Shown here piece after piece: positions 1 to 64,000 of a stretch of DNA of 64,000 bases. The notes beneath the pieces were generated by a model. That model did not search any database. It saw only the letters and a program-made list of their open reading frames with translations, and was not told the DNA's origin. The stretch covers positions 16,612-80,611 of the forward strand of contig JBKOWV010000059.1 in assembly GCA_046724585.1 (NCBI GenBank), in the 5' to 3' direction. The DNA comes from Verrucomicrobiota bacterium (lineage in GTDB: Bacteria > Verrucomicrobiota > Verrucomicrobiia > Chthoniobacterales > UBA10450). Position 1 is the stretch's first letter. Each line of letters starts with the position of its first letter. The translations under genes were made by a program, and so were the position numbers.

Positions 1-261
1 GAAGTAGGAAGTAAGAAGAAGGAATTAAGAAGGTCGCTATCGACTTTTATGGTCGCCGTGCTGGCGCAGTAAACTGCTGAAAGCGCAGCCAGCATCAGCG
101 TCATCCAAATCGCGGCAAATGAATTGGGCGCGACGGTTTCATGATCGCGAGCGTATTTCGGCTGAGCACCGGGATGTCAAAAGAGATCGCTTATTCTCGA
201 CACTCTTAGGAGGTGTGACTGAGCTTGACGATCAAGCCTTCGCAAGGGCACATCGGGCGTA

Positions 262-708
262 GTGTTGCGATTCGTTTTCGGATTATTTGCGATTGTCTGT
301 CTGGCCGGATGTGAAAAGCAGAGCGGTGAAGCAGTCGTGCTTGCAAAGGAGCATATCGCGGCTGCACCGCCAATCAGTAAGACGTCGCGTGCCGGTCCCG
401 CGGCGAGTCCAAATGAAGTTTCAACGAGCGCCGAGCAGCCACGTCCAATCGGCGATGAGGAGATCACGGTGGACGGCTACGTCATGAAACCGGACGTACG
501 CGGCACGAGCCACGATCCGCGCGCGTTGAAAGACGAACAGTGGCTCGTAAAAGTTCGAATGCTTGATGATGGGCGCACGTTGAACGTTCAGGCGGATCAA
601 GGACAGTTCGACAAACTAAAGGAGGGCGATCGGGTACGAGTCAGATACCGGCTCGGCAAATATACGAAGACTGTCTGGGACGCGGAGATCGAGGAAACCA
701 ACAAGTGA
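262..708 (+). CDS. putative lipoprotein, function unknown
   Basis: 148-aa ORF with GTG start. N-terminus MLRFVFGLFAIVCLAGCEK has a hydrophobic signal followed by an L-A-G-C lipobox. Confidence 0.6.
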   Translation: MLRFVFGLFAIVCLAGCEKQSGEAVVLAKEHIAAAPPISKTSRAGPAASPNEVSTSAEQPRPIGDEEITVDGYVMKPDVRGTSHDPRALKDEQWLVKVRMLDDGRTLNVQADQGQFDKLKEGDRVRVRYRLGKYTKTVWDAEIEETNK

Positions 709-1287
709 GAAAAGTTTAGAAGGTGAAGCCGAGATCAGTTTATACGGACCTGGGACGAGCGCCCGCTGAGACGGAGGAGTATGCAATTCACAAATGCTTC
801 TAGCGCCTGAACCGACAATCTGATCGAGCTAGCAGAAAAACAGCCAGAGAGTCAGTACCATGAAAAACGCTATAGTGGCGCTATCGCAATCCAAGCGCCA
901 ATACTCGACGCGCGTTGCAAACGGTATGGTGGGAGCACTTCCTCTTAGCCTTTGCGGCTCTTCTTTCGCCACACTCGTTTCTGCGCCTTCTTTCCCATCG
1001 GCGGCGGCGGGATGCGCATCGTTCGACTCATCGCATCGTCGAATTTAATTGGGCGCGGAAGCTTTACTGGCTTAGCTGAGGGCATCCGGCAGTATTGAGC
1101 CTTGTCAGAAATTTGACAAGTAGAGGACGAACAAAAGCGTTGACAAGCAGCCGCTCCGCTTGGAAAGTCCACACTCGTTTTTACCATGTTCGCGCCGCAA
1201 CTCATTCCATCCGCTCTCGCAGGCAGCGTGCCGACCATTCTTCAATTCCCGACGGAGGCATCCCGCCCCGTTCGATCCTTGCGCCAT

Positions 1288-1500
1288 ATGACGACTCAAC
1301 TTCTCCAAGAAGCAGCCCAGGTTATCCCGAATCAGCAACTTCTGATCAACGTTGTCTCCAAGCGGGTGCGGCAGCTCGGGTTGGGACATCGGCCGATGGT
1401 GGAGACGACTCCGCGGATGTCGCTTACGGATATTGCGCTCAAGGAAATCATCGCGGGCAAGTTGACCTTCGAGCCGATTGAGAGTTCGGACGGCGCCTAA
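1288..1500 (+). CDS. rpoZ: DNA-directed RNA polymerase subunit omega
   Basis: ORF track gives 1186..1500. The omega-like core (QQLLINVVSKRVRQL ... SLTDIALKEIIAGKL) begins right after the ATG at 1288, which I take as the start. Confidence 0.8.
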   Translation: MTTQLLQEAAQVIPNQQLLINVVSKRVRQLGLGHRPMVETTPRMSLTDIALKEIIAGKLTFEPIESSDGA

Positions 1501-1533
1501 GCGGTTCCACAGGCAATCTTGCCTGTGCCTGGT

Positions 1534-1995
1534 ATGTCGCCTGAGTCGATTGTTAATCGCAAGGCGCTGCGCGATTATCACGTTCTCGAGCGCTACGAAG
1601 CCGGGATCGAACTAAAGGGCAGCGAGGTCAAATCCATCCGCGCAGGCAAGGCAAACATCGGCGATGCTTTCGCGCGAATCGAAAATGGCGAAGCCTTTCT
1701 TTACAACGCCGATATTCAACCGTACGAAAAAGCCAGCCGCGAAGTCCCGGCCGCGAAGCGCGTTCGCAAATTGTTGTTGCATCGACAGGAGATCGACAAG
1801 CTTTATGGCGAAACGCAAGTCGCCGGGCGGGCGCTTGTGGTTCTCAAGCTTTACTGGAAAAACGGAAAGCTCAAAGCCGAGCTCGGCGTTGCCCAGGGCA
1901 AAGTGGCGCGCGATAAACGCGCGGATCTGAAGAAGCGCGCCGTTGATCGCGAGACCGCGCGTGAAGTCGCGCGCTTCAACCGCAAACACGGCTGA
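1534..1995 (+). CDS. smpB: SsrA-binding protein SmpB
   Basis: KALRDYHVLERYEAGIELKGSEVKSIRAGKANI ... RKLLLHRQEIDKL ... LKLYWKNGKLKAELGVAQGK is a typical SmpB sequence. The ATG at 1534 is preferred over the TTG at 1519. Confidence 0.93.
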   Translation: MSPESIVNRKALRDYHVLERYEAGIELKGSEVKSIRAGKANIGDAFARIENGEAFLYNADIQPYEKASREVPAAKRVRKLLLHRQEIDKLYGETQVAGRALVVLKLYWKNGKLKAELGVAQGKVARDKRADLKKRAVDRETAREVARFNRKHG

Positions 1996-2000
1996 TTCGG

Positions 2001-2051
2001 GGAGCACAGGCTGCCAGCCTGTCTTTCGCGGCAGTTTGCCGCGAAGGCTCC
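2001..2051. repeat. GC-rich double-hairpin element, possible smpB terminator
   Basis: GGAGC[ACAGGCT-gcc-AGCCTGT]cttt[CGCGGCA-gtt-TGCCGCG]aagGCTCC. Two hairpins are enclosed by a 5-bp closing stem, and there is no T-run. Confidence 0.4.
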
Positions 2052-2075
2052 CGTGCCGGACTGTAAGTTGCTGAA

Positions 2076-3110
2076 ATGAATGTTCGCCTTTTGCTGCTCG
2101 CAGGCGCCATTCTCTTCATCGCGTGGTTGATTCTGCGCCTAATCCGCACGGCGCATTATTCCTTGCGCGATAGAGTGGTTCTCATCACCGGGGGATCACG
2201 CGGACTTGGACTCGTGGTCGCGCGACAAATCTGCGCGGCAGGCGGAAAGGTTGCGCTCATTGCGCGCGATGCGGAGGAACTCGGGCGCGCAAAAGCGGAC
2301 CTTGCCCGGCGGGGCGACGCCCAGAACGTTTTCGGGGTTGAATGCGACCTGCTTGATGGAGAGCAAATTCGGTCTGCGGTTCGGCAAATCATCGATCACT
2401 TCGGCAAGATCGATATTCTGATCAACAACGCAGGCATTATCGAGGTCGGCCCGCTCGAGCACATGGCGCGGGAAGATTTCGAGCGCGCCATGCGACTGCA
2501 TTTTTGGGCGCCCTTTGAATTGATTACACAGATTGTTCCCGAAATGCGCAGGTGGGGCGGCGGCCGGATCGTCAATATTTCTTCCATTGGCGGCAAAGTG
2601 GCTGTCCCGCACCTCGCCCCGTACAGCGCGAGCAAATTTGCGCTCACCGGTCTCTCTGACGCGGTTCGTGCTGAACTGGCACGCGATAACATTTACGTGA
2701 CAACCGTGTCGCCAGGGATGATGCGCACCGGCTCGCACGTGAATGCAAAATTCAAAGGCAAACACGACGCCGAATTTGGCTGGTTCGCTGCCTCCGCTGG
2801 CGCGCCGCTGATCTCAATGAACGCCGACCGCGCCGCGCGAAAAATCCTTGCTGCCTGCCGTCGCGGTCAGCCATCGCTTACCCTCACATTTGCCGCGCGG
2901 GCGGCGATTCTTGGGAATGCGCTCTTTCCGAATCTGACAGGCTATTGGATGAAAATGGTAAACCACTTTCTTCCCAAAGTAGGCGACCACGAAGGCAATC
3001 AATCGCGGCCCGGCTCGCAAACACGCCGCCTGCTCCCGGCTTGGCTAACGTATTTGGCAGATCAGGCGACGAAGCGGAATAACGAAGGTCCTCGAAACAT
3101 CGACTTGTAG
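2076..3110 (+). CDS. SDR-family oxidoreductase with N-terminal membrane anchor
   Basis: TGGSRGLG cofactor motif, NNAG, and YSASK catalytic Y-x-x-x-K. N-terminal hydrophobic helix. The gene ends in TTGTAG. Confidence 0.85.
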   Translation: MNVRLLLLAGAILFIAWLILRLIRTAHYSLRDRVVLITGGSRGLGLVVARQICAAGGKVALIARDAEELGRAKADLARRGDAQNVFGVECDLLDGEQIRSAVRQIIDHFGKIDILINNAGIIEVGPLEHMAREDFERAMRLHFWAPFELITQIVPEMRRWGGGRIVNISSIGGKVAVPHLAPYSASKFALTGLSDAVRAELARDNIYVTTVSPGMMRTGSHVNAKFKGKHDAEFGWFAASAGAPLISMNADRAARKILAACRRGQPSLTLTFAARAAILGNALFPNLTGYWMKMVNHFLPKVGDHEGNQSRPGSQTRRLLPAWLTYLADQATKRNNEGPRNIDL

Positions 3111-3179
3111 TCTGTGTGGACAGGTGACACGCCTATGTTCCGAGTTTTACGCGTGTAAAATTTGTGGCTGACTAGTTAT

Positions 3180-3743
3180 GTGGCCAAACGTCTCTTTGTC
3201 GCGATCGAGCTGCCGGAATCCACCAGACAGTTTCTGGTCGATCTTGATCCAAAGATTCGCGGCGTGCGCTGGACTGAAGCAGCCCAAATGCATCTCACGG
3301 TCGGCTTCTTCGGCGACGTTTCGGAAGATGTCGATCCTGTGCTGCGTGAAAAACTCAGCGCGATCCAGTTTGGGACGTTTTTTCTACCGATCACCGGCGC
3401 CGGCACATTTCCGCAGAAAGGCCCACCGAAAATCATTTGGATCGGCGTCGGTCACGGACATCCGCATCTTTTCCAAGTGCACAAGCGCGTGCAGGAAGCC
3501 GCGCTGGCCGCTGGCATCGAGCCAGAACTTCGTCCCTGGCATCCGCACATTACGATTGCACGTTGCCGGGATGTCGCGCCGCAATCGATTCGCACGTTTT
3601 TACAGTCGAATCTTGATCTTGATGCGGGAATGATTCGGGTCGAGGCATTTCATCTGTATTCGAGCGAATTGACGCCCGCGGGCCCGATTCACACTCGCGA
3701 GCTCAGCATTTCGGCGACGAAAAATTGTAGGCCGTCTCTGTGA
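3180..3743 (+). CDS. thpR: RNA 2',3'-cyclic phosphodiesterase (2H family, ThpR/LigT)
   Basis: Two H-x-T motifs (HLTVGFFG and HPHITIAR). RLFVAIELP N-terminus. GTG at 3180 chosen; the ORF track starts at TTG 3162. Confidence 0.8.
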   Translation: MAKRLFVAIELPESTRQFLVDLDPKIRGVRWTEAAQMHLTVGFFGDVSEDVDPVLREKLSAIQFGTFFLPITGAGTFPQKGPPKIIWIGVGHGHPHLFQVHKRVQEAALAAGIEPELRPWHPHITIARCRDVAPQSIRTFLQSNLDLDAGMIRVEAFHLYSSELTPAGPIHTRELSISATKNCRPSL

Positions 3744-3776
3744 GACGGCGAGCGTCTGACACAGACGCCCCTACAA
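3725..3776. repeat. TGTAG...CTACA palindromic repeat, family B copy 1
   Basis: TTGTAGgCCGTCTCtgtGAGACGGcgaGCGTCTGacaCAGACGCccCTACAA between convergent thpR and the MFS gene. The MFS stop codon is the CTA of the CTACAA terminus. Confidence 0.8.
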
Positions 3777-5207
3777 ACCCTTGCTCGAGAGTGGCGCGGC
3801 CACATGCTCAAGGGATCGCCGTTCGGCTGGGACACCAATCCAAGCTTCGACCAATGCACCAAAAATCATCAGCGCGGCCGCGAGCAGATATCCCATGAAC
3901 AATGCCGTAATCGATCCCGTGCCGATGATCCATCCAAACAGCAACGGCGCGCCTACGCCGCCCGCCAGTGTTCCAATTGCGAAGAAAATTGCGATTGCCA
4001 GCGCTCGGATTTCCAGCGGGAAAATTTCGCTTACCGTCAAATACGCCGAACTGGCTGCAGCCGACGCGATGAAAAAAATAATCGTCCATGCCAGTGTTTG
4101 CGTTTGCGCGGTGAGCAAGCCGGCGTGAAAAAGCCAGCCTGTTAGCGCGAGCAAGATCCCGGCGAGCCCGTAGGTCGCAGCGATCATTTGCCTGCGTCCG
4201 ATCGTATCGAACAGATACCCGAGCAGGAGCGGCCCGAGCAAATTTCCCAGCGCGAACGGCAGGAGATAGCGGCCCACGCTTTCCTCAGGCACACCATAGA
4301 ACCGCATCAACACGAGCGCATAGGTAAAAAAGATCGCGTTGTAGAAGAAGGCCTGCGTCAGCATCAACACAAAACCAAGAAATGAACGCCGCCGATATTC
4401 GTGAACGATTGCATTCCAGATTTCAAACCAAGGCGTATGCGTGCGCGTTCGAATCCGCGTTGGCGGTCCGGCAACCGCCGAATAGCGGTGGCCGGTGCCT
4501 GCGATCTTTAGCTCGACTTCGCCAACAATCTGTTCCGCCTCGGGATTCCGTCCGTGAATCATCAGCCAGCGCGGGCTTTCTGGAATCCATCGGCGAAAGA
4601 AAATCACAATGAGACCCAGCACGGCGCCAATCCCGAACGCGCAGCGCCATCCCAGCCAGATTGGCAGCCTGCGCGGATCAAGCAGCACGAGGGTCGCGGC
4701 CGCGCCAAGTGCCGCGCCAAGCCAGTACGAGCCGTTAATTATTAAATCCACCCGGCCGCGGACACGCGCCGGAATCAACTCGTCGATTGCCGAATTGATC
4801 GCGGCATATTCTCCACCGATGCCGGCGCCGGTCAGCGCACGAAAGACAGCATAGCTGGCGAAGTTCCAGGAAAACGCGGACAGCGCTGTCCCGATCAAGT
4901 AAACGGCGACCGTTATGAAGAACAGTTTCTTTCGGCCGAACCGGTCCGTGCCGTAACCAAAGAGCAATGCGCCCAGCACTGCGCCTGCGAGATAGCAGGT
5001 CGCGCTCGCTCCCACCTGCGTGTCGGTCAATCCGAGTGTTTCATGGCGCGTTAAAATTCCGCCCAACGCGCCGGCCAGCGTGACTTCAAGACCATCGAGA
5101 ATCCAGGTCGCGCCGAGTGAAACGACAATCAGCCAATGCCATCGGCTCCACGGCATCCGGTCGAGCCGCGCCGGCACGTAGGACTCGATAGTTTCGCGGT
5201 CCGCCAT
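3771..5207 (-). CDS. MFS transporter, sugar-porter-like
   Basis: 478 aa with many hydrophobic segments. Contains GTDRFGRKK and PESPRWL motifs typical of MFS sugar-porter proteins. Confidence 0.88.
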   Translation of the reverse strand: MADRETIESYVPARLDRMPWSRWHWLIVVSLGATWILDGLEVTLAGALGGILTRHETLGLTDTQVGASATCYLAGAVLGALLFGYGTDRFGRKKLFFITVAVYLIGTALSAFSWNFASYAVFRALTGAGIGGEYAAINSAIDELIPARVRGRVDLIINGSYWLGAALGAAATLVLLDPRRLPIWLGWRCAFGIGAVLGLIVIFFRRWIPESPRWLMIHGRNPEAEQIVGEVELKIAGTGHRYSAVAGPPTRIRTRTHTPWFEIWNAIVHEYRRRSFLGFVLMLTQAFFYNAIFFTYALVLMRFYGVPEESVGRYLLPFALGNLLGPLLLGYLFDTIGRRQMIAATYGLAGILLALTGWLFHAGLLTAQTQTLAWTIIFFIASAAASSAYLTVSEIFPLEIRALAIAIFFAIGTLAGGVGAPLLFGWIIGTGSITALFMGYLLAAALMIFGALVEAWIGVPAERRSLEHVAAPLSSKGL

Positions 5208-5254
5208 AATTCTCGGTCAAGTAAGTTGTAACCACGGCTCTGCGAGTCGTGTGA

Positions 5255-5683
5255 TCATCGGTTTGCGAGCTCGCGAAAATACTCCGCTACGTTTGGCTTA
5301 AAATAAAAATACCAAACCGACGCGCCACCAAACAAAGTACTGTTGATAATCGCGCGCCAGATGATCGCGTGATGCATCAGATTCAGTGCGCCAAGGATCG
5401 ACGCATAAACAACAATTAGCGCGAACATCGCAATCACACCGTGACGCGACCACGCTTTTTCCGTCGCGAATCCATAGCTGATGCACGCCATCAAAACGCC
5501 AATCACCGCCACCAACGGCGCGGCAAGGTGCAACCACTCGGTTCGCGTAACGCGCTCGCCGCCCATGACGTGTGGCCCGATATCGAGAATCGCGAGCACG
5601 ATCGACAAGTACATCCCGACCGAAGCCAACGCCGCGAACCATGCCAGGATTCGAATGAGGAATGGTTGCTTGGATTTTGTCAC
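5255..5683 (-). CDS. integral membrane protein, function unknown
   Basis: 142 aa with four hydrophobic segments. Lies 8 nt downstream of the MBL-fold gene on the same strand. Confidence 0.6.
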   Translation of the reverse strand: MTKSKQPFLIRILAWFAALASVGMYLSIVLAILDIGPHVMGGERVTRTEWLHLAAPLVAVIGVLMACISYGFATEKAWSRHGVIAMFALIVVYASILGALNLMHHAIIWRAIINSTLFGGASVWYFYFKPNVAEYFRELANR

Positions 5684-5691
5684 AAGGATAA

Positions 5692-6498
5692 TTAGGAACT
5701 GATCGCGCGCAGGTAGCGCTCCGCCGAGCGAGCCACCGCGGTTTTAGCGTCGGACAAGACGTTCGCCTGCCACCAGCCGCCGTAGATTTGATCGAATGAG
5801 AATGGTTCGATTCTCTCGACGATGCGGCGTATTGCCGTGGGTCCAAGCGGAATGAGATTCGGATAACTTCGCATGAAGCTGACGTAACGGCGGTCCTGCG
5901 CCACGGTAATGATGTCGCCCGTGAGCAATGCTCCCTTGCCATTGGCGCCTGCCGGCCAGTTCAGCACTGTGCCGCCTTCAAAATGACCGCCACAATTGAT
6001 CAGCGTTAGTCCATCCCAAAGTGGGAAGGTTGTTCCTTCCCAGAATTGAATGCGCGGGCTTTTGCGCATGACCCATTCGCGGTCGGCGGCATGCAAGAAT
6101 ATTTCGGCATCGAATCGTTCGCTCCACTCAATCATCGACGAGTAAAAATGCGGATGCGTAATCGCGATGGCGCGGATACCGCCGCGCATGTTCATCTCGG
6201 CGATGGTTTCGTCGTCGAGCAATGAAATACAATCCCAGAGGAGATTTCCGCTTGGCGATTGCAAGAGCAATGCGCGCTGCCCGATGGCAAATTCCGGTTC
6301 GGTCCCGATCCCGAGGAGTTGTGACGCCTCATCTTCGATTCGGTTATGATGATCACGCGCGAGCGGATCAAGCGTAGTCCATTCCTGACCGACGTGACGA
6401 ACGAATTGCCGTTCGTCCTCGCAAATGGGGCAGGAGCGTGGCGGTCGTGCGGTCTCGTCAAACTGGGTTCCGCACTGGATGCAGATGAAATTTTCCAC
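5692..6498 (-). CDS. MBL-fold metallo-hydrolase with N-terminal zinc ribbon
   Basis: CIQCG...CPIC Cys4 ribbon followed by a beta-lactamase-fold-like region (AIAITHPHFYSS). GTG start. Confidence 0.7.
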   Translation of the reverse strand: MENFICIQCGTQFDETARPPRSCPICEDERQFVRHVGQEWTTLDPLARDHHNRIEDEASQLLGIGTEPEFAIGQRALLLQSPSGNLLWDCISLLDDETIAEMNMRGGIRAIAITHPHFYSSMIEWSERFDAEIFLHAADREWVMRKSPRIQFWEGTTFPLWDGLTLINCGGHFEGGTVLNWPAGANGKGALLTGDIITVAQDRRYVSFMRSYPNLIPLGPTAIRRIVERIEPFSFDQIYGGWWQANVLSDAKTAVARSAERYLRAISS

Positions 6499-6542
6499 GG
6501 CGTGATGAGCCTACCCTAATAATCGCCGCTGGGAAAAATCGA

Positions 6543-6685
6543 TGTAGAGGTGCTCGCCGCGGCCAGCACCTGACTAACAACTGAGCGTTTTAACCGCGGA
6601 TAACGCCGATGCCACGGATACACCGAATGGCATACGGTTTTCCTTCTCTCATTTCATCTGTGTAATCCGCGTAATCCGTGGTTCA
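6543..6685. repeat. intergenic repeat block: TGTAGAGG hairpin plus GTGTAATCCG inverted repeat
   Basis: TGTAGAGGTGCTcgccgcggccAGCACCT (family E) is followed by CCGCGGATAAC..CCACGGATACAC and, inverted, GTGTAATCCGCGTAATCCGTGG. A related unit lies at about 46858-46890. Confidence 0.55.
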
Positions 6686-6699
6686 AGTTCTGTGCGCCT

Positions 6700-7344
6700 T
6701 TAATCCTTATGCCGAATCGAGCCGGCACCGGTGATGTGTTTCTCGATTGTCTTTGGATTGCCGGAGTAAGTGACTTTTCCCGCTCCCGTGATGGCGACCT
6801 TCAATGTCTCGCTGACCGCGATCTCCGCGTCGGCTGCGCCGGTGGTGGAGATTTCGGCGGTTCTGGTTTGCAGACCACTGGCATTTAGCTCACTTGCGCC
6901 GGTCATATCAGCCAGGAGTTGGTCGATGCTGCCATCGAGTTTGACTTGCGATGCGCCGGTCGCTTCGAAAGCGAATTTCGGGCCGGAGAGCTGGTTCGCG
7001 GTGAGCTTCACCGCGCCGCTGATCCGCGCCCCGTTGCGGGTTGGGCTTGAAATCACGACCTTGACTCCGTGGGTCGGCCGAATCTGCTCGCGCGTGCGCA
7101 AGCGAAGCGTGTTGCCGGAGATCTGATTCTCGATGTAGGGAAGAAGATTTTCGTCTGTCGTGATACGGAGAGCAGGTTCTCCATTTTGCCATTCGATTTG
7201 AAATGCGCCACTGGCGTCGATATTGGCAAAGACGCTAATTGTGCGTTCATCGGTTTTGATGTTGCCATTGCCTCGGATTCCGACCCACCGGCATCCGGCG
7301 ACCAGAACGACGCAGGCGAAAAACAAAATGATGATCTTCTTCAT
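6700..7344 (-). CDS. DUF2807/GIN-domain lipoprotein (adhesin-head-like beta-helix)
   Basis: Periodic xTGAxx / xSGAxx turns (ASGAFQ, ISGAVK, ATGASQ, MTGASE, TTGAAD, ITGAGK, ITGAGS). Lipoprotein signal MKKIIILFFACVVLVAGC at the ATG at 7344; the ORF track extends to 7422. Confidence 0.7.
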   Translation of the reverse strand: MKKIIILFFACVVLVAGCRWVGIRGNGNIKTDERTISVFANIDASGAFQIEWQNGEPALRITTDENLLPYIENQISGNTLRLRTREQIRPTHGVKVVISSPTRNGARISGAVKLTANQLSGPKFAFEATGASQVKLDGSIDQLLADMTGASELNASGLQTRTAEISTTGAADAEIAVSETLKVAITGAGKVTYSGNPKTIEKHITGAGSIRHKD

Positions 7345-7441
7345 TGGAAACATCCCTCCTGTCATTAGGATGCAGCCAGCGTTCGGTTTGGATTCAAGAA
7401 AAAATATCAGGCTTAGGTCCAATCGTCAGATCATGAAGGGG

Positions 7442-7516
7442 TTGTAGCCACGGCGCTGTGTCGCCGTGTCTGGTGTCAACGCACCGCGCGCCTCGACGCA
7501 GCGATGGCGGCTACAA
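7442..7516. repeat. TGTAG...CTACA palindromic repeat, family C copy 1
   Basis: TTGTAGCCACGGCGctgtgtCGCCGTG......GGCGGCTACAA, near-identical in its arms to the copy at 42550-42623. Confidence 0.75.
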
Positions 7517-7536
7517 CGAATCACGGGAGCCGTGAT

Positions 7537-8550
7537 TCACTTCACAATCTTTAGCTTCACCGTTTCTACCAGCACGTCGTCCACGTAGAACTCCGCGCGA
7601 TAATCGCCAGGTGCCCAACCATCTTCGGGCCGGGACAGCGTAAATGCTCCGTGAGCCGTCGGGCTTTCGGCGATGGCGGAAGCTTCGTCTACTTTGTAAT
7701 CCGGTGGAAACTCCTCGCCAATATTTTCGGCGATCCAGACAGCACGCACCTTTGCGCCTCTCCGCAGTCGCTGCCCGTGCCAGCGCGCATAAATCTGAGG
7801 TGTATCGGATGAAAACGTCGTGCTCGCGTTGCCATGCTGCTCCTTTGCAAAGCTCACGGAGACCTGCTTCGGCGCTGCCTCGGGTTTCGCTTCCGGTCTG
7901 GCCGTGACCCTGGGCAGCTCTGCCAATTCGAGCGAGATGCGCTCAAGCATATCGCCGTTTTGAGCGCGCATTGTTGTGACATCCTTCACTATTCCGGTGC
8001 CGGGCGTGAACCAGCGGTCAATTGTCATGGGGCTGGGCGATGTTTGCTCGCTGTGGATGCGGAACGCGTGAAATTTTCCCGCCAGTACGTTGATGTCTTC
8101 CTCTCCCGTCACCTCATATTGCTGATGAACTTTCAGGTCACCGGCCTCTCCTTCGAAATTCCACGTGGCGCCCCGCTTAAGCGGCATGGTGATTATCGGT
8201 TGCGGCGGATCAAATTTAACCAATTCGCCATCCAGATTAATCCGCGCCCAACAGAGAATTCCGTGTTCGTCCACGGTAAGCAGGTCAGTGTTTGTGATCA
8301 CGCCCGCACGATGCATTTCGAATTTGAGAAGCTCCTTCCCGTCAACGTTTTCCGTTCCCTCAATGCGATACACGACCGCGGTGCGAATTTTGCCGTCAGG
8401 GTCTGGTCTGATATTGGGAACAGTGAGTCCGTGATCTACTTCTTGTGTCATGTTGTATCGCCAGGCCGTCCCGGGCGCGGTTGGGATGAGCGGAGCGGCA
8501 ATCGATGTGGTCGCCGTCACGCTGATGATCAATACGAAGGTGATCTTCAT
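7537..8550 (-). CDS. secreted protein, function unknown
   Basis: 337 aa with signal peptide MKITFVLIISVTATTSIAAP. I recognise no catalytic motif. Confidence 0.65.
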   Translation of the reverse strand: MKITFVLIISVTATTSIAAPLIPTAPGTAWRYNMTQEVDHGLTVPNIRPDPDGKIRTAVVYRIEGTENVDGKELLKFEMHRAGVITNTDLLTVDEHGILCWARINLDGELVKFDPPQPIITMPLKRGATWNFEGEAGDLKVHQQYEVTGEEDINVLAGKFHAFRIHSEQTSPSPMTIDRWFTPGTGIVKDVTTMRAQNGDMLERISLELAELPRVTARPEAKPEAAPKQVSVSFAKEQHGNASTTFSSDTPQIYARWHGQRLRRGAKVRAVWIAENIGEEFPPDYKVDEASAIAESPTAHGAFTLSRPEDGWAPGDYRAEFYVDDVLVETVKLKIVK

Positions 8551-8718
8551 TCGGTCGTTTTAAGACTCGTATACTGACATGCCGCCCCGCCTTTCGTTCA
8601 AGTCACTGATTCACGCTGGCTCGCGGTGACTTTTTCTTGAGAAGCACGTCCCGCGACCTGTGCTGCCCAGAATCGTACGTGAACTCGCGCGGCCCGATTA
8701 GCCGATTATCGTCCGTCC

Positions 8719-10311
8719 ATGCTGCATTTACGCGCTCTCACGATCTCGTTTGCGATCGCAATCGCTCTGTCGTGTGGGGAGCGCGGCTTCGCCAATGAGA
8801 AAGTGCGGGCAAAGCGCCATGTGGTGGTTGTCGTTTGGGACGGGATGCGGCCGGATTTCGTGAGCGAGGAAAACACGCCCACGCTTTGGGAACTGGCGAG
8901 GGAAGGCGTCATTTTTCGTAATCACCACGCCGTGTATCCGAGCGCGACGAACGTAAACGGAACAGCGATGGTTACAGGCGTTTATCCTGGGAAGAACGGC
9001 GTGATTGCAAATTATGTGTATCGCCCGGAAATCGATCGCGCGCGATCAGTCTTTGTCGAAACTCCGGCGGTCGTGGACAAGGGAGATGAATTATCCGGTG
9101 GAAAATACATTTCGTTTCCGACGATTGCCGAGCTCGTGCAAGGCGCAGGAGGACGCACGGTGATTGCTACCGCAAAAACCGTTGGGTTTTTGCTGGATCG
9201 ACATCGCGATCCGGACCGTGCGAAAAACAGCCTTACGCTTTTCGCAGGCAAAGCGCTCCCGCGCGATGCGTTGTCGTTGATTGCCACGCTTGGTGTATTT
9301 CCGTCTGCCTCTTTGCAGAAGGACGTCTGGACGACGAACGCCGTAACCGATTTTTTCTGGAAAGATGGCGTGCCGGCTTTTTCGTTTCTTTGGTTGGGAA
9401 ACCCAGATCTGACACAGCACGAAACTGCGCCAGGTGCGCCGTCGGCGCTGGCCGCGGTCAAATCGTCTGATAAAAATCTCGCGGCAGTTCTTTCGGCATT
9501 AGATCGACAAAATATGCGCGAAACAACAGACGTGTTTGTCGTTTCGGATCATGGCTTCTCCACAATCAAACGGTCGGTTGATCTGCGGAAAATTCTCCGC
9601 GATGCCGGCTTCAGCGCGAAGACCGAATTTACCGATGAGCCGAAGCGCGGAGATATCATGGTGGTCGGAAACGGTGGCAGCGTTCTGTTTTATATTGAGG
9701 GCCACGACCCCGAAGTTACGCGTCGTCTCCTTGAATTTCTGCAGCAGACGGATTTCGCTGGAGTGGTTTTCACGAAAGAGCCAATGCCGGGGACGTTCAA
9801 TCTGAGTGAAGCTGGAATCGATAGTCGGCACGCGCCAGATGTGGTGATGGCGTTCCGCTGGAACGATTCGAAAAATCAGTTCGGTGTTCGCGGAATGATT
9901 GACGCGGATTGGCAACGAGAAGCAGGAGAGGGGACACATGCCACTCTAAGCCGGTTCGACATGCTCAATACCTTGATCGCGGCCGGGCCGGATTTCCGTC
10001 GCGGTGAGATAGTCGATTTGCCAAGTGGGAATATCGATCTTGCGCCGACGATTCTGCGCATTCTTGGAATCACACCGCCGCAAACGTTGGATGGCAGAAT
10101 TCTTTCCGAAGCGATGATCGATATCGACATGCCGGCGTTGAAGCCGGAAACCAAAACGATTGAAGCGACAAAAGATTTTCCATCGGGAAGCTGGCGACAA
10201 TCGCTTCAAATCTCACGCGTCGGCTCGACGCTTTATCTTGACCAAGGCAATGGCGCATTTGTTCCGACAGGCGGAAAGCAAGACGGTATGCGGTCTATCC
10301 CGGCCTACTGA
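8719..10311 (+). CDS. type I phosphodiesterase / nucleotide pyrophosphatase family protein
   Basis: Signal peptide, then the alkaline-phosphatase-superfamily motifs VVVVWDGMRPDF and VVSDHGFS. Confidence 0.8.
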   Translation: MLHLRALTISFAIAIALSCGERGFANEKVRAKRHVVVVVWDGMRPDFVSEENTPTLWELAREGVIFRNHHAVYPSATNVNGTAMVTGVYPGKNGVIANYVYRPEIDRARSVFVETPAVVDKGDELSGGKYISFPTIAELVQGAGGRTVIATAKTVGFLLDRHRDPDRAKNSLTLFAGKALPRDALSLIATLGVFPSASLQKDVWTTNAVTDFFWKDGVPAFSFLWLGNPDLTQHETAPGAPSALAAVKSSDKNLAAVLSALDRQNMRETTDVFVVSDHGFSTIKRSVDLRKILRDAGFSAKTEFTDEPKRGDIMVVGNGGSVLFYIEGHDPEVTRRLLEFLQQTDFAGVVFTKEPMPGTFNLSEAGIDSRHAPDVVMAFRWNDSKNQFGVRGMIDADWQREAGEGTHATLSRFDMLNTLIAAGPDFRRGEIVDLPSGNIDLAPTILRILGITPPQTLDGRILSEAMIDIDMPALKPETKTIEATKDFPSGSWRQSLQISRVGSTLYLDQGNGAFVPTGGKQDGMRSIPAY

Positions 10312-10343
10312 TTGACATCAATATCAACGGGAACTACCTCGCA

Positions 10344-11324
10344 ATGGTTCGATCTCTTACATCGGTTATCTTACGTGCCCCGGTTCCGGCTATTGCTTTC
10401 CTTTGCGCGCTTTTTGTTTCAACTGACAACTCTTTCTCGCACGGATTTGCCGGCAAGCGCTTTTTCCCTGCGACGCTCTCGACCGATGACCCGTTCGTAG
10501 CCGACGAGCTTTCGTTTCCCACGATTTCGAGCATCGTCACACCGGAGGCAAGCGGCACGCGAGACACCGAGGTTTCGGTGGACATCGCCAAACGCATCAC
10601 GCCAAATTTTGGTATCGAGGCGAGCGAAACACTTCTGGTACTTCAGCCGCGTGGGGAGCGCTCAGTGAGCGGCTTCGGCAATCTCGAACTTGGCGCCAAA
10701 TATGAATTTTTCGAGAATGATGACCATGAGACCATCCTTCCGCTAGGTCTCGAAGCGGAAGTTGGCGGCACAGGCAGCAAGCGGGTAGGGTCCGACTCGT
10801 TTAGCACTTGGACTCCAGCTTTATTTTTTGGCAAGGGCATGGGCGATTTGCCGCAAGGCCTTTCGTTCCTTCGTCCGCTCGCGATCACGGGCGTCATCAG
10901 TTTTGTGATCCCCACCAGCGCGAGCACACGCACATTCGCTGCCAACGGACAAACGGGCGAGAGCGAAGTCGATATTGAACGCCATCCCGATGTGCTGCAA
11001 TACGGCTTCGCTGTGGAATACAGCTTTATCTCCTTGCAGGAGCAAGTGAAGGACATCGGCTTGCGTGTGCCCTTCGATCACCTGATTCCGCTTGTTGAGC
11101 TTGCCTTCGAAACGCCGTTCGATCGCGGACAGCGCGGGCAGACTACAGGAACGATAAACCCAGGGATAATCTGGTCTGGAAAATATTTTCAGGTCGGCGC
11201 GGAAGCAGTCATCCCCATCAATTCACGCACTGGGAACGCCACCGGCTTCATTGCGCAGTTGCACTTCTATCTAGATGATCTGTTCCCTCACACCATTGGG
11301 CGACCTTTGTTTGGACGAAAATAA
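10344..11324 (+). CDS. putative outer-membrane beta-barrel protein, function unknown
   Basis: 326 aa with signal-like N-terminus, alternating beta-strand-like pattern and a C-terminal aromatic-rich end. The family assignment (MetA-pathway/transporter-like) is only a guess. Confidence 0.5.
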   Translation: MVRSLTSVILRAPVPAIAFLCALFVSTDNSFSHGFAGKRFFPATLSTDDPFVADELSFPTISSIVTPEASGTRDTEVSVDIAKRITPNFGIEASETLLVLQPRGERSVSGFGNLELGAKYEFFENDDHETILPLGLEAEVGGTGSKRVGSDSFSTWTPALFFGKGMGDLPQGLSFLRPLAITGVISFVIPTSASTRTFAANGQTGESEVDIERHPDVLQYGFAVEYSFISLQEQVKDIGLRVPFDHLIPLVELAFETPFDRGQRGQTTGTINPGIIWSGKYFQVGAEAVIPINSRTGNATGFIAQLHFYLDDLFPHTIGRPLFGRK

Positions 11325-11328
11325 GCTG

Positions 11329-11693
11329 ATGAAGTGGTTCAGGAATATTTATTTAATGTTGCTGCTGACCGGCGCAGCCGTAGCGCACGCTTACGCGCAT
11401 GCGTTTGTCGACCACGCCGAACCTGCAGTGGGTAGTAAAGTTAAACAGATACCTAACGAGGTGCGGCTCTGGTTCACCGAGCCGATCGAGCCGGCTTCCA
11501 GCAGCATTAAGGTCTTTGATGCAACGGGAAAGAAATTGACAAAAAGGACGTGCACGCTGACACAAAAAACAAGGCTGTGCTGCAGGTCTCATTGCCCTCG
11601 CTCACACCGGGAACGTACAAAGTAATATGGCGAGTGGTCTCGGTTGATAGCCACGTTACGAACGGCGATTTCACATTTCAGTTCGTTCATTAG
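11329..11693 (+). pseudogene. copC: CopC-domain copper-binding protein, frameshifted
   Basis: Signal peptide plus HAFVDHAEPAVGSKV...VRLWFTEPIEP...IKVFDATGK in frame 1. The frame then shifts near 11527-11537. The shifted frame reads EIDKKDVHADTKNKAVLQVSLPSLTPGTYKVIWRVVSVDSHVTNGDFTFQFVH-stop (TAG 11691-11693), which is the canonical CopC C-terminus. Confidence 0.8.
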
Positions 11694-11789
11694 CGCTTAC
11701 AGCAGCGCTACAGGTTGTGTCGGATTACCGTTTGCACGCTGGAATATCCGTCCAGTTTTAGAAATTTGCGCAGGCGCGTGGCTACACAG

Positions 11790-14345
11790 TTACGACCAGG
11801 TGATGAGACGCAGTTCGTGCGCTTGCATGAGATGAGAGTGAGTGGGAACAACGCGCACGCTGAAGCCGTAGGTGCCGCTTTCAGAGGCGGGGACTGATCC
11901 CTGGTAAATGTAATTGCCGTCCCCATCTGCCTGGCTGCTCTGATTCAGGACGGTCGCCGCGGGATTGCGGATGTCGCCGTTATCTACTTCGCCGTGGTAC
12001 GCCTCCACGCGCACGTGTTTTGGATCGACTGCGCCGAGATGAACTCGCGCGCTGATCTGTAATGATTCACCAACCGAAATGTTTTTCCGATCTTTGTTCC
12101 CGATCTGGACATCGAAAATCTGCACTTGCGGCCAATCTTTCCGCATCTGCGTTTTCCAATGGCTCAGTTGCGTCGCGGCGCCGCAACCGTCGCGAGAAAA
12201 ATCTTCGTACGATCGCGCGGCGGGAATGTAGAGCCGCTCAGTATATTCCTTCACCATTCGCTGAGTGTTGAACACGGGCGTGACGCTTCGAATCGATTCA
12301 CGCATCAGTTGCAACCAGGCAAGGGGAAGTTTGCCGTCCGGCTTCGCGTAATAGAGCGGGATGATCTGGTTCTCGAGCAATTGATAAAGACTGCTCGCGT
12401 CCACTTCGTTTTGAAATTCGCTTGTGCCATTATCGATCTCGGCGCCAATCGCCCAGCCGTTGTTGCCGTGGTAGCCCTCACGCCACCAGCCGTCGAGCAC
12501 GCTCAGATTGATCCCGCCATTGGGCGCCGATTTCATCCCGCTTGTCCCACTTGCCTCCAGTGGCCGGAGTGGATGATTCAACCAGAGATCGACTCCCTGC
12601 ACGAGACGGCGCGCGATGTAGCTATCGTAGTCTTCCAGGAAAACGATGCGATTTTCGACTCCCGGTTCGCGGCTAAATTTGTAAACTTCCTGAATGAGCG
12701 CCTTGCCAGCTTCGTCACGCGGATGCGCTTTGCCTGCGAAAATAAATTGCACGGGTCGCGTTGTGTCATTGAGCAATCGCTTCAGCCGTTCCTTGTCGCT
12801 AAACAAGAGCGTGGCCCGTTTGTAAGTGGCGAAACGGCGCGCGAAACCGACGGTCAAAATTTCCGGGTCGAGAATCCGATTTGCCCTGCGAATGGCTTCC
12901 GGCGATTCTCCCAGGCGCTCGCGCCGCCGCCGCTCCCACTCGCGGACAAATCCGATGAGACGCAATTTGAGGTTTTGATGCGTCTCCCAAAGTTGGGCAT
13001 CCGGAATATCGATAACTCCGCGCCAGAAATCGGGTTCGGTAAGATGCTCCTCCCATGCACCGAGATGCTTGTTATAAAGCGCCGAAAACTCGGGCGCCAT
13101 CCATGTTTTAGTGTGAACACCGTTGGTAATGCTGGTGATCGGGACCTCGTGCACCGGCACGCCTGTCCAGACATCTTTCCAAAGCAATCGAGTAACTTCG
13201 CCGTGCAATTTGCTTACGCCGTTGGCGTGCCGGCTCAAGCGCAACGCAAGAATGGTCATGCTGAACGGGTCGTTTGGATTGACGCGCGTCTGGCCGAATG
13301 AGAACAACTCGTCGAACGGAATGTCGAGTTCCCTGGCAAACGTGCCGAAATATTTTTTCATCATCTCGCGCGAGAATGAATCGTTGCCAGCAGGTACCGG
13401 CGTGTGAGTGGTGAAGACATTGGCCGCCGCCACGACTTGGAGGGCGGAATAGAAGTCGAGCTTCTTCTGGATGATGTTGAGGCGAATGCGTTCGAGCGCG
13501 AGAAACGCTGAGTGCCCTTCATTCATGTGAAAGACGTCAGGCTCGATGCCGAGCGCGTTAAGCGCTTTCACTCCGCCGATCCCCAGCATGATTTCCTGAC
13601 GCATCCGCATCTCCAGATCGCCGCCATAAAGCTCAGCGGTGAGCAATCGGTCCTCAGCGCTGTTTTCCGGAGTGTCTGTATCGAGAAGATAAACCTTGAT
13701 CCGGCCCACACGTAGCTCCCAAAGCTTCGCGAAAACTTCGCGGTCCAGGATTGGCACCGAAATCAGCAGATTGGCGTCGCCCCGACGGACTTCGCTGATC
13801 GGCAGGTGATAAAAGTTTTGATTCAGACTGATCGCTTCCTGGACGCCCTCCTTGTCGATCTGCTGTCTGAAATAACCATGGCGGTAGAGCAGCCCAATCC
13901 CGACAAAGTTTAGATCAAGATCGCTCGCCGATTTGCAATGATCGCTGGCCAGGATGCCGAGGCCGCCGGAATAATTCGGGATCGATTCGTGAAAGCCAAA
14001 TTCGGCGGAAAAATAAGCGATGGGGTTTTTGATTGCACTGCCGGCTCCGGTTTTTCCATAAGTGTCCTTGCGACCCAAATATTTCTCGAACGCCTCGAAA
14101 ACCTGCTTTAGCTCGCGGAGAAAAGTTTTGTCCTGTGAAAGTTCTTCCAGCCGCGATTGGCGGGACAGTTGGAGCATACGGACCGGGTTGTGATTGGTCC
14201 GATTCCAGAGCTCGGGGTCGAGGTGTCGGAAAAGGCGGCGCGCAGAGGGCTCCCACGTCCACCAAAGGTTGAAACTCAACTCGCGCAGCGGCTCGACCGT
14301 CGCCGGCAAGGTCGGAGTAACGTTGTAAGTTTGAAAAGTCGGCAT
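11790..14345 (-). CDS. glgP: alpha-glucan (glycogen/maltodextrin) phosphorylase, GT35
   Basis: 851 aa. EASGTSGMKSAPNGG pyridoxal-phosphate lysine motif and LSVLDGWW. Confidence 0.93.
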   Translation of the reverse strand: MPTFQTYNVTPTLPATVEPLRELSFNLWWTWEPSARRLFRHLDPELWNRTNHNPVRMLQLSRQSRLEELSQDKTFLRELKQVFEAFEKYLGRKDTYGKTGAGSAIKNPIAYFSAEFGFHESIPNYSGGLGILASDHCKSASDLDLNFVGIGLLYRHGYFRQQIDKEGVQEAISLNQNFYHLPISEVRRGDANLLISVPILDREVFAKLWELRVGRIKVYLLDTDTPENSAEDRLLTAELYGGDLEMRMRQEIMLGIGGVKALNALGIEPDVFHMNEGHSAFLALERIRLNIIQKKLDFYSALQVVAAANVFTTHTPVPAGNDSFSREMMKKYFGTFARELDIPFDELFSFGQTRVNPNDPFSMTILALRLSRHANGVSKLHGEVTRLLWKDVWTGVPVHEVPITSITNGVHTKTWMAPEFSALYNKHLGAWEEHLTEPDFWRGVIDIPDAQLWETHQNLKLRLIGFVREWERRRRERLGESPEAIRRANRILDPEILTVGFARRFATYKRATLLFSDKERLKRLLNDTTRPVQFIFAGKAHPRDEAGKALIQEVYKFSREPGVENRIVFLEDYDSYIARRLVQGVDLWLNHPLRPLEASGTSGMKSAPNGGINLSVLDGWWREGYHGNNGWAIGAEIDNGTSEFQNEVDASSLYQLLENQIIPLYYAKPDGKLPLAWLQLMRESIRSVTPVFNTQRMVKEYTERLYIPAARSYEDFSRDGCGAATQLSHWKTQMRKDWPQVQIFDVQIGNKDRKNISVGESLQISARVHLGAVDPKHVRVEAYHGEVDNGDIRNPAATVLNQSSQADGDGNYIYQGSVPASESGTYGFSVRVVPTHSHLMQAHELRLITWS

Positions 14346-14424
14346 GCCAACGCAGCGAGGAAGCAGAGACGGAGTTAATCAAGAAAAGCTCATCGGGCAA
14401 GTTTTCGTCGACTGGCGGTGTTGG

Positions 14425-15456
14425 TCAGTTCCGTCCGGGGTCAACGAGAGCGGCCGTGGATCGCGGCGCAAGGACAAGCCCAAGAAAGAATCCGGCAATT
14501 AATCCGCAAAGATGCGCCGCCATGCTCACCTGCGGCGTCGAGAGATCGAAGGCGGTTTGTATTACGATGATCATAAAAATATTTGCCAGGCGCTGCTTCG
14601 CGTGCGCCGCGTGACGATGGTGCAGCAAAAATCCCGCCCACGCGCCGACGATGCCCATTATGCAGCCCGATGCGCCGACCAGCTGGAACACTTGCACGAT
14701 ACCAATCACCGTCAGCACGACAACCCCTGCGCTGGAGGCAAGCCCTGAAATCAAATAACACAGCGCGAATCGCACCGCGCCAATCGATCGCTCCAGCGGC
14801 GGCCCAAGAACATAAAGCGCGAAAAGATTGAAAAGCAGATGTGTGAAACCTCCGTGCAGGAAAAGTGCCGTGAAAAGACGCCAGTACTGGCCCTGCACCA
14901 GAACCGCGTAAGGCTCGAGCGCGCCGATCTGATGCAGAACTTCCGGGTTGTTCCAATCGCCAAACGAAATTTCGAAGAGGAACGCGGCCGCGTTGAGGAG
15001 AATCAGGATGAGAACGGCAGGCGCGCCCCGGAAATAACGAGGTTGAACCTGCTGAGTGATTTCATCCTTGACCGCAACTGAACTGAAAGTGGCTCGGTGG
15101 CTCTGACGAGATTCCAAATGATGAAATAGTCGAACCTGCTCGCGCAACTCAGTGCTCGGATGCAAAATTTGAAGTGTCGCTCCAAGTTTTCTGGCCGATT
15201 TGTAGTCTCCCCTGGCGGCGAACTCCGTCATTTTACGTAATCCAATTGCCGGGAGAAAGAGGAGAGCGAACCAGGCCCCGCCTCCGATGTAACCGGCCGC
15301 GCCGCGCGAGAACATCCAGGCGAGGCCAGTAATCACCAGAACGACGAGCGCGGCGATACGCCAGCCACGATAAGCTCCACCGGGACGCCATGCTCGCGCC
15401 AGGACAAGCAGAGGTGAAACGACCGCGAGAAAAAGAAAAATATGATTCAGGTCCAC
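14425..15456 (-). CDS. rhomboid-family intramembrane serine protease
   Basis: HGGFTHLLFNLFALY, GASGCIMG (GxSG) and the downstream AHLCGLIAG histidine motif. Multi-TM. Confidence 0.85.
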   Translation of the reverse strand: MDLNHIFLFLAVVSPLLVLARAWRPGGAYRGWRIAALVVLVITGLAWMFSRGAAGYIGGGAWFALLFLPAIGLRKMTEFAARGDYKSARKLGATLQILHPSTELREQVRLFHHLESRQSHRATFSSVAVKDEITQQVQPRYFRGAPAVLILILLNAAAFLFEISFGDWNNPEVLHQIGALEPYAVLVQGQYWRLFTALFLHGGFTHLLFNLFALYVLGPPLERSIGAVRFALCYLISGLASSAGVVVLTVIGIVQVFQLVGASGCIMGIVGAWAGFLLHHRHAAHAKQRLANIFMIIVIQTAFDLSTPQVSMAAHLCGLIAGFFLGLVLAPRSTAALVDPGRN

Positions 15457-15465
15457 ATTGAGAGT

Positions 15466-15761
15466 TTAAAGTTAAAAGAGTTAGTTCGTTACAAGAATTG
15501 CATCGTAAGCGAAGCTGGTTCAGTCGTGATTCGCTAAAGCGTTCAAAGGTTAAAGCGAGAATGCGTTATTTGTCATTCTGAGCGAAGCGAAGAATCTCTG
15601 ATTATTTTTGGCCGCTCATCCGTCGCAAACCGCATAGTGAGAGATGTTTCGCTTCGCTCAACATGACAGATGGAGGAGCCGCTTAACGATTAGATGATTT
15701 AACCCTTCAACACTTCAACGTTCTTCTTTGTAACCTTTGTAACTCATGTAACTTTTTAACC
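15466..15761. repeat. nested palindromic repeat: GTAAC-rich outer arms (family F) enclosing a family A element
   Basis: The left arm TTTAAAGTTAAAAGAGTTAGTTCGTTACAAGAA is the inverted match of the right arm TTCTTTGTAACCTTTGTAACTCATGTAACTTTTTAACC. It fills nearly all of the rhomboid/dsbA-like divergent spacer. Confidence 0.6.
15571..15668. repeat. MITE-like palindromic element, family A copy 1
   Basis: TGTCATTCTGAGCGAAGCGAAGAATCTC ... GAGATGTTTCGCTTCGCTCAACATGACA, with about 28-bp terminal inverted repeats. Confidence 0.85.
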
Positions 15762-15775
15762 TGAATAATTCGAAC

Positions 15776-16432
15776 ATGCGCATCACCGTCACCTACTACC
15801 TCGATGTCATCTCTTCGTGGTGCTTTTGGGCGGAGCCGGCCTGGGCGGAATTAAAAAAACGTTACGATGGCAAAGCCGAATTTCTGTGGAGGATCGCCCT
15901 GATGGATAAGTCTGGTCTTCCCACATCGCCGGAGCAACATGAATGGTTCTATCGGCGCAGCGGAACAATCATGCGCTCGCCATTCATGCTGAGAAGCGAT
16001 TGGCGCGACCACAATCAATCGGAATATCTTGCGCCAAATTGCGTGGCGGAAGCGGCCAAAGACTTTGGGGTTGCGGACGACCGCGTCCGTCTCGCGCTTG
16101 CCTACTCCGGGCTGCGCGAAGGCAAACATTTCGAGGACTGGAAGGTCGCCGCGGAGATTGCGGCGAAGGTGGCCAATCTTGATGTAAACGAGTTGCTTGA
16201 ACGCGCGCGCTCGATCGTTATTGAAACGCGAGTCCGTGCCGGCACCGCTGATTTTCATTTGTTGCAAGTGACGCAGCGGCCGACCTTTGTGTTTGACAGC
16301 GAAATTGGGGACCGCGCCGTTTTTTCCGGATTCGTGAGATTCCCGCCGCTTGCCGCCGCGCTGGACTCGATCCTCGATGACGCGGAAGCCTACGCCTCAT
16401 ACCAAGCGCATTTCGGCGAACCACCGTCGTGA
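15776..16432 (+). CDS. DsbA-family thioredoxin-fold protein (monothiol SxxC type)
   Basis: 218 aa. N-terminal YLDVISSWCFWAEP matches the DsbA/FrnE/HCCA-isomerase-like active-site position, with Ser replacing the first Cys. Confidence 0.65.
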   Translation: MRITVTYYLDVISSWCFWAEPAWAELKKRYDGKAEFLWRIALMDKSGLPTSPEQHEWFYRRSGTIMRSPFMLRSDWRDHNQSEYLAPNCVAEAAKDFGVADDRVRLALAYSGLREGKHFEDWKVAAEIAAKVANLDVNELLERARSIVIETRVRAGTADFHLLQVTQRPTFVFDSEIGDRAVFSGFVRFPPLAAALDSILDDAEAYASYQAHFGEPPS

Positions 16433-16686
16433 TCTGGAGCCGCTTGATTGTGGGACAATGGACACCTGATTGTCACCAGATTGGCCTTGCCAGCGCAAAA
16501 ATGTTGCCTACAACTTGTTCTCGGCGCGCGATTATTAATGCGAGCACGTCACCGCGGTCATCGCAGCTGCGGCGACGCCAGAGTGTTTCGACCAATTCAC
16601 CCAAGTGAAAAGTCGAAGAACTGCGACAAAGAAAAATGCGGCGTTGCGGCGCACTCCCGTTCCGCCGGCCAGGAGCTTGATTTAAT

Positions 16687-17274
16687 CTGCAACAACAATT
16701 TCGTGTAAACGGTCGGATTCGCGCCCGCGAAGTCCGAGTCATTTTAGGATCCACAGGCGAACAGCTCGGCATCATGAAATTGTCGGATGCCTTGCGCAAA
16801 GCCCAGGGCATTGGCCTTGATCTGGTCGAGATTGCGCCCACCGCGAACCCGCCGGTTTGCAAAATCGTCGCGCTCGGAAAATTCAGATACGATATTTCCA
16901 AGCATGAGAGGGACAAGAGACCGGCAGGCGCGAAGCTGAAAGAACTCAAGTTTCGCGTTAATATCGACGACCACGATTATCTGACAAAGATCCGTCACGG
17001 CGAAGAATTCCTCGATCGAGGAAATAAAGTCCGGGTCCAGCTGCAATTTCGCGGTCGGGAAATGGCACACCAAGAACTTGGCATGCAGCTGATGGAAAAA
17101 GTACGCGATGACCTCTCCAGCATGTCTCAGGTGGAAATGGAACCGAAAATCACCGGTCGCAACGTAACGATGACGCTCTCACCGTTGCCGGCAAATCGCC
17201 GGAAACGGCGATTCACTTCGCCATCGAAAACAGCCGACGAAGGCGAACCCGCTGTCTCGCCGAACAACAGCTAA
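16687..17274 (+). CDS. infC: translation initiation factor IF-3, non-canonical start
   Basis: The IF-3 core (PPVCKIVALGKFRY, LQFRGREMAHQELG) lies in ORF 16774..17274. The conserved N-terminus RVNGRIRAREVRVILGSTGEQLGIM continues in frame upstream to a TGA at 16678. The only near-cognate start there is CTG 16687, 11 nt after AGGAG (16671-16675). Confidence 0.75.
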   Translation: MQQQFRVNGRIRAREVRVILGSTGEQLGIMKLSDALRKAQGIGLDLVEIAPTANPPVCKIVALGKFRYDISKHERDKRPAGAKLKELKFRVNIDDHDYLTKIRHGEEFLDRGNKVRVQLQFRGREMAHQELGMQLMEKVRDDLSSMSQVEMEPKITGRNVTMTLSPLPANRRKRRFTSPSKTADEGEPAVSPNNS

Positions 17275-17410
17275 TCGGCCCCTCTGTAGAATTTGCCACG
17301 AGCTGAGAAGAACCTCAGCAACCCATATCGCCGCGCCAACGCTGCTCCCCATTTGGATCGGCGCCAACGGCGGGGTCGGCTTGGCGATCTGATGCTAACG
17401 ACTGCGCAAC

Positions 17411-18046
17411 TCAGGGCGTCCTTGCGGCTGCTGGTGACGCTTTCGGCGAGGTGGCTGGTAGCGGCGGAGCCGGCGATGCGCTCAGCTCTTGCCGCTTTTC
17501 CAATCGGGCTTTACGGCTTTTTGCTTCCTCGTTGTTTGGATCCAGCTTTAGAGCTTGTTCTGTGTCGGCCATCGAACTTTTTATGTCCTCCTTCGTTTCG
17601 TAGATGTAACCGCGTAACAGATAATAGCGGACCTCCTTTGGTTTGAGCTTGATCGCCTCGGAATAATCGGCCAGCGCCTTATCATAGGCGTTTGTTTTCA
17701 TTTCAACATACGCGCGACGCTCATAGATGCCCGCGTCATCCGGTTTCAGCTTCAGTGCTTCGCTAAAGTCGGCAATCGCCTCCGGGTATTGTTGCTGAGT
17801 CGTGTATTCCATTCCCCGGTGTTGCAGGGCGGAGACGAGGTTTGGCTCTTGCTTGCGATCAAGCTCGGTCGCCTTGCGGAAGGCATCGACTGCTTTGTCC
17901 CAGTCTTTGGCTTCCGTCGCCTCAAATCCCTCACGCGAATATTTGGCAGCTTCTTTAGCGGCTTGTTTGTTGGCTTGTGCCTGGGCGAAGTGCGAGAAGC
18001 AAAGAGCCAGAGCAATCATTAAAGTAAAGGCAGAATATTTTTTCAT
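17411..18046 (-). CDS. secreted TPR-repeat protein
   Basis: Signal peptide MKKYSAFTLMIALALCFSHFAQA followed by several 34-aa TPR-like units (AIADFSEALKLKPDD, ALADYSEAIKLKPKE, ...). Confidence 0.8.
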   Translation of the reverse strand: MKKYSAFTLMIALALCFSHFAQAQANKQAAKEAAKYSREGFEATEAKDWDKAVDAFRKATELDRKQEPNLVSALQHRGMEYTTQQQYPEAIADFSEALKLKPDDAGIYERRAYVEMKTNAYDKALADYSEAIKLKPKEVRYYLLRGYIYETKEDIKSSMADTEQALKLDPNNEEAKSRKARLEKRQELSASPAPPLPATSPKASPAAARTP

Positions 18047-18121
18047 GATTTCTGTTGGACATTAGCCGTTTTGAAAGAATTCGAAACTCAGGCCACGAAT
18101 AGCTGGCCGCAAGTGCAACCT

Positions 18122-18976
18122 TTACGTTTGCTCGGGAGAAGGCGCCTGTTCGATCTCAATCTTTGGCTCGGGCTCGGGTGAAGCAGATTCGCCTGGTCCG
18201 GGCTCATCGACGCGACTAATGCGCACCGCGCGCCCGCTAGTCTCATCGATTTCGATTAACGCTCCGCGCAAGCGCACCTCACCGCCGGCGACGGGGAACG
18301 ATGCCGGTAAATTCGAGATGAATCGGTTCATGATCGGTTCGATGGCGCGCCCGAGGATCGAATTTACCGGACCGCACATTCCCGCATCGCACAAAAACGC
18401 GGTGCCACCGGGAAAGATTTGTTCGTCCGCTGTCTGAATATGTGTGTGAGTCCCGATCACAGCTGAGACTTTGCCGTCAAGAAATCGGCCAAGCGCGATC
18501 TTTTCGCTTGTGGTCTCGCCATGCGCATCCACGATTATGTTTGCGGTTTCTTGGCGCATCTTTGTCACGGCCGTTTCAAGCGCGCGAAATGGATTGTCCA
18601 AAATTGGCTGCATGAATGTGCGCGCCTGCACATTGATCACGCCGACTTTTCCCTTGGCCGTTTCCAGAACGATCGATCCGCCGCCCGGCGCGCCCTCGGG
18701 ATAATTCAATGGGCGTAGCAGACGCGGTTCCAGAGCGAGGAATGAGACAATATCCTTTTGGTCCCAAATATGATCGCCGGTCGTTACAACCGACACGCCT
18801 GCTCGCAAGAGCTCGATGGTGATTTTTCCCGTTATGCCGCGACCGCCGGCTGCGTTCTCGCCGTTAACGATGACGAAATCCAATGCATGCTTTTCTTTTA
18901 GCTCAGGCAGCCGGCCGATGACTGCTTTGCGCCCTGGCTCACCTACGACATCGCCCAGAAAAAGAACCGTTAGCAT
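18122..18976 (-). CDS. YmdB-like (TIGR00282) metallophosphoesterase
   Basis: MLTVLFLGDVVGEPGR ... VIVNGENAAGGRGIT ... GTHTHIQTAD motifs. Confidence 0.85.
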   Translation of the reverse strand: MLTVLFLGDVVGEPGRKAVIGRLPELKEKHALDFVIVNGENAAGGRGITGKITIELLRAGVSVVTTGDHIWDQKDIVSFLALEPRLLRPLNYPEGAPGGGSIVLETAKGKVGVINVQARTFMQPILDNPFRALETAVTKMRQETANIIVDAHGETTSEKIALGRFLDGKVSAVIGTHTHIQTADEQIFPGGTAFLCDAGMCGPVNSILGRAIEPIMNRFISNLPASFPVAGGEVRLRGALIEIDETSGRAVRISRVDEPGPGESASPEPEPKIEIEQAPSPEQT

Positions 18977-19056
18977 TGTGCGAGCATCGTATTAGAGAGC
19001 TTTCAAACGTCGATGTGAAAATTAATGAGGAAATACAAACGACGAATGGCGAATTA

Positions 19057-20385
19057 ATGACAAATGACCAAGTTCGAAAAGTGGCGTTTCGTCATTCGGG
19101 TTTCGTCATTCTTGCGTCATTCGTCATTCCTGCTTCGTTATTCCTGCTCCTGATTTTTCTGCCTGCTCTTCAAGCGGCTGAGAACGTCAGCATCCTCGGC
19201 AGCAAACCGAAATGGAGCGTGCTAGAGAAGTATCAGGAAACAATTACCTATGATGAGTTTACCTGGTTAATCCGGGACGTTTATTGCACCCACGGGTTCG
19301 CGCCGGATTTGATCGAAATAAATGAGAAGACCGCGCGGATTCTGATGAATCGGGAGACGCAAAAGTTTTGCACGTTGCGCTTTGCCAAAAACGACGCCGC
19401 GCGCAAACGGGTGCCGCGGCTTTGGCGACCGGCCGAATCTCTTCCAGCAGCAAAGCCGAAAAGGCCGCTCTCAGGTTTGCGAATTGCGCTCGACCCCGGC
19501 CACCTTGGCGGAAAATGGGCAAAGATGGAGGAGCGCTGGTTCCAGGTCGGGAACAACCCGCCGGTGCAGGAAGGCGATCTAACTTTCCGTGTAGCGCGCT
19601 TGTTGGCGCCGCGATTACGAGAATTGGGCGCAAGAGTTTTCTTTATCCGAAATAGTAACGAACCGGTCACGGCAAAGCGTCCGGACGATTTTCAGGAGCT
19701 GGCCAGGAAAATTTTGATCAAAAACGGCGTGCCGCAGCCGCGGGCGGACGTTCTTGGTCAAAATGATCCCGAAAACGAGCAAACAGTTCGCTGGCAGAGC
19801 GAGATTTTATTCTACCGCTACAGCGAGATTCGACGGCGAGCGGCACTGGTGAACTTCAAATTGCATCCTGATCTGGTGCTTTGTTTGCATTTCAACGCCG
19901 AAGGGTGGGGCGATCCAAACAGCCCGATGTTGCTCGACACGAATCATCTTCATCTCCTGGTGAATGGTTCGTATTTGCAGGACGAGCTCGAATTCGACGA
20001 CGAACGTTTTGAGATGATCCGGCGACTTTTAAGTCGCGTCTACGACGAAGAATTGCCCCTTGCTGATGTGGTAGCGACAGCCATGGCGAAGGAAATGCAA
20101 TTGCCGCCCTACCAATATCCAACGACGCTGACGACGACCAAAGTCGGCACGAGCGGTTATGTTTATGCGCGCAATCTGCTGGCGACACGGATTTATCGGT
20201 GTCCGGTTGTTTATTGCGAGCCGTACGTCATGAACAGCAACGACGCCTTCGCGCGTATTCAAGCGGGTGACTACGAAGGAATGCGTAACGTCAATGGCGT
20301 GGAGCGCAAAAGCATTTTCCGCGAATATGCCGACAGCGTGACGGATGGATTAGCCGAGTATTATCGCACGGCGCGGGGACTGTAG
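19057..20385 (+). CDS. N-acetylmuramoyl-L-alanine amidase family protein (Amidase_3-like)
   Basis: IALDPGHLGG and LCLHFNAEG motifs. Signal peptide ...LFLLLIFLPALQA. Start is uncertain (TTG 18976, ATG 19057, GTG 19081). The stop lies in the CTGTAG of repeat B2. Confidence 0.7.
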   Translation: MTNDQVRKVAFRHSGFVILASFVIPASLFLLLIFLPALQAAENVSILGSKPKWSVLEKYQETITYDEFTWLIRDVYCTHGFAPDLIEINEKTARILMNRETQKFCTLRFAKNDAARKRVPRLWRPAESLPAAKPKRPLSGLRIALDPGHLGGKWAKMEERWFQVGNNPPVQEGDLTFRVARLLAPRLRELGARVFFIRNSNEPVTAKRPDDFQELARKILIKNGVPQPRADVLGQNDPENEQTVRWQSEILFYRYSEIRRRAALVNFKLHPDLVLCLHFNAEGWGDPNSPMLLDTNHLHLLVNGSYLQDELEFDDERFEMIRRLLSRVYDEELPLADVVATAMAKEMQLPPYQYPTTLTTTKVGTSGYVYARNLLATRIYRCPVVYCEPYVMNSNDAFARIQAGDYEGMRNVNGVERKSIFREYADSVTDGLAEYYRTARGL

Positions 20386-20430
20386 GACGTTTCTGCGAAA
20401 CGTCTCGGCGTCTGGCACAGACGCCCTACA
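20381..20430. repeat. TGTAG...CTACA palindromic repeat, family B copy 2
   Basis: TGTAGGACGTTTCtgcGAAACGTCtcgGCGTCTGgcaCAGACGCCCTACA. Its two termini contain the TAG stops of the convergent amidase and aroB genes. Confidence 0.85.
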
Positions 20431-21562
20431 GTTCGTCAATCGCTTCGCGGATGTCATCGAGCGTGACGTTGTTCGTTAGGTGAGCAGCGCCAATATGCGG
20501 CGTCACAACAAACCGAACCTTTCCGCCTTCGAATTTTTTGTCGAACTTCAGCGTTTCGATGATTTTCTCGAGCGGGAAATCTTTCGGCAATTGGGTTGGT
20601 AAATTGAATTGCCGCAGACGATCGACAATCGCATCGCGTTGTTCCGGTGACAGTCCCGCCTTTTTCATTGAGATAGCGCAGGCTGCGACAATTCCGAGGC
20701 TGACGGCTTCGCCGTGCAGAAATTTGCGGTAATCTCCGGCGCGCTCAATGGCGTGGCCAACGGTGTGCCCGAAATTGAGAATCGCGCGTTCGCCGGTCTG
20801 GTCGCGCTCGTCTTTCGCGACGATTTTTGATTTTACCTCGACGTTGTGCTTGATCAGCGCTTGTAGGGCAAGGGGATCGTTTGCCTGCGTATCTTTCAAT
20901 GCCCCGAACATTTCCGCGTCGGCGACAATCGCGTGCTTAATAACTTCGGCGAAACCCTGATTGAATTCGCGAGGTGGCAGCGTTTTTAAAAGCTCTACGT
21001 CATCAATCACGAGCGACGGATGATGAAACAGGCCGACCAGGTTTTTTCCGTCGGACGTGTTGACTCCAGTCTTCCCACCGATCGAGCTATCGACCATCGC
21101 AAGCAGCGTCGTCGGAATTTGGACATGCGGGATTCCGCGATAATAGATCGCCGCGACGAATCCGGAAATGTCGCCGATCATGCCTCCGCCGAGACCAATG
21201 ACAAACGATTGCCGATCCAACCCGGCAGCGATCATCTGGTCGCAAATCGCAGCGGCTTGCTCGAGCGTCTTCGATTTCTCGCCCGCCGGAATTGTGATCA
21301 GCGTCGGCTGAAAATTGGCTGACTCTAAACTTCGTTTGATCCGATCGCCTAAGAGCGGTGCGACGTTGGTATCGGAAATAATTGCGCATGTTCTCCAGTC
21401 GAGACAATTGCGCACGTACCTTCCAGCCTGCTCGAGCAAGCCTGAGCCAACCAGCGCTGGATAGCGATTCGCGCCGCCGGCGATTTTCAGAATGGATTCC
21501 AACGCAGATACCCGTCTGGATCGCTTGGTGGGTTCGCTGTATTGCTTGTGAAGGTCATCCAA
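20426..21562 (-). CDS. aroB: 3-dehydroquinate synthase
   Basis: GLGGGMIGDISGFVAAIYYRGIPHVQIPTTLLAMVDSSIGGKTGVN. The ATG at 21562 overlaps the upstream pilin-like gene by 76 nt. The TTG at 21502 (LESILKIAGG...) fits the usual AroB N-terminus better. Confidence 0.9.
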   Translation of the reverse strand: MDDLHKQYSEPTKRSRRVSALESILKIAGGANRYPALVGSGLLEQAGRYVRNCLDWRTCAIISDTNVAPLLGDRIKRSLESANFQPTLITIPAGEKSKTLEQAAAICDQMIAAGLDRQSFVIGLGGGMIGDISGFVAAIYYRGIPHVQIPTTLLAMVDSSIGGKTGVNTSDGKNLVGLFHHPSLVIDDVELLKTLPPREFNQGFAEVIKHAIVADAEMFGALKDTQANDPLALQALIKHNVEVKSKIVAKDERDQTGERAILNFGHTVGHAIERAGDYRKFLHGEAVSLGIVAACAISMKKAGLSPEQRDAIVDRLRQFNLPTQLPKDFPLEKIIETLKFDKKFEGGKVRFVVTPHIGAAHLTNNVTLDDIREAIDEL

Positions 21563-22197
21563 TCCATGCTCTCGGCATGTAAATCAGCGAACAGGGCATT
21601 GATTCGTTGGCGGTTGTTCTGCGTGCCGCCAGTGGCATTTCCGCCCGGGGTACTCGTTGCCCGTGGCGGGGCTCCCCCGATTCCGAGGACTCTGACGCCT
21701 GGAGCGCCCTCGGTAGCAAACCCCGAAAAAGTGACAGTGGCTCCGGCGGCTTGCGCGGGAGCAAAAAGAATAAAAGCTGTAGGCTTGGTGATTCTGTCAG
21801 CGGATATTGCTACGCCGCCCTGGTAAACGTTCGCATTGATGCCGTAGCTAACCGGCGTCGTTGCATCGCCCACTTCTGATGGGGAGCGCCTGTCGAAAGG
21901 CGAATGCAAAACCCCCCATGCGGACAAGTATTTTCGATTCAGTTCCAGTTGCGACATCCACCTTCCATTTATTAGATCGGTTGTTGAACCAGGAAGGACA
22001 CCATCGTTGTCGTTCATGTAAGTTTGGGTCGCGAGGCCAATCTGGCGGAGATTGTTCATGTCCTTGGTCACTTTCGCGCGCTCCTGCGTGCCGATAAAGA
22101 CCGGATAGGCAACCGTAGCAAGAATGGCGATGACCGCGATGACAATCAGCAATTCGATTAATGTGAAAGCGCGCGCTAGGTAAAAATTCTTGGTCAT
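21487..22197 (-). CDS. prepilin-type N-terminal cleavage/methylation domain protein
   Basis: FTLIELLIVIAVIAILA N-terminal pilin motif. The C-terminal NALFADLHAES resembles the F-x-DGH box of PVC-group pseudopilin-like proteins. Confidence 0.8.
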   Translation of the reverse strand: MTKNFYLARAFTLIELLIVIAVIAILATVAYPVFIGTQERAKVTKDMNNLRQIGLATQTYMNDNDGVLPGSTTDLINGRWMSQLELNRKYLSAWGVLHSPFDRRSPSEVGDATTPVSYGINANVYQGGVAISADRITKPTAFILFAPAQAAGATVTFSGFATEGAPGVRVLGIGGAPPRATSTPGGNATGGTQNNRQRINALFADLHAESMDWMTFTSNTANPPSDPDGYLRWNPF

Positions 22198-22313
22198 TGT
22201 ACCTGGTTGCGTAGGGTGCCACGATATTAGTTCTTGCCAGGGAACGAAAAGGAAAATCGCTCACGAACGCAAGATTGCTTGACAACCTATCTGCCGCTTT
22301 GTGTATGTAGATC

Positions 22314-22757
22314 ATGCCCGAGCCAACTGAACCGAGCCAGCCACCTCCGCCTCCGCCAAGCCCGGAACCCGGGTCGAGCGCGACATCTCAATCGACCGGT
22401 TTGCCTTCAAACGTGGCTGCAGCCATTGCCTGCATTCCACTCATCGGGGGCATCATTTTTTACATTCTCGAAAAACGCGACAGTTTTGTCCGCTTTTATG
22501 CCATGCAATCGATCGTCTTTGGTTGCGCATGGCTGCTTTTTAACATTGTCTCCTCGGTCGTGCATGCGGTCTTCGGCGCAATCCCTGGCATCGGCGGAGT
22601 GCTGGTATTTTTCTGGGCGATCATCGCTGCGCTCGTCCATATTGCGTTCCTGGTGATCTGGATCATTGCCATGGTGAAAGCGTTTACCGGCGTGCGTTGG
22701 GACATTCCATATGTCGGGCCGATTGCCCGCAAACAGGTGGAAGGCAGCGCAAGCTAA
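22314..22757 (+). CDS. DUF4870-like small membrane protein with Pro-rich N-terminus
   Basis: PSQPPPPPPSPEP tail followed by IPLIGGIIFYILEKRDSFVRFYAMQS and three more hydrophobic segments. Confidence 0.7.
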   Translation: MPEPTEPSQPPPPPPSPEPGSSATSQSTGLPSNVAAAIACIPLIGGIIFYILEKRDSFVRFYAMQSIVFGCAWLLFNIVSSVVHAVFGAIPGIGGVLVFFWAIIAALVHIAFLVIWIIAMVKAFTGVRWDIPYVGPIARKQVEGSAS

Positions 22758-22850
22758 TACTCCGCGGCAGGTCCGCCTTCTCTGAGCTTCCGCTTTCGCC
22801 GCGCTCCGGCCCGACAAGACGGCGTGGCAGGCAAAGCGTCGGCTACAACG

Positions 22851-24686
22851 TCATCGCTTCGCGGCCGGCGAAGCGATTTCCTTCGGTGATGGACTCGGGG
22901 ACGGAGAGGCCACTGCCAGGAGCGGCAGCTTCAATGCGTTAAGATCGGAGTCGCGAATGATGAAAGTGCCTTCGCGTTCCTCCCTCCGCGCGAACCATGT
23001 TCCGTTGCCAGCCGCACTGCCAACCAACAGCTTGTGCGAGACTTTGTCGTCGGGCGAAGTCGTAAACGTGAGCGTAAGCTGCGGTTTATCGAAGCCGTGC
23101 TGGGCGGTGGTTGGTCCAACCCAGCGCAGCGCACGCAAGCTCGACAACGTGTTGAGCAGCGACTGCACATTAGCTTGATTGATCTCGCCACTTCCTTTGA
23201 GCCAGCGCCATTGCTTGTTTTCGCCGCGCTCCAGCGCCAGCTCTTTGTCTGTGCTGACGGTCACGCGATGAATTTGCTCCGGCTTAAATTTGAAGATCGA
23301 CAATTCCTGCCATTGCAAAGGATCAATCGGAATTTGGTCGAGCAAGCCGCGTCGGACCGCTACGACGAAGGGCTCATCGGCCAGCCGCGCGTAAACGTTA
23401 TCGCCATCCACTTTTCCAAACGTCACTGTAGCGAAGGGCTGCTCGCCAGCTTTGCTCTCGGCAGTGTTCTCCGAAGCAAATGAGCTGAGGGTCAATTGCA
23501 GTTGCGGTTTGTCGAGGCCGTACTTCGGCAAATCTGAAGCGACATCTTCGACAAATTTGGTCACCCGTTCATTTTGCAGCGTGTCGATCAAGCGCCGGAC
23601 TTCGCCTGAATTCGCCGGGGCATTGTCGCGGCTGGCGATTGTCCAGTTGTTATCCTTCCGCGCCAGAACGGTCTTACCCTTGCCTGGAGCGTCGATCGTG
23701 ATCCGATCGAGAATGTTTGTGTCGACTCGAACCAGATGGCGGTCGCGCAGATCGTCTGGCTTTGTGTTGAGGATCTCTTCGATCTTCTTCGGCAGCGTGT
23801 AAACGAATCCGCGCGGCGCGAACCGGACATAGATTTCGTCTTTTTGCTTCTCCGGCACGCCACCGATCTGGAGCAGCTGACCCTGGTGGTCTTCCTGAGC
23901 AAACAGTGTGATTGCGCCGCGCGGCTCGGCCAATCCATAAGGACGAAGATCGCCGTGATCGTCCGCCACGAATTGTTGAATTCGGGAAGCAGTAACTTGC
24001 GCGATCAGATCGCCAATCTTTTGGTCATCGCCGGGCGCGCGCAGGGGCTTGAGAATTTCCCAGTGATCGCCCTTCTTCTGTAGTTCCATTTCACCAGTGA
24101 GCGTTTTTAGAATGACGCGCGACACCTGCGCGGTGATGAGGTCGGTTAGTTTCCGGTCGCGGAATTCCTCCGCTTTTTTATCGATGTCTTTCTTGATCGT
24201 CTGTCCCGCTAGATAGGTTTCCTTTGAATTCTCAAAGCGCACATACATCTTGCCTTCGAGGGCGGCGTCTTTTCCGAATAAAATTGCCGGGGGTTTATCC
24301 TGGCCAAGCAATTTGAGCCTCAGTTTGGGCCTGTTCAGGCCATATTCGGCAAGCTTGCTCTTATCGGCGTCGATTTCTTTGGCTGAAATCGTTCCCTCCT
24401 TCTGCCAGTTCCCCAAATCCGACAACAGATTGTCGATCAAAGAACTGTCTGCCTGGTCCTTGATTGGTGTTTCAAGGCGCCATCGGTTGTCGCGACGCCG
24501 CAATTCAATCTTCTCATCTCCATTTAGAATGACGATGCCGTCGATTTTGTCTCGATCGAAGTTGACGATATTTTGCGCCTGGCGTCTGGCTTCTTGTGTG
24601 CCCGGTTGTTTAAGCTCGAAAAATCTCAAGTAAACGAAAACACCGAGCGCAATCGCAGCTAAAACAATGGTGGTCTTCCAGTTCAT
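22851..24686 (-). CDS. DUF4340-like protein, accessory to the GldG/ABC cluster
   Basis: 611 aa with a single N-terminal TM (MNWKTTIVLAAIALGVFVYL). It is the last gene of the same-strand cluster with the GldG-like, ABC-2 permease and ATPase genes. The family name is assigned from this context plus the general sequence character. Confidence 0.65.
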   Translation of the reverse strand: MNWKTTIVLAAIALGVFVYLRFFELKQPGTQEARRQAQNIVNFDRDKIDGIVILNGDEKIELRRRDNRWRLETPIKDQADSSLIDNLLSDLGNWQKEGTISAKEIDADKSKLAEYGLNRPKLRLKLLGQDKPPAILFGKDAALEGKMYVRFENSKETYLAGQTIKKDIDKKAEEFRDRKLTDLITAQVSRVILKTLTGEMELQKKGDHWEILKPLRAPGDDQKIGDLIAQVTASRIQQFVADDHGDLRPYGLAEPRGAITLFAQEDHQGQLLQIGGVPEKQKDEIYVRFAPRGFVYTLPKKIEEILNTKPDDLRDRHLVRVDTNILDRITIDAPGKGKTVLARKDNNWTIASRDNAPANSGEVRRLIDTLQNERVTKFVEDVASDLPKYGLDKPQLQLTLSSFASENTAESKAGEQPFATVTFGKVDGDNVYARLADEPFVVAVRRGLLDQIPIDPLQWQELSIFKFKPEQIHRVTVSTDKELALERGENKQWRWLKGSGEINQANVQSLLNTLSSLRALRWVGPTTAQHGFDKPQLTLTFTTSPDDKVSHKLLVGSAAGNGTWFARREEREGTFIIRDSDLNALKLPLLAVASPSPSPSPKEIASPAAKR

Positions 24687-24798
24687 AAACTTGCAGGGCA
24701 GCGTCGAAAGGCTTCGGGGTTGCCAATCTCGCCTGGCAAGCGACGCGCTTGCCCTAAAACGTGGATGATGCGGCCGGTGTCCGAGGACATTATCTGAG

Positions 24799-26301
24799 TC
24801 AAACGCGACGCTGCCACCAAACTACGCTCCCAATTACGGCTGGAATCAGCGGCATCAGGACCAAAATGATCCACCGCAGATTGCGTAACGCGTCTTCGTT
24901 GAGAGTGAAGGTGAGCGGCTTTGGAACCTTCGGCGCGATACCGATTAACTCTTCCCGCCTAAGCAGCCAATTCACGCTGCCAGAAATGAAATCGAGCGCT
25001 TGCTGATCTTGCGTGACCGCATTGTCTTGAACGAAGGTCGCATTGCTTACGACGACGAGCCGCGACGAATCCACCTGCACGCGCTGGTCGGCACTACCGC
25101 CTTTTTCGATCCCTGCGCCGATCGTAATCGGTGCGTCGCTACTCCGCTGCGCGTCAGCCTGCAGCTTTGCCTGATCGTCTGTATTATAATCGGTTTCGGC
25201 GAAGTAGCCTTTTTCCGCCTGAATCAGCGGCTCGATCCGGACATTCGCGGCGCGTACCCGGTCTGGCTCGAGAGTAAGCGAAGATGTTCCGCCAAAAAAG
25301 AGCGCCCGGACATCGGCCAGTCGTTGGGTAATTGGACTGCCGCCTAGAAAATGCGCTTGCACGTCTCGGGTGAGCGCCACTTCCTGGATTCCCGTCCGCA
25401 GGAAAACCATCAGCCGATCGTCGTTCCGCTTTACGCCCAGTTCGTTGAGAAATGCGTCTAACTTTGGCGTTTTGGCTGCCGGATCGAGAAGCAGCAGGAT
25501 TCTTCCCTGCTTATCCCAGAAATCGCGCAACAATTTCATTTCGCGATCCGAAAAATCGTATTGCGGTCCAATAATCAGGATCGTTTTCAATTCCGCCGGA
25601 ATGGCCTCGACATCGAAAAGATTCAACTCCTGGAACTTGATGTTCTCGTTCTCGATGAATGTCTTCAGGATGGAGATCGTGCTGGCCCCGGCGAGCGGCG
25701 GTTCCTTGTGACCGAGCACGTATCCAACCGTATTCTTTTTCCCTTCGACGAGGTCCATCATTGCGCTCGTGATAGCCTGCTCGCCTTTAAAGGCGGTCAC
25801 GCGCGGGCCTTCGCCGAGAGCCATCCCGCTTTGATCGATCTCAGCCATCTCGGACGCCTTGACCGTCTTGTTGCGCCCTTCGTAATCGAACACTAAAAGG
25901 CTCTCGTCGCTGACCACTTTGTATTTGTCGAACAGCTCTTTGGCGCGAGAAAGATTGCGCTCGGGATCGATTCGTTCGATGTCGATCTTTCCCTTCGCCG
26001 CATATTGGTATTCAGTCAGCAAATTCTGCACGTCGGCGGTGATCGGTGTGTTCGGTGAAAAGAAAATCGTGATCCGCATCTTGCCTTTGATGGAGTCGAG
26101 AAAACGCTTCGTTTTATCGGAGAGTTCGTATTTTTGGTCGCGGGAAAAATCCCAGCGCGCGTAGTGTTTGAAAGCGATGGAATTCACCATCACAGCGATA
26201 AACAAAATCAGAACGACTTGGGCGAGAACGTTAAAACCGATCTTAACCCGGCGGATTTTTTTGTCCGAACGTCTGCGGGGCTGTTTTGCCTCTTCAGCCA
26301 T
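24799..26301 (-). CDS. GldG-family ABC-transporter auxiliary protein
   Basis: 500 aa with N- and C-terminal TM anchors flanking a large soluble domain. Lies immediately downstream of the ABC-2 permease (4-nt gap). Confidence 0.7.
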   Translation of the reverse strand: MAEEAKQPRRRSDKKIRRVKIGFNVLAQVVLILFIAVMVNSIAFKHYARWDFSRDQKYELSDKTKRFLDSIKGKMRITIFFSPNTPITADVQNLLTEYQYAAKGKIDIERIDPERNLSRAKELFDKYKVVSDESLLVFDYEGRNKTVKASEMAEIDQSGMALGEGPRVTAFKGEQAITSAMMDLVEGKKNTVGYVLGHKEPPLAGASTISILKTFIENENIKFQELNLFDVEAIPAELKTILIIGPQYDFSDREMKLLRDFWDKQGRILLLLDPAAKTPKLDAFLNELGVKRNDDRLMVFLRTGIQEVALTRDVQAHFLGGSPITQRLADVRALFFGGTSSLTLEPDRVRAANVRIEPLIQAEKGYFAETDYNTDDQAKLQADAQRSSDAPITIGAGIEKGGSADQRVQVDSSRLVVVSNATFVQDNAVTQDQQALDFISGSVNWLLRREELIGIAPKVPKPLTFTLNEDALRNLRWIILVLMPLIPAVIGSVVWWQRRV

Positions 26302-26304
26302 TTG

Positions 26305-27060
26305 TTACAGTCTCCATTTGCGGGATTGGAACGCCTGATAGGTGAGCGTCAGCATCACGATCGTCATGCTCAGGTAAAAAACGATCGGGCGCGTATCGAT
26401 CACACCCCGGGAGAAGGTCAGCATATGGTCGATCGCGGAAAAGTAGCCGAGCAAATCGCGTGTTGCCGAGCTGACGTCAAGGAGAATGAACTGCACCAGA
26501 CCGAGGAAGAACAACAATGTAATTGCGCAGAAGGAAATGATCGCTGCGATGATCTGGTTCCTGGTCAGAACCGAGGTGAGGCAACCGATCGAAAGATAAA
26601 ACATTCCCAGCAATAAAAGCATTAGATACGAGCCGAAGTATGCCCCGCCAGAATGTGCGGCTGGCTGGTTCGTCAGTTTGAGAAAAATCGCAAAGTAAAG
26701 CAGGGTCGGGATCCAGAGGACGAGATAAAAGACCAGCGCGCCAAAAAATTTCGCGAGCACCACCTGCCAGTCACGCACCGGCGCCGTCATCAGCGGCTCG
26801 ATCGTGCCGAGCTTAAATTCCTCCGCAAACAAGCGCATTGTGATGAGGGGGAAAATCAGAACGAACGCGAACCAGAAGAAGACCGAGTTAAAAAAAGCTT
26901 CCTGAACGGTGTATTGCACCTGCCGCTGGTTCATGAAGGAAATCTGAAAATAAAAATCCACCCCGCTGATGAGCAGAAAAAAAATCATGACGACATAGGC
27001 GATCGGCGAGTGAAAGTAGCTGCGTACTTCGCGGGAGAGCAGAGTGTAAAACTTACGCAT
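26305..27060 (-). CDS. ABC-2 type transporter permease (GldF-like)
   Basis: 251 aa with six hydrophobic segments. Positioned between the ATPase and the GldG-like gene. Confidence 0.8.
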   Translation of the reverse strand: MRKFYTLLSREVRSYFHSPIAYVVMIFFLLISGVDFYFQISFMNQRQVQYTVQEAFFNSVFFWFAFVLIFPLITMRLFAEEFKLGTIEPLMTAPVRDWQVVLAKFFGALVFYLVLWIPTLLYFAIFLKLTNQPAAHSGGAYFGSYLMLLLLGMFYLSIGCLTSVLTRNQIIAAIISFCAITLLFFLGLVQFILLDVSSATRDLLGYFSAIDHMLTFSRGVIDTRPIVFYLSMTIVMLTLTYQAFQSRKWRL

Positions 27061-27075
27061 CGGGAACTAGGGCCG

Positions 27076-28011
27076 CTAAACGAGGTCGGGGTGCGTGAGT
27101 TCGACGAAGACATCCTCGAGCGTCGCTCGACGTTGAGTCAGTTCGCGCACGGTCCAATGGCGATCGATGGCCAGCCGAAAAATTTCTTCGCGCACATCAA
27201 CGCCTGATTCCACCCGGAGCGAGAATATTTTCCAATCGCCATCCGCATCGACAATTACGTCCCGGACACCTGAAATTTTCTTTAGTTCCTCTATCCCGTT
27301 ATCGGGCCCTATTTTTGCTTCAACGACTACTCCGCCAGCCTGCCGGATCTTTCCCAGCAAATTTTCCGGCGTATCGCATGCCTCGATTCGGCCTTTATGA
27401 ATGATGATGACCCGGCTGCACGTCATCTCGACTTCCGGCAAAATGTGAGTGGAAAGCAGGATCGTGTGCTGTTTCCCCAAATTTTTAATCAACTCGCGCA
27501 CCTGGCGGATTTGATTTGGATCGAGACCAATCGTCGGCTCGTCGAGAATGAGAAGATCGGGCTCGTGTAAAAGCGCGTCCGCCAGACCGACCCGTTGGCG
27601 ATAACCTTTGGAGAGGGTACCGATCAGCTGCTTCTCCACTTCCTTAAGCCCGCAAAGTTCCTTTGCATCGCCTACGCGCTCGGCAAGGCGGCGGCGTGGG
27701 ACCGCTTTCAGCGCCGCGCGGTAATCAAGGTATTCCGTCACCCGCATGTCGTTGTAGAGCGGCACATTTTCCGGCATGTAGCCCAGGTGGGCCCGTGCCT
27801 GAAGCGATTGCTCAAAAACATCGAACCCGGCGATCGTAGCGCGACCCGAGGTAGGCGGCATGAAGCTGGCCAAAATGCGCATGGTGGTCGTTTTGCCTGC
27901 ACCGTTTGGCCCCAGAAATCCCATGATTTCGCCCTGGCCAACTTCGAAATTCAGATCCTGGATCGCAGGCTGGCCGGCGTAACGCTTCGTTAAATTCTCA
28001 ACCTTAATCAT
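27076..28011 (-). CDS. ABC transporter ATP-binding protein (GldA-like)
   Basis: Walker A GPNGAGKTT, signature LSKGYRQR, Walker B LLILDEP. Confidence 0.93.
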   Translation of the reverse strand: MIKVENLTKRYAGQPAIQDLNFEVGQGEIMGFLGPNGAGKTTTMRILASFMPPTSGRATIAGFDVFEQSLQARAHLGYMPENVPLYNDMRVTEYLDYRAALKAVPRRRLAERVGDAKELCGLKEVEKQLIGTLSKGYRQRVGLADALLHEPDLLILDEPTIGLDPNQIRQVRELIKNLGKQHTILLSTHILPEVEMTCSRVIIIHKGRIEACDTPENLLGKIRQAGGVVVEAKIGPDNGIEELKKISGVRDVIVDADGDWKIFSLRVESGVDVREEIFRLAIDRHWTVRELTQRRATLEDVFVELTHPDLV

Positions 28012-28065
28012 TGCGCGATATTTCCATGAGACAATCGAACCGCAATTGCGTTGCGATTTTTTTTG

Positions 28066-29298
28066 TCAACGCGCCGCCATGGTCAAAGTAGCCACCTGGC
28101 GACCTTGCCCGCTGGCGCGGATTACACCAACGGTGAAAGTCACGTTCGCACCGCTCTGCACACGGCTAAGCAGATTCTCGACTTGTTTGACGGAGTTCAC
28201 GTCGGATTGGCCCACACGGTAAATGACGAGCCCGCGTCCTATTCCCGCTTCATCGGCCGGGCTCTCCCGTTCGACTGCGGTAATCAGAACGCCCCGGCCT
28301 TGCGCGTACCCGAGCGCGTCGCTCAATTCCTGGTCCAGATTCTGAAGTTGCATTCCAAATAACCGTTCGGCATTCGATACCGATGCTTCGCTGGTTGCGG
28401 CCTGTTTTGTTGGTGCCGGCTGTTTCTGGGCAATTTTTTTGAATCGGTTGACGCTGTCGCGAACCACGTCGGCTGGGATGGCGAAACCCAATCCCTGGGT
28501 AGGGACACCTTGCGGGGTGAACGCCATTTTCGCCGAGCTAATGCCGACCAGTCGCCCGGAAATATCAATAACCGGCCCACCGCTGTTCCCTGGATTAATG
28601 GCCGCGTCAGTCTGTACCAAGTTCTTGTACTCGACATCATCGACGGTGATATTGCGATTGACCGCACTAAGAACGCCGCGGCTGATTGAACTGCCGTAGC
28701 CTACCGCATTGCCGACTACGATAACTGTCTGGCCAAGGATGTTCGGAGAGATATCATCGAGGCTGACAAATGGAAAATCCGTTTTGGCGTCGATTTTAAT
28801 GAACGCCAGATCGGTCTTGTCATCGCCCGCGATATAGTGGGCGCTGTGAGTTTTCCCGTCGTTCGTTGTCACGTGAATTTTCAAATCCGCGGCGCGCTCG
28901 ACGACGTGCTGATTCGTAATGATGTAACCGGCCGGATCAATGATAAAACCGGAACCGAGGCTTTGCAGGGTTTGGCGAATTTCGCGCGGCCGAACCCGAT
29001 CATACCCGAAGAATTGCGCGTAAAAGTCCTCAAACGGATCGCGCACTGTTCGCCTGACTACGCGCTCAGTGTTGATATTGACCACGGCTGGCAGGACCTT
29101 CGCCAGCGCCAAAACAGTCGGTTCCGAAGCCGGATCGGCTTGACCAAAACACGACAACGATGTTCCGACGACCAACAGAATCGCAATGAACAAACGCAGC
29201 ACGGCATTAGCGCCTCTGAGGAGCGCACGCGCGTCACGTGGTAATGCGAATCCAGTTCCGACTTTCTGCGCCCTCGCCGAAAACCTTCTACGCAGCAT
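28066..29298 (-). CDS. HtrA/DegP-family serine protease with PDZ domain
   Basis: NQHVV (His), DLAFIKI (Asp) and GNSGGPV (Ser) triad, plus a C-terminal PDZ-like region. Start is uncertain (29298, 29328 or 29373). The longest form leaves only 17 nt before divergent sucA. Confidence 0.85.
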   Translation of the reverse strand: MLRRRFSARAQKVGTGFALPRDARALLRGANAVLRLFIAILLVVGTSLSCFGQADPASEPTVLALAKVLPAVVNINTERVVRRTVRDPFEDFYAQFFGYDRVRPREIRQTLQSLGSGFIIDPAGYIITNQHVVERAADLKIHVTTNDGKTHSAHYIAGDDKTDLAFIKIDAKTDFPFVSLDDISPNILGQTVIVVGNAVGYGSSISRGVLSAVNRNITVDDVEYKNLVQTDAAINPGNSGGPVIDISGRLVGISSAKMAFTPQGVPTQGLGFAIPADVVRDSVNRFKKIAQKQPAPTKQAATSEASVSNAERLFGMQLQNLDQELSDALGYAQGRGVLITAVERESPADEAGIGRGLVIYRVGQSDVNSVKQVENLLSRVQSGANVTFTVGVIRASGQGRQVATLTMAAR

Positions 29299-29390
29299 GC
29301 TACGTCTCACTCTCACAATCGTTGCCATTAGCCGGGTCACCAGCACTGTCAACTTGCCGCACCCCGTAATCATCGCAGATTAAATTTGCC

Positions 29391-32132
29391 ATGAACACTT
29401 CCATTGCCGCTCGGGCAAATCTCGACCTGATCGAGGAAAACTATAAGCGGTGGCAGCAAAATCCGGAGTCAGTTGATTCAGGATGGTCGGCCTTTTTTGA
29501 AGGATTCGAGCTTGGGAATTTGCCGCAACGCGACGGGGCATCTCTGGCGGAAGCCGAGGCTCGTGACGCCGCACTGCAGACACGTGTGGATGGTTTGATC
29601 TACGCGTATTGCTCGCTCGGTCATACTGTTGCACGGGTCGATCCATTAGCAGAGACGCGACCGCAAAATCCGTTGCTGGCTCTGCGTGAGTTCGGATTCA
29701 GCGATTCGGATCTCGATCTGCGCGTTTCATCGAAATTCTTCCTTGATAACCAGCCGATGACGTTGCGTGAAATGGTCGCCGGCTTGGAAAGGATTTATGC
29801 CGACTCCATCGGCTCGGAATTCATGCACATCCAGAATCCGCGGGTGCGCGAATGGGTGCGACGACGGTTGGAGACGCGGCCCCAGAAGCATTCGACGCCG
29901 CGTGCGGTTCAGGTGGCGCTGCTACGGGCGCTGCTCGAAGCCGAATCGTTCGAGATCTTCCTGCATACCCGCTACGTCGGGCAAAAACGGTTTTCGCTCC
30001 AGGGGGCGGAATCCCTCATGGTGATTCTGGATACGATCCTGCATAATTGCCCCGAGGGCGGGGTTGAGGAAATCTGCATGGGCATGGCGCATCGTGGCCG
30101 GCTGAATGTGCTGGCGAATTTTTTGCGCAAATCGCTCAAGGTCATCTTTACCGAGTTCAGCGACAATTATATTCCCGAGCTGGTGGCCGGCGACGGCGAC
30201 GTGAAATACCACCTTGGTTATCACTCGGTGCGCAGGCTTGCTTCCGGCGCTGAGATTGAGATTCGGCTCTCGTCGAACCCGAGCCATCTGGAGGCCGTCG
30301 ATCCTGTAGTCGAAGGAAAAGCGCGCGCCCGCCAACGAATTCGCGGCGACACCGAGCGTCGCTGCAAGGTCTTGCCACTGCTGGTGCACGGTGATGCGGC
30401 TTTCATCGCGCAGGGAATCGTGGCTGAAACGCTCAACTTATCGCAGTTACCGGGTTACAGCACAGGCGGCACCATTCACGTCGTTGTAAACAATCAGATT
30501 GGTTTCACCACGCTTCCAAAGGATGCGCGTTCATCGATGTATTGCACCGATATCGCCAAGGTGATTGAGGCGCCCATTTTTCATGTGAACGGCGACGATC
30601 CGCTGGCCATAAAATTTGTGAGCGATTTGGCATTCGATTTTCGTCAGCAATTCGGACGCGACGTGGTGATCGACATGTATTGCTATCGCCGCTATGGCCA
30701 CAATGAGGGCGACGAACCGTCGTTTACCCAGCCCGATCTTTACGCAAAGATCGAGAAGCGCCCATCAGTCACGCAGCTTTATAGACGCGAGTTGCTCGAG
30801 GCGGGAACACTCAGTGAAGACGATGCGGCTTCGCTGGAAACCGAGTTTGGTCTGCGGCTCGAAATGACGCGAGATGAAGTCGACGCCATCGAAAAGCGGA
30901 AGGCGAGCGAGAAAGCCAGGTTCAGAGAATCAACAGCGATTTTCCAACCGGAATACTCGAGCGAATCTGAGCCGACAGCGATTACCGAGAAAACGCTCAA
31001 GACCATCGTCGATGGTCTGACCCGCATACCAGAGGGTTTCGAGGTACACCCGAAGATCAAACGCATCGTGCTCGATCATCAGCGCAAAGTCTTCGAAGAG
31101 GGCGGTCCATACGAATGGCATTACGCGGAAACGCTCGCTTTCGGATCGCTGCTGCTGGACGGAATTCCAATCCGATTGTCGGGACAGGACAGTTCGCGCG
31201 GCACGTTCAGCACACGGCACTCCATTCTTTACGACGCAAAGACCGGCCAGCCTTACGTGCCCCTGATGCACCTCGCCGAAAAACAAGCGCGCATCTGTAT
31301 TTACAACAGCCCCCTCTCAGAGGCTGCCGTCCTCGGTTTCGACTACGGTTACTCGCTCGATTACCCGAAAATGCTTTGTCTGTGGGAGGCGCAGTTTGGT
31401 GATTTTGCCAATGGCGCGCAGACCATCATCGATCAATTCATTGTTTCGGCGGAATCAAAATGGCAGCGCCCGAGCGGAATCGTATTACTGCTGCCGCATG
31501 GCTACGAGGGACAGGGACCGGAACACTCCAGTGCCCGGCTCGAGCGCTTTCTTCAGGCCTGCGCAGAGGACAACATACAAGTCTGCAATCTCACCACGGC
31601 CGCGCAGTACTTTCACGTATTGCGGCGCCAGATGAAACGCGATTTCATCAAGCCGCTTATCATCGCGACACCGAAAAGTCTGTTGCGCGCCAAGTTCGCT
31701 TCTTCGCCCGTAGAAGAATTCGTCCACGGTCGGTTCGAGGAAATCATCGGCTCGCCCGAGTCCGGTGACCCCGACAAAGTGAAGCGGATCATCTTTTGCT
31801 CAGGGAAAGTTTATTACGACCTGCTCAATTACCGGACGCAGCGAAAGATTGAGGACGCGGCGATCATTCGCATCGAGCAGCTTTATCCGCTCGCTGAAAA
31901 GAAGCTGCGCGAAATACTCAAGCCATTTCCCAAAAACGCGAAGCTCGTTTGGTGCCAGGAAGAACCGGAAAACATGGGCGCGTGGACCTTTGTCGAGCCG
32001 CGGTTGCGCACGCTTTTCTGTAGCGAAATCGCGTACGCCGGCCGCGAAGCCAGTGCCAGTCCCGCGGTCGGTGCGCTTGCTCGACACAAACGCGAGCAAG
32101 CCCGCTTGGTCGCCGACGCATTTTCAATCTAG
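29391..32132 (+). CDS. sucA: 2-oxoglutarate dehydrogenase E1 component
   Basis: 913 aa with typical SucA sequence throughout (GMAHRGRLNVL, HGDAAF..QG, YCYRRYGHNEGDEP, LLPHGYEGQGPEHSS). Confidence 0.95.
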   Translation: MNTSIAARANLDLIEENYKRWQQNPESVDSGWSAFFEGFELGNLPQRDGASLAEAEARDAALQTRVDGLIYAYCSLGHTVARVDPLAETRPQNPLLALREFGFSDSDLDLRVSSKFFLDNQPMTLREMVAGLERIYADSIGSEFMHIQNPRVREWVRRRLETRPQKHSTPRAVQVALLRALLEAESFEIFLHTRYVGQKRFSLQGAESLMVILDTILHNCPEGGVEEICMGMAHRGRLNVLANFLRKSLKVIFTEFSDNYIPELVAGDGDVKYHLGYHSVRRLASGAEIEIRLSSNPSHLEAVDPVVEGKARARQRIRGDTERRCKVLPLLVHGDAAFIAQGIVAETLNLSQLPGYSTGGTIHVVVNNQIGFTTLPKDARSSMYCTDIAKVIEAPIFHVNGDDPLAIKFVSDLAFDFRQQFGRDVVIDMYCYRRYGHNEGDEPSFTQPDLYAKIEKRPSVTQLYRRELLEAGTLSEDDAASLETEFGLRLEMTRDEVDAIEKRKASEKARFRESTAIFQPEYSSESEPTAITEKTLKTIVDGLTRIPEGFEVHPKIKRIVLDHQRKVFEEGGPYEWHYAETLAFGSLLLDGIPIRLSGQDSSRGTFSTRHSILYDAKTGQPYVPLMHLAEKQARICIYNSPLSEAAVLGFDYGYSLDYPKMLCLWEAQFGDFANGAQTIIDQFIVSAESKWQRPSGIVLLLPHGYEGQGPEHSSARLERFLQACAEDNIQVCNLTTAAQYFHVLRRQMKRDFIKPLIIATPKSLLRAKFASSPVEEFVHGRFEEIIGSPESGDPDKVKRIIFCSGKVYYDLLNYRTQRKIEDAAIIRIEQLYPLAEKKLREILKPFPKNAKLVWCQEEPENMGAWTFVEPRLRTLFCSEIAYAGREASASPAVGALARHKREQARLVADAFSI

Positions 32133-32239
32133 TCCATACGTCTCTTAGGTCCGATGCGATACATGGAAGAAGCGGGCCCTATCTGTTGACGAAAGGCGTC
32201 TCGCCCGCGACGCTCGATTAGCTTAGGCAATTCTCACCC

Positions 32240-33562
32240 ATGCCCATCGAAGTTAAAATTCCCGCAGTCGGCGAATCGATCACGAGCGGTGTCGTCTCCG
32301 TCTGGCACAAAAAGTCGGGCGACTTCGTGAATGCAGGTGAAGCCCTCTTCACGCTGGAGACCGACAAAGTTTCGACAGAAATTGTCGCGGAAAAGGATGG
32401 CGTCCTAGAGACAAAGGTTCCCGAGGGCCAGGAAGTGAAAATCGGCGAAGTGGTTGCGACGATCGACGAATCAAAGGCGCCGCCAGAGGAAAAGAAAGAG
32501 AAACCTCCGGAAAAAGAGAAAGAGCCTCAGGAAAGGAAAAAGGAACCCGAAGGGAAGAAAAAGGGCGCAGAAGGAAAGGAAACAGTAGCCGCGGGCGACT
32601 TGTCCGCCGCAGCCTCGGCGAAGGCGGATGACCGCAGCGGGCGGGCGTCACCGACCCCGGCGACAACTCTTTCGCCTGCCGTGAGGCGTATTGTCGAAGA
32701 AGAAGAGGTTGAGCCGGAGAAAATCTCCCCTACCGGCAAAGGAGGACGTTTGACCAAGGGCGACGTGCTTGCGGCGGTCGAAGGCCGCAAATCTGCAGGA
32801 GAAGCTGTTAGCGTCCCCAGGACGACGGCGCCGCCCCCTTCAGCCGCTCAACCATCCGGGGATGGCCGGTTCACTCGAAAGAGAATGTCGCCACTGCGTC
32901 GCAAGATCGCGGCGCAATTGGTGATGGCCCAGCAGACCGCCGCCATTCTTACCACCTTCAACGAATGCGACATGAGCGCCGTCCAGGAATTGCGTGCGAA
33001 ATCGCAAGAGAAGTTCACGAAAAAGAACGGCGTCAAACTGGGCTTGATGTCATTCTTTATCAAGGCATGTGTGGAAGGGCTCAAAGCAGTGCCCGTAGTA
33101 AACGGCCGCATCGAAGGAGACGATTTCATCGAAAACCATTTTTACGATATCGGCGTGGCGGTTGGCACGGAGCGCGGACTCGTTGTGCCGATCGTGCGCG
33201 ATGCAGACAAGAAAAGTTTTGCCGAGCTGGAGCGCGACATCGCTGATTATGCCAGCAGAGCGCGCGACGGAAAACTGAAGATCGAAGATCTGCAAGGTGG
33301 GACATTCACGATCACAAACGGCGGAGTGTACGGATCGCTCTTTGCCACGCCGATTTTGAATCCGCCGCAAAGCGGCATTCTCGGCATGCACAAAATCATG
33401 CCGCGCCCGGTTGTGGTGGACGGCAAGGTGGAAGTGCGCCCGATGATGTATCTGGCGCTGAGTTATGATCATCGCGCCATCGACGGCAAAGAAGCGGTCA
33501 CTTTCCTTATCAAAGTAAAGGAATGCATCGAGGAACCCAGAAAACTGCCCCTCGATTTTTAG
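32240..33562 (+). CDS. sucB: dihydrolipoyllysine-residue succinyltransferase (E2)
   Basis: Lipoyl domain ([10 protein letters not shown]), K/E/P-rich linker, E3-binding segment and catalytic DHRAIDG. Confidence 0.93.
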
Positions 33563-33574
33563 ACCATGCCTTAT

Positions 33575-33654
33575 TGTCATGTCGAGCGAAGTCGAGACAT
33601 CTCTTATTGTTCTTTTTGATAATTAGAGATTCCTCCACTTCGGTCGGAATGACA
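33575..33654. repeat. MITE-like palindromic element, family A variant, copy 4
   Basis: TGTCATGTCGAGCGAAGTCGAGACATCTC ... GAGATTCCTCCACTTCGGTCGGAATGACA, sitting between sucB and lpd. Confidence 0.75.
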
Positions 33655-33664
33655 AAACAGACGT

Positions 33665-35071
33665 ATGGAAAAATTTGATGTTGTAATTATCGGTTCCGGG
33701 CCGGGCGGTTACATCGCTGCGATCCGCTCTGGGCAACTTGGATTGAAGACCGCGCTGGTCGAGAAAGACAGGGAGCTCGGCGGAACCTGCCTCAATGTCG
33801 GCTGCATCCCGAGCAAAGCACTCCTCACGTCGAGCGATCATGTCATGTTCGCAAAAAAGGAGGCCGCCAAGCACGGAATCGTGATCGACAACGTCCAGGT
33901 CGATCTTCCCAAAATGCAGCAGCGTAAGGACAAAGTCGTCAGAACGATGAACAGCGGTGTGCGCGCTCTGATGAAGACGAACAAGGTGACGACTTTCGAA
34001 GGGCTCGGCACGATCACTGCGCCTGGAAAAGTTTCCGTTAAATCGTCGAAAGGCGAGACACAGGAAATCGAAACGAAAAACATTGTGATCGCCACCGGCA
34101 GCGCGCCAATCGAGCTGCCGTTCGCAAAGTTCGATGGCAAAACCATCGTTAGCAGCACCGAAGCGCTTGAATTCACGGAAGTCCCAAAGAAACTCATCGT
34201 CATTGGCGCGGGCGCGGTCGGTCTGGAGCTGGGTTCGGTTTGGAACCGGCTTGGCTCGGAAGTGACCATGCTGGAATTTCTTCCGCGCATCGCCGTCGGC
34301 TTCGATCTCGAGCTCTCCAATCTGCTCCAGCGCTCGCTTACGGCTCAGGGCATCACGTTTCATCTCGAGACAAAGGTAAGCGCCGTCAAGGTCGACAATG
34401 GGCACGCGACTGCCACCGCAACTAAAGGCGGCGAAGAACTAAAATTCGAAGCGGATAAGGTCCTTGTCTCAGTTGGGCGCCGCCCGTTCTCGGAAGGTCT
34501 CTGTGCAGAAAAACTCGGCGTCGAGTTTGACGAACGGAAACGAATCAAAGTGGATAAAAACTTTCGCACAAATATTGAAGGCATTTATGCGATTGGCGAC
34601 GTGATCGCGGGGCCCATGCTGGCGCACAAAGCCGAAGATGAAGGGATTGCGTGCGTAGAGATCATAGCGGGCAAACCTGGCCATGTGAACTACGAAGCAG
34701 TTGCAGGCATCATTTACACTAATCCCGAGCTGGCCGGCGTCGGTCTGACCGAAGATCAGGCGAAAGAGAAGGGAATCGACGTGCGAATCGGCAGATTTCC
34801 GTTCCGTGCGAATGGGCGCGCGGTTGCGAACGAAGATGTTGATGGAATGGCTAAATTTGTTGCCGACGCGAAGACTGATCGCATTCTTGGCGCGCATATT
34901 TTGCAACATATGGCGTCGGAACTGATCGCCGAAGCGGTCTCGGTGATTGAATTTGGCGGCAGCTCCGAAGACCTCGGACGTACCGTTCACTCGCATCCGA
35001 CTTTGAGCGAAGCTGTCAAAGAAGCAGCGCTTAACGTTGAAAAGCGCGCGTTGCACATCGTAAACCGCTGA
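33665..35071 (+). CDS. lpdA: dihydrolipoyl dehydrogenase (E3)
   Basis: GSGPGGY FAD motif, redox disulfide GGTCLNVGCIPSK, C-terminal HSHPTLSE. Confidence 0.95.
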   Translation: MEKFDVVIIGSGPGGYIAAIRSGQLGLKTALVEKDRELGGTCLNVGCIPSKALLTSSDHVMFAKKEAAKHGIVIDNVQVDLPKMQQRKDKVVRTMNSGVRALMKTNKVTTFEGLGTITAPGKVSVKSSKGETQEIETKNIVIATGSAPIELPFAKFDGKTIVSSTEALEFTEVPKKLIVIGAGAVGLELGSVWNRLGSEVTMLEFLPRIAVGFDLELSNLLQRSLTAQGITFHLETKVSAVKVDNGHATATATKGGEELKFEADKVLVSVGRRPFSEGLCAEKLGVEFDERKRIKVDKNFRTNIEGIYAIGDVIAGPMLAHKAEDEGIACVEIIAGKPGHVNYEAVAGIIYTNPELAGVGLTEDQAKEKGIDVRIGRFPFRANGRAVANEDVDGMAKFVADAKTDRILGAHILQHMASELIAEAVSVIEFGGSSEDLGRTVHSHPTLSEAVKEAALNVEKRALHIVNR

Positions 35072-35307
35072 TGTTAGGACTCAGACCTCAGAGGTCAGAA
35101 CCCGTCGATCGGAAGCGGAAGTTCAGGTGGATCGAGCAGTCCCTTGCTCGATGCCAACCAACCGGCGAAGCCGCATTTGTTTTCACGTACTTGGTGAAAC
35201 GTCACGCTCTTGGGGCCAGTTTGGGGCTGCGCCGTTACGATTAACATCGCCCGACGGAGCGGTCGATCCACCTCGCGCTCCAAAGAAATTGGCGCTAACA
35301 ATGAAAT

Positions 35308-35883
35308 GTGGAAAGCACCAGCGCTATCGTCTTGCGCAAACGAAAATTCAGCGACACCAGCCTGATCGTCTCGTGGTGCACAGAGTCGCTTGGCTGCATC
35401 CAAACCGTGGCCAAGGGAGCGCGCCGTGCCAAGAGCCCGTTTGCCGGGAAACTGGATTTATTTTTCGAGGCCGAAATTCAAATTGCTCGTAGCCGAAAAT
35501 CGAATTTGCACACGCTTACCGAAGTCGTGCTGAGAAATCCGTTCGCCGGAATTCGCCGGAACTACTCGCGTACGCAGACAGCTGCTTACTTCGTCGAATT
35601 GATCGAGATTTGTACCGAGCGCGACCATCACGAACCGGAATTGTTTTCGCTTCTGCGGCGGGCCTTTGGTTATCTCGATGCGAACGACCCGACTCTGCGC
35701 GCCGTTTCACATTTCGAAACCGAGCTGGCGCGCATCGCCGGTGTGCACGACGCGAAGAAACTGAAGACCGATCCGGCGTTTGCGCTCGGAAATTTGTTCG
35801 GGCGACTGCCGCTTTCTCGCACGCCGCTCTTGAAAACGCTCACGGCCGAGGCGAAAAACAGGGCGAAGGAGAATTCAAAATGA
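35308..35883 (+). CDS. recO: DNA repair protein RecO
   Basis: AIVLRKRKFSDTSLIVSWCTESLGCIQTVAKGARRAKSPFAGKLDLF is a typical RecO OB-fold N-terminus. GTG start. Overlaps the next gene in ATGA. Confidence 0.8.
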   Translation: MESTSAIVLRKRKFSDTSLIVSWCTESLGCIQTVAKGARRAKSPFAGKLDLFFEAEIQIARSRKSNLHTLTEVVLRNPFAGIRRNYSRTQTAAYFVELIEICTERDHHEPELFSLLRRAFGYLDANDPTLRAVSHFETELARIAGVHDAKKLKTDPAFALGNLFGRLPLSRTPLLKTLTAEAKNRAKENSK

Positions 35884-36458
35884 CACTACGCATTCTTATT
35901 GCTTCGATCCTAATCGCCGGCTTGGATCCAGCCGCATCGGCGAACGAGGCTTACAAGTTCGATTCGTCCGGGTCAACGATTGCCTTTACGGTCCGTCAAT
36001 TTCTCGGCACTACTCACGGCAAATTCACCAGGTTTACCGGCAAGGTAGATATCGACCGCGAGCATCCGGAGAATTCATCGGTCACCGCGCAGATTGACGT
36101 GCACAGCATCGATACGCGCATTAAGAAACGGGACGATCATCTGCGTAGCCCGGAATTTTTTAATGTGGAAAAATTTCCCCACATGACGTTCAAGAGCCGG
36201 AGCGTGAAACGCACCGGGCCTCAAAGCGGCGACATTCTTGGCGATCTCACGATGCACGGCGTGACCAGGCCGATCACATTGCATGTGAAATTGCTGACGC
36301 CGATGAATGAAACGAGCCGGACGCGTTGGACGGTGACGACCGAGCCAATCACGCGGCGCGACTTCAATTTGATGTTTGCCCCAGCGACTGAGGCGGTCTC
36401 GGGCATTAGCCAAAAAGTTGCGATCAACATCGAGATCGAAGCGAAGCGCACGGAGTAA
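35880..36458 (+). CDS. YceI-family periplasmic protein
   Basis: Signal peptide MTLRILIASILIAGL.., then STIAFTVRQFLGTTHGKFTRFTGKVDID and HGVTRPITL. The ORF-track extension from 35610 runs inside recO and is rejected. Confidence 0.85.
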   Translation: MTLRILIASILIAGLDPAASANEAYKFDSSGSTIAFTVRQFLGTTHGKFTRFTGKVDIDREHPENSSVTAQIDVHSIDTRIKKRDDHLRSPEFFNVEKFPHMTFKSRSVKRTGPQSGDILGDLTMHGVTRPITLHVKLLTPMNETSRTRWTVTTEPITRRDFNLMFAPATEAVSGISQKVAINIEIEAKRTE

Positions 36459-36489
36459 GTGCGCGAGCTGGCTCCCCCGTCACCAAGAT

Positions 36490-36616
36490 TGTCATTCTGA
36501 GCGAAGCGAAGAATCTCTGATTATTGTGAATCCAATCACGACCAGGCGCTAAACAAAGATGTTTCCAAACCTTCGCATAAAGCTACGGCTTGGCAGGCGC
36601 TTCGCTTAACATGACA
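36490..36616. repeat. MITE-like palindromic element, family A copy 2
   Basis: Same left arm as copy 1 (TGTCATTCTGAGCGAAGCGAAGAATCTCTGATTATT). The right arm, ...GCGCTTCGCTTAACATGACA, carries an internal insertion. Confidence 0.8.
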
Positions 36617-36626
36617 GGTAGGACCT

Positions 36627-37343
36627 ATGGAAATCATTCCCCTCGGAGATTCAGCGCTGATCGTGCGGGTGCGCGACCAATTTGACGATGCGCCTGAGGA
36701 AACGCTGAACGAGGTGCTGGGGACACTTCACCAGCTTCTAAGCGCTGCCATCCCCGGCGTCATCGAGCTCGCGCCGGCTTATACCAGCGTCGCAATTTTC
36801 TTTGATCCGATCGCCGTCGCAAAAACGGCTGTTACTCCAGAAGACGAATTCGAGTGGTTCGCGACGCGAATTCGCGCTGCTGTAGCTGGTGTTTCCAAGC
36901 CCGGCTGGACCCGGCGATCGCCGTCGCGAACCGTTGAAATTCCAGTCTGCTACGATCTGGAGTTTGCTCCCGATCTCGAAGACGTCGCGCGACATGCGCA
37001 GATCTCGACAAAGGAAGTTGTCGATCTTCATGGCGCAGCTGAATACCGCGTGAGCTGCATCGGGTTCGTTCCCGGATTTCCATTCCTGACAGGTCTGGCG
37101 AAGAAGTTGGCGACACCGCGGCGGGAGGTGCCACGCAAAGAAATTACCGCGGGCTCAGTCGGGATCGGAGGCGCGCAGACGGGAATTTATCCTCTGCGCT
37201 CGCCCGGGGGCTGGAATCTAATTGGCCGGACACCATTGCAATTGTTCGATCTGGAAAAAAGTCCCCCTGCCTTTTTGCGCGCTGGGGATCGGGTGCGTTT
37301 TAGCGCGATCACGCGGGAGGAGTTTGAATCGTTAAAACAATGA
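36627..37343 (+). CDS. pxpB: 5-oxoprolinase subunit B (KipI / allophanate hydrolase subunit 1 family)
   Basis: IIPLGDSALIVRV ... CIGFVPGFPFL ... GIGGAQTGIYPLRSPGGWNLIG. Confidence 0.88.
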   Translation: MEIIPLGDSALIVRVRDQFDDAPEETLNEVLGTLHQLLSAAIPGVIELAPAYTSVAIFFDPIAVAKTAVTPEDEFEWFATRIRAAVAGVSKPGWTRRSPSRTVEIPVCYDLEFAPDLEDVARHAQISTKEVVDLHGAAEYRVSCIGFVPGFPFLTGLAKKLATPRREVPRKEITAGSVGIGGAQTGIYPLRSPGGWNLIGRTPLQLFDLEKSPPAFLRAGDRVRFSAITREEFESLKQ

Positions 37344-37348
37344 AAAGG

Positions 37349-37456
37349 GTCATCCCGAGCGAAGCGAGGGACCTCACATTTGAATTACCGGACACACAGG
37401 CGAATTAGCGTGATCAATCAGCTTGTGTGAGATCCTTCACTGCGTTCAGGATGACA
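37349..37456. repeat. MITE-like palindromic element, family A variant, copy 5
   Basis: GTCATCCCGAGCGAAGCGAGGGACCTC ... GAGATCCTTCACTGCGTTCAGGATGAC, lying inside the pxpB-pxpC spacer. It creates the spurious N-terminal extension MCEILHCVQDDNS in the ORF track. Confidence 0.75.
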
Positions 37457-37461
37457 ATTCG

Positions 37462-38430
37462 ATGAAGGTGATCGTCGCGCGCGCAGGATTTCTTACCAGC
37501 GTGCAAGATCTGGGTCGCACGGGTTACCGTCAATTTGGTGTTTCGACTAGCGGCGCGCTCGATCCGTTCGCGTTACGCGTGGCAAATCTGCTCGTCGGCA
37601 ATGATGAAGACGCGGCTGGGCTCGAGATTACGCTTGGCGGTTTGCAGTTGCGGTTTAATGACGAGCGAATCGTTGCTTGGTGCGGCGGCGAATTCGATGT
37701 CCGCGTTGGATCGACATTGTTGCCCGCGGGCCACGCGGCGTTCATAAATGCAGGCGAGGAACTGAAGTTCAATCATCCAAGGACAGGGTGTCGATGTTGG
37801 GCTGCGATTTCTGGCGGGATTGATATGCCGATCGTTCTCAGAAGCCGCTCCACGGATTTGCGGGCAAATTTTGGCGGATTGGATGGTCGTAAATTGCGTG
37901 ATGGCGATATTATTCCGCTTGGCAAATGGCCGGGGTCACCGACCCCGGCTACAGTTATTTCCTCGTGGACTGCGCCGCACGATTGGGTAAATCCGGCGAG
38001 GCACGATCCGATTTTGCGTTTCATTCGCGGCATGGATTGGGCCCGCTTCAACGCTTCAACGCTTCAACGCTTCACGAGCGAATCCTTCGCCGTCTCGTCC
38101 GATTCAGATCGCATGGGCGCACGCCTGGCGGGTCCTGAATTGCGCCCAACCAATCACGCCGAGCTTATTTCCGAAGCAGTCGCACCGGGCACGATCCAAG
38201 TGCCGCCGAGTGGCCGGCCGATTCTGCTTTTGGGAGATTGCCAAACGATCGGCGGTTATCCCAAAATCGCGCATGTGATCACGGTCGATCTTTCAGTAGC
38301 AGCGCAGCTCCGCGCCGGAGATCATGTCCGTTTTTTCGAAGTCTCGCTCACCGATGCGCATCGGCTTTTGCTTCAGCGCGAGCACGAACTCGAGCGCTTT
38401 CGTATTGGACTCAGTTTGCACGATTTATGA
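37462..38430 (+). CDS. pxpC: 5-oxoprolinase subunit C (KipA / allophanate hydrolase subunit 2 family)
   Basis: MKVIVARAGFLTSVQDLGRTGYRQFGVSTSGALD ... GDCQTIGGYPKIAHVI. Stop overlaps the pxpA start (ATGA). Confidence 0.88.
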   Translation: MKVIVARAGFLTSVQDLGRTGYRQFGVSTSGALDPFALRVANLLVGNDEDAAGLEITLGGLQLRFNDERIVAWCGGEFDVRVGSTLLPAGHAAFINAGEELKFNHPRTGCRCWAAISGGIDMPIVLRSRSTDLRANFGGLDGRKLRDGDIIPLGKWPGSPTPATVISSWTAPHDWVNPARHDPILRFIRGMDWARFNASTLQRFTSESFAVSSDSDRMGARLAGPELRPTNHAELISEAVAPGTIQVPPSGRPILLLGDCQTIGGYPKIAHVITVDLSVAAQLRAGDHVRFFEVSLTDAHRLLLQREHELERFRIGLSLHDL

Positions 38431-39182
38431 GTTCGTCCGTCGATCTTAACGCCGATCTTGGCGAAGGCGCCGGCCATGACGCTGAGCTATTCGAACTCAT
38501 TAGCTCTGCGAACATTGCAACTGGGTTTCACGCCGGCGATTCCGATACGATGCACGCTGCAGTTTGTGCGGCTAAGAAGCACAGCGTCGCTGTTGGAGCC
38601 CATCCAAGTTTTTTCGATCGTGAAAATTTCGGCCGAAAGGAATTGAAAATGACTGCCGACGAAGTTTTTGATGCGGTAGCTTTTCAACTCGGCGTTTTTC
38701 AGGCAATCGCCGAAGCGGCCGGTCTGCGACCAAACCACGTTAAGCCGCATGGCGCGCTCTACAACATGGCTGTGCGCGACGAGAGACTGGCCGATGCGAT
38801 CGCGCGCGCCATCGAATCGGTCGATCCCAAGCTAATTCTGTTTGCGCCTGACAAGAGCGAGCTCGCCCGCGCCGGTCAGGCGCATGGTTTGCAAATCGCA
38901 CGCGAAATTTTCGCGGATCGTAATTACTTGAATGACGGATGGCTGGTTCCACGCACACGACCCGATGCATTGCTCGGCGATCCAAAAGAAGCTGCTGCCC
39001 GCGTTCTGCGGATGTTGCGCGAAGGCAAAGTGCGCTCTGTCGAAGGCCACGATGTGGATGTGCGCGGCGAAACGATTTGCGTTCACAGCGACACACCCGG
39101 TGCAGTCGAGTTCGGGCGTGAATTGCGATCACAGCTCGAATCTCAAGGCGTGAGAATCAGCGCGCCAAAGAGTTCACGATAA
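38427..39182 (+). CDS. pxpA: 5-oxoprolinase subunit A (LamB/YcsF family)
   Basis: VDLNADLGEG ... SSANIATGFHAGD ... VKPHGALYN. Confidence 0.9.
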   Translation: MSSSVDLNADLGEGAGHDAELFELISSANIATGFHAGDSDTMHAAVCAAKKHSVAVGAHPSFFDRENFGRKELKMTADEVFDAVAFQLGVFQAIAEAAGLRPNHVKPHGALYNMAVRDERLADAIARAIESVDPKLILFAPDKSELARAGQAHGLQIAREIFADRNYLNDGWLVPRTRPDALLGDPKEAAARVLRMLREGKVRSVEGHDVDVRGETICVHSDTPGAVEFGRELRSQLESQGVRISAPKSSR

Positions 39183-39201
39183 GAATCCGCAAACGCAGTC
39201 T

Positions 39202-39290
39202 TGTCATTCTGAGCGAAGTGAAGAATCTCAATCATTTCACAAGCAACCGACCCTAATAGCCAGAGATGTTTCGCTTCACTCAACATGACA
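39202..39290. repeat. MITE-like palindromic element, family A copy 3
   Basis: TGTCATTCTGAGCGAAGTGAAGAATCTC ... GAGATGTTTCGCTTCACTCAACATGACA. Confidence 0.85.
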
Positions 39291-39360
39291 GGATCGGAAG
39301 TGCCTCTCTCAGCGCTCGTTTTCTCGCTTTTGCGCAACCCGCTCTAGCTTTGAGGACCGC

Positions 39361-40869
39361 ATGACCGACAAAATCGACAATCAGCGCGAGAAGACCGGCT
39401 TGGTTCGCGCGCTTGGCCCGCTCGACGCGACCATGATCGTGATGGGCTCGATGATCGGCTCGGGCATTTTCATCACTTCGGCCGAATCAGCCCGGTTAAC
39501 TGGCGCTCCCGGCTGGCTGCTGCTCGCATGGGCAGTGGCCGGATTGATGACGATTACCGGCGCGCTGTGTTGCTCCGAGCTTGCGACAATGATGCCGCGC
39601 GCGGGTGGCGTTTATGTTTTTCTCCGGGAAGCCTATGGGCCGTCAATTGGTTTTTTGTTTGGCTGGACTCTGTTTCTCGTGATTCAAACGGGAACGATCG
39701 CCGCAGTGGCAATCGCCTTCGCGAAATTTCTCGGTGTCTTCGTTCCGGCAGTTGGACCGGAGAATTACCTGGTGAAACCAATTCCGTTAGGCGATCACTA
39801 CGCGATCAGTTTATCGACCGAGCAACTGATCGCGATCGCTTTGATCGCATTGCTGACCTGGACCAACACGCGCGGCCTCGAGATCGGCAAGCTCGTGCAG
39901 AATACATTCACATTCGCGAAGACGGCGGCGCTCGCGGGAGTCATAGTGATCGGTTTGTCACTGGGCTGGAGCGCAAACAGCGCCGCCCGTTCATCTGCGT
40001 GGTGGGATTCGTGGGCGAACGGGTGGAGTCCCCAAACCGCGCAGCCCGGTTTTGGCATCGTTGGCGGGCTGGCGCTCGCCTTTCTTTTTGGCAAGGCGAT
40101 GGTCGGCCCGCTTTTTGCTCAAACGGCCTGGACCAACGTCACCTTCATTGGCAGCGAAGTGCGCGATCCCGGAAAAAACCTGCCGCGCGCCCTGCTCGCC
40201 GGCTGCGGGATCGTCGTGGTTTTGTATCTGCTCGCTAATCTTGCTTACATCGCTGTTTTGCCGTTTTCGGGAATCGAGCACGCGCCGCAAAATCGGGTCG
40301 CCGTGGCGGCCATCAATGCCCTCTTCGGCCATCCCGGCGCGATGTGCATGGCGGCTGCGATCATGATTTCAACGTTCGGCTGTAACAATGGTCTCATCCT
40401 TGCGGGCGCGCGGGTCTATTACGCGATGGCGCGTGATCATTTATTTTTCCGCCGCGTCGGAACGACGAATGCGCAGCACGTGCCTGCCGCGGCGCTCGTT
40501 GCGCAGGGAATCTGGACTGCGTTCCTAACTCTCCCACGCACCGCGACGGCGAATGCCGTCACAGGCGAGGTGACCCATGGAAATGTTTACACGCAGTTGC
40601 TCGAGTACATCGTTTCCGCCGATCTGGTCTTCTATTTGTTGTTGGTCGCGGCGGTCATTCTTCTCCGGAAAAAATCTCCGGCTGCCGACCGACCATATCG
40701 CACGTGGGGTTATCCGTTTGTGCCGATTATTTCGATTGTGCTTGCCGGATTGCTGATTGTCGATCTCGCTTGGCTCGCGCCGGCTACTTCTGGAATCGGA
40801 ATCTTGATCGTCCTAACCGGTGTGCCGGTTTACTTTTTGTGGCGAAAACGCTTGCCGGTCGAAACCTGA
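39361..40869 (+). CDS. APC-family amino acid permease
   Basis: 502 aa with about 12 TM segments. N-terminal GSMIGSGIF motif. Confidence 0.88.
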   Translation: MTDKIDNQREKTGLVRALGPLDATMIVMGSMIGSGIFITSAESARLTGAPGWLLLAWAVAGLMTITGALCCSELATMMPRAGGVYVFLREAYGPSIGFLFGWTLFLVIQTGTIAAVAIAFAKFLGVFVPAVGPENYLVKPIPLGDHYAISLSTEQLIAIALIALLTWTNTRGLEIGKLVQNTFTFAKTAALAGVIVIGLSLGWSANSAARSSAWWDSWANGWSPQTAQPGFGIVGGLALAFLFGKAMVGPLFAQTAWTNVTFIGSEVRDPGKNLPRALLAGCGIVVVLYLLANLAYIAVLPFSGIEHAPQNRVAVAAINALFGHPGAMCMAAAIMISTFGCNNGLILAGARVYYAMARDHLFFRRVGTTNAQHVPAAALVAQGIWTAFLTLPRTATANAVTGEVTHGNVYTQLLEYIVSADLVFYLLLVAAVILLRKKSPAADRPYRTWGYPFVPIISIVLAGLLIVDLAWLAPATSGIGILIVLTGVPVYFLWRKRLPVET

Positions 40870-40897
40870 TTTGCCAAAGGAATCGTCGGTGCAGTTT

Positions 40898-41407
40898 ATG
40901 CGCTCAAGGTTCACCATCGGCGTAATTGCGGGATTTAGCTGGTTCACGCTCGTGTTCGAAGCGGCAGGCGCTGAATCTCCAGGGCCCGATTTTTCAACCT
41001 TATCGCGTGATTCTACAACCTCTTCTTCCTCTCATGGAGTAATCCTGCGTCTCCGCGACGGATCGAGCGTGCGTGTCGGAGGAAAGCTGGCGGCGTTGAT
41101 AGCGGAAGGATACGCTGCGTTGCGCCGTAATCAGTACGATAGGGCGATTTCATCCTTTACCTCTGCTCTGCAGACGAATCCTGACAAAAGTATCGCTTCC
41201 GTCCTTTATGATTATCGTATATCGGCTTACTTCGCGAACGGGCAGGTAGATAAAGCCTTAATTGATTGTAATGCGGCTATTGGCCTGAACGCGAAAGACG
41301 CGGCCGCCTATTACAACCGTGCCATCATTTACGGCAGCAAGCGCAATTACAAACTGGCAATTCGACAAGAAAACGCGCGAACATCTTGCGCTTTACCGGG
41401 ACAATAA
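40898..41407 (+). CDS. secreted TPR-repeat protein
   Basis: Signal peptide MRSRFTIGVIAGFSWFTLVFEAAGA followed by TPR-like units (AISSFTSALQTNPD, ALIDCNAAIGLNAKD). The last unit ends abruptly. Confidence 0.65.
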   Translation: MRSRFTIGVIAGFSWFTLVFEAAGAESPGPDFSTLSRDSTTSSSSHGVILRLRDGSSVRVGGKLAALIAEGYAALRRNQYDRAISSFTSALQTNPDKSIASVLYDYRISAYFANGQVDKALIDCNAAIGLNAKDAAAYYNRAIIYGSKRNYKLAIRQENARTSCALPGQ

Positions 41408-41487
41408 GCCCTGGCGCAGCAAACCACTGGTTGCGCGTCGAATAAGAGTGGAGTCTCCCACCGCTGCGGGATCACTGCATACAGTAA

Positions 41488-41518
41488 GAGAGATTCCTCG
41501 ACGCCGCTCGGAATGACA
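41488..41518. repeat. solo half of a family A element
   Basis: GAGAGATTCCTCGACGCCGCTCGGAATGACA matches the right arm of the copy at 33575-33654. No left arm is seen. Confidence 0.6.
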
Positions 41519-41535
41519 GGTAGCAGAGCCCCGCG

Positions 41536-42510
41536 CTAACGACTCAACTCAAGCATTCGCAGAATCGGGACCTCCGCGCGTTTGCGCACGGACTCGGGCA
41601 AAGTGATCTCCGGCTCCATGTTCAGGAGCGCGTTGTACGCTTTCTCGAGAGTGTTCATCTTCATGAACCGGCACTCGCCGCAGAAACAATTGTCTGTCGG
41701 CCCGGGAATGAATGTCTTGCCGGGAATTTCTTTCTTCAATCGATGCAGTATTCCCGCTTCGGTCACCACGATGATTTCTTGTGCGGGCGATTGTTTGCAG
41801 AATGCGATCATTTTTTCGGTCGAACAAACTTCGTCGGCCAGCATGCGTACGGCATAGGTGCATTCCGGATGCGCGACGACTGGCGCGTCGGGGTATTCCT
41901 CGCGGATCTTGGCAATGCTGCGCGCGGTAAACTCGACGTGGACGTAACAAGTGCCCTGCCACAGATCCATTTTGCGCCCGGTCCTTTCCATCACCCACGC
42001 GCCGAGATTTTGATCTGGAACAAAGAGAATGTTTCGATCAGCGGGCGCGGCGCGCACGATCTTGTCGGCATTGCCGCTCGTGCAAATCACGTCAGCCTGC
42101 GCTTTCACCCCAGCGCTGCAATTGATGTAGGCGATGACGTAATAATTTTTGTCGGCATGTTCTTTTAGAAACTGTGCCAGCTTTTCCGGCGGACACGATT
42201 CGGAGAGCGAACAGCCGGCATCGAGATCGGGCAAGATCACTCGCTTCGTCGGATTAATAATCTTTGCCGTCTCGGCCATGAAATGGACGCCACAAAACAA
42301 GATCACATCCGCGTCCGTCTTTGCTGCTTGATAACTCAAGCCCAGCGAGTCGCCGACGAAGTCCGCCGCATCCTGTAGCTCTGGCACCTGATAGTTGTGT
42401 GCGAGAATGACGGCATTCCGCTCGCGCTTGAGCTCTTGCAGTTCTTCCGCGAAATCAATGCCCGTCCGCCGAACACTTTCGGGGGCGAAATTTATGCCGG
42501 CACTTACCAT
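41536..42510 (-). CDS. nadA: quinolinate synthase
   Basis: ILAHNYQVPELQD ... VHFMAETAKI ... CSLSESC ... VVAHPEC ... CGECRFMK. Confidence 0.93.
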   Translation of the reverse strand: MVSAGINFAPESVRRTGIDFAEELQELKRERNAVILAHNYQVPELQDAADFVGDSLGLSYQAAKTDADVILFCGVHFMAETAKIINPTKRVILPDLDAGCSLSESCPPEKLAQFLKEHADKNYYVIAYINCSAGVKAQADVICTSGNADKIVRAAPADRNILFVPDQNLGAWVMERTGRKMDLWQGTCYVHVEFTARSIAKIREEYPDAPVVAHPECTYAVRMLADEVCSTEKMIAFCKQSPAQEIIVVTEAGILHRLKKEIPGKTFIPGPTDNCFCGECRFMKMNTLEKAYNALLNMEPEITLPESVRKRAEVPILRMLELSR

Positions 42511-42549
42511 CGGCTAATATGGCGGTTTCCGGGCAATTTACAAACGAGG

Positions 42550-42623
42550 TGTAGTCACGGCGCTGTGTCGCCGTGCTTTCTCGCAACGATGAGGAGCGCC
42601 TCGACAGAGCGAGGCGGCTACAA
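42550..42623. repeat. TGTAG...CTACA palindromic repeat, family C copy 2
   Basis: TGTAGTCACGGCGctgtgtCGCCGTG ... GAGGCGGCTACAA. The aroE stop codon is the CTA of the right terminus. Confidence 0.8.
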
Positions 42624-43553
42624 CGCCAGCGCTTTGCGCATCTCGGCTATTGGCGCTTCGCGGTCGAACCAGATGGCAAACGAAAGCGCCCCTTGATGCA
42701 ACAACATCGACAGTCCATTCGTGCCACGCGCGCCCGCCTCATCGGCTGCGCGTAGCAAAGACGTTTTCGATGGCGCATACACGCAATCGAAAACCATGTG
42801 ATGCGGTGCGAGCAACCGCGCCGGGATGGGGCTCGGATCGTTCGGGTTCATTCCCAACGGCGTGGCATTGACGATAAGATCGATGTCTGCCAGTTGGATG
42901 CGCAATGCCGATTCCTCCCACGCTACCGCTTCGAGGCGAGCCGCGGGACCGAGCACGCGCGGTCCGGCAAAGTACGGCCGCAGCCGTTCCCCAAGGGCCT
43001 GCGCTTTTTCGAAGGTGCGATTGACCAGGACGAGGCGTTCGCAATTCTCGAGCGCGCATTGCCAGGCAATTGCATGGCCCGTCCCGCCTCCGGAGCCGAT
43101 AAGCATCACCCGCAAATCGCGCACATCGACCGAGAATTCACTGCGGATGGCTCGCAAGAATCCCTCGCCATCAGTATTTGATCCAATCAGCTTTTTGTCC
43201 CGAACACGGATCGTGTTTACAGCGCCTGGGCGACTCGCAGATTCATCCGCCTCATCGATCTGCGTCAGTGCCGCGATCTTGTGCGGCAGCGTCAAATTGA
43301 TTCCGATAAAATCGAGGTCGCGCAGAAAACGCAGGGCAGATCTCAGTTCGTTCGCCCGAATATGAAAGCGCGCATACTGCATATCGATCTTGCAGGCGCG
43401 CAGGGCTGAATTTTGCATTTTGGGCGACAGCGAATGCGCGACCGGATTGCCAAAAACACCAAGCCGGATTGACGGCGCGACATCGCCTGCCGCTCGGCGC
43501 CAATTTTCCAAATCGGCGAGCGTGTAACGGTCAGTGGTTTGCTTCTCTTTCAT
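42618..43553 (-). CDS. aroE: shikimate dehydrogenase
   Basis: GVFGNPVAHSLSPKMQNSAL, INLTLPHK, GSGGGTGHA. The ATG at 43553 (MKEKQ...) is preferred over the ORF-track start at 43646. Confidence 0.88.
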   Translation of the reverse strand: MKEKQTTDRYTLADLENWRRAAGDVAPSIRLGVFGNPVAHSLSPKMQNSALRACKIDMQYARFHIRANELRSALRFLRDLDFIGINLTLPHKIAALTQIDEADESASRPGAVNTIRVRDKKLIGSNTDGEGFLRAIRSEFSVDVRDLRVMLIGSGGGTGHAIAWQCALENCERLVLVNRTFEKAQALGERLRPYFAGPRVLGPAARLEAVAWEESALRIQLADIDLIVNATPLGMNPNDPSPIPARLLAPHHMVFDCVYAPSKTSLLRAADEAGARGTNGLSMLLHQGALSFAIWFDREAPIAEMRKALAL

Positions 43554-43747
43554 TACTGCCGCGATATTACGATTGTGTGTGTTCGTCTGCCAATATTCGC
43601 AAGTTGGCGTGGCAGAGACATCCTGTCTATGGGGGTCGGCGGGCATCTTGCCTGCCGGATCGACACTGCAGGCGCGACGCCCGCGTGCCCCACAGGCAAG
43701 ATGCCTGTGCTACGGTGGCATTTGTCTGCTAAGATCGCGCGATTACG

Positions 43748-45430
43748 ATGACGGCTTCGATTGAGACTCCTACTCCTTCGGATTTTATTCGCGACATTGT
43801 CGCGGAGGATGTTCGGACTGGGAAATACGAACGGATTACGACTCGTTTTCCACCTGAACCGAACGGTTATCTCCATATCGGCCACGCGAAATCGATTTGC
43901 CTCAATTTCGGCATCGCACGCGAGTTCGGCGGTATTTGCAATGTGCGGATGGACGATACGAACCCCACGAAAGAAGAAACCGAGTACGTCAATTCCATAA
44001 TGGCAGACGTGCGGTGGCTGATCAGCGGTTGGGCGGAGAAAAATATGGGCGCGCCGCTCTACGCCTCGGATTATTTCGACAAGTTCTACGAGTACGCTGT
44101 CGATCTCGTCGGTAAGGGCAAGGCGTATGTGGACGACATGTCGCGCGAGCAAACAGACGAATATCGGCGGATTGGAAAAGAGAGCCCGTTTCGCAACCGA
44201 CCGGTCGAGGAGAATCTCGATTTGCTTGGCCGAATGAAGGCAGGCGAATTTGCGGATAATACTCACACCCTGCGGGCGAAGGTCGACATGAGCGCGCCCA
44301 ATGTCTGGCTCCGCGATCCGGTGCTCTATCGCGTCCGGCACGCGTCACATCACCGGACGGGCGACAAATGGTGCATTTACCCAATGTACGACTGGGCCCA
44401 CACCCTCAGCGATTACATCGAGGGCATCAGCCACTCCGTGTGCACGCTTGAGTTCGAAGTGCACCGGCCGCTTTACGATTGGATCCTGGACGCCCTCGAA
44501 CTGGCTGAGCCGCGTCCGCATCAATACGAATTTGCGCGGCTCAATCTCACCTACTCAGTCGTGAGTAAACGCAAGCTTATCCAACTGGTGAACGACAAGC
44601 TCGTCAACGGCTGGGATGACCCGCGCATGCTCACGATTTCCGGGTTACGCCGGCGCGGCGTGACCGCGAGCGCGTTGCGCGCGTTCGCCTACAACATCGG
44701 CATCACCAAATATCCGAGTATGACCGATATGGCCTTGCTTGAGCACACGGTGCGCAATGAATTCAATCGCATCGCGACCCGCCGGCTTGCGGTGCTCCGG
44801 CCAATCAAAGTTGTGCTCACCAATTATCCCGAAGATCGGATCGAAGAGTTGGATGCGGTCAATAATCCTGAAGATGCAAATGCCGGGACGCGCAAAGTTC
44901 CGTTCAGCCGCGAGCTTTTCATCGAACGCGACGATTTCATGGAAAATCCGCCACCGAAATATTTTCGGCTCCGGCCCGGCGGCGAAGTGCGGCTCAAATT
45001 CGCTTACATCATCAAGTGCGATGAAGTGATCAAAGACGACGCCGGCAACGTGACTGAGCTTCGTTGCAGTGTCGATCTTGAGAGCAAGTCGGGCGGCGCG
45101 ACTTCCAATCGCAAAGTCAAAGGCACGATTCACTGGGTGAGCGCGGCAAGCGCAATCGAGGCGGAAGTCCGGTCGTATGATCGGCTGTTCACCGTTCCCG
45201 AGCCCGATGCGGCCGGCGATTTCAAATCGTTTGTCAATCCGCACTCGCTCGAAGTAGTAACGGCGAAATGCGAGCCGGCGCTTGCCAGTGCGCGACCGGA
45301 AGAACGCTATCAGTTCGAGCGTCTCGGTTATTTCGCGCTCGATTCGGATTCCACGCCTGAGAAGCAAGTGTGGAACCGGACGATCACGTTAAAGGATACG
45401 TGGGCGAAAGATGCCAAGAAACCCAAATAA
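43748..45430 (+). CDS. glnS: glutamine--tRNA ligase
   Basis: RFPPEPNGYLHIGHAKS (HIGH) and LTYSVVSKRKL (KMSKS-type), with a GlnRS-like C-terminal anticodon-binding region. Confidence 0.92.
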   Translation: MTASIETPTPSDFIRDIVAEDVRTGKYERITTRFPPEPNGYLHIGHAKSICLNFGIAREFGGICNVRMDDTNPTKEETEYVNSIMADVRWLISGWAEKNMGAPLYASDYFDKFYEYAVDLVGKGKAYVDDMSREQTDEYRRIGKESPFRNRPVEENLDLLGRMKAGEFADNTHTLRAKVDMSAPNVWLRDPVLYRVRHASHHRTGDKWCIYPMYDWAHTLSDYIEGISHSVCTLEFEVHRPLYDWILDALELAEPRPHQYEFARLNLTYSVVSKRKLIQLVNDKLVNGWDDPRMLTISGLRRRGVTASALRAFAYNIGITKYPSMTDMALLEHTVRNEFNRIATRRLAVLRPIKVVLTNYPEDRIEELDAVNNPEDANAGTRKVPFSRELFIERDDFMENPPPKYFRLRPGGEVRLKFAYIIKCDEVIKDDAGNVTELRCSVDLESKSGGATSNRKVKGTIHWVSAASAIEAEVRSYDRLFTVPEPDAAGDFKSFVNPHSLEVVTAKCEPALASARPEERYQFERLGYFALDSDSTPEKQVWNRTITLKDTWAKDAKKPK

Positions 45431-45434
45431 GCCC

Positions 45435-45514
45435 GGCAGGCGAAGCGCTTGCCCTACAACGGATTACGACAGCACGGTTAATTCATCCGGTGTAGGGCGA
45501 GCGCTTCGCTTGCC
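45435..45514. repeat. long palindrome built from outward-facing CTACAA / TGTAG arms
   Basis: GGCAGGCGAAGCGCTTGCCCTACAA - 31 nt - TGTAGGGCGAGCGCTTCGCTTGCC between convergent glnS and gltX. Stem of about 24 bp. Confidence 0.7.
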
Positions 45515-45519
45515 GAGCT

Positions 45520-46845
45520 TCAAAACATCGAAAGCGCGCGATCGATGCGGGCGCGCACTCTCTCTTTCCCGAGAACTTCGAGGAGATGATATAAACTCGG
45601 GCCGGCCTTGCTCCCGGTGACGGCGAGCCGCGTCGGATGCACAAGCATCCCGACTTTGACGCCGACGTTAGCGGCCGTGGCTTTGAACGTTGCCTCGATT
45701 TGGGTGGCGTCGAATTCATTCAGGGCACTCAACGCGTCGCGAACAGCGTTCAGACGCGGTTTGTTCTCTGCGGTGAAATGTTTCGCGACGCCTTCCGGGT
45801 TGTAATCGAAATCGTCTGCAAAATAGAACCCACAATATACCGGCAGCTCGTCGAAGGTGTTAATCTTCCCTTTGCACGTTTGCAGCGCCGCGCGGATGTA
45901 TTGCTCCGGATAATTATCGAGCCTCACGCCACTTGACCGCAGCCTCGCTACGGCAAAATCGTAAAACTCGGCCTCGCTTAGCTCGCGCGCATACTCACCG
46001 TTCAACCAATGCAATTTATCGGGATCAAACGTGGCATGGCTGTGCCCGACGTTGCTTAGATCGAAAAGGCGAATGATCTCGTCGAGCTCGATCTTCTCCC
46101 GGTTATCTTTTGGCGACCAGCCGAGCAAACAGAGATAATTACGAACGGCCGCCGGCAGATAGCCTCGCTTAATGTAATACTCCACGCGCGCCCCTTCGTC
46201 GCGTTTACTCATCTTCGAGCCGTCCTTGTTCAGGATCAGCGGAATGTGCGCGTAATGCGGAGGCGTCGCACCGAGCGCTCGAAAAATCTCGATATGCTTC
46301 GGCGTGTTCGAGAGATGATCTTCGCCGCGAATAACGTGCGAGATTTTCATCTCGAGGTCGTCGATCACGTTGACGAAGTGAAAAATCCATGAGCCATCAG
46401 GTCGTCGGACGGTCATGTCGGGATGCGTTCCGGGATTGCTGAGATCGAAATCGATCTTGCCGCAGACGAGATCGTCGACGACGACATGCTCGCGCGGCGA
46501 ACGAAATCGCAAAGCACCCTGATCTTCGAAGATATGACCAGCGTCTTGAAGTTTCTTGAGATAGCGCTCGTAAAGTTCTGTGCGTTCGCTTTGCAAGTAC
46601 GGTCCGAAATTTCCGCCCACATGTGGGCCTTCATCCCAATTAAGGCCGAGCCATTCCAATCCCTCGTAAATCGCCGCCACGGCTTCCTCGACGTTGCGCC
46701 TTACGTCAGTGTTTTCGATTCGCAGAACGAATTTTCCCCCGTGATGCCGCGCAAAGAGCCAGTTGAAAAGAGCCGTGCGCGCACCGCCGATGTGGAGATA
46801 GCCAGTAGGCGAGGGGGCGAAACGGACGCGGATCTCGGAAGTCAT
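45520..46845 (-). CDS. gltX: glutamate--tRNA ligase
   Basis: RFAPSPTGYLHIGGARTALFNW and KMSKR motifs. Confidence 0.93.
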   Translation of the reverse strand: MTSEIRVRFAPSPTGYLHIGGARTALFNWLFARHHGGKFVLRIENTDVRRNVEEAVAAIYEGLEWLGLNWDEGPHVGGNFGPYLQSERTELYERYLKKLQDAGHIFEDQGALRFRSPREHVVVDDLVCGKIDFDLSNPGTHPDMTVRRPDGSWIFHFVNVIDDLEMKISHVIRGEDHLSNTPKHIEIFRALGATPPHYAHIPLILNKDGSKMSKRDEGARVEYYIKRGYLPAAVRNYLCLLGWSPKDNREKIELDEIIRLFDLSNVGHSHATFDPDKLHWLNGEYARELSEAEFYDFAVARLRSSGVRLDNYPEQYIRAALQTCKGKINTFDELPVYCGFYFADDFDYNPEGVAKHFTAENKPRLNAVRDALSALNEFDATQIEATFKATAANVGVKVGMLVHPTRLAVTGSKAGPSLYHLLEVLGKERVRARIDRALSMF

Positions 46846-46891
46846 TTGAAAATCGATTCAGCCACAGATTACACAGATTTTCACGGATTGC

Positions 46892-46974
46892 TGTAGACGC
46901 TTCCCTCTGGGGAAGCGCGGCGCTGACGTGCTTAACACGCGCACGTCGCGTCGCCCAGACGGCGGCGACTACAA
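46892..46974. repeat. TGTAG...CTACA palindromic repeat, family C-like copy 4
   Basis: TGTAGACGCTTCCCtctgGGGAAGCG ... GACGGCGGCGACTACAA. The tilS stop is the CTA of the right terminus. It is preceded by a GATTACACAGATT unit related to 6660-6685. Confidence 0.7.
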
Positions 46975-47925
46975 GTCGAGAAATAGTCTCCCGGCGCGGC
47001 GACGCACATGTCGGTCTTGCGGAAGATTTACCTTCGCGACGCGCGCAGCTGGATCGAGTAAGGAGCGGACGCGCTCGATCACTTCGAATCCGATTTCGGC
47101 AATATTTTGCGCGCGCAGCCATTTCAAAATCGTTCGGCGCTGGAGCGCGAGAGGCAGAACGCGCAACTCTTTCACGCTAAGATGGTCCTCATGATGAGGA
47201 GAAACCCGTACTTGATTGTCGATCCAGTTCTCTTCCTCGGCGGCAATCATTGCTGTTCGCCAGATATTCTGGCGGATATTGCGGCCGAGCGTTTTCTCCA
47301 AATACGGAATTACGCGGCGGCGAATTCTGTTGCGCAGCGGCAGAAGATTCTTGTTGGACGCGTCTTCGCGGAATTTAAGCCGGTGTTCGCGCACATAGCC
47401 GTCGATCTCATCACGCCATACCGAAAGTAGTGGACGCACAATAGTAAGATCGACATCGTCGATGCGGCGCGTGGACACGTCGCGCATCGCGGCAAGGCCG
47501 GTCAGGCCTGCGCCGCGGACTAGATTGATCAGAAAAGTCTCAACGAGGTCGTCGGCATGATGTGCGAGGAAGATTGTATGGCAGCGGCGCCGTTTGGCCA
47601 CTTGGGCGAAGAAGGAGTAACGCGCTTCACGGGCGGCGGCTTCGATCGACATCTTGTTTTTCTTCGCCAGAGCGCGCACGTTCGCCGAGCCCGGCTCAAA
47701 ATCGGCATGGTACTTCCTGGCGAGTTTTTCGACGAAGCGCGCATCAGCATCGCTCGCGGCACGCAATTGATGGTTCAAATGACAGACGATGAGTTTTTTA
47801 TAGCCACGATTGACCAGTTGATGCAGCAACGTGACGGAATCGCGTCCGCCGGAAACGCCAATGAGATGGCGCGCCTCCGGCGAGAACCGGCGAAACAAAA
47901 TTGTCCTGGTTTGAATCCAATCCAT
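46969..47925 (-). CDS. tilS: tRNA(Ile)-lysidine synthetase
   Basis: PP-loop GVSGGRDS, then LAHHADD. ATG 47925 preferred over TTG 47949. Confidence 0.88.
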   Translation of the reverse strand: MDWIQTRTILFRRFSPEARHLIGVSGGRDSVTLLHQLVNRGYKKLIVCHLNHQLRAASDADARFVEKLARKYHADFEPGSANVRALAKKNKMSIEAAAREARYSFFAQVAKRRRCHTIFLAHHADDLVETFLINLVRGAGLTGLAAMRDVSTRRIDDVDLTIVRPLLSVWRDEIDGYVREHRLKFREDASNKNLLPLRNRIRRRVIPYLEKTLGRNIRQNIWRTAMIAAEEENWIDNQVRVSPHHEDHLSVKELRVLPLALQRRTILKWLRAQNIAEIGFEVIERVRSLLDPAARVAKVNLPQDRHVRRRAGRLFLDL

Positions 47926-48034
47926 CCGGTGGCTGCATCCAACGTTCAAAGGTTAACGATGAACGATCACCGGCATTTAGACAAAATGAGAAGCCGGCGA
48001 CGTCTTCATCAAAAAAAGGAGGGTCAGCATACTT

Positions 48035-48268
48035 ATGAACAATGGACATGAATCTACATACACACTCCTCGTTCGGTCGGAACAGAAGGGCCGGGGTATC
48101 ATGGAAACTGTCGCTTACGCGATGTGCATCCTGAGTGCTATTGTTGCAATCTGGCAATTCGTTGCGCAATCGAGTCAGCCTTCTGTCGATAGCGCGACAT
48201 TGCACGCGGATCCCGCGCCCGTCATGTCGCAACACGCCTTGGAAGCGGATTTGGACACGGGGTCTTGA
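48035..48268 (+). CDS. possible small membrane protein
   Basis: 77-aa ORF in the 454-bp tilS/tetR divergent spacer. Strong AGGAGGG lies about 11 nt upstream of the ATG. One hydrophobic helix (AYAMCILSAIVAIWQFV). No homology judgement is possible. Confidence 0.35.
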   Translation: MNNGHESTYTLLVRSEQKGRGIMETVAYAMCILSAIVAIWQFVAQSSQPSVDSATLHADPAPVMSQHALEADLDTGS

Positions 48269-48365
48269 AAAACACGGCAGGTGGGTTTTCTCACCCGAAA
48301 GAGGGAGAGGGAAGCCCCTCCAAGGTGGTATTATAAAATCCCCCAGATACGCAAGACCAGGCGAT

Positions 48366-48391
48366 TTGACAATGAATGAACGTTCATTCAT
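48366..48391 (+). promoter_or_regulatory. TTGACA -35 box followed by a 20-bp perfect palindrome (candidate TetR operator)
   Basis: TTGACA (48366-48371) is directly followed by ATGAATGAAC|GTTCATTCAT (48372-48391), 13 nt upstream of the tetR ATG. Confidence 0.55.
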
Positions 48392-48403
48392 CTTCCTAGT
48401 CTT

Positions 48404-49033
48404 ATGTCACAACCCCAGACAGAATCCGGCTCAGATCGACGCACCCAAATTCTCGATGCGGCCCTAGTTTGCTTCGCCAAGCGAGGCTTCCACCAAGCCA
48501 GCATGCACGACATCAGTGCCGAGGCGGGTATCAGCGTCGGCCTGATTTATCGCTATTTCGAGAACAAGGACGCGGTCATTTCCGCGATGGCCGACCGGCA
48601 CAAGAAAGAAATCCACGAAGTACTGGAGCGCGCGAAACAGGCCCCAACGCTGCTTGAGTCGCTTGAGATTTTGTTCACCGCGCATTGTTGCGAAGACGCG
48701 CCGCAAGTTGTCTCAGCCTTCGTTGTCGATCTTTATGCCGAAGCCTCGCGCAATCAGCACGTGGCCGATTTGGTCCGCGACGTTTTGCAAACGGCCATGG
48801 ACGGCGTGACGGTTTTGATTGCGCGTGCACCTGAAGCGCAAACCGCGGTACATGGTCTCAGTCCAACGGAGCTGGCAGAACTAATTTACGCCGTGGCACG
48901 GGGGATGTTGATGCTGGACGTCCTGCGCCCACAGCAGATGACAGCCGCGGAACGGCGGGAGCGACAACTGGAAGTGACCCGCAGGCTCTGGCGCTTGTTG
49001 TTCAAACCGGAGGCAGAAGTTGCTTATGCATGA
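48404..49033 (+). CDS. TetR/AcrR-family transcriptional regulator
   Basis: N-terminal HTH RTQILDAALVCFAKRGFHQASMHDISAEAGISVGLIYRYF. Confidence 0.9.
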   Translation: MSQPQTESGSDRRTQILDAALVCFAKRGFHQASMHDISAEAGISVGLIYRYFENKDAVISAMADRHKKEIHEVLERAKQAPTLLESLEILFTAHCCEDAPQVVSAFVVDLYAEASRNQHVADLVRDVLQTAMDGVTVLIARAPEAQTAVHGLSPTELAELIYAVARGMLMLDVLRPQQMTAAERRERQLEVTRRLWRLLFKPEAEVAYA

Positions 49034-50192
49034 TATTGCGAAGCCGGTCAAAACACAGATGAAATCGAAGCTCAGAACGATGGGCGTAGCGATTGGCGCC
49101 TTGATCGCTCTTATCATTGTCATTGTCAGTATCAAAGGTCTGCAAATCGGCAAGATGACGTCCACGCCGGCGATGATGCCGCCGACAACGGTATCGAGCG
49201 CAACTGTGAAAGAAGAAGATTGGGCGCCGGTGCTTTCCGCTGTCGGTTCGATCTCGGCCGTGCAAGGCGCGGTCGTTTCCAGTGAGCTTGCCGGAGTCGT
49301 CAGTCAAATCGCATTTGAAAACGGTGGCACGGCGAAGAAAGGCGATTTGTTGGTCCAACTGGACGCGTCGGCCGAAGAGGCGCTTTTGCGATCGGCAGAA
49401 GCTGAAGCCGAGCTGGCCCGACAGGACTTGGAACGAACTCGCGGCCTTGCCTCACAAAAGGTGGTTTCGAAGGCTGAGCTCGACGCCGCGCAATCGAAAT
49501 TCAATAGGCTGAATGCAGTTGTCGATCAGATGCGCTCCAATATTCGCAAGAAGACGATTATCGCGCCATTTGATGGCCAACTCGGGATTCGCCAGGTAAA
49601 CGTTGGGCAAATGATCAACGCAGGCCAACAAGTGGTGCCGCTCACTTCACTTGACCCGGTCTTCGCCGACTTCGCTTTGCCGCAGCAACATCTTGGTCAG
49701 TTAAAGCCGGGTCTGGAGGTGCACATAACGACGGACGCGCTTCCCGGCCGTGTGTTCAGCGGAAAGCTGACCGCGATTAATTCGATGGTCGATTCGAGCA
49801 CGCGCAACATCACGTTGCAGGCGACGTTGGAAAATCCCGATCACGCGTTGCGACCGGGAATGTTCGCGAAAGCGGAAGTCACATTGCCCGAAAAACACAA
49901 GACGCTGGTCGTTCCGGGATCCGCGATTTCATACGCGCCGTTCGGCGATTCGGTTTTTGTGATCGACAAGCAAAAGGACGAAAAGACCGGCAAGGAATCG
50001 CAAGTGATCCGACAACAATTTGTGCGGATCGGTGAAGCGCGCGGCGATTTCGTCGCGATTACGCAAGGATTGAAGGCCGGCGATATCGTGGTGAGCACGG
50101 GAGTTTTCAAACTGCGAAACGGAATGACGGTGACGGTCAATAACGATCTGGCGCCGAAGCCGCAGATAAATCCCAACCCAGTAGATTCATAA
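49026..50192 (+). CDS. efflux RND transporter periplasmic adaptor subunit
   Basis: Single N-terminal TM, coiled-coil hairpin region and beta-barrel region (IIAPFDGQLGIRQVNVGQ). The ATG at 49026 overlaps the tetR stop. Confidence 0.88.
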   Translation: MHDIAKPVKTQMKSKLRTMGVAIGALIALIIVIVSIKGLQIGKMTSTPAMMPPTTVSSATVKEEDWAPVLSAVGSISAVQGAVVSSELAGVVSQIAFENGGTAKKGDLLVQLDASAEEALLRSAEAEAELARQDLERTRGLASQKVVSKAELDAAQSKFNRLNAVVDQMRSNIRKKTIIAPFDGQLGIRQVNVGQMINAGQQVVPLTSLDPVFADFALPQQHLGQLKPGLEVHITTDALPGRVFSGKLTAINSMVDSSTRNITLQATLENPDHALRPGMFAKAEVTLPEKHKTLVVPGSAISYAPFGDSVFVIDKQKDEKTGKESQVIRQQFVRIGEARGDFVAITQGLKAGDIVVSTGVFKLRNGMTVTVNNDLAPKPQINPNPVDS

Positions 50193-50207
50193 CAATCGGA
50201 GATCGAC

Positions 50208-53200
50208 ATGAAATCGTTCACTGACCTTTTCATCAAACGCCCGGTGCTGGCGCTGGTGGTCAGCTTTGTGATCCTCATCGCCGGTTTGCAGGCGATGAGA
50301 ACGATCAACGTGCGCCAATATCCACGCAGCGATATCGCGGCGATCACGGTGCAGACGGTTTACGTCGGCGCAGATGCCGAGCTCGTGAGGGGATTTATCA
50401 CGACGCCGCTTGAGCGCGCGATCGCAGCGGCCGATGGAATCGATTACATCCAATCCCAAAGCAAACAGGGCGAATCACTGATCACGGCGCGGTTGAAATT
50501 GAATTACGACGCGAACAAGGCGCTCTCGGATATCAGCTCGAAAGTGGACGCGATCCGGCGCGATTTGCCGCCGGACGCGGAGATTCCGGTCATCAGCATT
50601 GAGGCGGCCGATTCCCAATTTGCTTCGGCTTATCTCAGTTTCACTTCCGACATTCTTCAGCCTAACGAAGTAACCGATTATCTCGTGCGACTCGTGCAGC
50701 CGCGTCTCACGGCGGTCGGTGGCGTGCAGAAAGCGGACATTCTCGGAGGACGCACGTTTGCCATGCGTATCTGGATGAAACCGGACCGAATGGCGGCTTT
50801 GAATATCAGCCCCGCTCAAGTGCGCACGATGCTGGCGCGAAATAATTTTCTCTCCGCCGTCGGTAACACGAAAGGCTCGCTGCTGCAGGTCAATCTCACC
50901 GCGAACACCGATCTGCACACAGTGGACGATTTCAAAAAGCTGGTCATTCGCCAGGAGAAAGGAAACCTCGTCAGGCTGAGCGACATCGCGGACGTGGAGC
51001 TGGGCGCTGAAGACTACAACGCCGAAGTGCGGTTCTCCGGTCAAAAGGCGGTCTTCATGGGCATTTGGGTTTTGCCAAACGCGAACTCGGTGGACGTGAT
51101 CAAGCGTGTCCGTGTGGAGATGGAGGAAATTCAAAAGGAACTGCCAGCCGGCATGAAAGGTGAAATCGCTTACGACGCCACAGCTTACATCAACGACGCG
51201 ATACACGAAGTCGTAAAAACTTTGATCGACACGTTGCTCATTGTGATGGTCGTGATCTTTTTGTTCCTCGGCTCCTTCCGCTCGGTGCTGGTGCCGGTCG
51301 TCGCGATTCCAATTTCGCTGATCGGCGCGTTGTTTCTCATGCAGCTGTTCGGGTTCAGCCTCAACTTGCTGACGCTGCTGGCGATTGTGCTTTCCGTCGG
51401 ATTGGTGGTCGATGATGCGATCGTCGTTGTCGAAAATGTCGAGCGACATTTGCGCCAAGGCATGTCACGGATGAATGCCGCGCTCGTCGGTGCACGAGAA
51501 TTGATCGGGCCGATCATCGCGATGACGATCACGCTGGCCGCCGTTTACACGCCGATCGCGATGCAAGGTGGGTTGACCGGCGCGTTGTTTCGCGAATTCG
51601 CTCTCACGCTCGCTGGCGCGGTTTTCATTTCAGGCGTCGTCGCACTGACGCTGTCGCCGATGATGTCGGCAAATCTTTTGCGCGCCGGCCACGTTGACAA
51701 AGGATTCAGCGGCCTGGTTAATCGCACGTTCGACCGTTTCCGGGATTGGTACGGAAGTCATCTCGATCGCACGCTGAATGCGCGGCCCGCAGTTTACATT
51801 TTCTGGGCCGGCATTTCGCTCCTCGCGCTCTTAATGTTCGCGGCGATTCCTAAAATGGCCTCAAAGGAATTAGCGCCGACGGAAGATCAGGGTGTGATTT
51901 TTGGAATTATTACAGCGCCGGCGAACGCGACCATCGACGATACGATCCGTTACGCGGATGCTGCCGGAACAGTCTTCCAAAACATTCCCGACACAAGATT
52001 TACATTTCAGCTTACATTTCCAGACAACGGATTTGGCGGAATGGTTTTGAAACCGTGGGGTGTTCGCAAAACGCCGACCAAGGCCTACCTGCCCCAAGTT
52101 CAAGCCCAACTCGGTGCGATTCCGGGGATCCAGATGTTTCCGATCATGCCTTCAGCGCTTCCCGGAGGGGATAATTTTCCGGTCAGCTTTGTGATCACAT
52201 CGACCGCCGACCAGGAACGCATTCTCGAATTCGCGAAGCAAATTTTCGGGAAAGCGATGCAGGCGCATATTTTCCAATTCGGCGATATCGATACGAAGAT
52301 CGACCAGCCGCAATCGGCGATCGTTTTCGATCACGACAAAGTCGCGGCGCTCGGCCTCGACATGCAGCAAGTCGGCGCCGATCTCTCGGCCAGTATTGGC
52401 GGGAATTACGTCAATCGATTCAACATCGAAGGACGCAGTTACAAAGTGATTCCGCAAATCAAGCGCGTCGATCGGTTGAACCCGGAGCAGTTGGAAAAGA
52501 TTTACGTGAGCGGGCCGAACAATCAGCTCATCCCGTTGAGCACGGTCGCTTCGATTAAACCCAAAACCGTTGCGCGTTCGCTCAATCGGATGCAACAACT
52601 CAACGCGGTCACCATCAGCGGGGTGCCCGCCGTTTCGCTCGATGCCGCTCTGAAATTTTTGGAGAACGAGGCGCGTAACATTCTTCCGAAAGGTTACGTC
52701 CTCGATTATACGGGCGAGTCGCGCCAGTTGCGCACCGAAGGCAGCAAATTTCTCGGCGTGTTTTTGCTATCGCTCGTGCTGATCTTTCTCGTCCTGGCGG
52801 CGCAGTTCAACAGCTTCCGCGATCCGTTCATTATTCTGTTGGGTTCGGTTCCGCTCGCCATGTTCGGCGCGGGTCTATTCATGTTTTTGAAGATGCCGTT
52901 CGGCGAATTCTTCACGGATAAGTGGACGACTTCGTTCAACATCTACTCACAAGTTGGTCTCGTCACGCTCGTCGGTCTCGTTTCGAAAAATGGAATCCTG
53001 ATTGTTCAATTTGCGAACGAGCTGCAGCGGCAGGGTTCGACCAAGCTGGCGGCGGTCGCGCAAGCCGCACGCATTCGTTTGCGTCCAATCATGATGACCA
53101 GCGTTGCAACTGTGGCCGGTCACTTTCCACTCACGCTCGTGACCGGCGCCGGCGCTGCCGCGCGAAACTCGATCGGTCTCGTGCTCGTCGGCGGAATGAC

Positions 53201-53387
53201 GATCGGAACGATTTTCACTCTGTTCATTGTTCCGTCGCTTTACATGCTCATCGCAAAGGAACATCACGAGAAGTCTCTGATGGAACCGGATTTGGAGGAT
53301 GTCACCGAAGATGTCGATCTTACGCCGGAATATGCACCCGCGCTCGCCGGACCGGATGGGAACGGCAACGGCTGGAAGCAAGGGTGA
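50208..53387 (+). CDS. efflux RND transporter permease (AcrB/HAE1-like)
   Basis: 1059 aa. MKSFTDLFIKRPVLALVVSFVILIAGL start and 12-TM architecture with two large loops. LSVGLVVDDAIVVVEN motif. Confidence 0.95.
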   Translation: MKSFTDLFIKRPVLALVVSFVILIAGLQAMRTINVRQYPRSDIAAITVQTVYVGADAELVRGFITTPLERAIAAADGIDYIQSQSKQGESLITARLKLNYDANKALSDISSKVDAIRRDLPPDAEIPVISIEAADSQFASAYLSFTSDILQPNEVTDYLVRLVQPRLTAVGGVQKADILGGRTFAMRIWMKPDRMAALNISPAQVRTMLARNNFLSAVGNTKGSLLQVNLTANTDLHTVDDFKKLVIRQEKGNLVRLSDIADVELGAEDYNAEVRFSGQKAVFMGIWVLPNANSVDVIKRVRVEMEEIQKELPAGMKGEIAYDATAYINDAIHEVVKTLIDTLLIVMVVIFLFLGSFRSVLVPVVAIPISLIGALFLMQLFGFSLNLLTLLAIVLSVGLVVDDAIVVVENVERHLRQGMSRMNAALVGARELIGPIIAMTITLAAVYTPIAMQGGLTGALFREFALTLAGAVFISGVVALTLSPMMSANLLRAGHVDKGFSGLVNRTFDRFRDWYGSHLDRTLNARPAVYIFWAGISLLALLMFAAIPKMASKELAPTEDQGVIFGIITAPANATIDDTIRYADAAGTVFQNIPDTRFTFQLTFPDNGFGGMVLKPWGVRKTPTKAYLPQVQAQLGAIPGIQMFPIMPSALPGGDNFPVSFVITSTADQERILEFAKQIFGKAMQAHIFQFGDIDTKIDQPQSAIVFDHDKVAALGLDMQQVGADLSASIGGNYVNRFNIEGRSYKVIPQIKRVDRLNPEQLEKIYVSGPNNQLIPLSTVASIKPKTVARSLNRMQQLNAVTISGVPAVSLDAALKFLENEARNILPKGYVLDYTGESRQLRTEGSKFLGVFLLSLVLIFLVLAAQFNSFRDPFIILLGSVPLAMFGAGLFMFLKMPFGEFFTDKWTTSFNIYSQVGLVTLVGLVSKNGILIVQFANELQRQGSTKLAAVAQAARIRLRPIMMTSVATVAGHFPLTLVTGAGAAARNSIGLVLVGGMTIGTIFTLFIVPSLYMLIAKEHHEKSLMEPDLEDVTEDVDLTPEYAPALAGPDGNGNGWKQG

Positions 53388-53480
53388 GCAGGCGGTGTAG
53401 AGGCGGCTGTGCCTGGCACGCCGAAATAGAACGAAGGCGGGTCAGCCGCTTGGGCATTTCGATCTGACCAACAAGCAAAA

Positions 53481-53520
53481 AGCCCCGGTGAGTTTCCCCA
53501 CCGAGGCTTTTGCTTTCTTG
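53481..53520. terminator. bidirectional intrinsic terminator
   Basis: AAAAAGCCCCGGTG-agtttccc-CACCGAGGCTTTTGCTTTCTT. Stem has 9 of 10 bp paired, with an A-run 5' and a T-run 3'. Lies between the RND stop and the stop of the 92-aa ORF. Confidence 0.7.
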
Positions 53521-53530
53521 TTGTAACTCG

Positions 53531-53809
53531 CTATCTGCCGCCGGCCGGCGGTCCGGCTGTCCGGAATTCGGCAAACTCGGTGGAGTTGCTTATCTTCGTG
53601 ACAACCCAGGGCTCTGGTCCAAGCGTAGCTGACGGCTGCTCTATGATGCCTCGGCCGACTGGCATTGGCCCAAAGGCGATCGAGTGACCAGGCTTTGCCA
53701 CAGTAATGAAGTTTTGCCCCCTGTTTTGGCAGAGGAAAAACCCTTCTTCATTCTGGAGCAAGCTTGCCAGGTCCAGGCCGCTGACTGGCACATTGATTTG
53801 GAGTTTCAT
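53531..53809 (-). CDS. hypothetical protein (92 aa), no recognisable motif
   Basis: Only ORF in this interval. AAGGGA lies about 10 nt upstream of the ATG. Divergent from the LuxR gene. No signal peptide. Confidence 0.5.
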   Translation of the reverse strand: MKLQINVPVSGLDLASLLQNEEGFFLCQNRGQNFITVAKPGHSIAFGPMPVGRGIIEQPSATLGPEPWVVTKISNSTEFAEFRTAGPPAGGR

Positions 53810-53912
53810 TTGATATATTCCCTTTCTTTTTTAGCGTTGAGGTAAAATTTCGCGCACTGCTTGATGATCGCCAGGTAACTTAGGTTGCCTTTTTCATTTC
53901 CCGATTGTTGAG

Positions 53913-53924
53913 CATTCCGGAATG
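53913..53924. promoter_or_regulatory. 12-bp perfect palindrome in divergent promoter region
   Basis: CATTCCGGAATG, about 65 nt upstream of the LuxR-family gene in an AT-rich 180-bp spacer. Confidence 0.3.
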
Positions 53925-53988
53925 AGCGCAGCCCAAGGCTGGGACAAAGGAACCGCGGCTGCGCGACGATGAGGCGCGGGGCAGGCAA

Positions 53989-55128
53989 ATGAAGCGGACC
54001 TCCAGGGTTGGCATGAAACGCGAGGCGGTGATTGATCCGTCACTGGAAAAGACTCTGCTCAGCCTTCACGCAGCCATGAACATTGGTTCGTTCTGGAAAG
54101 CCATCCAGCAGTTGCTCGCCGCCGCGATCCCAAATCGCATGATCGGCCTCATGCTTCAGCCGAATCCAATTTTGCCAATGATCGCGAAATGGACATTGCC
54201 CATGCCCGACGGGTTTTTTACCACAGAGCCACTCAAGAGTTATATCGCCGGGCAACCGCCTCAGAAGCTCGTCCGGATTAGCGACCTCTTTCCAAATCGA
54301 ACCAGCCTGATCAAATCGACCTTTTATCGCCGATACATGGCGCCGCAAAAATGTGCCCATGGCGTTGGCCTTCTTTTCCGGAGAGGACAGAGACTCATTT
54401 GTGTGATCGCAATCATGCGCACGGCAACACAGGGCGATCTGTCACCGACGGAGACGAAGTTGCTCCAGCAGCTTTACCCGCAGTTCCTGACCGCCCTTCG
54501 CCGGCTCAGGTGGCTCGAGCGTGAACACTCGGTGCGGATGGACTTTGAAGAATTCCTGAGCCGGCTGCCAATGCCGACGATCCTCCTGCGATGGAACTTA
54601 AAACCGATTTATCAAAACCGGGCCGCGCGCGACTTCTGCGCAGTATGGGAAAAAGGGCCTGAGCAGGCGCAACTGATGAACGCGACCTCTCCGATTCCTT
54701 CCGAGATTTTGGATCGATGCCGTCTGCTCAAACAACAATGGGCACAGGCGCAACGCCCCATTGCCCCGCAAGCAGGTTTTAAAGAAGAGCGGGTGCATCA
54801 TCCACGGTCGCCGCATTTGCGAGCAACGCTCCATTTAAAACAACTCGGTTCAGCCGGGGTGGCGCGCCCGCATTTCCTTATCGAATGCGAAGATTTGCGC
54901 TCTTCTGCTGCCGCGCGTACCGGCCCGGCGAGCTCCCGTTTGCCCCATCTCGTCCGACTCACCAGGCGCGAACAGGAAGTTGCGCGACTTGTCTGTGAGG
55001 GGCGAAGTAACCAGGAGATCTCCGATGAAGCCGGCTTGAGTCTGGCGATGGTGAAAAAGCACCTCCACGCGATTTTTCGCAAGCTCGAAGTTCCCAGTCG
55101 CAGCCGGCTCATTGCGCTGCTGCGATGA
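53989..55128 (+). CDS. LuxR-family transcriptional regulator (solo) with unassigned ~300-aa N-terminal region
   Basis: C-terminal HTH LTRREQEVARLVCEGRSNQEISDEAGLSLAMVKKHLHAIFRKLEV. No receiver or autoinducer-binding motif is recognisable upstream. Confidence 0.85.
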   Translation: MKRTSRVGMKREAVIDPSLEKTLLSLHAAMNIGSFWKAIQQLLAAAIPNRMIGLMLQPNPILPMIAKWTLPMPDGFFTTEPLKSYIAGQPPQKLVRISDLFPNRTSLIKSTFYRRYMAPQKCAHGVGLLFRRGQRLICVIAIMRTATQGDLSPTETKLLQQLYPQFLTALRRLRWLEREHSVRMDFEEFLSRLPMPTILLRWNLKPIYQNRAARDFCAVWEKGPEQAQLMNATSPIPSEILDRCRLLKQQWAQAQRPIAPQAGFKEERVHHPRSPHLRATLHLKQLGSAGVARPHFLIECEDLRSSAAARTGPASSRLPHLVRLTRREQEVARLVCEGRSNQEISDEAGLSLAMVKKHLHAIFRKLEVPSRSRLIALLR

Positions 55129-55257
55129 GTGGCGCGGCGCGACATTTGCCGCTCGTACCTTGCTATAAAATCGATATCTGCAATCTGACTTCTGAAATGT
55201 CGCCGCGCAGTTGTCCGGCTAGGTGGCACAAATTGTCGGCCTCACGAGTACAGGCTC

Positions 55258-55286
55258 AGCCGCGGCTCAGTAGCCTGCGGCTTTTA
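55258..55286 (+). terminator. candidate intrinsic terminator for the LuxR-family gene
   Basis: AGCCGCGGCT-cagt-AGCCtGCGGCT followed by TTTTA. Overlaps the 3' end of the convergent 119-aa ORF. Confidence 0.45.
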
Positions 55287-55626
55287 GCTTGCGGACTTTC
55301 GGCTTAGTCCTGTCGACTACCACACGGTTGACCACGGGGGTTTCGCCCGTGCGGTCATAATAGATATGAACGCGAGTGCCGGGTTTGATCAGGTGCTCGT
55401 CGATCTGTCTGCCGGCTTTGTTCACGTAACGAACTGTGTCGTCGAGCACGTAGCTAAAAGTATCTTCTGCGCTTTCAGAGCCGACTACGATTATTTCGCC
55501 AGGCTCAAACGTGGTGACAGTGCCGGAGTCACGTGTCGGTTGCTCCTTGCTCGTCGTACTGGTTTGCGCAAACGCCAAAGGCGCGATCAGCGCACAGGCG
55601 AGAGCGTTGACTGTTTGCTTTAGCAT
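55267..55626 (-). CDS. small secreted protein, function unknown
   Basis: 119 aa with signal peptide MLKQTVNALACALIAPLAFAQ. GGGGAGA lies about 7 nt upstream of the ATG. Confidence 0.6.
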   Translation of the reverse strand: MLKQTVNALACALIAPLAFAQTSTTSKEQPTRDSGTVTTFEPGEIIVVGSESAEDTFSYVLDDTVRYVNKAGRQIDEHLIKPGTRVHIYYDRTGETPVVNRVVVDRTKPKVRKLKAAGY

Positions 55627-55970
55627 GAATATCTCCCCGTTTAATGTTGATGTTTTACCCCAAAAGTTTCGTGGTTAAGGATTCGGCGAACGGTCATGCC
55701 GTCGCCCGTTCCACACTTTGACCGGCCCGCTACGGCGCTGTTCGAACTAATTTAGCATTCGCGCGACGGAGGGAGGCTACAGACTTGTCAACGTGACCGG
55801 TCGATGAGCAGCCAAACGCCGACTGTCGAGGCGCTTGTCACACCGAGACTGGTGGCCAAAACATGGCCTTAGCCCGGCAAACGCCGCCCGCAATTGAGCG
55901 TTGCAGGATTTGCGACACGAAATGGGGGTTTGGATAGCATTACGTTGCCGACTCTGTGAAAACGCGGGCT

Positions 55971-56063
55971 GTCACCTGAGAAACCGCACTCCAAGATGTC
56001 GATCGTACGCCGGAATTTGCGCCAGACCTCGCGCCCGCCGGCAACGGCCGGAAGCAAGGATGA
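55971..56063 (+). pseudogene. relic copy of the RND permease 3' end
   Basis: 55995-56063 translates DVDRTPEFAPDLAPAGNGRKQG-stop, compared with the pump C-terminus DVDLTPEYAPALAGPDGNGNGWKQG-stop (53310-53387). An in-frame TGA at 55977 lies just upstream. Confidence 0.7.
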
Positions 56064-56090
56064 GCGATTCTCAGATCGCCGCAATTTGAT

Positions 56091-57032
56091 TCAACCAGTC
56101 GATCTACGCGGCAGTTCCACTTCCTTTTGCTCGATTTGGACAGCGTGCTTGGCCGGTTTGATCGGTGATCCGAATTCGGTGGCGTAAACCTGGGTGAACT
56201 CGGCCCCGAAAAGCAAAATTTGCGAAGAATAGTAAATCCAGAGCAGCAATGTGATCAGCGAACTGGCTGCACCATAAGCCGATGCCGCGGCGCCACTACC
56301 GAGATATAAGCCGAGTGCCCATTTGCCGATCAGGAAGAAAACCGACGTCATCGCAGCTCCAACCCACATGTCCCGCCATCGGGTTCTCACGTCCGGCAGG
56401 ATTTTAAAGATCATCGCAAAGAGCGTAGTGATCACCGCGAAATCAAAAATCAGATAAACGCTTACGGCGATGGTCAGACCACCGGGCATTGCTTGCTGGA
56501 TATAATGGCTAAACCCTTTTAGCAGGGCCTCGACCGCGAGCGATACGAGCAGCAGGAAACAAATGCCGCCAACCATGGCAAAAGATAAAAAACGGGTGCG
56601 CAAAAATCCCCAGATACCCAGTCCCGGCTTGGCTTTCACCCCCCACACTGTATTGAGCGCATCCTGCAACTGACCGAATACTCCGCTGGCCCCGAAAAGG
56701 GCGAGCGCGATTCCAATGATTGTTGCGAGCGTACTTTTCCCCGGTTGCGACGCTTTCTGCGCAATGTTTTGCACTACTTCCAGCGCGCTTTTATCGAGAA
56801 AATAACTCATCTGCTCGGTGAGTTTGCTCCATGCTCCGGCCGGATCGTCCCGGAAGATCACGCCAACGATTGCGAGTAAGACGAGGACGAGCGGCGCGAG
56901 GGAAAAGACCGTGTAATACGCCAGCGCTGCGCCGAGTTGCGGCGCTTTGTCCTGCAACCACTCCTGGGTTGTTAATTTTAACAGTTTGAAAGCCGTGCCA
57001 AAAACCGATTTGCGCGCCGAACCGTTCCTCAT
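56091..57032 (-). CDS. YihY/BrkB-family membrane protein
   Basis: 313 aa. GAALAYYTVFSLAPL N-terminal motif, six hydrophobic segments, QILLFGAEF near the C-terminus. Confidence 0.85.
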   Translation of the reverse strand: MRNGSARKSVFGTAFKLLKLTTQEWLQDKAPQLGAALAYYTVFSLAPLVLVLLAIVGVIFRDDPAGAWSKLTEQMSYFLDKSALEVVQNIAQKASQPGKSTLATIIGIALALFGASGVFGQLQDALNTVWGVKAKPGLGIWGFLRTRFLSFAMVGGICFLLLVSLAVEALLKGFSHYIQQAMPGGLTIAVSVYLIFDFAVITTLFAMIFKILPDVRTRWRDMWVGAAMTSVFFLIGKWALGLYLGSGAAASAYGAASSLITLLLWIYYSSQILLFGAEFTQVYATEFGSPIKPAKHAVQIEQKEVELPRRSTG

Positions 57033-57253
57033 AAATGCGTCTTGTTCTCTGAAGGAATCGCATCAGGCGGCAATCAAAGATGCACTATGTTGGGCTCTGT
57101 AAACGGATTGGCCGATTCGCAATCTCGCTTCAAATTGAATCAGGAAGCCAAGAAGCCAGGAATCTCAGAGACTTTGTTTCGATTTTAAACGTCCGCTTCA
57201 GCGCGATCACCGTTTGCAATCGGCAATCGAAAATCTAAAATCGAAATGTCGTT

Positions 57254-57325
57254 GTTCCCGTAGTTCAACGGATAGAACGGAGGTTTCCTAAACCTTAAAT
57301 GTGGGTTCGATTCCCGCCGGGAACG
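57254..57325 (+). tRNA. tRNA-Arg (anticodon CCT)
   Basis: Hand-folded cloverleaf. Acceptor GTTCCCG/CGGGAAC. D arm GTTC-AACGGATA-GAAC. Anticodon arm GAGGT-TTCCTAA-ACCTT with T33 and A37. 4-nt variable loop. T arm GTGGG-TTCGATT-CCCGC. Discriminator G. CCA not encoded. Confidence 0.9.
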
Positions 57326-57443
57326 GTTTGTGCATTTTGCGCATCTGAGACCCCGGAGGACGTGTGTGCGTCTTTGCTTCGATTGATTCGCTTTCTCCCG
57401 AAAGCTCACCCTTCGGGCTTCGTCTATGTCGCTCGACTCCCGT

Positions 57444-57466
57444 CGGCTCCATTCCCGCCGGGAACG
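57444..57466 (+). repeat. direct repeat of the tRNA-Arg 3' end (att-like)
   Basis: ATTCCCGCCGGGAACG (57451-57466) is identical to 57310-57325. With flanks, 20 of 23 nt match tRNA positions 57303-57325. Confidence 0.8.
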
Positions 57467-57573
57467 CTTATCGACCAGTTTGTTCAAAGTTCTCTTGTTG
57501 GTCTGATCTGGGGAAGTTTGTTCGAGAACCCAGGCAAATCGGGCCGAAAATATCTTGCCTGCTATATTGGCAA

Positions 57574-58455
57574 ATGGAATCAACCTCGATCCGTTTATCG
57601 GAACTAAAGGTTGGGGTCATAATCAACACATCAAGCGGGGGGTGCGATTCGGAATCTGAGGAGAAGATGCGCGCTAAGCTCAAAGGCGCGGGCGTTGTCG
57701 AGCCCAGGATATGGTGCGGCGGGGCAGACAAAATGGAGCTGTCGTTTGCCGAAGCGGCGCGGGAGAAGCTGGAGGTGTTTATCGTACTTGGAGGTGACGG
57801 CACCATCCGGACCGCTGCACAAGCATGCGCTGGAGGGGGGCGGTATCTTATCCCGCTTCCCGGGGGGACAATGAATATGCTTCCTCAGGCATTGTATGGA
57901 GACGTGTCGTGGGAAGACGCGCTCAAAAATACGCTTGTTGCTCCATCTGTGAAAGTGCTTTCCGGAGGTCGGGTCGCAGACAAACAGTTTTTTGTCGCGG
58001 CGGTTGTGGGAGCGCCTGCGCTTTGGGCAGAAGCCCGTGAATCTATACGCGACGGAAATATTGTTGATGCTGTCGAGAAGGGGAGCGTCGCTTTCCAAAA
58101 TATGTTTGAAACGAAGGTGCAGTATCTCATTTCAGACAGAATAAAGGGTGAAGCTGAAGCCATAACTCTTATCTGCCCCTTAGTATCAGAAGAAATGTCC
58201 GATTCCGAGCAAGCGCTTGAAGCTGCTGTCATTGACGTGGGAAGCGCCGCGGAAGTGATCGGTCTTGCCACTGCGGCCGCGTTTGGCAAATGGCGCGATA
58301 ACAGAAATATAGTCCTCACCAAAACACAGCGAGTAGGTGTGCAATCAAGCAAAAACATCCCTGCGACCCTCGATGGAGAAAGAGTCAATTTAGGCAGCAG
58401 CGCGGAGATCGATTTTGTCTCTAAAGCGGTCAATGTCATCGTGCCTGCCAAGTAG
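57574..58455 (+). CDS. diacylglycerol/lipid kinase family protein (DAGK_cat, YegS/LCB5-like)
   Basis: VGVIINTSSGG N-terminus and the VLGGDGTI nucleotide-binding motif. The ORF-track start at 57364 runs through the att-like repeat, so the ATG at 57574 is preferred. Confidence 0.75.
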   Translation: MESTSIRLSELKVGVIINTSSGGCDSESEEKMRAKLKGAGVVEPRIWCGGADKMELSFAEAAREKLEVFIVLGGDGTIRTAAQACAGGGRYLIPLPGGTMNMLPQALYGDVSWEDALKNTLVAPSVKVLSGGRVADKQFFVAAVVGAPALWAEARESIRDGNIVDAVEKGSVAFQNMFETKVQYLISDRIKGEAEAITLICPLVSEEMSDSEQALEAAVIDVGSAAEVIGLATAAAFGKWRDNRNIVLTKTQRVGVQSSKNIPATLDGERVNLGSSAEIDFVSKAVNVIVPAK

Positions 58456-58680
58456 GTGTTCTGGCAAAAACAGTGCCTCCCCCTGAGATTGGCCGCGATC
58501 GTGGAGTCAGTCGATGGTGATGTTGCCGGATAAGCGCTCCCTTCCGGCTTGCGCGCGACCGAAGGGATCCACCGCTGGGATGATTACGCTCGCACCGTGC
58601 AAACGCGTTTGGCTAGAGGACAGGTGTACCACTGAGGGCTCCGGCGCGGACTGACATAGTGCGCGCCCAGAATAACCCCA

Positions 58681-59145
58681 TCAGCGGCCGAGCAAGCGGG
58701 GATCGAAGTCGTAATCGATCGGCGGATGAATGCGGATGCGTTTGAAGTCTGGATGCTCGGGATTTAAGAGAAAGTTTGTGTCGGCCGGACTGATCGCACT
58801 CGGTAAGGCCAGAACCGCGGAGCGCCGTTCTTGAATCCACCGGTCGCCGATGTCTTTCGTTTCTGCCGGTGGCGGCGTGACACGCCAGTTCAGCGGCAAT
58901 TTCTTGAACGGGAAAGTTTCCGTGAGACCGTCTGGCCACTGCAAATGGAACGCTTTGTATTTTTCGTTTGGAGAAAACGGTTTGTTGTGAATGAAGACTT
59001 CGAGGGCGGCGGTCGATTGATGTTCACTAACGTAAATGACGCGCACGTTCCGCGAATTCCAGCGCCCGCCGTAACGCCATGAGCCTTCGCCGGAAAAAGC
59101 CATGGCCGCTTCGCTTTCCAGAATGATACGCCAACCCGAAGCCAT
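58681..59145 (-). CDS. RES-domain toxin (NAD+-targeting family)
   Basis: GEGSWRYGGRWNSRNVRVIYVSEHQSTAALEVFIH supplies the R...E...S signature. Lies 6 nt downstream of its antitoxin gene. Confidence 0.85.
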   Translation of the reverse strand: MASGWRIILESEAAMAFSGEGSWRYGGRWNSRNVRVIYVSEHQSTAALEVFIHNKPFSPNEKYKAFHLQWPDGLTETFPFKKLPLNWRVTPPPAETKDIGDRWIQERRSAVLALPSAISPADTNFLLNPEHPDFKRIRIHPPIDYDFDPRLLGR

Positions 59146-59151
59146 CGGGTC

Positions 59152-59565
59152 TTAGGAATAGACCCCGTACTTCATTCGACCCAATAAGTTCTCAACTTCG
59201 CGCGCGCCGATCTCTGTTTCTGCATAATCCAGCGGCACGGCGCCACCGAGACCATATTGCGGATGTTTCAGCCATGCCCGCGCCTTCTCGGTGTCGCCGA
59301 AAAGATCTGTGGCTTGGCGAAGCAGCCGCGAAAAGCGTATCACCTTATCCGATTCAGTCGGCGACAACCGTCCAGCCGCCTTGCGCCGCTGCAAAGTGGA
59401 TCGCGAGATGGCAAGCTTTGCTGCCAGTTGCTCAAAGGGCATGTCGATGCTGTCCTGCAAAACTTTCAGATCGGAAAAGGGCAATCCCTTCTGAATCCGA
59501 CGAATCAGTTCATGCGGATGCTTCGCTTTTGCGTGAACAGGCTTCTTCTCAATTGCCGTTTTCAT
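59152..59565 (-). CDS. Xre/MbcA/ParS-type antitoxin (DUF2384 C-terminal toxin-binding domain)
   Basis: HTH region (FEQLAAKLAISRSTLQRRKA) plus the C-terminal WLKHPQYGLGGAVPLDYAETEIGAREVENLLGRMKYGVYS. Confidence 0.85.
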   Translation of the reverse strand: MKTAIEKKPVHAKAKHPHELIRRIQKGLPFSDLKVLQDSIDMPFEQLAAKLAISRSTLQRRKAAGRLSPTESDKVIRFSRLLRQATDLFGDTEKARAWLKHPQYGLGGAVPLDYAETEIGAREVENLLGRMKYGVYS

Positions 59566-59580
59566 AAATAAAGCGCTAAC

Positions 59581-59623
59581 TCAATTGACACAATTTAATG
59601 ACTCAATTGAGCGAAGTCAATTG
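59581..59623 (-). promoter_or_regulatory. sigma70-type promoter with TCAATTG operator repeats for the Xre-RES operon
   Basis: On the minus strand: TTGACT (59620-59615), 17 nt, TAAATT (59597-59592). TCAATTG(A) copies lie at 59617-59623 (over -35), 59603-59610 (in the spacer), 59581-59588 (around +1) and 59549-59555 (codons 4-6). Confidence 0.6.
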
Positions 59624-59713
59624 GGAATCTCTGACCCTGTTTGGTTGTAGAGGCGGGTTGTGTCAACCGCCTGATTATCAAGTTCGGCGTTTAACGCGCG
59701 CCGCTCTTCGCAG

Positions 59714-60163
59714 CTAAGCCCCGACCTTGTCGAGAACCGAGCGGAGCTCGTGAAAATCCACTGGTTTGACCAGGTGAAAATCAAATCCCGCTTCTTTGCC
59801 GCGGCGGATGTCTTCCTCGGTGCCAAACCCAGTGATCGCCACGGCCTTGAACGGGCGGTCTCGCTTCGCCTGTGCGATTATCTCGTAACCAGTTCCATCG
59901 GGCAGACCAATGTCGCACAAGACGACATCAAATTTCTGTGATGCCATGATTTCCAGCGCGCTTCGCGTATTATCCGCCACCGAGATTTGGTGACCAAAAT
60001 GAGTGAGCAAGCGCGACAAAGTATGTCGTGTGTCTCCGTGGTCTTCCACGAGCAGGATGTGCAGCGATTTTACTGACTTTCGCGTAGTTTGAGAATCCAC
60101 GCCGCTCTTTTCCATGCGCTTCGCGGTCGCGTCAAGGGTCACTTTGAAGGTGCTCGCTACCAT
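59714..60163 (-). CDS. stand-alone response-regulator receiver domain protein
   Basis: ILLVEDHGDT ... VVLCDIGLPDGTGYE ... AITGFG ... HLVKP. No output domain and no kinase gene nearby. Confidence 0.85.
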   Translation of the reverse strand: MVASTFKVTLDATAKRMEKSGVDSQTTRKSVKSLHILLVEDHGDTRHTLSRLLTHFGHQISVADNTRSALEIMASQKFDVVLCDIGLPDGTGYEIIAQAKRDRPFKAVAITGFGTEEDIRRGKEAGFDFHLVKPVDFHELRSVLDKVGA

Positions 60164-60170
60164 TTTGTTT

Positions 60171-61136
60171 TTAGGAGATTCTCTCGCGTCCGTGTGGCTT
60201 TGTCAGGTCAAGCTCCGGTCCGATCGGCACGATTCCCGTCGGATTAATGTGCGTGTGGGTCATGTAGTAATGGCGCTTGATGTGATCGAAATTGACCGTC
60301 TCGGCAATGCCGGGCTGCTGATATAAATCCAGCAAGTAACCGTGCAGGTTCGAGTAATCGATAATCCGGCGGAGATTGCATTTGAAGTGGCCGTGATAGA
60401 CCGCATCGAATCGGACGAGCGTGCAGAAGAGCCGCCAGTCCGCTTCGACAATTCGATTGTCGAACAAGAAACGCCTTTTCGTTAAGCGCGCTTCCAATTC
60501 GTCGAGCGCATCGAAAAGTTTCCGACAGGAAACTTCGTATGGCCTTTGGCGCGTGGCGAATCCGGCTCTGTAAACGCCGTTGTTCACGTTGTCGTAAAGA
60601 AAACCACAGAGCTTGGTGTGCTCGGCTTCGATCTCTTCCGGAAAAAATTCCAGGTCTTTATTCCTGGCAAAATCATTAAACACATGGTTGAACATGCGGC
60701 AGATGTCGTCCTCGCAATTGTTGACGATCTTTCTCGTTACCTTGTCCCAAAGCACCGGGACTGTGACGCGCTCGTCGAACCCTGGATCGGTTGCCTTGTA
60801 GGCTTCGCTTAGAAATTGGAAGCCGTTGACCGGATCGGTTGATTCAAACGGCGCGCCCGGCGGAATTTTGCCCGACGAGTCGCGAAAGGCCCAGCCTTTC
60901 TCGTCCCGAATCGGATCGACAATGGTCATGCCGATCGCTTCTGCGAGTCCTTTCAGCTTTCGGAAAATCACCGTGCGACTCGCCCAGGGGCACGCCAGAG
61001 AGACGTAAAGGTGATAGCGACCAGCCGTTGGAGCGTACGGTGTCGATCCATCGGCCGAGATCCATTCACGGAATGCGTCTTCCTGGCGTTGAAATTCTCC
61101 CGACTCGGATTGCTCGGTTGGAAACTGTGCTTTCAC
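60171..61136 (-). CDS. glutathionyl-hydroquinone reductase (Xi-class GST, YqjG/ECM4-like)
   Basis: GRYHLYVSLACPWASRTVIFRKLKGL (CPWA active site) and the long C-terminal GST domain. GTG start. Confidence 0.85.
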   Translation of the reverse strand: MKAQFPTEQSESGEFQRQEDAFREWISADGSTPYAPTAGRYHLYVSLACPWASRTVIFRKLKGLAEAIGMTIVDPIRDEKGWAFRDSSGKIPPGAPFESTDPVNGFQFLSEAYKATDPGFDERVTVPVLWDKVTRKIVNNCEDDICRMFNHVFNDFARNKDLEFFPEEIEAEHTKLCGFLYDNVNNGVYRAGFATRQRPYEVSCRKLFDALDELEARLTKRRFLFDNRIVEADWRLFCTLVRFDAVYHGHFKCNLRRIIDYSNLHGYLLDLYQQPGIAETVNFDHIKRHYYMTHTHINPTGIVPIGPELDLTKPHGRERIS

Positions 61137-61188
61137 TTGAAGTTTGCCTCTAAAAAGAAATTGGCGCCAGCGACCTCGCGCCGTCTAA

Positions 61189-61257
61189 TTGTAGGGCGTT
61201 TCTGTGAAACGCTAATCTAATTTAATGAGAGTGGCGTCTGACATAGACGCTCTACAA
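61189..61257. repeat. TGTAG...CTACA palindromic repeat, family B copy 3
   Basis: TTGTAGGGCGTTTCtgtGAAACGCtaatctaatttaatgagagtgGCGTCTGacaTAGACGCTCTACAA. Same two hairpins as copies 1 and 2, with a 20-nt AT-rich insert. Confidence 0.8.
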
Positions 61258-61287
61258 TTATCTAAGTTGTCGCGCGGGCGTTAGCCT

Positions 61288-61560
61288 CTATTTGCCCGGC
61301 TTAAAGAGAGCAGCATCGAGGATTGACCAGAGATGGATGATCCATCCGAGCAAGACAAACCAGAGGATTGCCGCCAGACAGAATTGGACGATCGCCATCA
61401 ACAATCGGCCTTGCAGCAATTGGCCCAGTCCGGGGATGAAGAAACTGCAGAGTGCGGCGAGAACGTTGCCCGCTGAACCTTGGCCAGCCATGGCTCCGAT
61501 CTTATGAGCGGATGCAAGATCGACAAGTCCGTTTTCGCTGGGATCGGTCGTACGATGCAT
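61288..61560 (-). CDS. small two-TM membrane protein
   Basis: LAALCSFFIPGLGQLLQGRLLMAIVQFCLAAILWFVLLGWIIHLW. The start may be the internal MAGQGS. Confidence 0.55.
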   Translation of the reverse strand: MHRTTDPSENGLVDLASAHKIGAMAGQGSAGNVLAALCSFFIPGLGQLLQGRLLMAIVQFCLAAILWFVLLGWIIHLWSILDAALFKPGK

Positions 61561-61724
61561 ATCGGCTCCGTCGTGCCCGCGAAGCTTACCCCTGCGGCTG
61601 GTTCCAAAGTCCCCGACCTTCGCTCATCGGTCACGTTGACAGCGCAAAATGCCAATGGTACCGTCGCGCGAATTTACGTGGAAGTCCGCAAAAGGCGGAC
61701 GCCAACGTCATTGACGAGAGAAAC

Positions 61725-62336
61725 TTGCATACATCGTTAAACAGTCAGGTTTTAGTGCTGAACCGTCTCTGGCAGGCGGTCAACATCTGCACGGCCCGGC
61801 GCGCGTTTGCGCTGGTCTACGCCGGTCATGCCCACGTTGTTTCGTCTGATGAAGCGAACAATTTTATGACGCACGATTTTGAGAGCTGGCGTGATTTTTC
61901 CACAACTGCGCCGGAACACGAGATGGTCACAACGATTTCGTGGAAGATTCGCGTGCCCCGGGTGATTGTGCTGCTCTTTTTCGATCGTCTCCCGAAAAAG
62001 GAAGTGAAGTTCACGCGTCACAACGTCTTCGAGCGTGACAAGAATACCTGTCAGTATTGTGGCCAGGTTTTTGAGCGCAACGAGCTGAATCTCGATCATG
62101 TGGTGCCGCGCGAACGAGGTGGAACCACGACATGGGAAAATGTGGTTTGCTCGTGCATCCCGTGCAATACACGCAAAGGCAATCGGCTGCCGCAGGAAAC
62201 GCACATGCATCTTATCCGCAAACCGAAACGGCCGAAGTGGCGTCCGTTCGTTCACGTCACGTTTTCCGCTCCCCAACATGAAAGCTGGCGGCATTTCGTC
62301 GATCTCGCCTATTGGAACGTCGAGCTGAGCGACTAG
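61725..62336 (+). CDS. HNH endonuclease
   Basis: CQYCG...LNLDHVVPRERGGTTTWENVVCSCIPCNTRKGNRL. The conserved N-terminus VLVLNRLWQAVNI has no upstream ATG. TTG 61725 chosen, low certainty. The ORF-track start at 61452 overlaps the opposite-strand gene. Confidence 0.75.
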   Translation: MHTSLNSQVLVLNRLWQAVNICTARRAFALVYAGHAHVVSSDEANNFMTHDFESWRDFSTTAPEHEMVTTISWKIRVPRVIVLLFFDRLPKKEVKFTRHNVFERDKNTCQYCGQVFERNELNLDHVVPRERGGTTTWENVVCSCIPCNTRKGNRLPQETHMHLIRKPKRPKWRPFVHVTFSAPQHESWRHFVDLAYWNVELSD

Positions 62337-62352
62337 CGGCGCTCAGGCGTGA

Positions 62353-62432
62353 CTTGTTACATCGTTACAAAGTTACAAAGGCCAAGAGTCCTAACACGCT
62401 TGTAACTTTTGTAACCTTGTAACTCTTTTAAC
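62353..62432. repeat. GTAAC-rich palindromic repeat, family F copy 2
   Basis: TTGTTACATCGTTACAAAGTTACAAAGG - loop - CTTGTAACTTTTGTAACCTTGTAAC between convergent HNH and nuoN genes. The arms resemble the outer arms at 15466-15761. Confidence 0.65.
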
Positions 62433-63852
62433 GTCTTAACGCATCCAAGATCGGCTGCGGATAGACGCCCAGCCAGATCGTCGCGACGATCATTGCGCTG
62501 ATCGCGATACGTGACAGCCCGCTGACTGGAATCTGCTCAGTTTTGGCGGCGGACTGCCAATACATGGCGCGGACGACTTTCAGATAGTAATAAAACCCGC
62601 AGCCAACCGTGATTACGCCGACAACGACGAGCGCAATCTGCCGCTGGGCAATTGCAGCGTTAAAGATAAAGAATTTTCCGAGGAATCCCGCGGTGAATGG
62701 CACGCCGGCGAGCGAGATCATCCCGATCAACATGGCGAAAGCGAGAAAAGGCGAGCGCTTGGCCAGCCCATCAAAGTCTGCAATCTCTTCGCCGGTTTGT
62801 TGCGCTACGATGACAAGAACCGCGAAGCTCAACAGGGTCATGAGCAGATACGCCGTGAGATAAAACGTGACTGCCGGCTCGTCAAAGCACGCCACACCGA
62901 TGAGCAGATATCCAGCATGCGCGATGCTGGAGTAAGCCAGCAGCCGTTTCAGATTGTTTTGCGGGAGCGCGGCCAGGTTTCCGTAAATCAACGTGAGTAG
63001 CGCGACGAGAACGATCAGCCGTTGCATTTGCGGCAGCATCAGGAACGACTGCAAGACGCGCAGCAGCACAACAAATCCCGCCGCCTTCGAGCCGACCGAA
63101 AGATACGCCGTGACCGGTGTCGGGGCGCCCTGGTAAACATCGGGCACCCAGATTTGGAATGGCACCGCCGCGATCTTAAAACCGAGCGCGACGAGAACGA
63201 GCACCATCCCAAAAAGCGCGGCGCCATGTTCAGTCGATGGATTAGCCAGCGCGACCGTGATGCGATGCAGGTTCGTTTCACCGGTCGCTCCAAAAAGCCA
63301 GGTGATTCCGTAAACAAAGAACGCTGTTGCGAGCGCGCTTAAGACGAGATATTTCACTCCGGCTTCGAGCGTGGCCGGATTGCGCCGCGTAAAACTGACC
63401 AGGATATAAAACGAAATCGTTACCAGTTCGAGCGAGACGAAGATGAAGACGAAATCGATCGCTGAGGCCATGTACATGAGGCCCGCGCACGTTAAAATCG
63501 GGAGTGCGAAAAATTCGCCGAGCCCCGCTCGATCTGTTGATCCGGGAAACCACCGGCGCACGACCGGCGCGTAGTCGATCATCATGATCAGTACCAGGAT
63601 CGTGGTCAGTAGCGCGAACTGCTTAAAGAAAATCGACAAAGGATCGGCGGTGTAAAAGCTCCAGAAACCAATCGCTTGGTCGGGCGGCCGGCTTGGAGCG
63701 ACAAAAAAACTGGCGACGAGTACCATCACGAGACCGGTGATCCCAGCGAATGCCAAAAAGCGTTTGTCAATTTTCTTGGTGAACGCTTCAAACATTAGAA
63801 TCACCATGCCGAGCACGAGCACCGCAATCTCGAGTTCTGGCGCGGTGATCAT
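62428..63852 (-). CDS. nuoN: NADH-quinone oxidoreductase subunit N
   Basis: About 14 TM segments. LAALPQNNLKRLLAYSSIAHAGYLL antiporter-like motif. ATG 63852 preferred over TTG 63864. Confidence 0.9.
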   Translation of the reverse strand: MITAPELEIAVLVLGMVILMFEAFTKKIDKRFLAFAGITGLVMVLVASFFVAPSRPPDQAIGFWSFYTADPLSIFFKQFALLTTILVLIMMIDYAPVVRRWFPGSTDRAGLGEFFALPILTCAGLMYMASAIDFVFIFVSLELVTISFYILVSFTRRNPATLEAGVKYLVLSALATAFFVYGITWLFGATGETNLHRITVALANPSTEHGAALFGMVLVLVALGFKIAAVPFQIWVPDVYQGAPTPVTAYLSVGSKAAGFVVLLRVLQSFLMLPQMQRLIVLVALLTLIYGNLAALPQNNLKRLLAYSSIAHAGYLLIGVACFDEPAVTFYLTAYLLMTLLSFAVLVIVAQQTGEEIADFDGLAKRSPFLAFAMLIGMISLAGVPFTAGFLGKFFIFNAAIAQRQIALVVVGVITVGCGFYYYLKVVRAMYWQSAAKTEQIPVSGLSRIAISAMIVATIWLGVYPQPILDALRR

Positions 63853-63873
63853 GCTCACCTCCAAGCCAGCTCG

Positions 63874-63910
63874 TTGTAGCCACGCCCCTGCGGGGCGTTG
63901 CCGACGCAGG
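63874..63910. repeat. partial TGTAG-type repeat (family C-like)
   Basis: TTGTAGCCACGCCCCtgcGGGGCGTtgccgacgcagg, immediately upstream of nuoN. Confidence 0.55.
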
Positions 63911-64000
63911 TCTGTATATCTATTAGATGGCTTTTGTTCGCCGTCAGATAAGTGCGAAACGCAGGAGTTACGATTCGCACAAACGGTTGCGGAAAAAATC

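Follow-up and report, generated by a model that had tools for sequence, protein, structure and literature searches.

The window analysed here is a stretch of 64,000 nucleotides from a Verrucomicrobiota bacterium. A TetR-MFP-RND efflux operon (48404–53387, plus strand; Pfam TetR_N, HlyD_D23 and ACR_tran, E 4e-245) comprises the genes of a TetR regulator (48404–49033), a membrane-fusion protein (MFP, 49020–50192) and an RND permease (50208–53387), all on the plus strand. Between the RND gene and orf92 lies a hairpin terminator (53478–53511) with a 15-pair stem, 8 GC pairs and flanking T/A runs, in agreement with the initial annotation, which had placed a terminator in this gap. It is followed by orf92 (53531–53809, minus strand), the divergent gene of a one-component LuxR-type regulator (53989–55128, plus strand) and orf119 (55267–55626, minus strand), and then by a gene for a yihY/BrkB-family membrane protein (56091–57032, minus strand; PF03631, E 3e-50) and the tRNA-Arg(CCT) gene (57253–57326, plus strand; ARAGORN and Rfam).

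The end of the RND gene is present twice. In a local alignment, 53308–53389 and 55993–56065 agree at 63 of 82 columns, with two gaps; the score of 72, against 15.7 ± 2.3 for shuffled sequences (maximum 28, n = 500) and 32 for the best unrelated match to the tail repeat in the whole window on both strands, indicates that the duplication reported earlier is real. A 12-nt identical stretch forms the left edge of both copies, and both are ended by TGA in the same frame. Alignment with the RND tails of relatives extends the homology of the second copy upstream to about 55967, and the relic is therefore about 97 nt long (55967–56063, plus strand; ...DVDRTPEFAPDLAP--AGNGRKQG*). Its functional counterpart is the RND 3' tail at 53291–53387 (plus strand), in which the intra-window repeat starts from 53308. 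An in-frame TGA at 55977 confirms that the second copy is dead, and the relic itself is probably functionless. To its right, a spacer of 27 nt (56064–56090) with the hairpin GCGAT-TCTCAG-ATCGC separates the relic stop from the yihY stop (56091–56093).

The same arrangement was found again in an independent MAG contig (L001), in the metagenome contig L141, which has its own decayed relic, and in a third sample, recognised by gene order and an identical 465-nt gap; an assembly artefact is thus excluded. In five related Chthoniobacterales MAG contigs (L004, L007, L010, L014 and L028), the RND and yihY genes are direct convergent neighbours with spacers of 28–500 nt, which means that empty sites exist; the initial annotation had suggested this synteny comparison. 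In L010, 28 nt separate the RND stop from the yihY stop, against 27 nt here, and the relic occupies the place of the pump-gene end in these relatives.

The initial annotation explained the locus by a cassette of orf92, the LuxR gene and orf119 that integrated site-specifically into the pump 3' end and replaced it, much as tRNA-targeting islands do, the recombinase having since been lost. The direct repeat of the gene end that brackets the three genes, the 12-nt identity at the left edges and the empty sites agree with this explanation. A precedent is the cryptic prophage e14 of E. coli, which is flanked by icd and the C-terminal pseudogene icdC (Hill et al. 1989, as presented in PMC13626634); there, too, the 3' end of a coding gene occurs twice, with the gene complete and the displaced C-terminal fragment on the far side. 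As already observed, however, the 2.6 kb between the copies contains no recombinase, and no integrase, phage or plasmid signal was detected in it.

The distribution of the three genes also speaks against a cassette. A divergent orf92-like gene accompanies the regulator gene in 75 of 75 loci, with tandem copies of orf92 in L175 and L178 and replacement by a 42%-identical type in L002 and L086. The orf92-LuxR pair neighbours the pump clade-wide, down to LuxR identities of 60%, and also in the distant relatives L175 and L178; of 55 related loci whose sequence extends far enough, 53 have the TetR-MFP-RND operon upstream of the pair. In contrast, nearly all examined loci have orf119 next to yihY, in one gene order or the other: it is adjacent to yihY and co-oriented with it in L002, L086, L088, L103, L165, L141 and L168–172, and in the first five of these it stands on the far side of yihY. 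Thus, all informative relatives have orf92-LuxR at the pump, but the positions of orf119 and yihY change independently of this association, and the self-contained three-gene module proposed earlier does not hold.

The RND proteins of the clade share the tail motif ...EDVDLTPE[FYM]APALAPDGNGNGWK[QK][GA]*, and the resident tail, judged by its sequence, is this native clade-wide tail and no foreign replacement, contrary to the earlier suggestion that the cassette had supplied a new end. The relic shares 83% identity with the RND tail of L141, 82% with that of L096 and 81% with that of L002, all of which have the diagnostic GGAATTTGCGCCAG-CCTCGCGCC in common with it, and 69% with the tail resident in the window; the median over the clade tails is 73%, and the outgroup tails give 40–51%. 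With about 99 aligned sites, the gap between 83% and 73% corresponds to about 2 standard errors, and the likeness to the L141-type tail could partly be due to retained ancestral states of a slowly evolving tail type. Since its identity is 83% with the L141-type tail and 69% with the resident one, the relic is far younger than the association of orf92-LuxR with the pump.

The relic of L141 (about 11783–11858) is homologous to that of the window and 70% identical to it, while the flanking yihY genes are 83–90% identical; the event that left the relic therefore probably took place shortly before the window and L141 blocks split. A second tail copy is restricted to the window, L001 and L141, and the spacers between LuxR and yihY in other arrangements contain none, so that the pump tail does not serve repeatedly as an attachment site. 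Unlike e14, a self-contained element that brings its own site-specific recombinase, excises precisely and always occupies one site, the locus here has no recombinase, its mosaic parts vary independently and the fragment occurs in one lineage only. The cassette is already contradicted on three defining points and is highly improbable.

The left edge of the relic is sharp, and the 184 nt from the orf119 upstream region to the relic (55783–55966) match L141 alone, up to 55869. Such an edge could be the end point of a deletion, and a second pump operon might once have stood downstream of orf119, as a result of tandem or segmental duplication or of the import of a TetR-MFP-RND-yihY segment from a sister strain, and then been deleted save for its last 97 nt. 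The clade-type relic tail, different from the resident one, and the recent import of whole pump genes at this locus by homologous recombination would suit this scheme as well. Yet no RND coding signal remains in 55783–55966 in any frame checked, none of about 90 loci has a longer second copy, and one event more is needed than with a single illegitimate joint; we regard such a deletion as quite unlikely.

The spacer 3' of the regulator gene (55129–55201), which ends in GAAATGTCG, is homologous to the promoter spacer that separates LuxR from tRNA-Arg in other strains and runs collinear with it as far as the point at which the tRNA begins. The LuxR/orf119 boundary is therefore a recombination joint, situated at a former tRNA start and separate from the relic, which again disagrees with insertion of a single cassette. 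The 9-mer GAAATGTCG recurs at 57244–57252, directly before the tRNA, and so flanks 55202–57252 as a 9-nt direct repeat; the promoter-like region upstream of tRNA-Arg (57213–57252, plus strand; TTGCAA-16-TAAAAT) is a diverged second copy of 55160–55201. The orf119 segment has the same CCCCGCCAG left boundary in all arrangements. The window has one intact tRNA-Arg and a short echo of its 3' end at 57442–57469.

Of 83 loci, about 30 carry tRNA-Arg, complete or as its 5' part, at a distance of no more than 200 nt from the LuxR stop; partial tRNA pieces occur at junctions in relatives, with more tRNA fragments and islands farther out, and in L082 and L087 a tRNA fragment has a tyrosine integrase as its neighbour. 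In relatives, tRNA-Arg(CCT) is an integration hot spot, comparable in its repeated partial tRNAs, variable cargo and integrase (L082, L087) to tRNA-targeting islands. Unlike the usual islands, for which the tRNA 3' end is used, the repeated piece in relatives consists of the promoter and the 5' half of the tRNA, and the pump-tail repeat is no att site of such islands.

The GAAATGTCG repeat and the partial tRNA pieces would also fit recombinase-mediated movement. An aberrant excision at this hot spot could have captured yihY together with the terminal 97 nt of the pump gene, orf119 being a small islet that enters or leaves the 5' boundary of tRNA-Arg(CCT) by means of an integrase that larger islands at this tRNA provide. 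Imprecise excision from an RND-yihY-tRNA genome, as in specialised transduction, would produce a circle that re-integrated beside LuxR where LuxR abuts the tRNA, with the relic as hitch-hiking donor DNA. This would explain the co-orientation of yihY and orf119 in both orders, as expected of a circular intermediate, the type-B junction, which combines the tRNA upstream region with about 13 nt of the tRNA 5' start, the constant left boundary of the orf119 segment, the GAAATGTCG repeat and two diverged tRNA promoter copies around 55202–57252, the frequent proximity of tRNA-Arg to the LuxR stop, the integrases of L082 and L087, and the similarity of the relic to another lineage's tail. However, neither the window nor any examined locus of type A or B contains an integrase, the LuxR/orf119 joint has no promoter-like spacer in L141 and L168, and the 13-nt tRNA-like piece has 2–3 mismatches; moreover, the donor order RND-yihY-tRNA was not found, and the RND-yihY outgroups have no nearby tRNA-Arg. 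Aberrant excision is conceivable but unlikely.

The region is a recombination mosaic at the tRNA-Arg integration hot spot. Compared with L086, nucleotide identity is 92–99% in the MFP and RND genes and 77% in the tail (53200–53500); in the identity profile of the region, the pump is 97–99% like L086, the LuxR gene reaches 84–92%, and orf92 is matched only by L148 and L161, at 90–92%. The drop of identity at 53200–53500 marks a recent recombination patch. We consider it somewhat probable that the relic is a fossil stump from recombination between closely related strains and that the intervening 2.6 kb is a mosaic. The stump would be the last ~97 nt of an RND gene, still joined to convergent yihY, which directly follows the pump in relatives without orf92-LuxR. 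In a host genome whose pump had an L141-type tail, and well after the fixation of orf92-LuxR beside the pump, recombination between closely related strains, either illegitimate or homologous on one side only, with one breakpoint ~97 nt inside the pump gene, would have put the stump and yihY next to DNA with orf119; to the left of orf119 would stand the pump's old companions, orf92 and the GAF-PAS-LuxR regulator. Later homologous exchanges would have overwritten the pump genes (now 97–99% like L086), swapped the orf92 allele and, in the window lineage, joined the LuxR-tRNA-promoter spacer to orf119, so that the 2.6 kb would be no cassette but a mosaic made up of three or more pieces that evolve independently. 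Against this explanation, an RND gene with an L141-type tail abutting yihY was not found in any sampled genome, and such a parent is therefore postulated rather than observed. Because of frequent recombination, gene trees are unreliable as a strain tree, and the polarity of the rearrangements is therefore not established. The repeated pump end would then be a decayed recombination stump among related soil Verrucomicrobia, a fairly ordinary genome scar.

The combination of one-sided homology with illegitimate joining is, according to PMC3240628, an established route for the insertion of foreign DNA. Like this homology-facilitated illegitimate recombination, the fossil-stump explanation involves recombinase-free insertion next to a conserved gene with a breakpoint inside the anchor region, and it fits the pervasive homologous exchange at this locus. 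Experimental demonstrations of the process are limited to a few model bacteria, whereas here it is deduced from end products, and any microhomology at the joint would be obscured by the divergence since.

As for the products of the genes, the small open reading frames annotated initially are indeed conserved. There are 398 homologues of orf92, a putative small cytoplasmic protein with no match in Pfam, NCBIfam, PHROGs, PADLOC or PDB and a poor AF2 model (pLDDT 55.6). The regulator has more than 1400 homologues, and the top 120 clusters are 83–96% identical. Pfam finds in it the C-terminal GerE domain alone (E 3e-13), and the N-terminal region had been considered unassignable; the AF2 model (mean pLDDT 90.5), however, contains a GAF-like domain (~17–144), a long helix (153–191), a PAS-like domain (197–302) and the LuxR/GerE helix-turn-helix (315–378), with Foldseek matches to phytochrome PAS-GAF modules, EL222, VqmA, CviR, SdiA and RhlR. 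Like the last five, it combines sensing with a C-terminal GerE domain and has no receiver domain; unlike them, it has two sensor domains joined by a long helix, and the PF03472 autoinducer-binding signature is absent. The regulator probably senses a small ligand through the GAF/PAS module.

The divergent control region of orf92 and the regulator (53810–53988) contains the conserved element ATCGCCAGGTAACTTAGGTTGCCTTTTT and an imperfect inverted repeat, with the clade consensus GAGCGTTCC-(G)n-GGAATGAGCGC in an alignment of 85 loci, on which the regulator presumably acts. The 12-bp palindrome described in the initial annotation, CATTCCGGAATG at 53913–53924, is the form that this inverted repeat takes in the window, but it is perfect in only 2 of the 85 related loci, the window and L001. 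In a search of the window, none of the other promoters had a second operator-like copy nearby; the total of palindrome matches is no higher than chance, and the sole other match with at most 2 mismatches (59114–59125) lies inside the RES gene. There are 1422 homologues of orf119, which has no family or PDB match; its product, read as secreted from a signal-peptide-like N-terminus, may be a partner of the membrane protein YihY.

The region opens with a TetR gene (48404-49033, forward strand; TetR_N hit), followed on the same strand by a membrane-fusion protein (MFP) gene (49020-50192; HlyD_D23 and HlyD_3 hits) and an RND permease gene (50208-53387; PF00873, E 4e-245). By their Pfam matches, these form an efflux operon of the RND (AcrB/AcrD/AcrF) type, with permease, adaptor and local TetR repressor; no outer-membrane factor gene was seen in the operon. 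A hairpin at 53478-53511, which confirms the bidirectional terminator predicted after the RND gene, separates the permease gene from orf92 (53531-53809, reverse strand). Then come a GerE/LuxR-type regulator gene (53989-55128, forward; PF00196), orf119 (55267-55626, reverse), a second pump-gene end that we call the relic (about 55967-56063, forward), a convergent yihY/BrkB-family gene (56091-57032, reverse; PF03631, E 3.1e-50, residues 27-285) and tRNA-Arg(CCT) (57253-57326, forward). Downstream of the tRNA lie a lipid-kinase-like gene and a RES-Xre pair. There is no compositional break across 46-62 kb, and in Rfam the tRNA alone was matched within 53380-57400.

The end of the RND gene does recur near yihY. 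The local alignment of 53308-53389 with 55993-56065 scores 72, compared with 15.7 ± 2.3 (maximum 28) for 500 shuffles and 32 for the best unrelated segment anywhere in the window; aligned to the pump tails of relatives, the homology reaches upstream to about 55967, giving a relic of about 97 nt. As the initial annotation stated, the copy is dead, having lost 9 nt and carrying an in-frame stop (TGA, 55977), and lies close to yihY, with 27 nt between its end and the yihY stop. Upstream of it, in 55627-55995, no residual RND coding sequence was found in any frame or by sensitive blastn, which matched this stretch to L141 alone, up to 55869. Since the arrangement recurs in three other samples, an assembly artefact was ruled out: L001, an independent MAG contig, is collinear with the window and nearly identical, L141, a metagenome contig about 84% identical, carries its own, more decayed relic in the same place, and a third sample shares both the gene order and the 465-nt distance between yihY and orf119. 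Among about 90 loci collected through homologues of the regulator, a second tail copy was found only in the window with L001 and in L141. Five near-identical contigs (L168-172) have the window's gene order without the relic, and in the LuxR-yihY spacers of eight loci with other gene orders the search for a degraded tail gave scores no better than shuffles. It is improbable that the relic is the remnant of a deleted second pump copy, as a longer RND fragment was seen nowhere.

In five relatives (L004, L007, L010, L014 and L028), RND and yihY are direct convergent neighbours with a spacing of 28 to about 500 nt, so the empty site sought by synteny exists. Because of this adjacency, and because the gap of 28 nt in L010 compares with the 27 nt between relic and yihY here, the relic occupies the position of a pump-gene end, and we consider this good evidence that it is the stump of an RND-yihY junction, not random filler. 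The relic would then be a fossil of that junction, left by a recombination that had one of its breakpoints in a pump gene, about 97 nt from the end, and that linked stump and yihY to DNA bearing orf119 beyond the resident orf92-regulator pair; homologous patches would have followed later. Taken as a whole, this account of a recombination scar with later homologous patches is the one we hold to be probable, with modest confidence.

The initial annotation had instead proposed that the three genes entered the pump gene together as a cassette, by site-specific integration with the logic of tRNA islands, and supplied a replacement end. The formal analogue is e14 in icd with its icdC pseudogene (PMC13626634). 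Of the four features that define a gene-end-targeting element, the locus has the direct repeat of the pump-gene 3' end at both borders of the 2.6 kb and lacks the other three; it differs from e14/icd in having neither recombinase, nor unit behaviour, nor site recurrence. The absence of a recombinase, already noted in the annotation, was borne out: between the repeats there are no integrase, PHROG or PADLOC hits, and GerE is the sole Pfam domain. Presence or absence of the unit with constant borders was not found among the relatives, nor was recurrent use of the same attachment site in independent genomes among the about 90 loci. The 2.6 kb, orf92 and orf119 matched none of 72,556 plasmids and 50,697 phages, and in PHROGs and PADLOC they gave nothing beyond the HTH. 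Furthermore, the C-terminal tail motif of the pump, ...EDVDLTPE[FYM]APALAPDGNGNGWK[QK][GA]-stop, is common to the whole clade, and therefore the present pump end is native, not a foreign replacement. With three of the four defining features missing, site-specific integration of a unit cassette is highly improbable.

Nor do the three genes form a self-contained unit. Querying with the regulator protein gave more than 1400 homologues; identity is 83-96% in the top 120 clusters, nearly all of them from metagenome assemblies. A divergent orf92-like gene is present in 75 of 75 loci with at least 450 nt upstream, and the TetR-MFP-RND operon lies upstream in 53 of the 55 loci with at least 1600 nt. 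Even L175 and L178, in which the regulator is about 60% identical and orf92 is tandemly duplicated, keep the pump-orf92-regulator trio. Since the association persists in all informative loci and in these two distant ones, orf92 and the regulator have accompanied the pump for a long time, by vertical inheritance. The two tandem paralogues of orf92 occur in L175 (6001-6611), L176, L177 and L178 (1-534), and orf92 in distant relatives keeps about 75-78% identity to the window copy although the regulator there is down to about 60%. The 42%-identical type found in L002 may have arisen as a paralogue and diverged, instead of being an allele. In the gap from the RND stop to orf92, the window has the terminator only, where an Hsp20/alpha-crystallin gene stands in several relatives (L002, at 5161-5613, L108, L115, L140, L141, L156 and L168-172); this gene is another independently variable piece of the supposed insertion.

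The gene following the regulator is highly variable. Among 83 loci, the 200 nt after the regulator stop contain tRNA-Arg or its first 38 nt in 30, yihY in 10, orf119 and then yihY in six (L141 and L168-172), and other genes in 37. It is yihY, not the regulator, that orf119 tracks; the pair lies side by side on one strand, in the order regulator-orf119-yihY in the window, L141 and L168-172, and in the order regulator-yihY-orf119 in L002, L086, L088, L103 and L165. The exceptions are L174, with an orf119 homologue but neither yihY nor regulator nearby, and one contig whose gene calls lack yihY and place a 121-aa ORF downstream of the regulator.

The window sequence at 55129-55201 is homologous to the spacer between regulator and tRNA-Arg in L090, L106, L145, L154 and others, up to the base before the tRNA; past 55201, the window switches from this tRNA-promoter spacer to the orf119 3' flank. 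A diverged second copy of the tRNA promoter region lies at 57213-57252, before the actual tRNA, and the block 55202-57252 is flanked by GAAATGTCG. In every arrangement the orf119 segment begins at a constant CCCCGCCAG boundary and the preceding DNA differs: a promoter-like spacer in the window, 27 nt after the regulator stop in L141 and L168, and the tRNA upstream region with about 13 tRNA-like nucleotides in the yihY-orf119 order. Judging by these alignments, the regulator-orf119 boundary is a recombination joint in its own right. The permuted yihY/orf119 orders and the junctions linked to the tRNA are what one would expect if an orf119 islet had left the tRNA-Arg hot spot by aberrant excision and taken yihY and the stump along, but these loci contain no integrase and the required donor gene order was not found, which leaves this course of events unlikely.

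We compared the relic with functional pump tails over about 99 sites, with a standard error near 4.5%. Its identity is 83% to the tail of L141, 82% to that of L096 and 81% to that of L002, three tails with which it shares the diagnostic GGAATTTGCGCCAG-CCTCGCGCC (the L141-type tail carries GGAATTTGCGCCAGCCCTCGCGCC), and only 69% to the window's own tail; the median among functional tails of the clade is 73%, and identity to empty-site outgroup tails is 40-51%. The relics of the window and L141 are 70% identical to each other, and the adjoining yihY genes 83-90%. Because a fragment in neutral decay is still 83% like one modern tail type, the relic is later than the origin of the orf92-regulator/pump association. 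An origin at the base of the clade was rejected on relative divergence. The genome that underwent the event would have had an L141-type tail, and the split between the window and L141 blocks would have followed soon after.

The sliding identity of the window to its relatives gives a mosaic profile. The MFP-RND genes are closest to L086 (92-99%), which falls to 77% in the pump tail (53200-53500); orf92 is matched only by L148 and L161 (90-92%), other strains having the 42%-identical type; the regulator is 84-92% identical to everything, and yihY is 90-96% identical to L086. Thus L086 is closest in the pump genes, yet has the opposite yihY/orf119 order. The 92-99% nucleotide identity to L086 extends over 49300-53200, with only about 84-93% in the flanking TetR, regulator and yihY. 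This profile indicates a recent homologous import of about 4 kb of pump genes between strains with different downstream orders. In the RND tree, the empty-site L010 and L014 are nested inside the clade, and their YihY proteins are the most distant. This conflict and the L086 mosaic show that homologous exchange among strains is pervasive, which accounts for the relic being unlike the resident tail and precludes a firm polarity of the rearrangements. The RND tree was accordingly dropped as a strain tree for polarising arrangements.

The breakpoint about 97 nt inside the tail and the mosaic profile fit homology-facilitated illegitimate recombination, in which one junction lies in homologous DNA and the other is illegitimate, usually at microhomology; the joint has since diverged. 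Such one-sided homologous plus illegitimate joining is a documented route of DNA insertion (PMC3240628). The feature is a recombination scar, and the locus around it is mosaic, hypervariable and linked to a tRNA. In itself the scar is of little importance, being one more displaced gene end left by recombination; it illustrates how DNA that looks like a neat cassette framed by direct repeats may have been pieced together in several separate events. Of more consequence is a regulator of GAF-PAS-LuxR type that, with orf92, stays fixed beside a TetR-controlled RND operon throughout a large group of soil Chthoniobacterales, which is abundant and uncultured. The trio is a concrete candidate for ligand-controlled regulation around an efflux pump. 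Multidrug tolerance is noted in an account of "Candidatus Udaeobacter" (PMC7343977), a genus in which the window is not placed.

GerE (PF00196) matches residues 324-376 of the regulator above the cut-off (E 3e-13) and is present in 63 of 63 diverse homologues. The N-terminal region, described earlier as unassignable, proved tractable in a model built with these 63 homologues (mean pLDDT 90.5), which places a GAF-like domain at 17-144, a long helix at 153-191, a PAS-like domain at 197-302 and the GerE HTH at 315-378. Foldseek matched the model to phytochrome PAS-GAF modules, EL222, VqmA, CviR, SdiA and RhlR, and in Pfam a few relatives match GAF, PAS or MmyB-LBD weakly. The model thus points to a one-component sensor regulator. 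The designation LuxR solo holds for the GerE HTH but not for the autoinducer-binding domain: PF03472 is absent from the window regulator even at E up to 10, with weak hits in only 2 of the 63 relatives, and for this reason we do not take the protein as a quorum-sensing LuxR solo. The orf92/regulator intergenic region is strongly conserved; within it lie ATCGCCAGGTAACTTAGGTTGCCTTTTT and the imperfect inverted repeat GAGCGTTCC-(G)n-GGAATGAGCGC. The 12-bp palindrome reported there is indeed perfect in the window, but it is private to this genome, the clade having the imperfect repeat. No operator-like second copy lies near another promoter in the window, where the total is no more than chance and the single 2-mismatch match falls inside the RES gene. 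A small hairpin with a T-run after it (AGGTAAC-TTAG-GTTGCCT TTTTC, 53873-53890) falls within the best conserved stretch of the intergenic region, where column identity is at least 90% across 62 distinct sequences; it has no match in Rfam and could be a leader or attenuator of the regulator transcript.

Both small ORFs are conserved genes rather than noise, with 398 homologues for orf92 and 1422 for orf119. Neither matched an entry in Pfam, NCBIfam, PHROG, PADLOC or PDB, and profile searches against PDB sequences gave nothing below E 0.08, in line with the earlier remark that orf92 has no recognisable motif. The AlphaFold model of orf92 (pLDDT 55.6) was too poor for a fold search, and the N-terminus of orf119 reads as a predicted signal peptide with an A-F-A cleavage motif. 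We infer that the regulator would sense a small molecule and, acting at the shared promoter, control its own gene as well as orf92, with a functional tie to the pump, and that orf119 would act with YihY in the envelope.

The tRNA-Arg locus is a natural laboratory of strain-level rearrangement, in which the attachment logic may be an unusual one based on the 5' half. Islands at tRNA-Arg(CCT) occur in L090, L091, L097, L102, L148-152, L164 and others, 57253-57326 being the intact counterpart in the window. There, the regulator is followed by tRNA-Arg or by its promoter with the first ~38 nt, then by variable islands and more 5'-half fragments, and finally by the complete tRNA. Unusually, it is the 5' half as far as the anticodon loop, and not the 3' end, that is repeated; L097, L102 and L164 resemble one another in the island left ends that come after ...GGTTTCCTAA, and in L082 and L087 a tyrosine integrase directly follows a tRNA[1-34] piece. 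These islands appear to regenerate the tRNA through promoter and 5' half instead of the usual 3' end. It is a rather doubtful proposition that orf119, with or without yihY, is a recombinase-less islet at the 5' boundary of this tRNA, moved in trans by integrases of the larger islands; if true, a pump stump caught by aberrant excision would parallel specialised transduction, here on the chromosome of uncultured Verrucomicrobia from soil.

The RES toxin (58681-59145) and Xre/ParS-type antitoxin (59152-59565) genes anchor the variable region on its right side and are conserved there in many relatives. The T-arm and acceptor at the 3' end of tRNA-Arg (GTGGGTTCGATTCCCGCCGGGAACGGTT; 57301-57328) recur with 86% identity at 57442-57469, 141 nt downstream, and this repeat has the look of an att copy left behind by a 3'-end-targeting element that was excised or has decayed. 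It falls inside the mechanical 363-aa ORF of the lipid-kinase-like gene, which in L001 is called at only 262 aa, so that the start would be near 57667.
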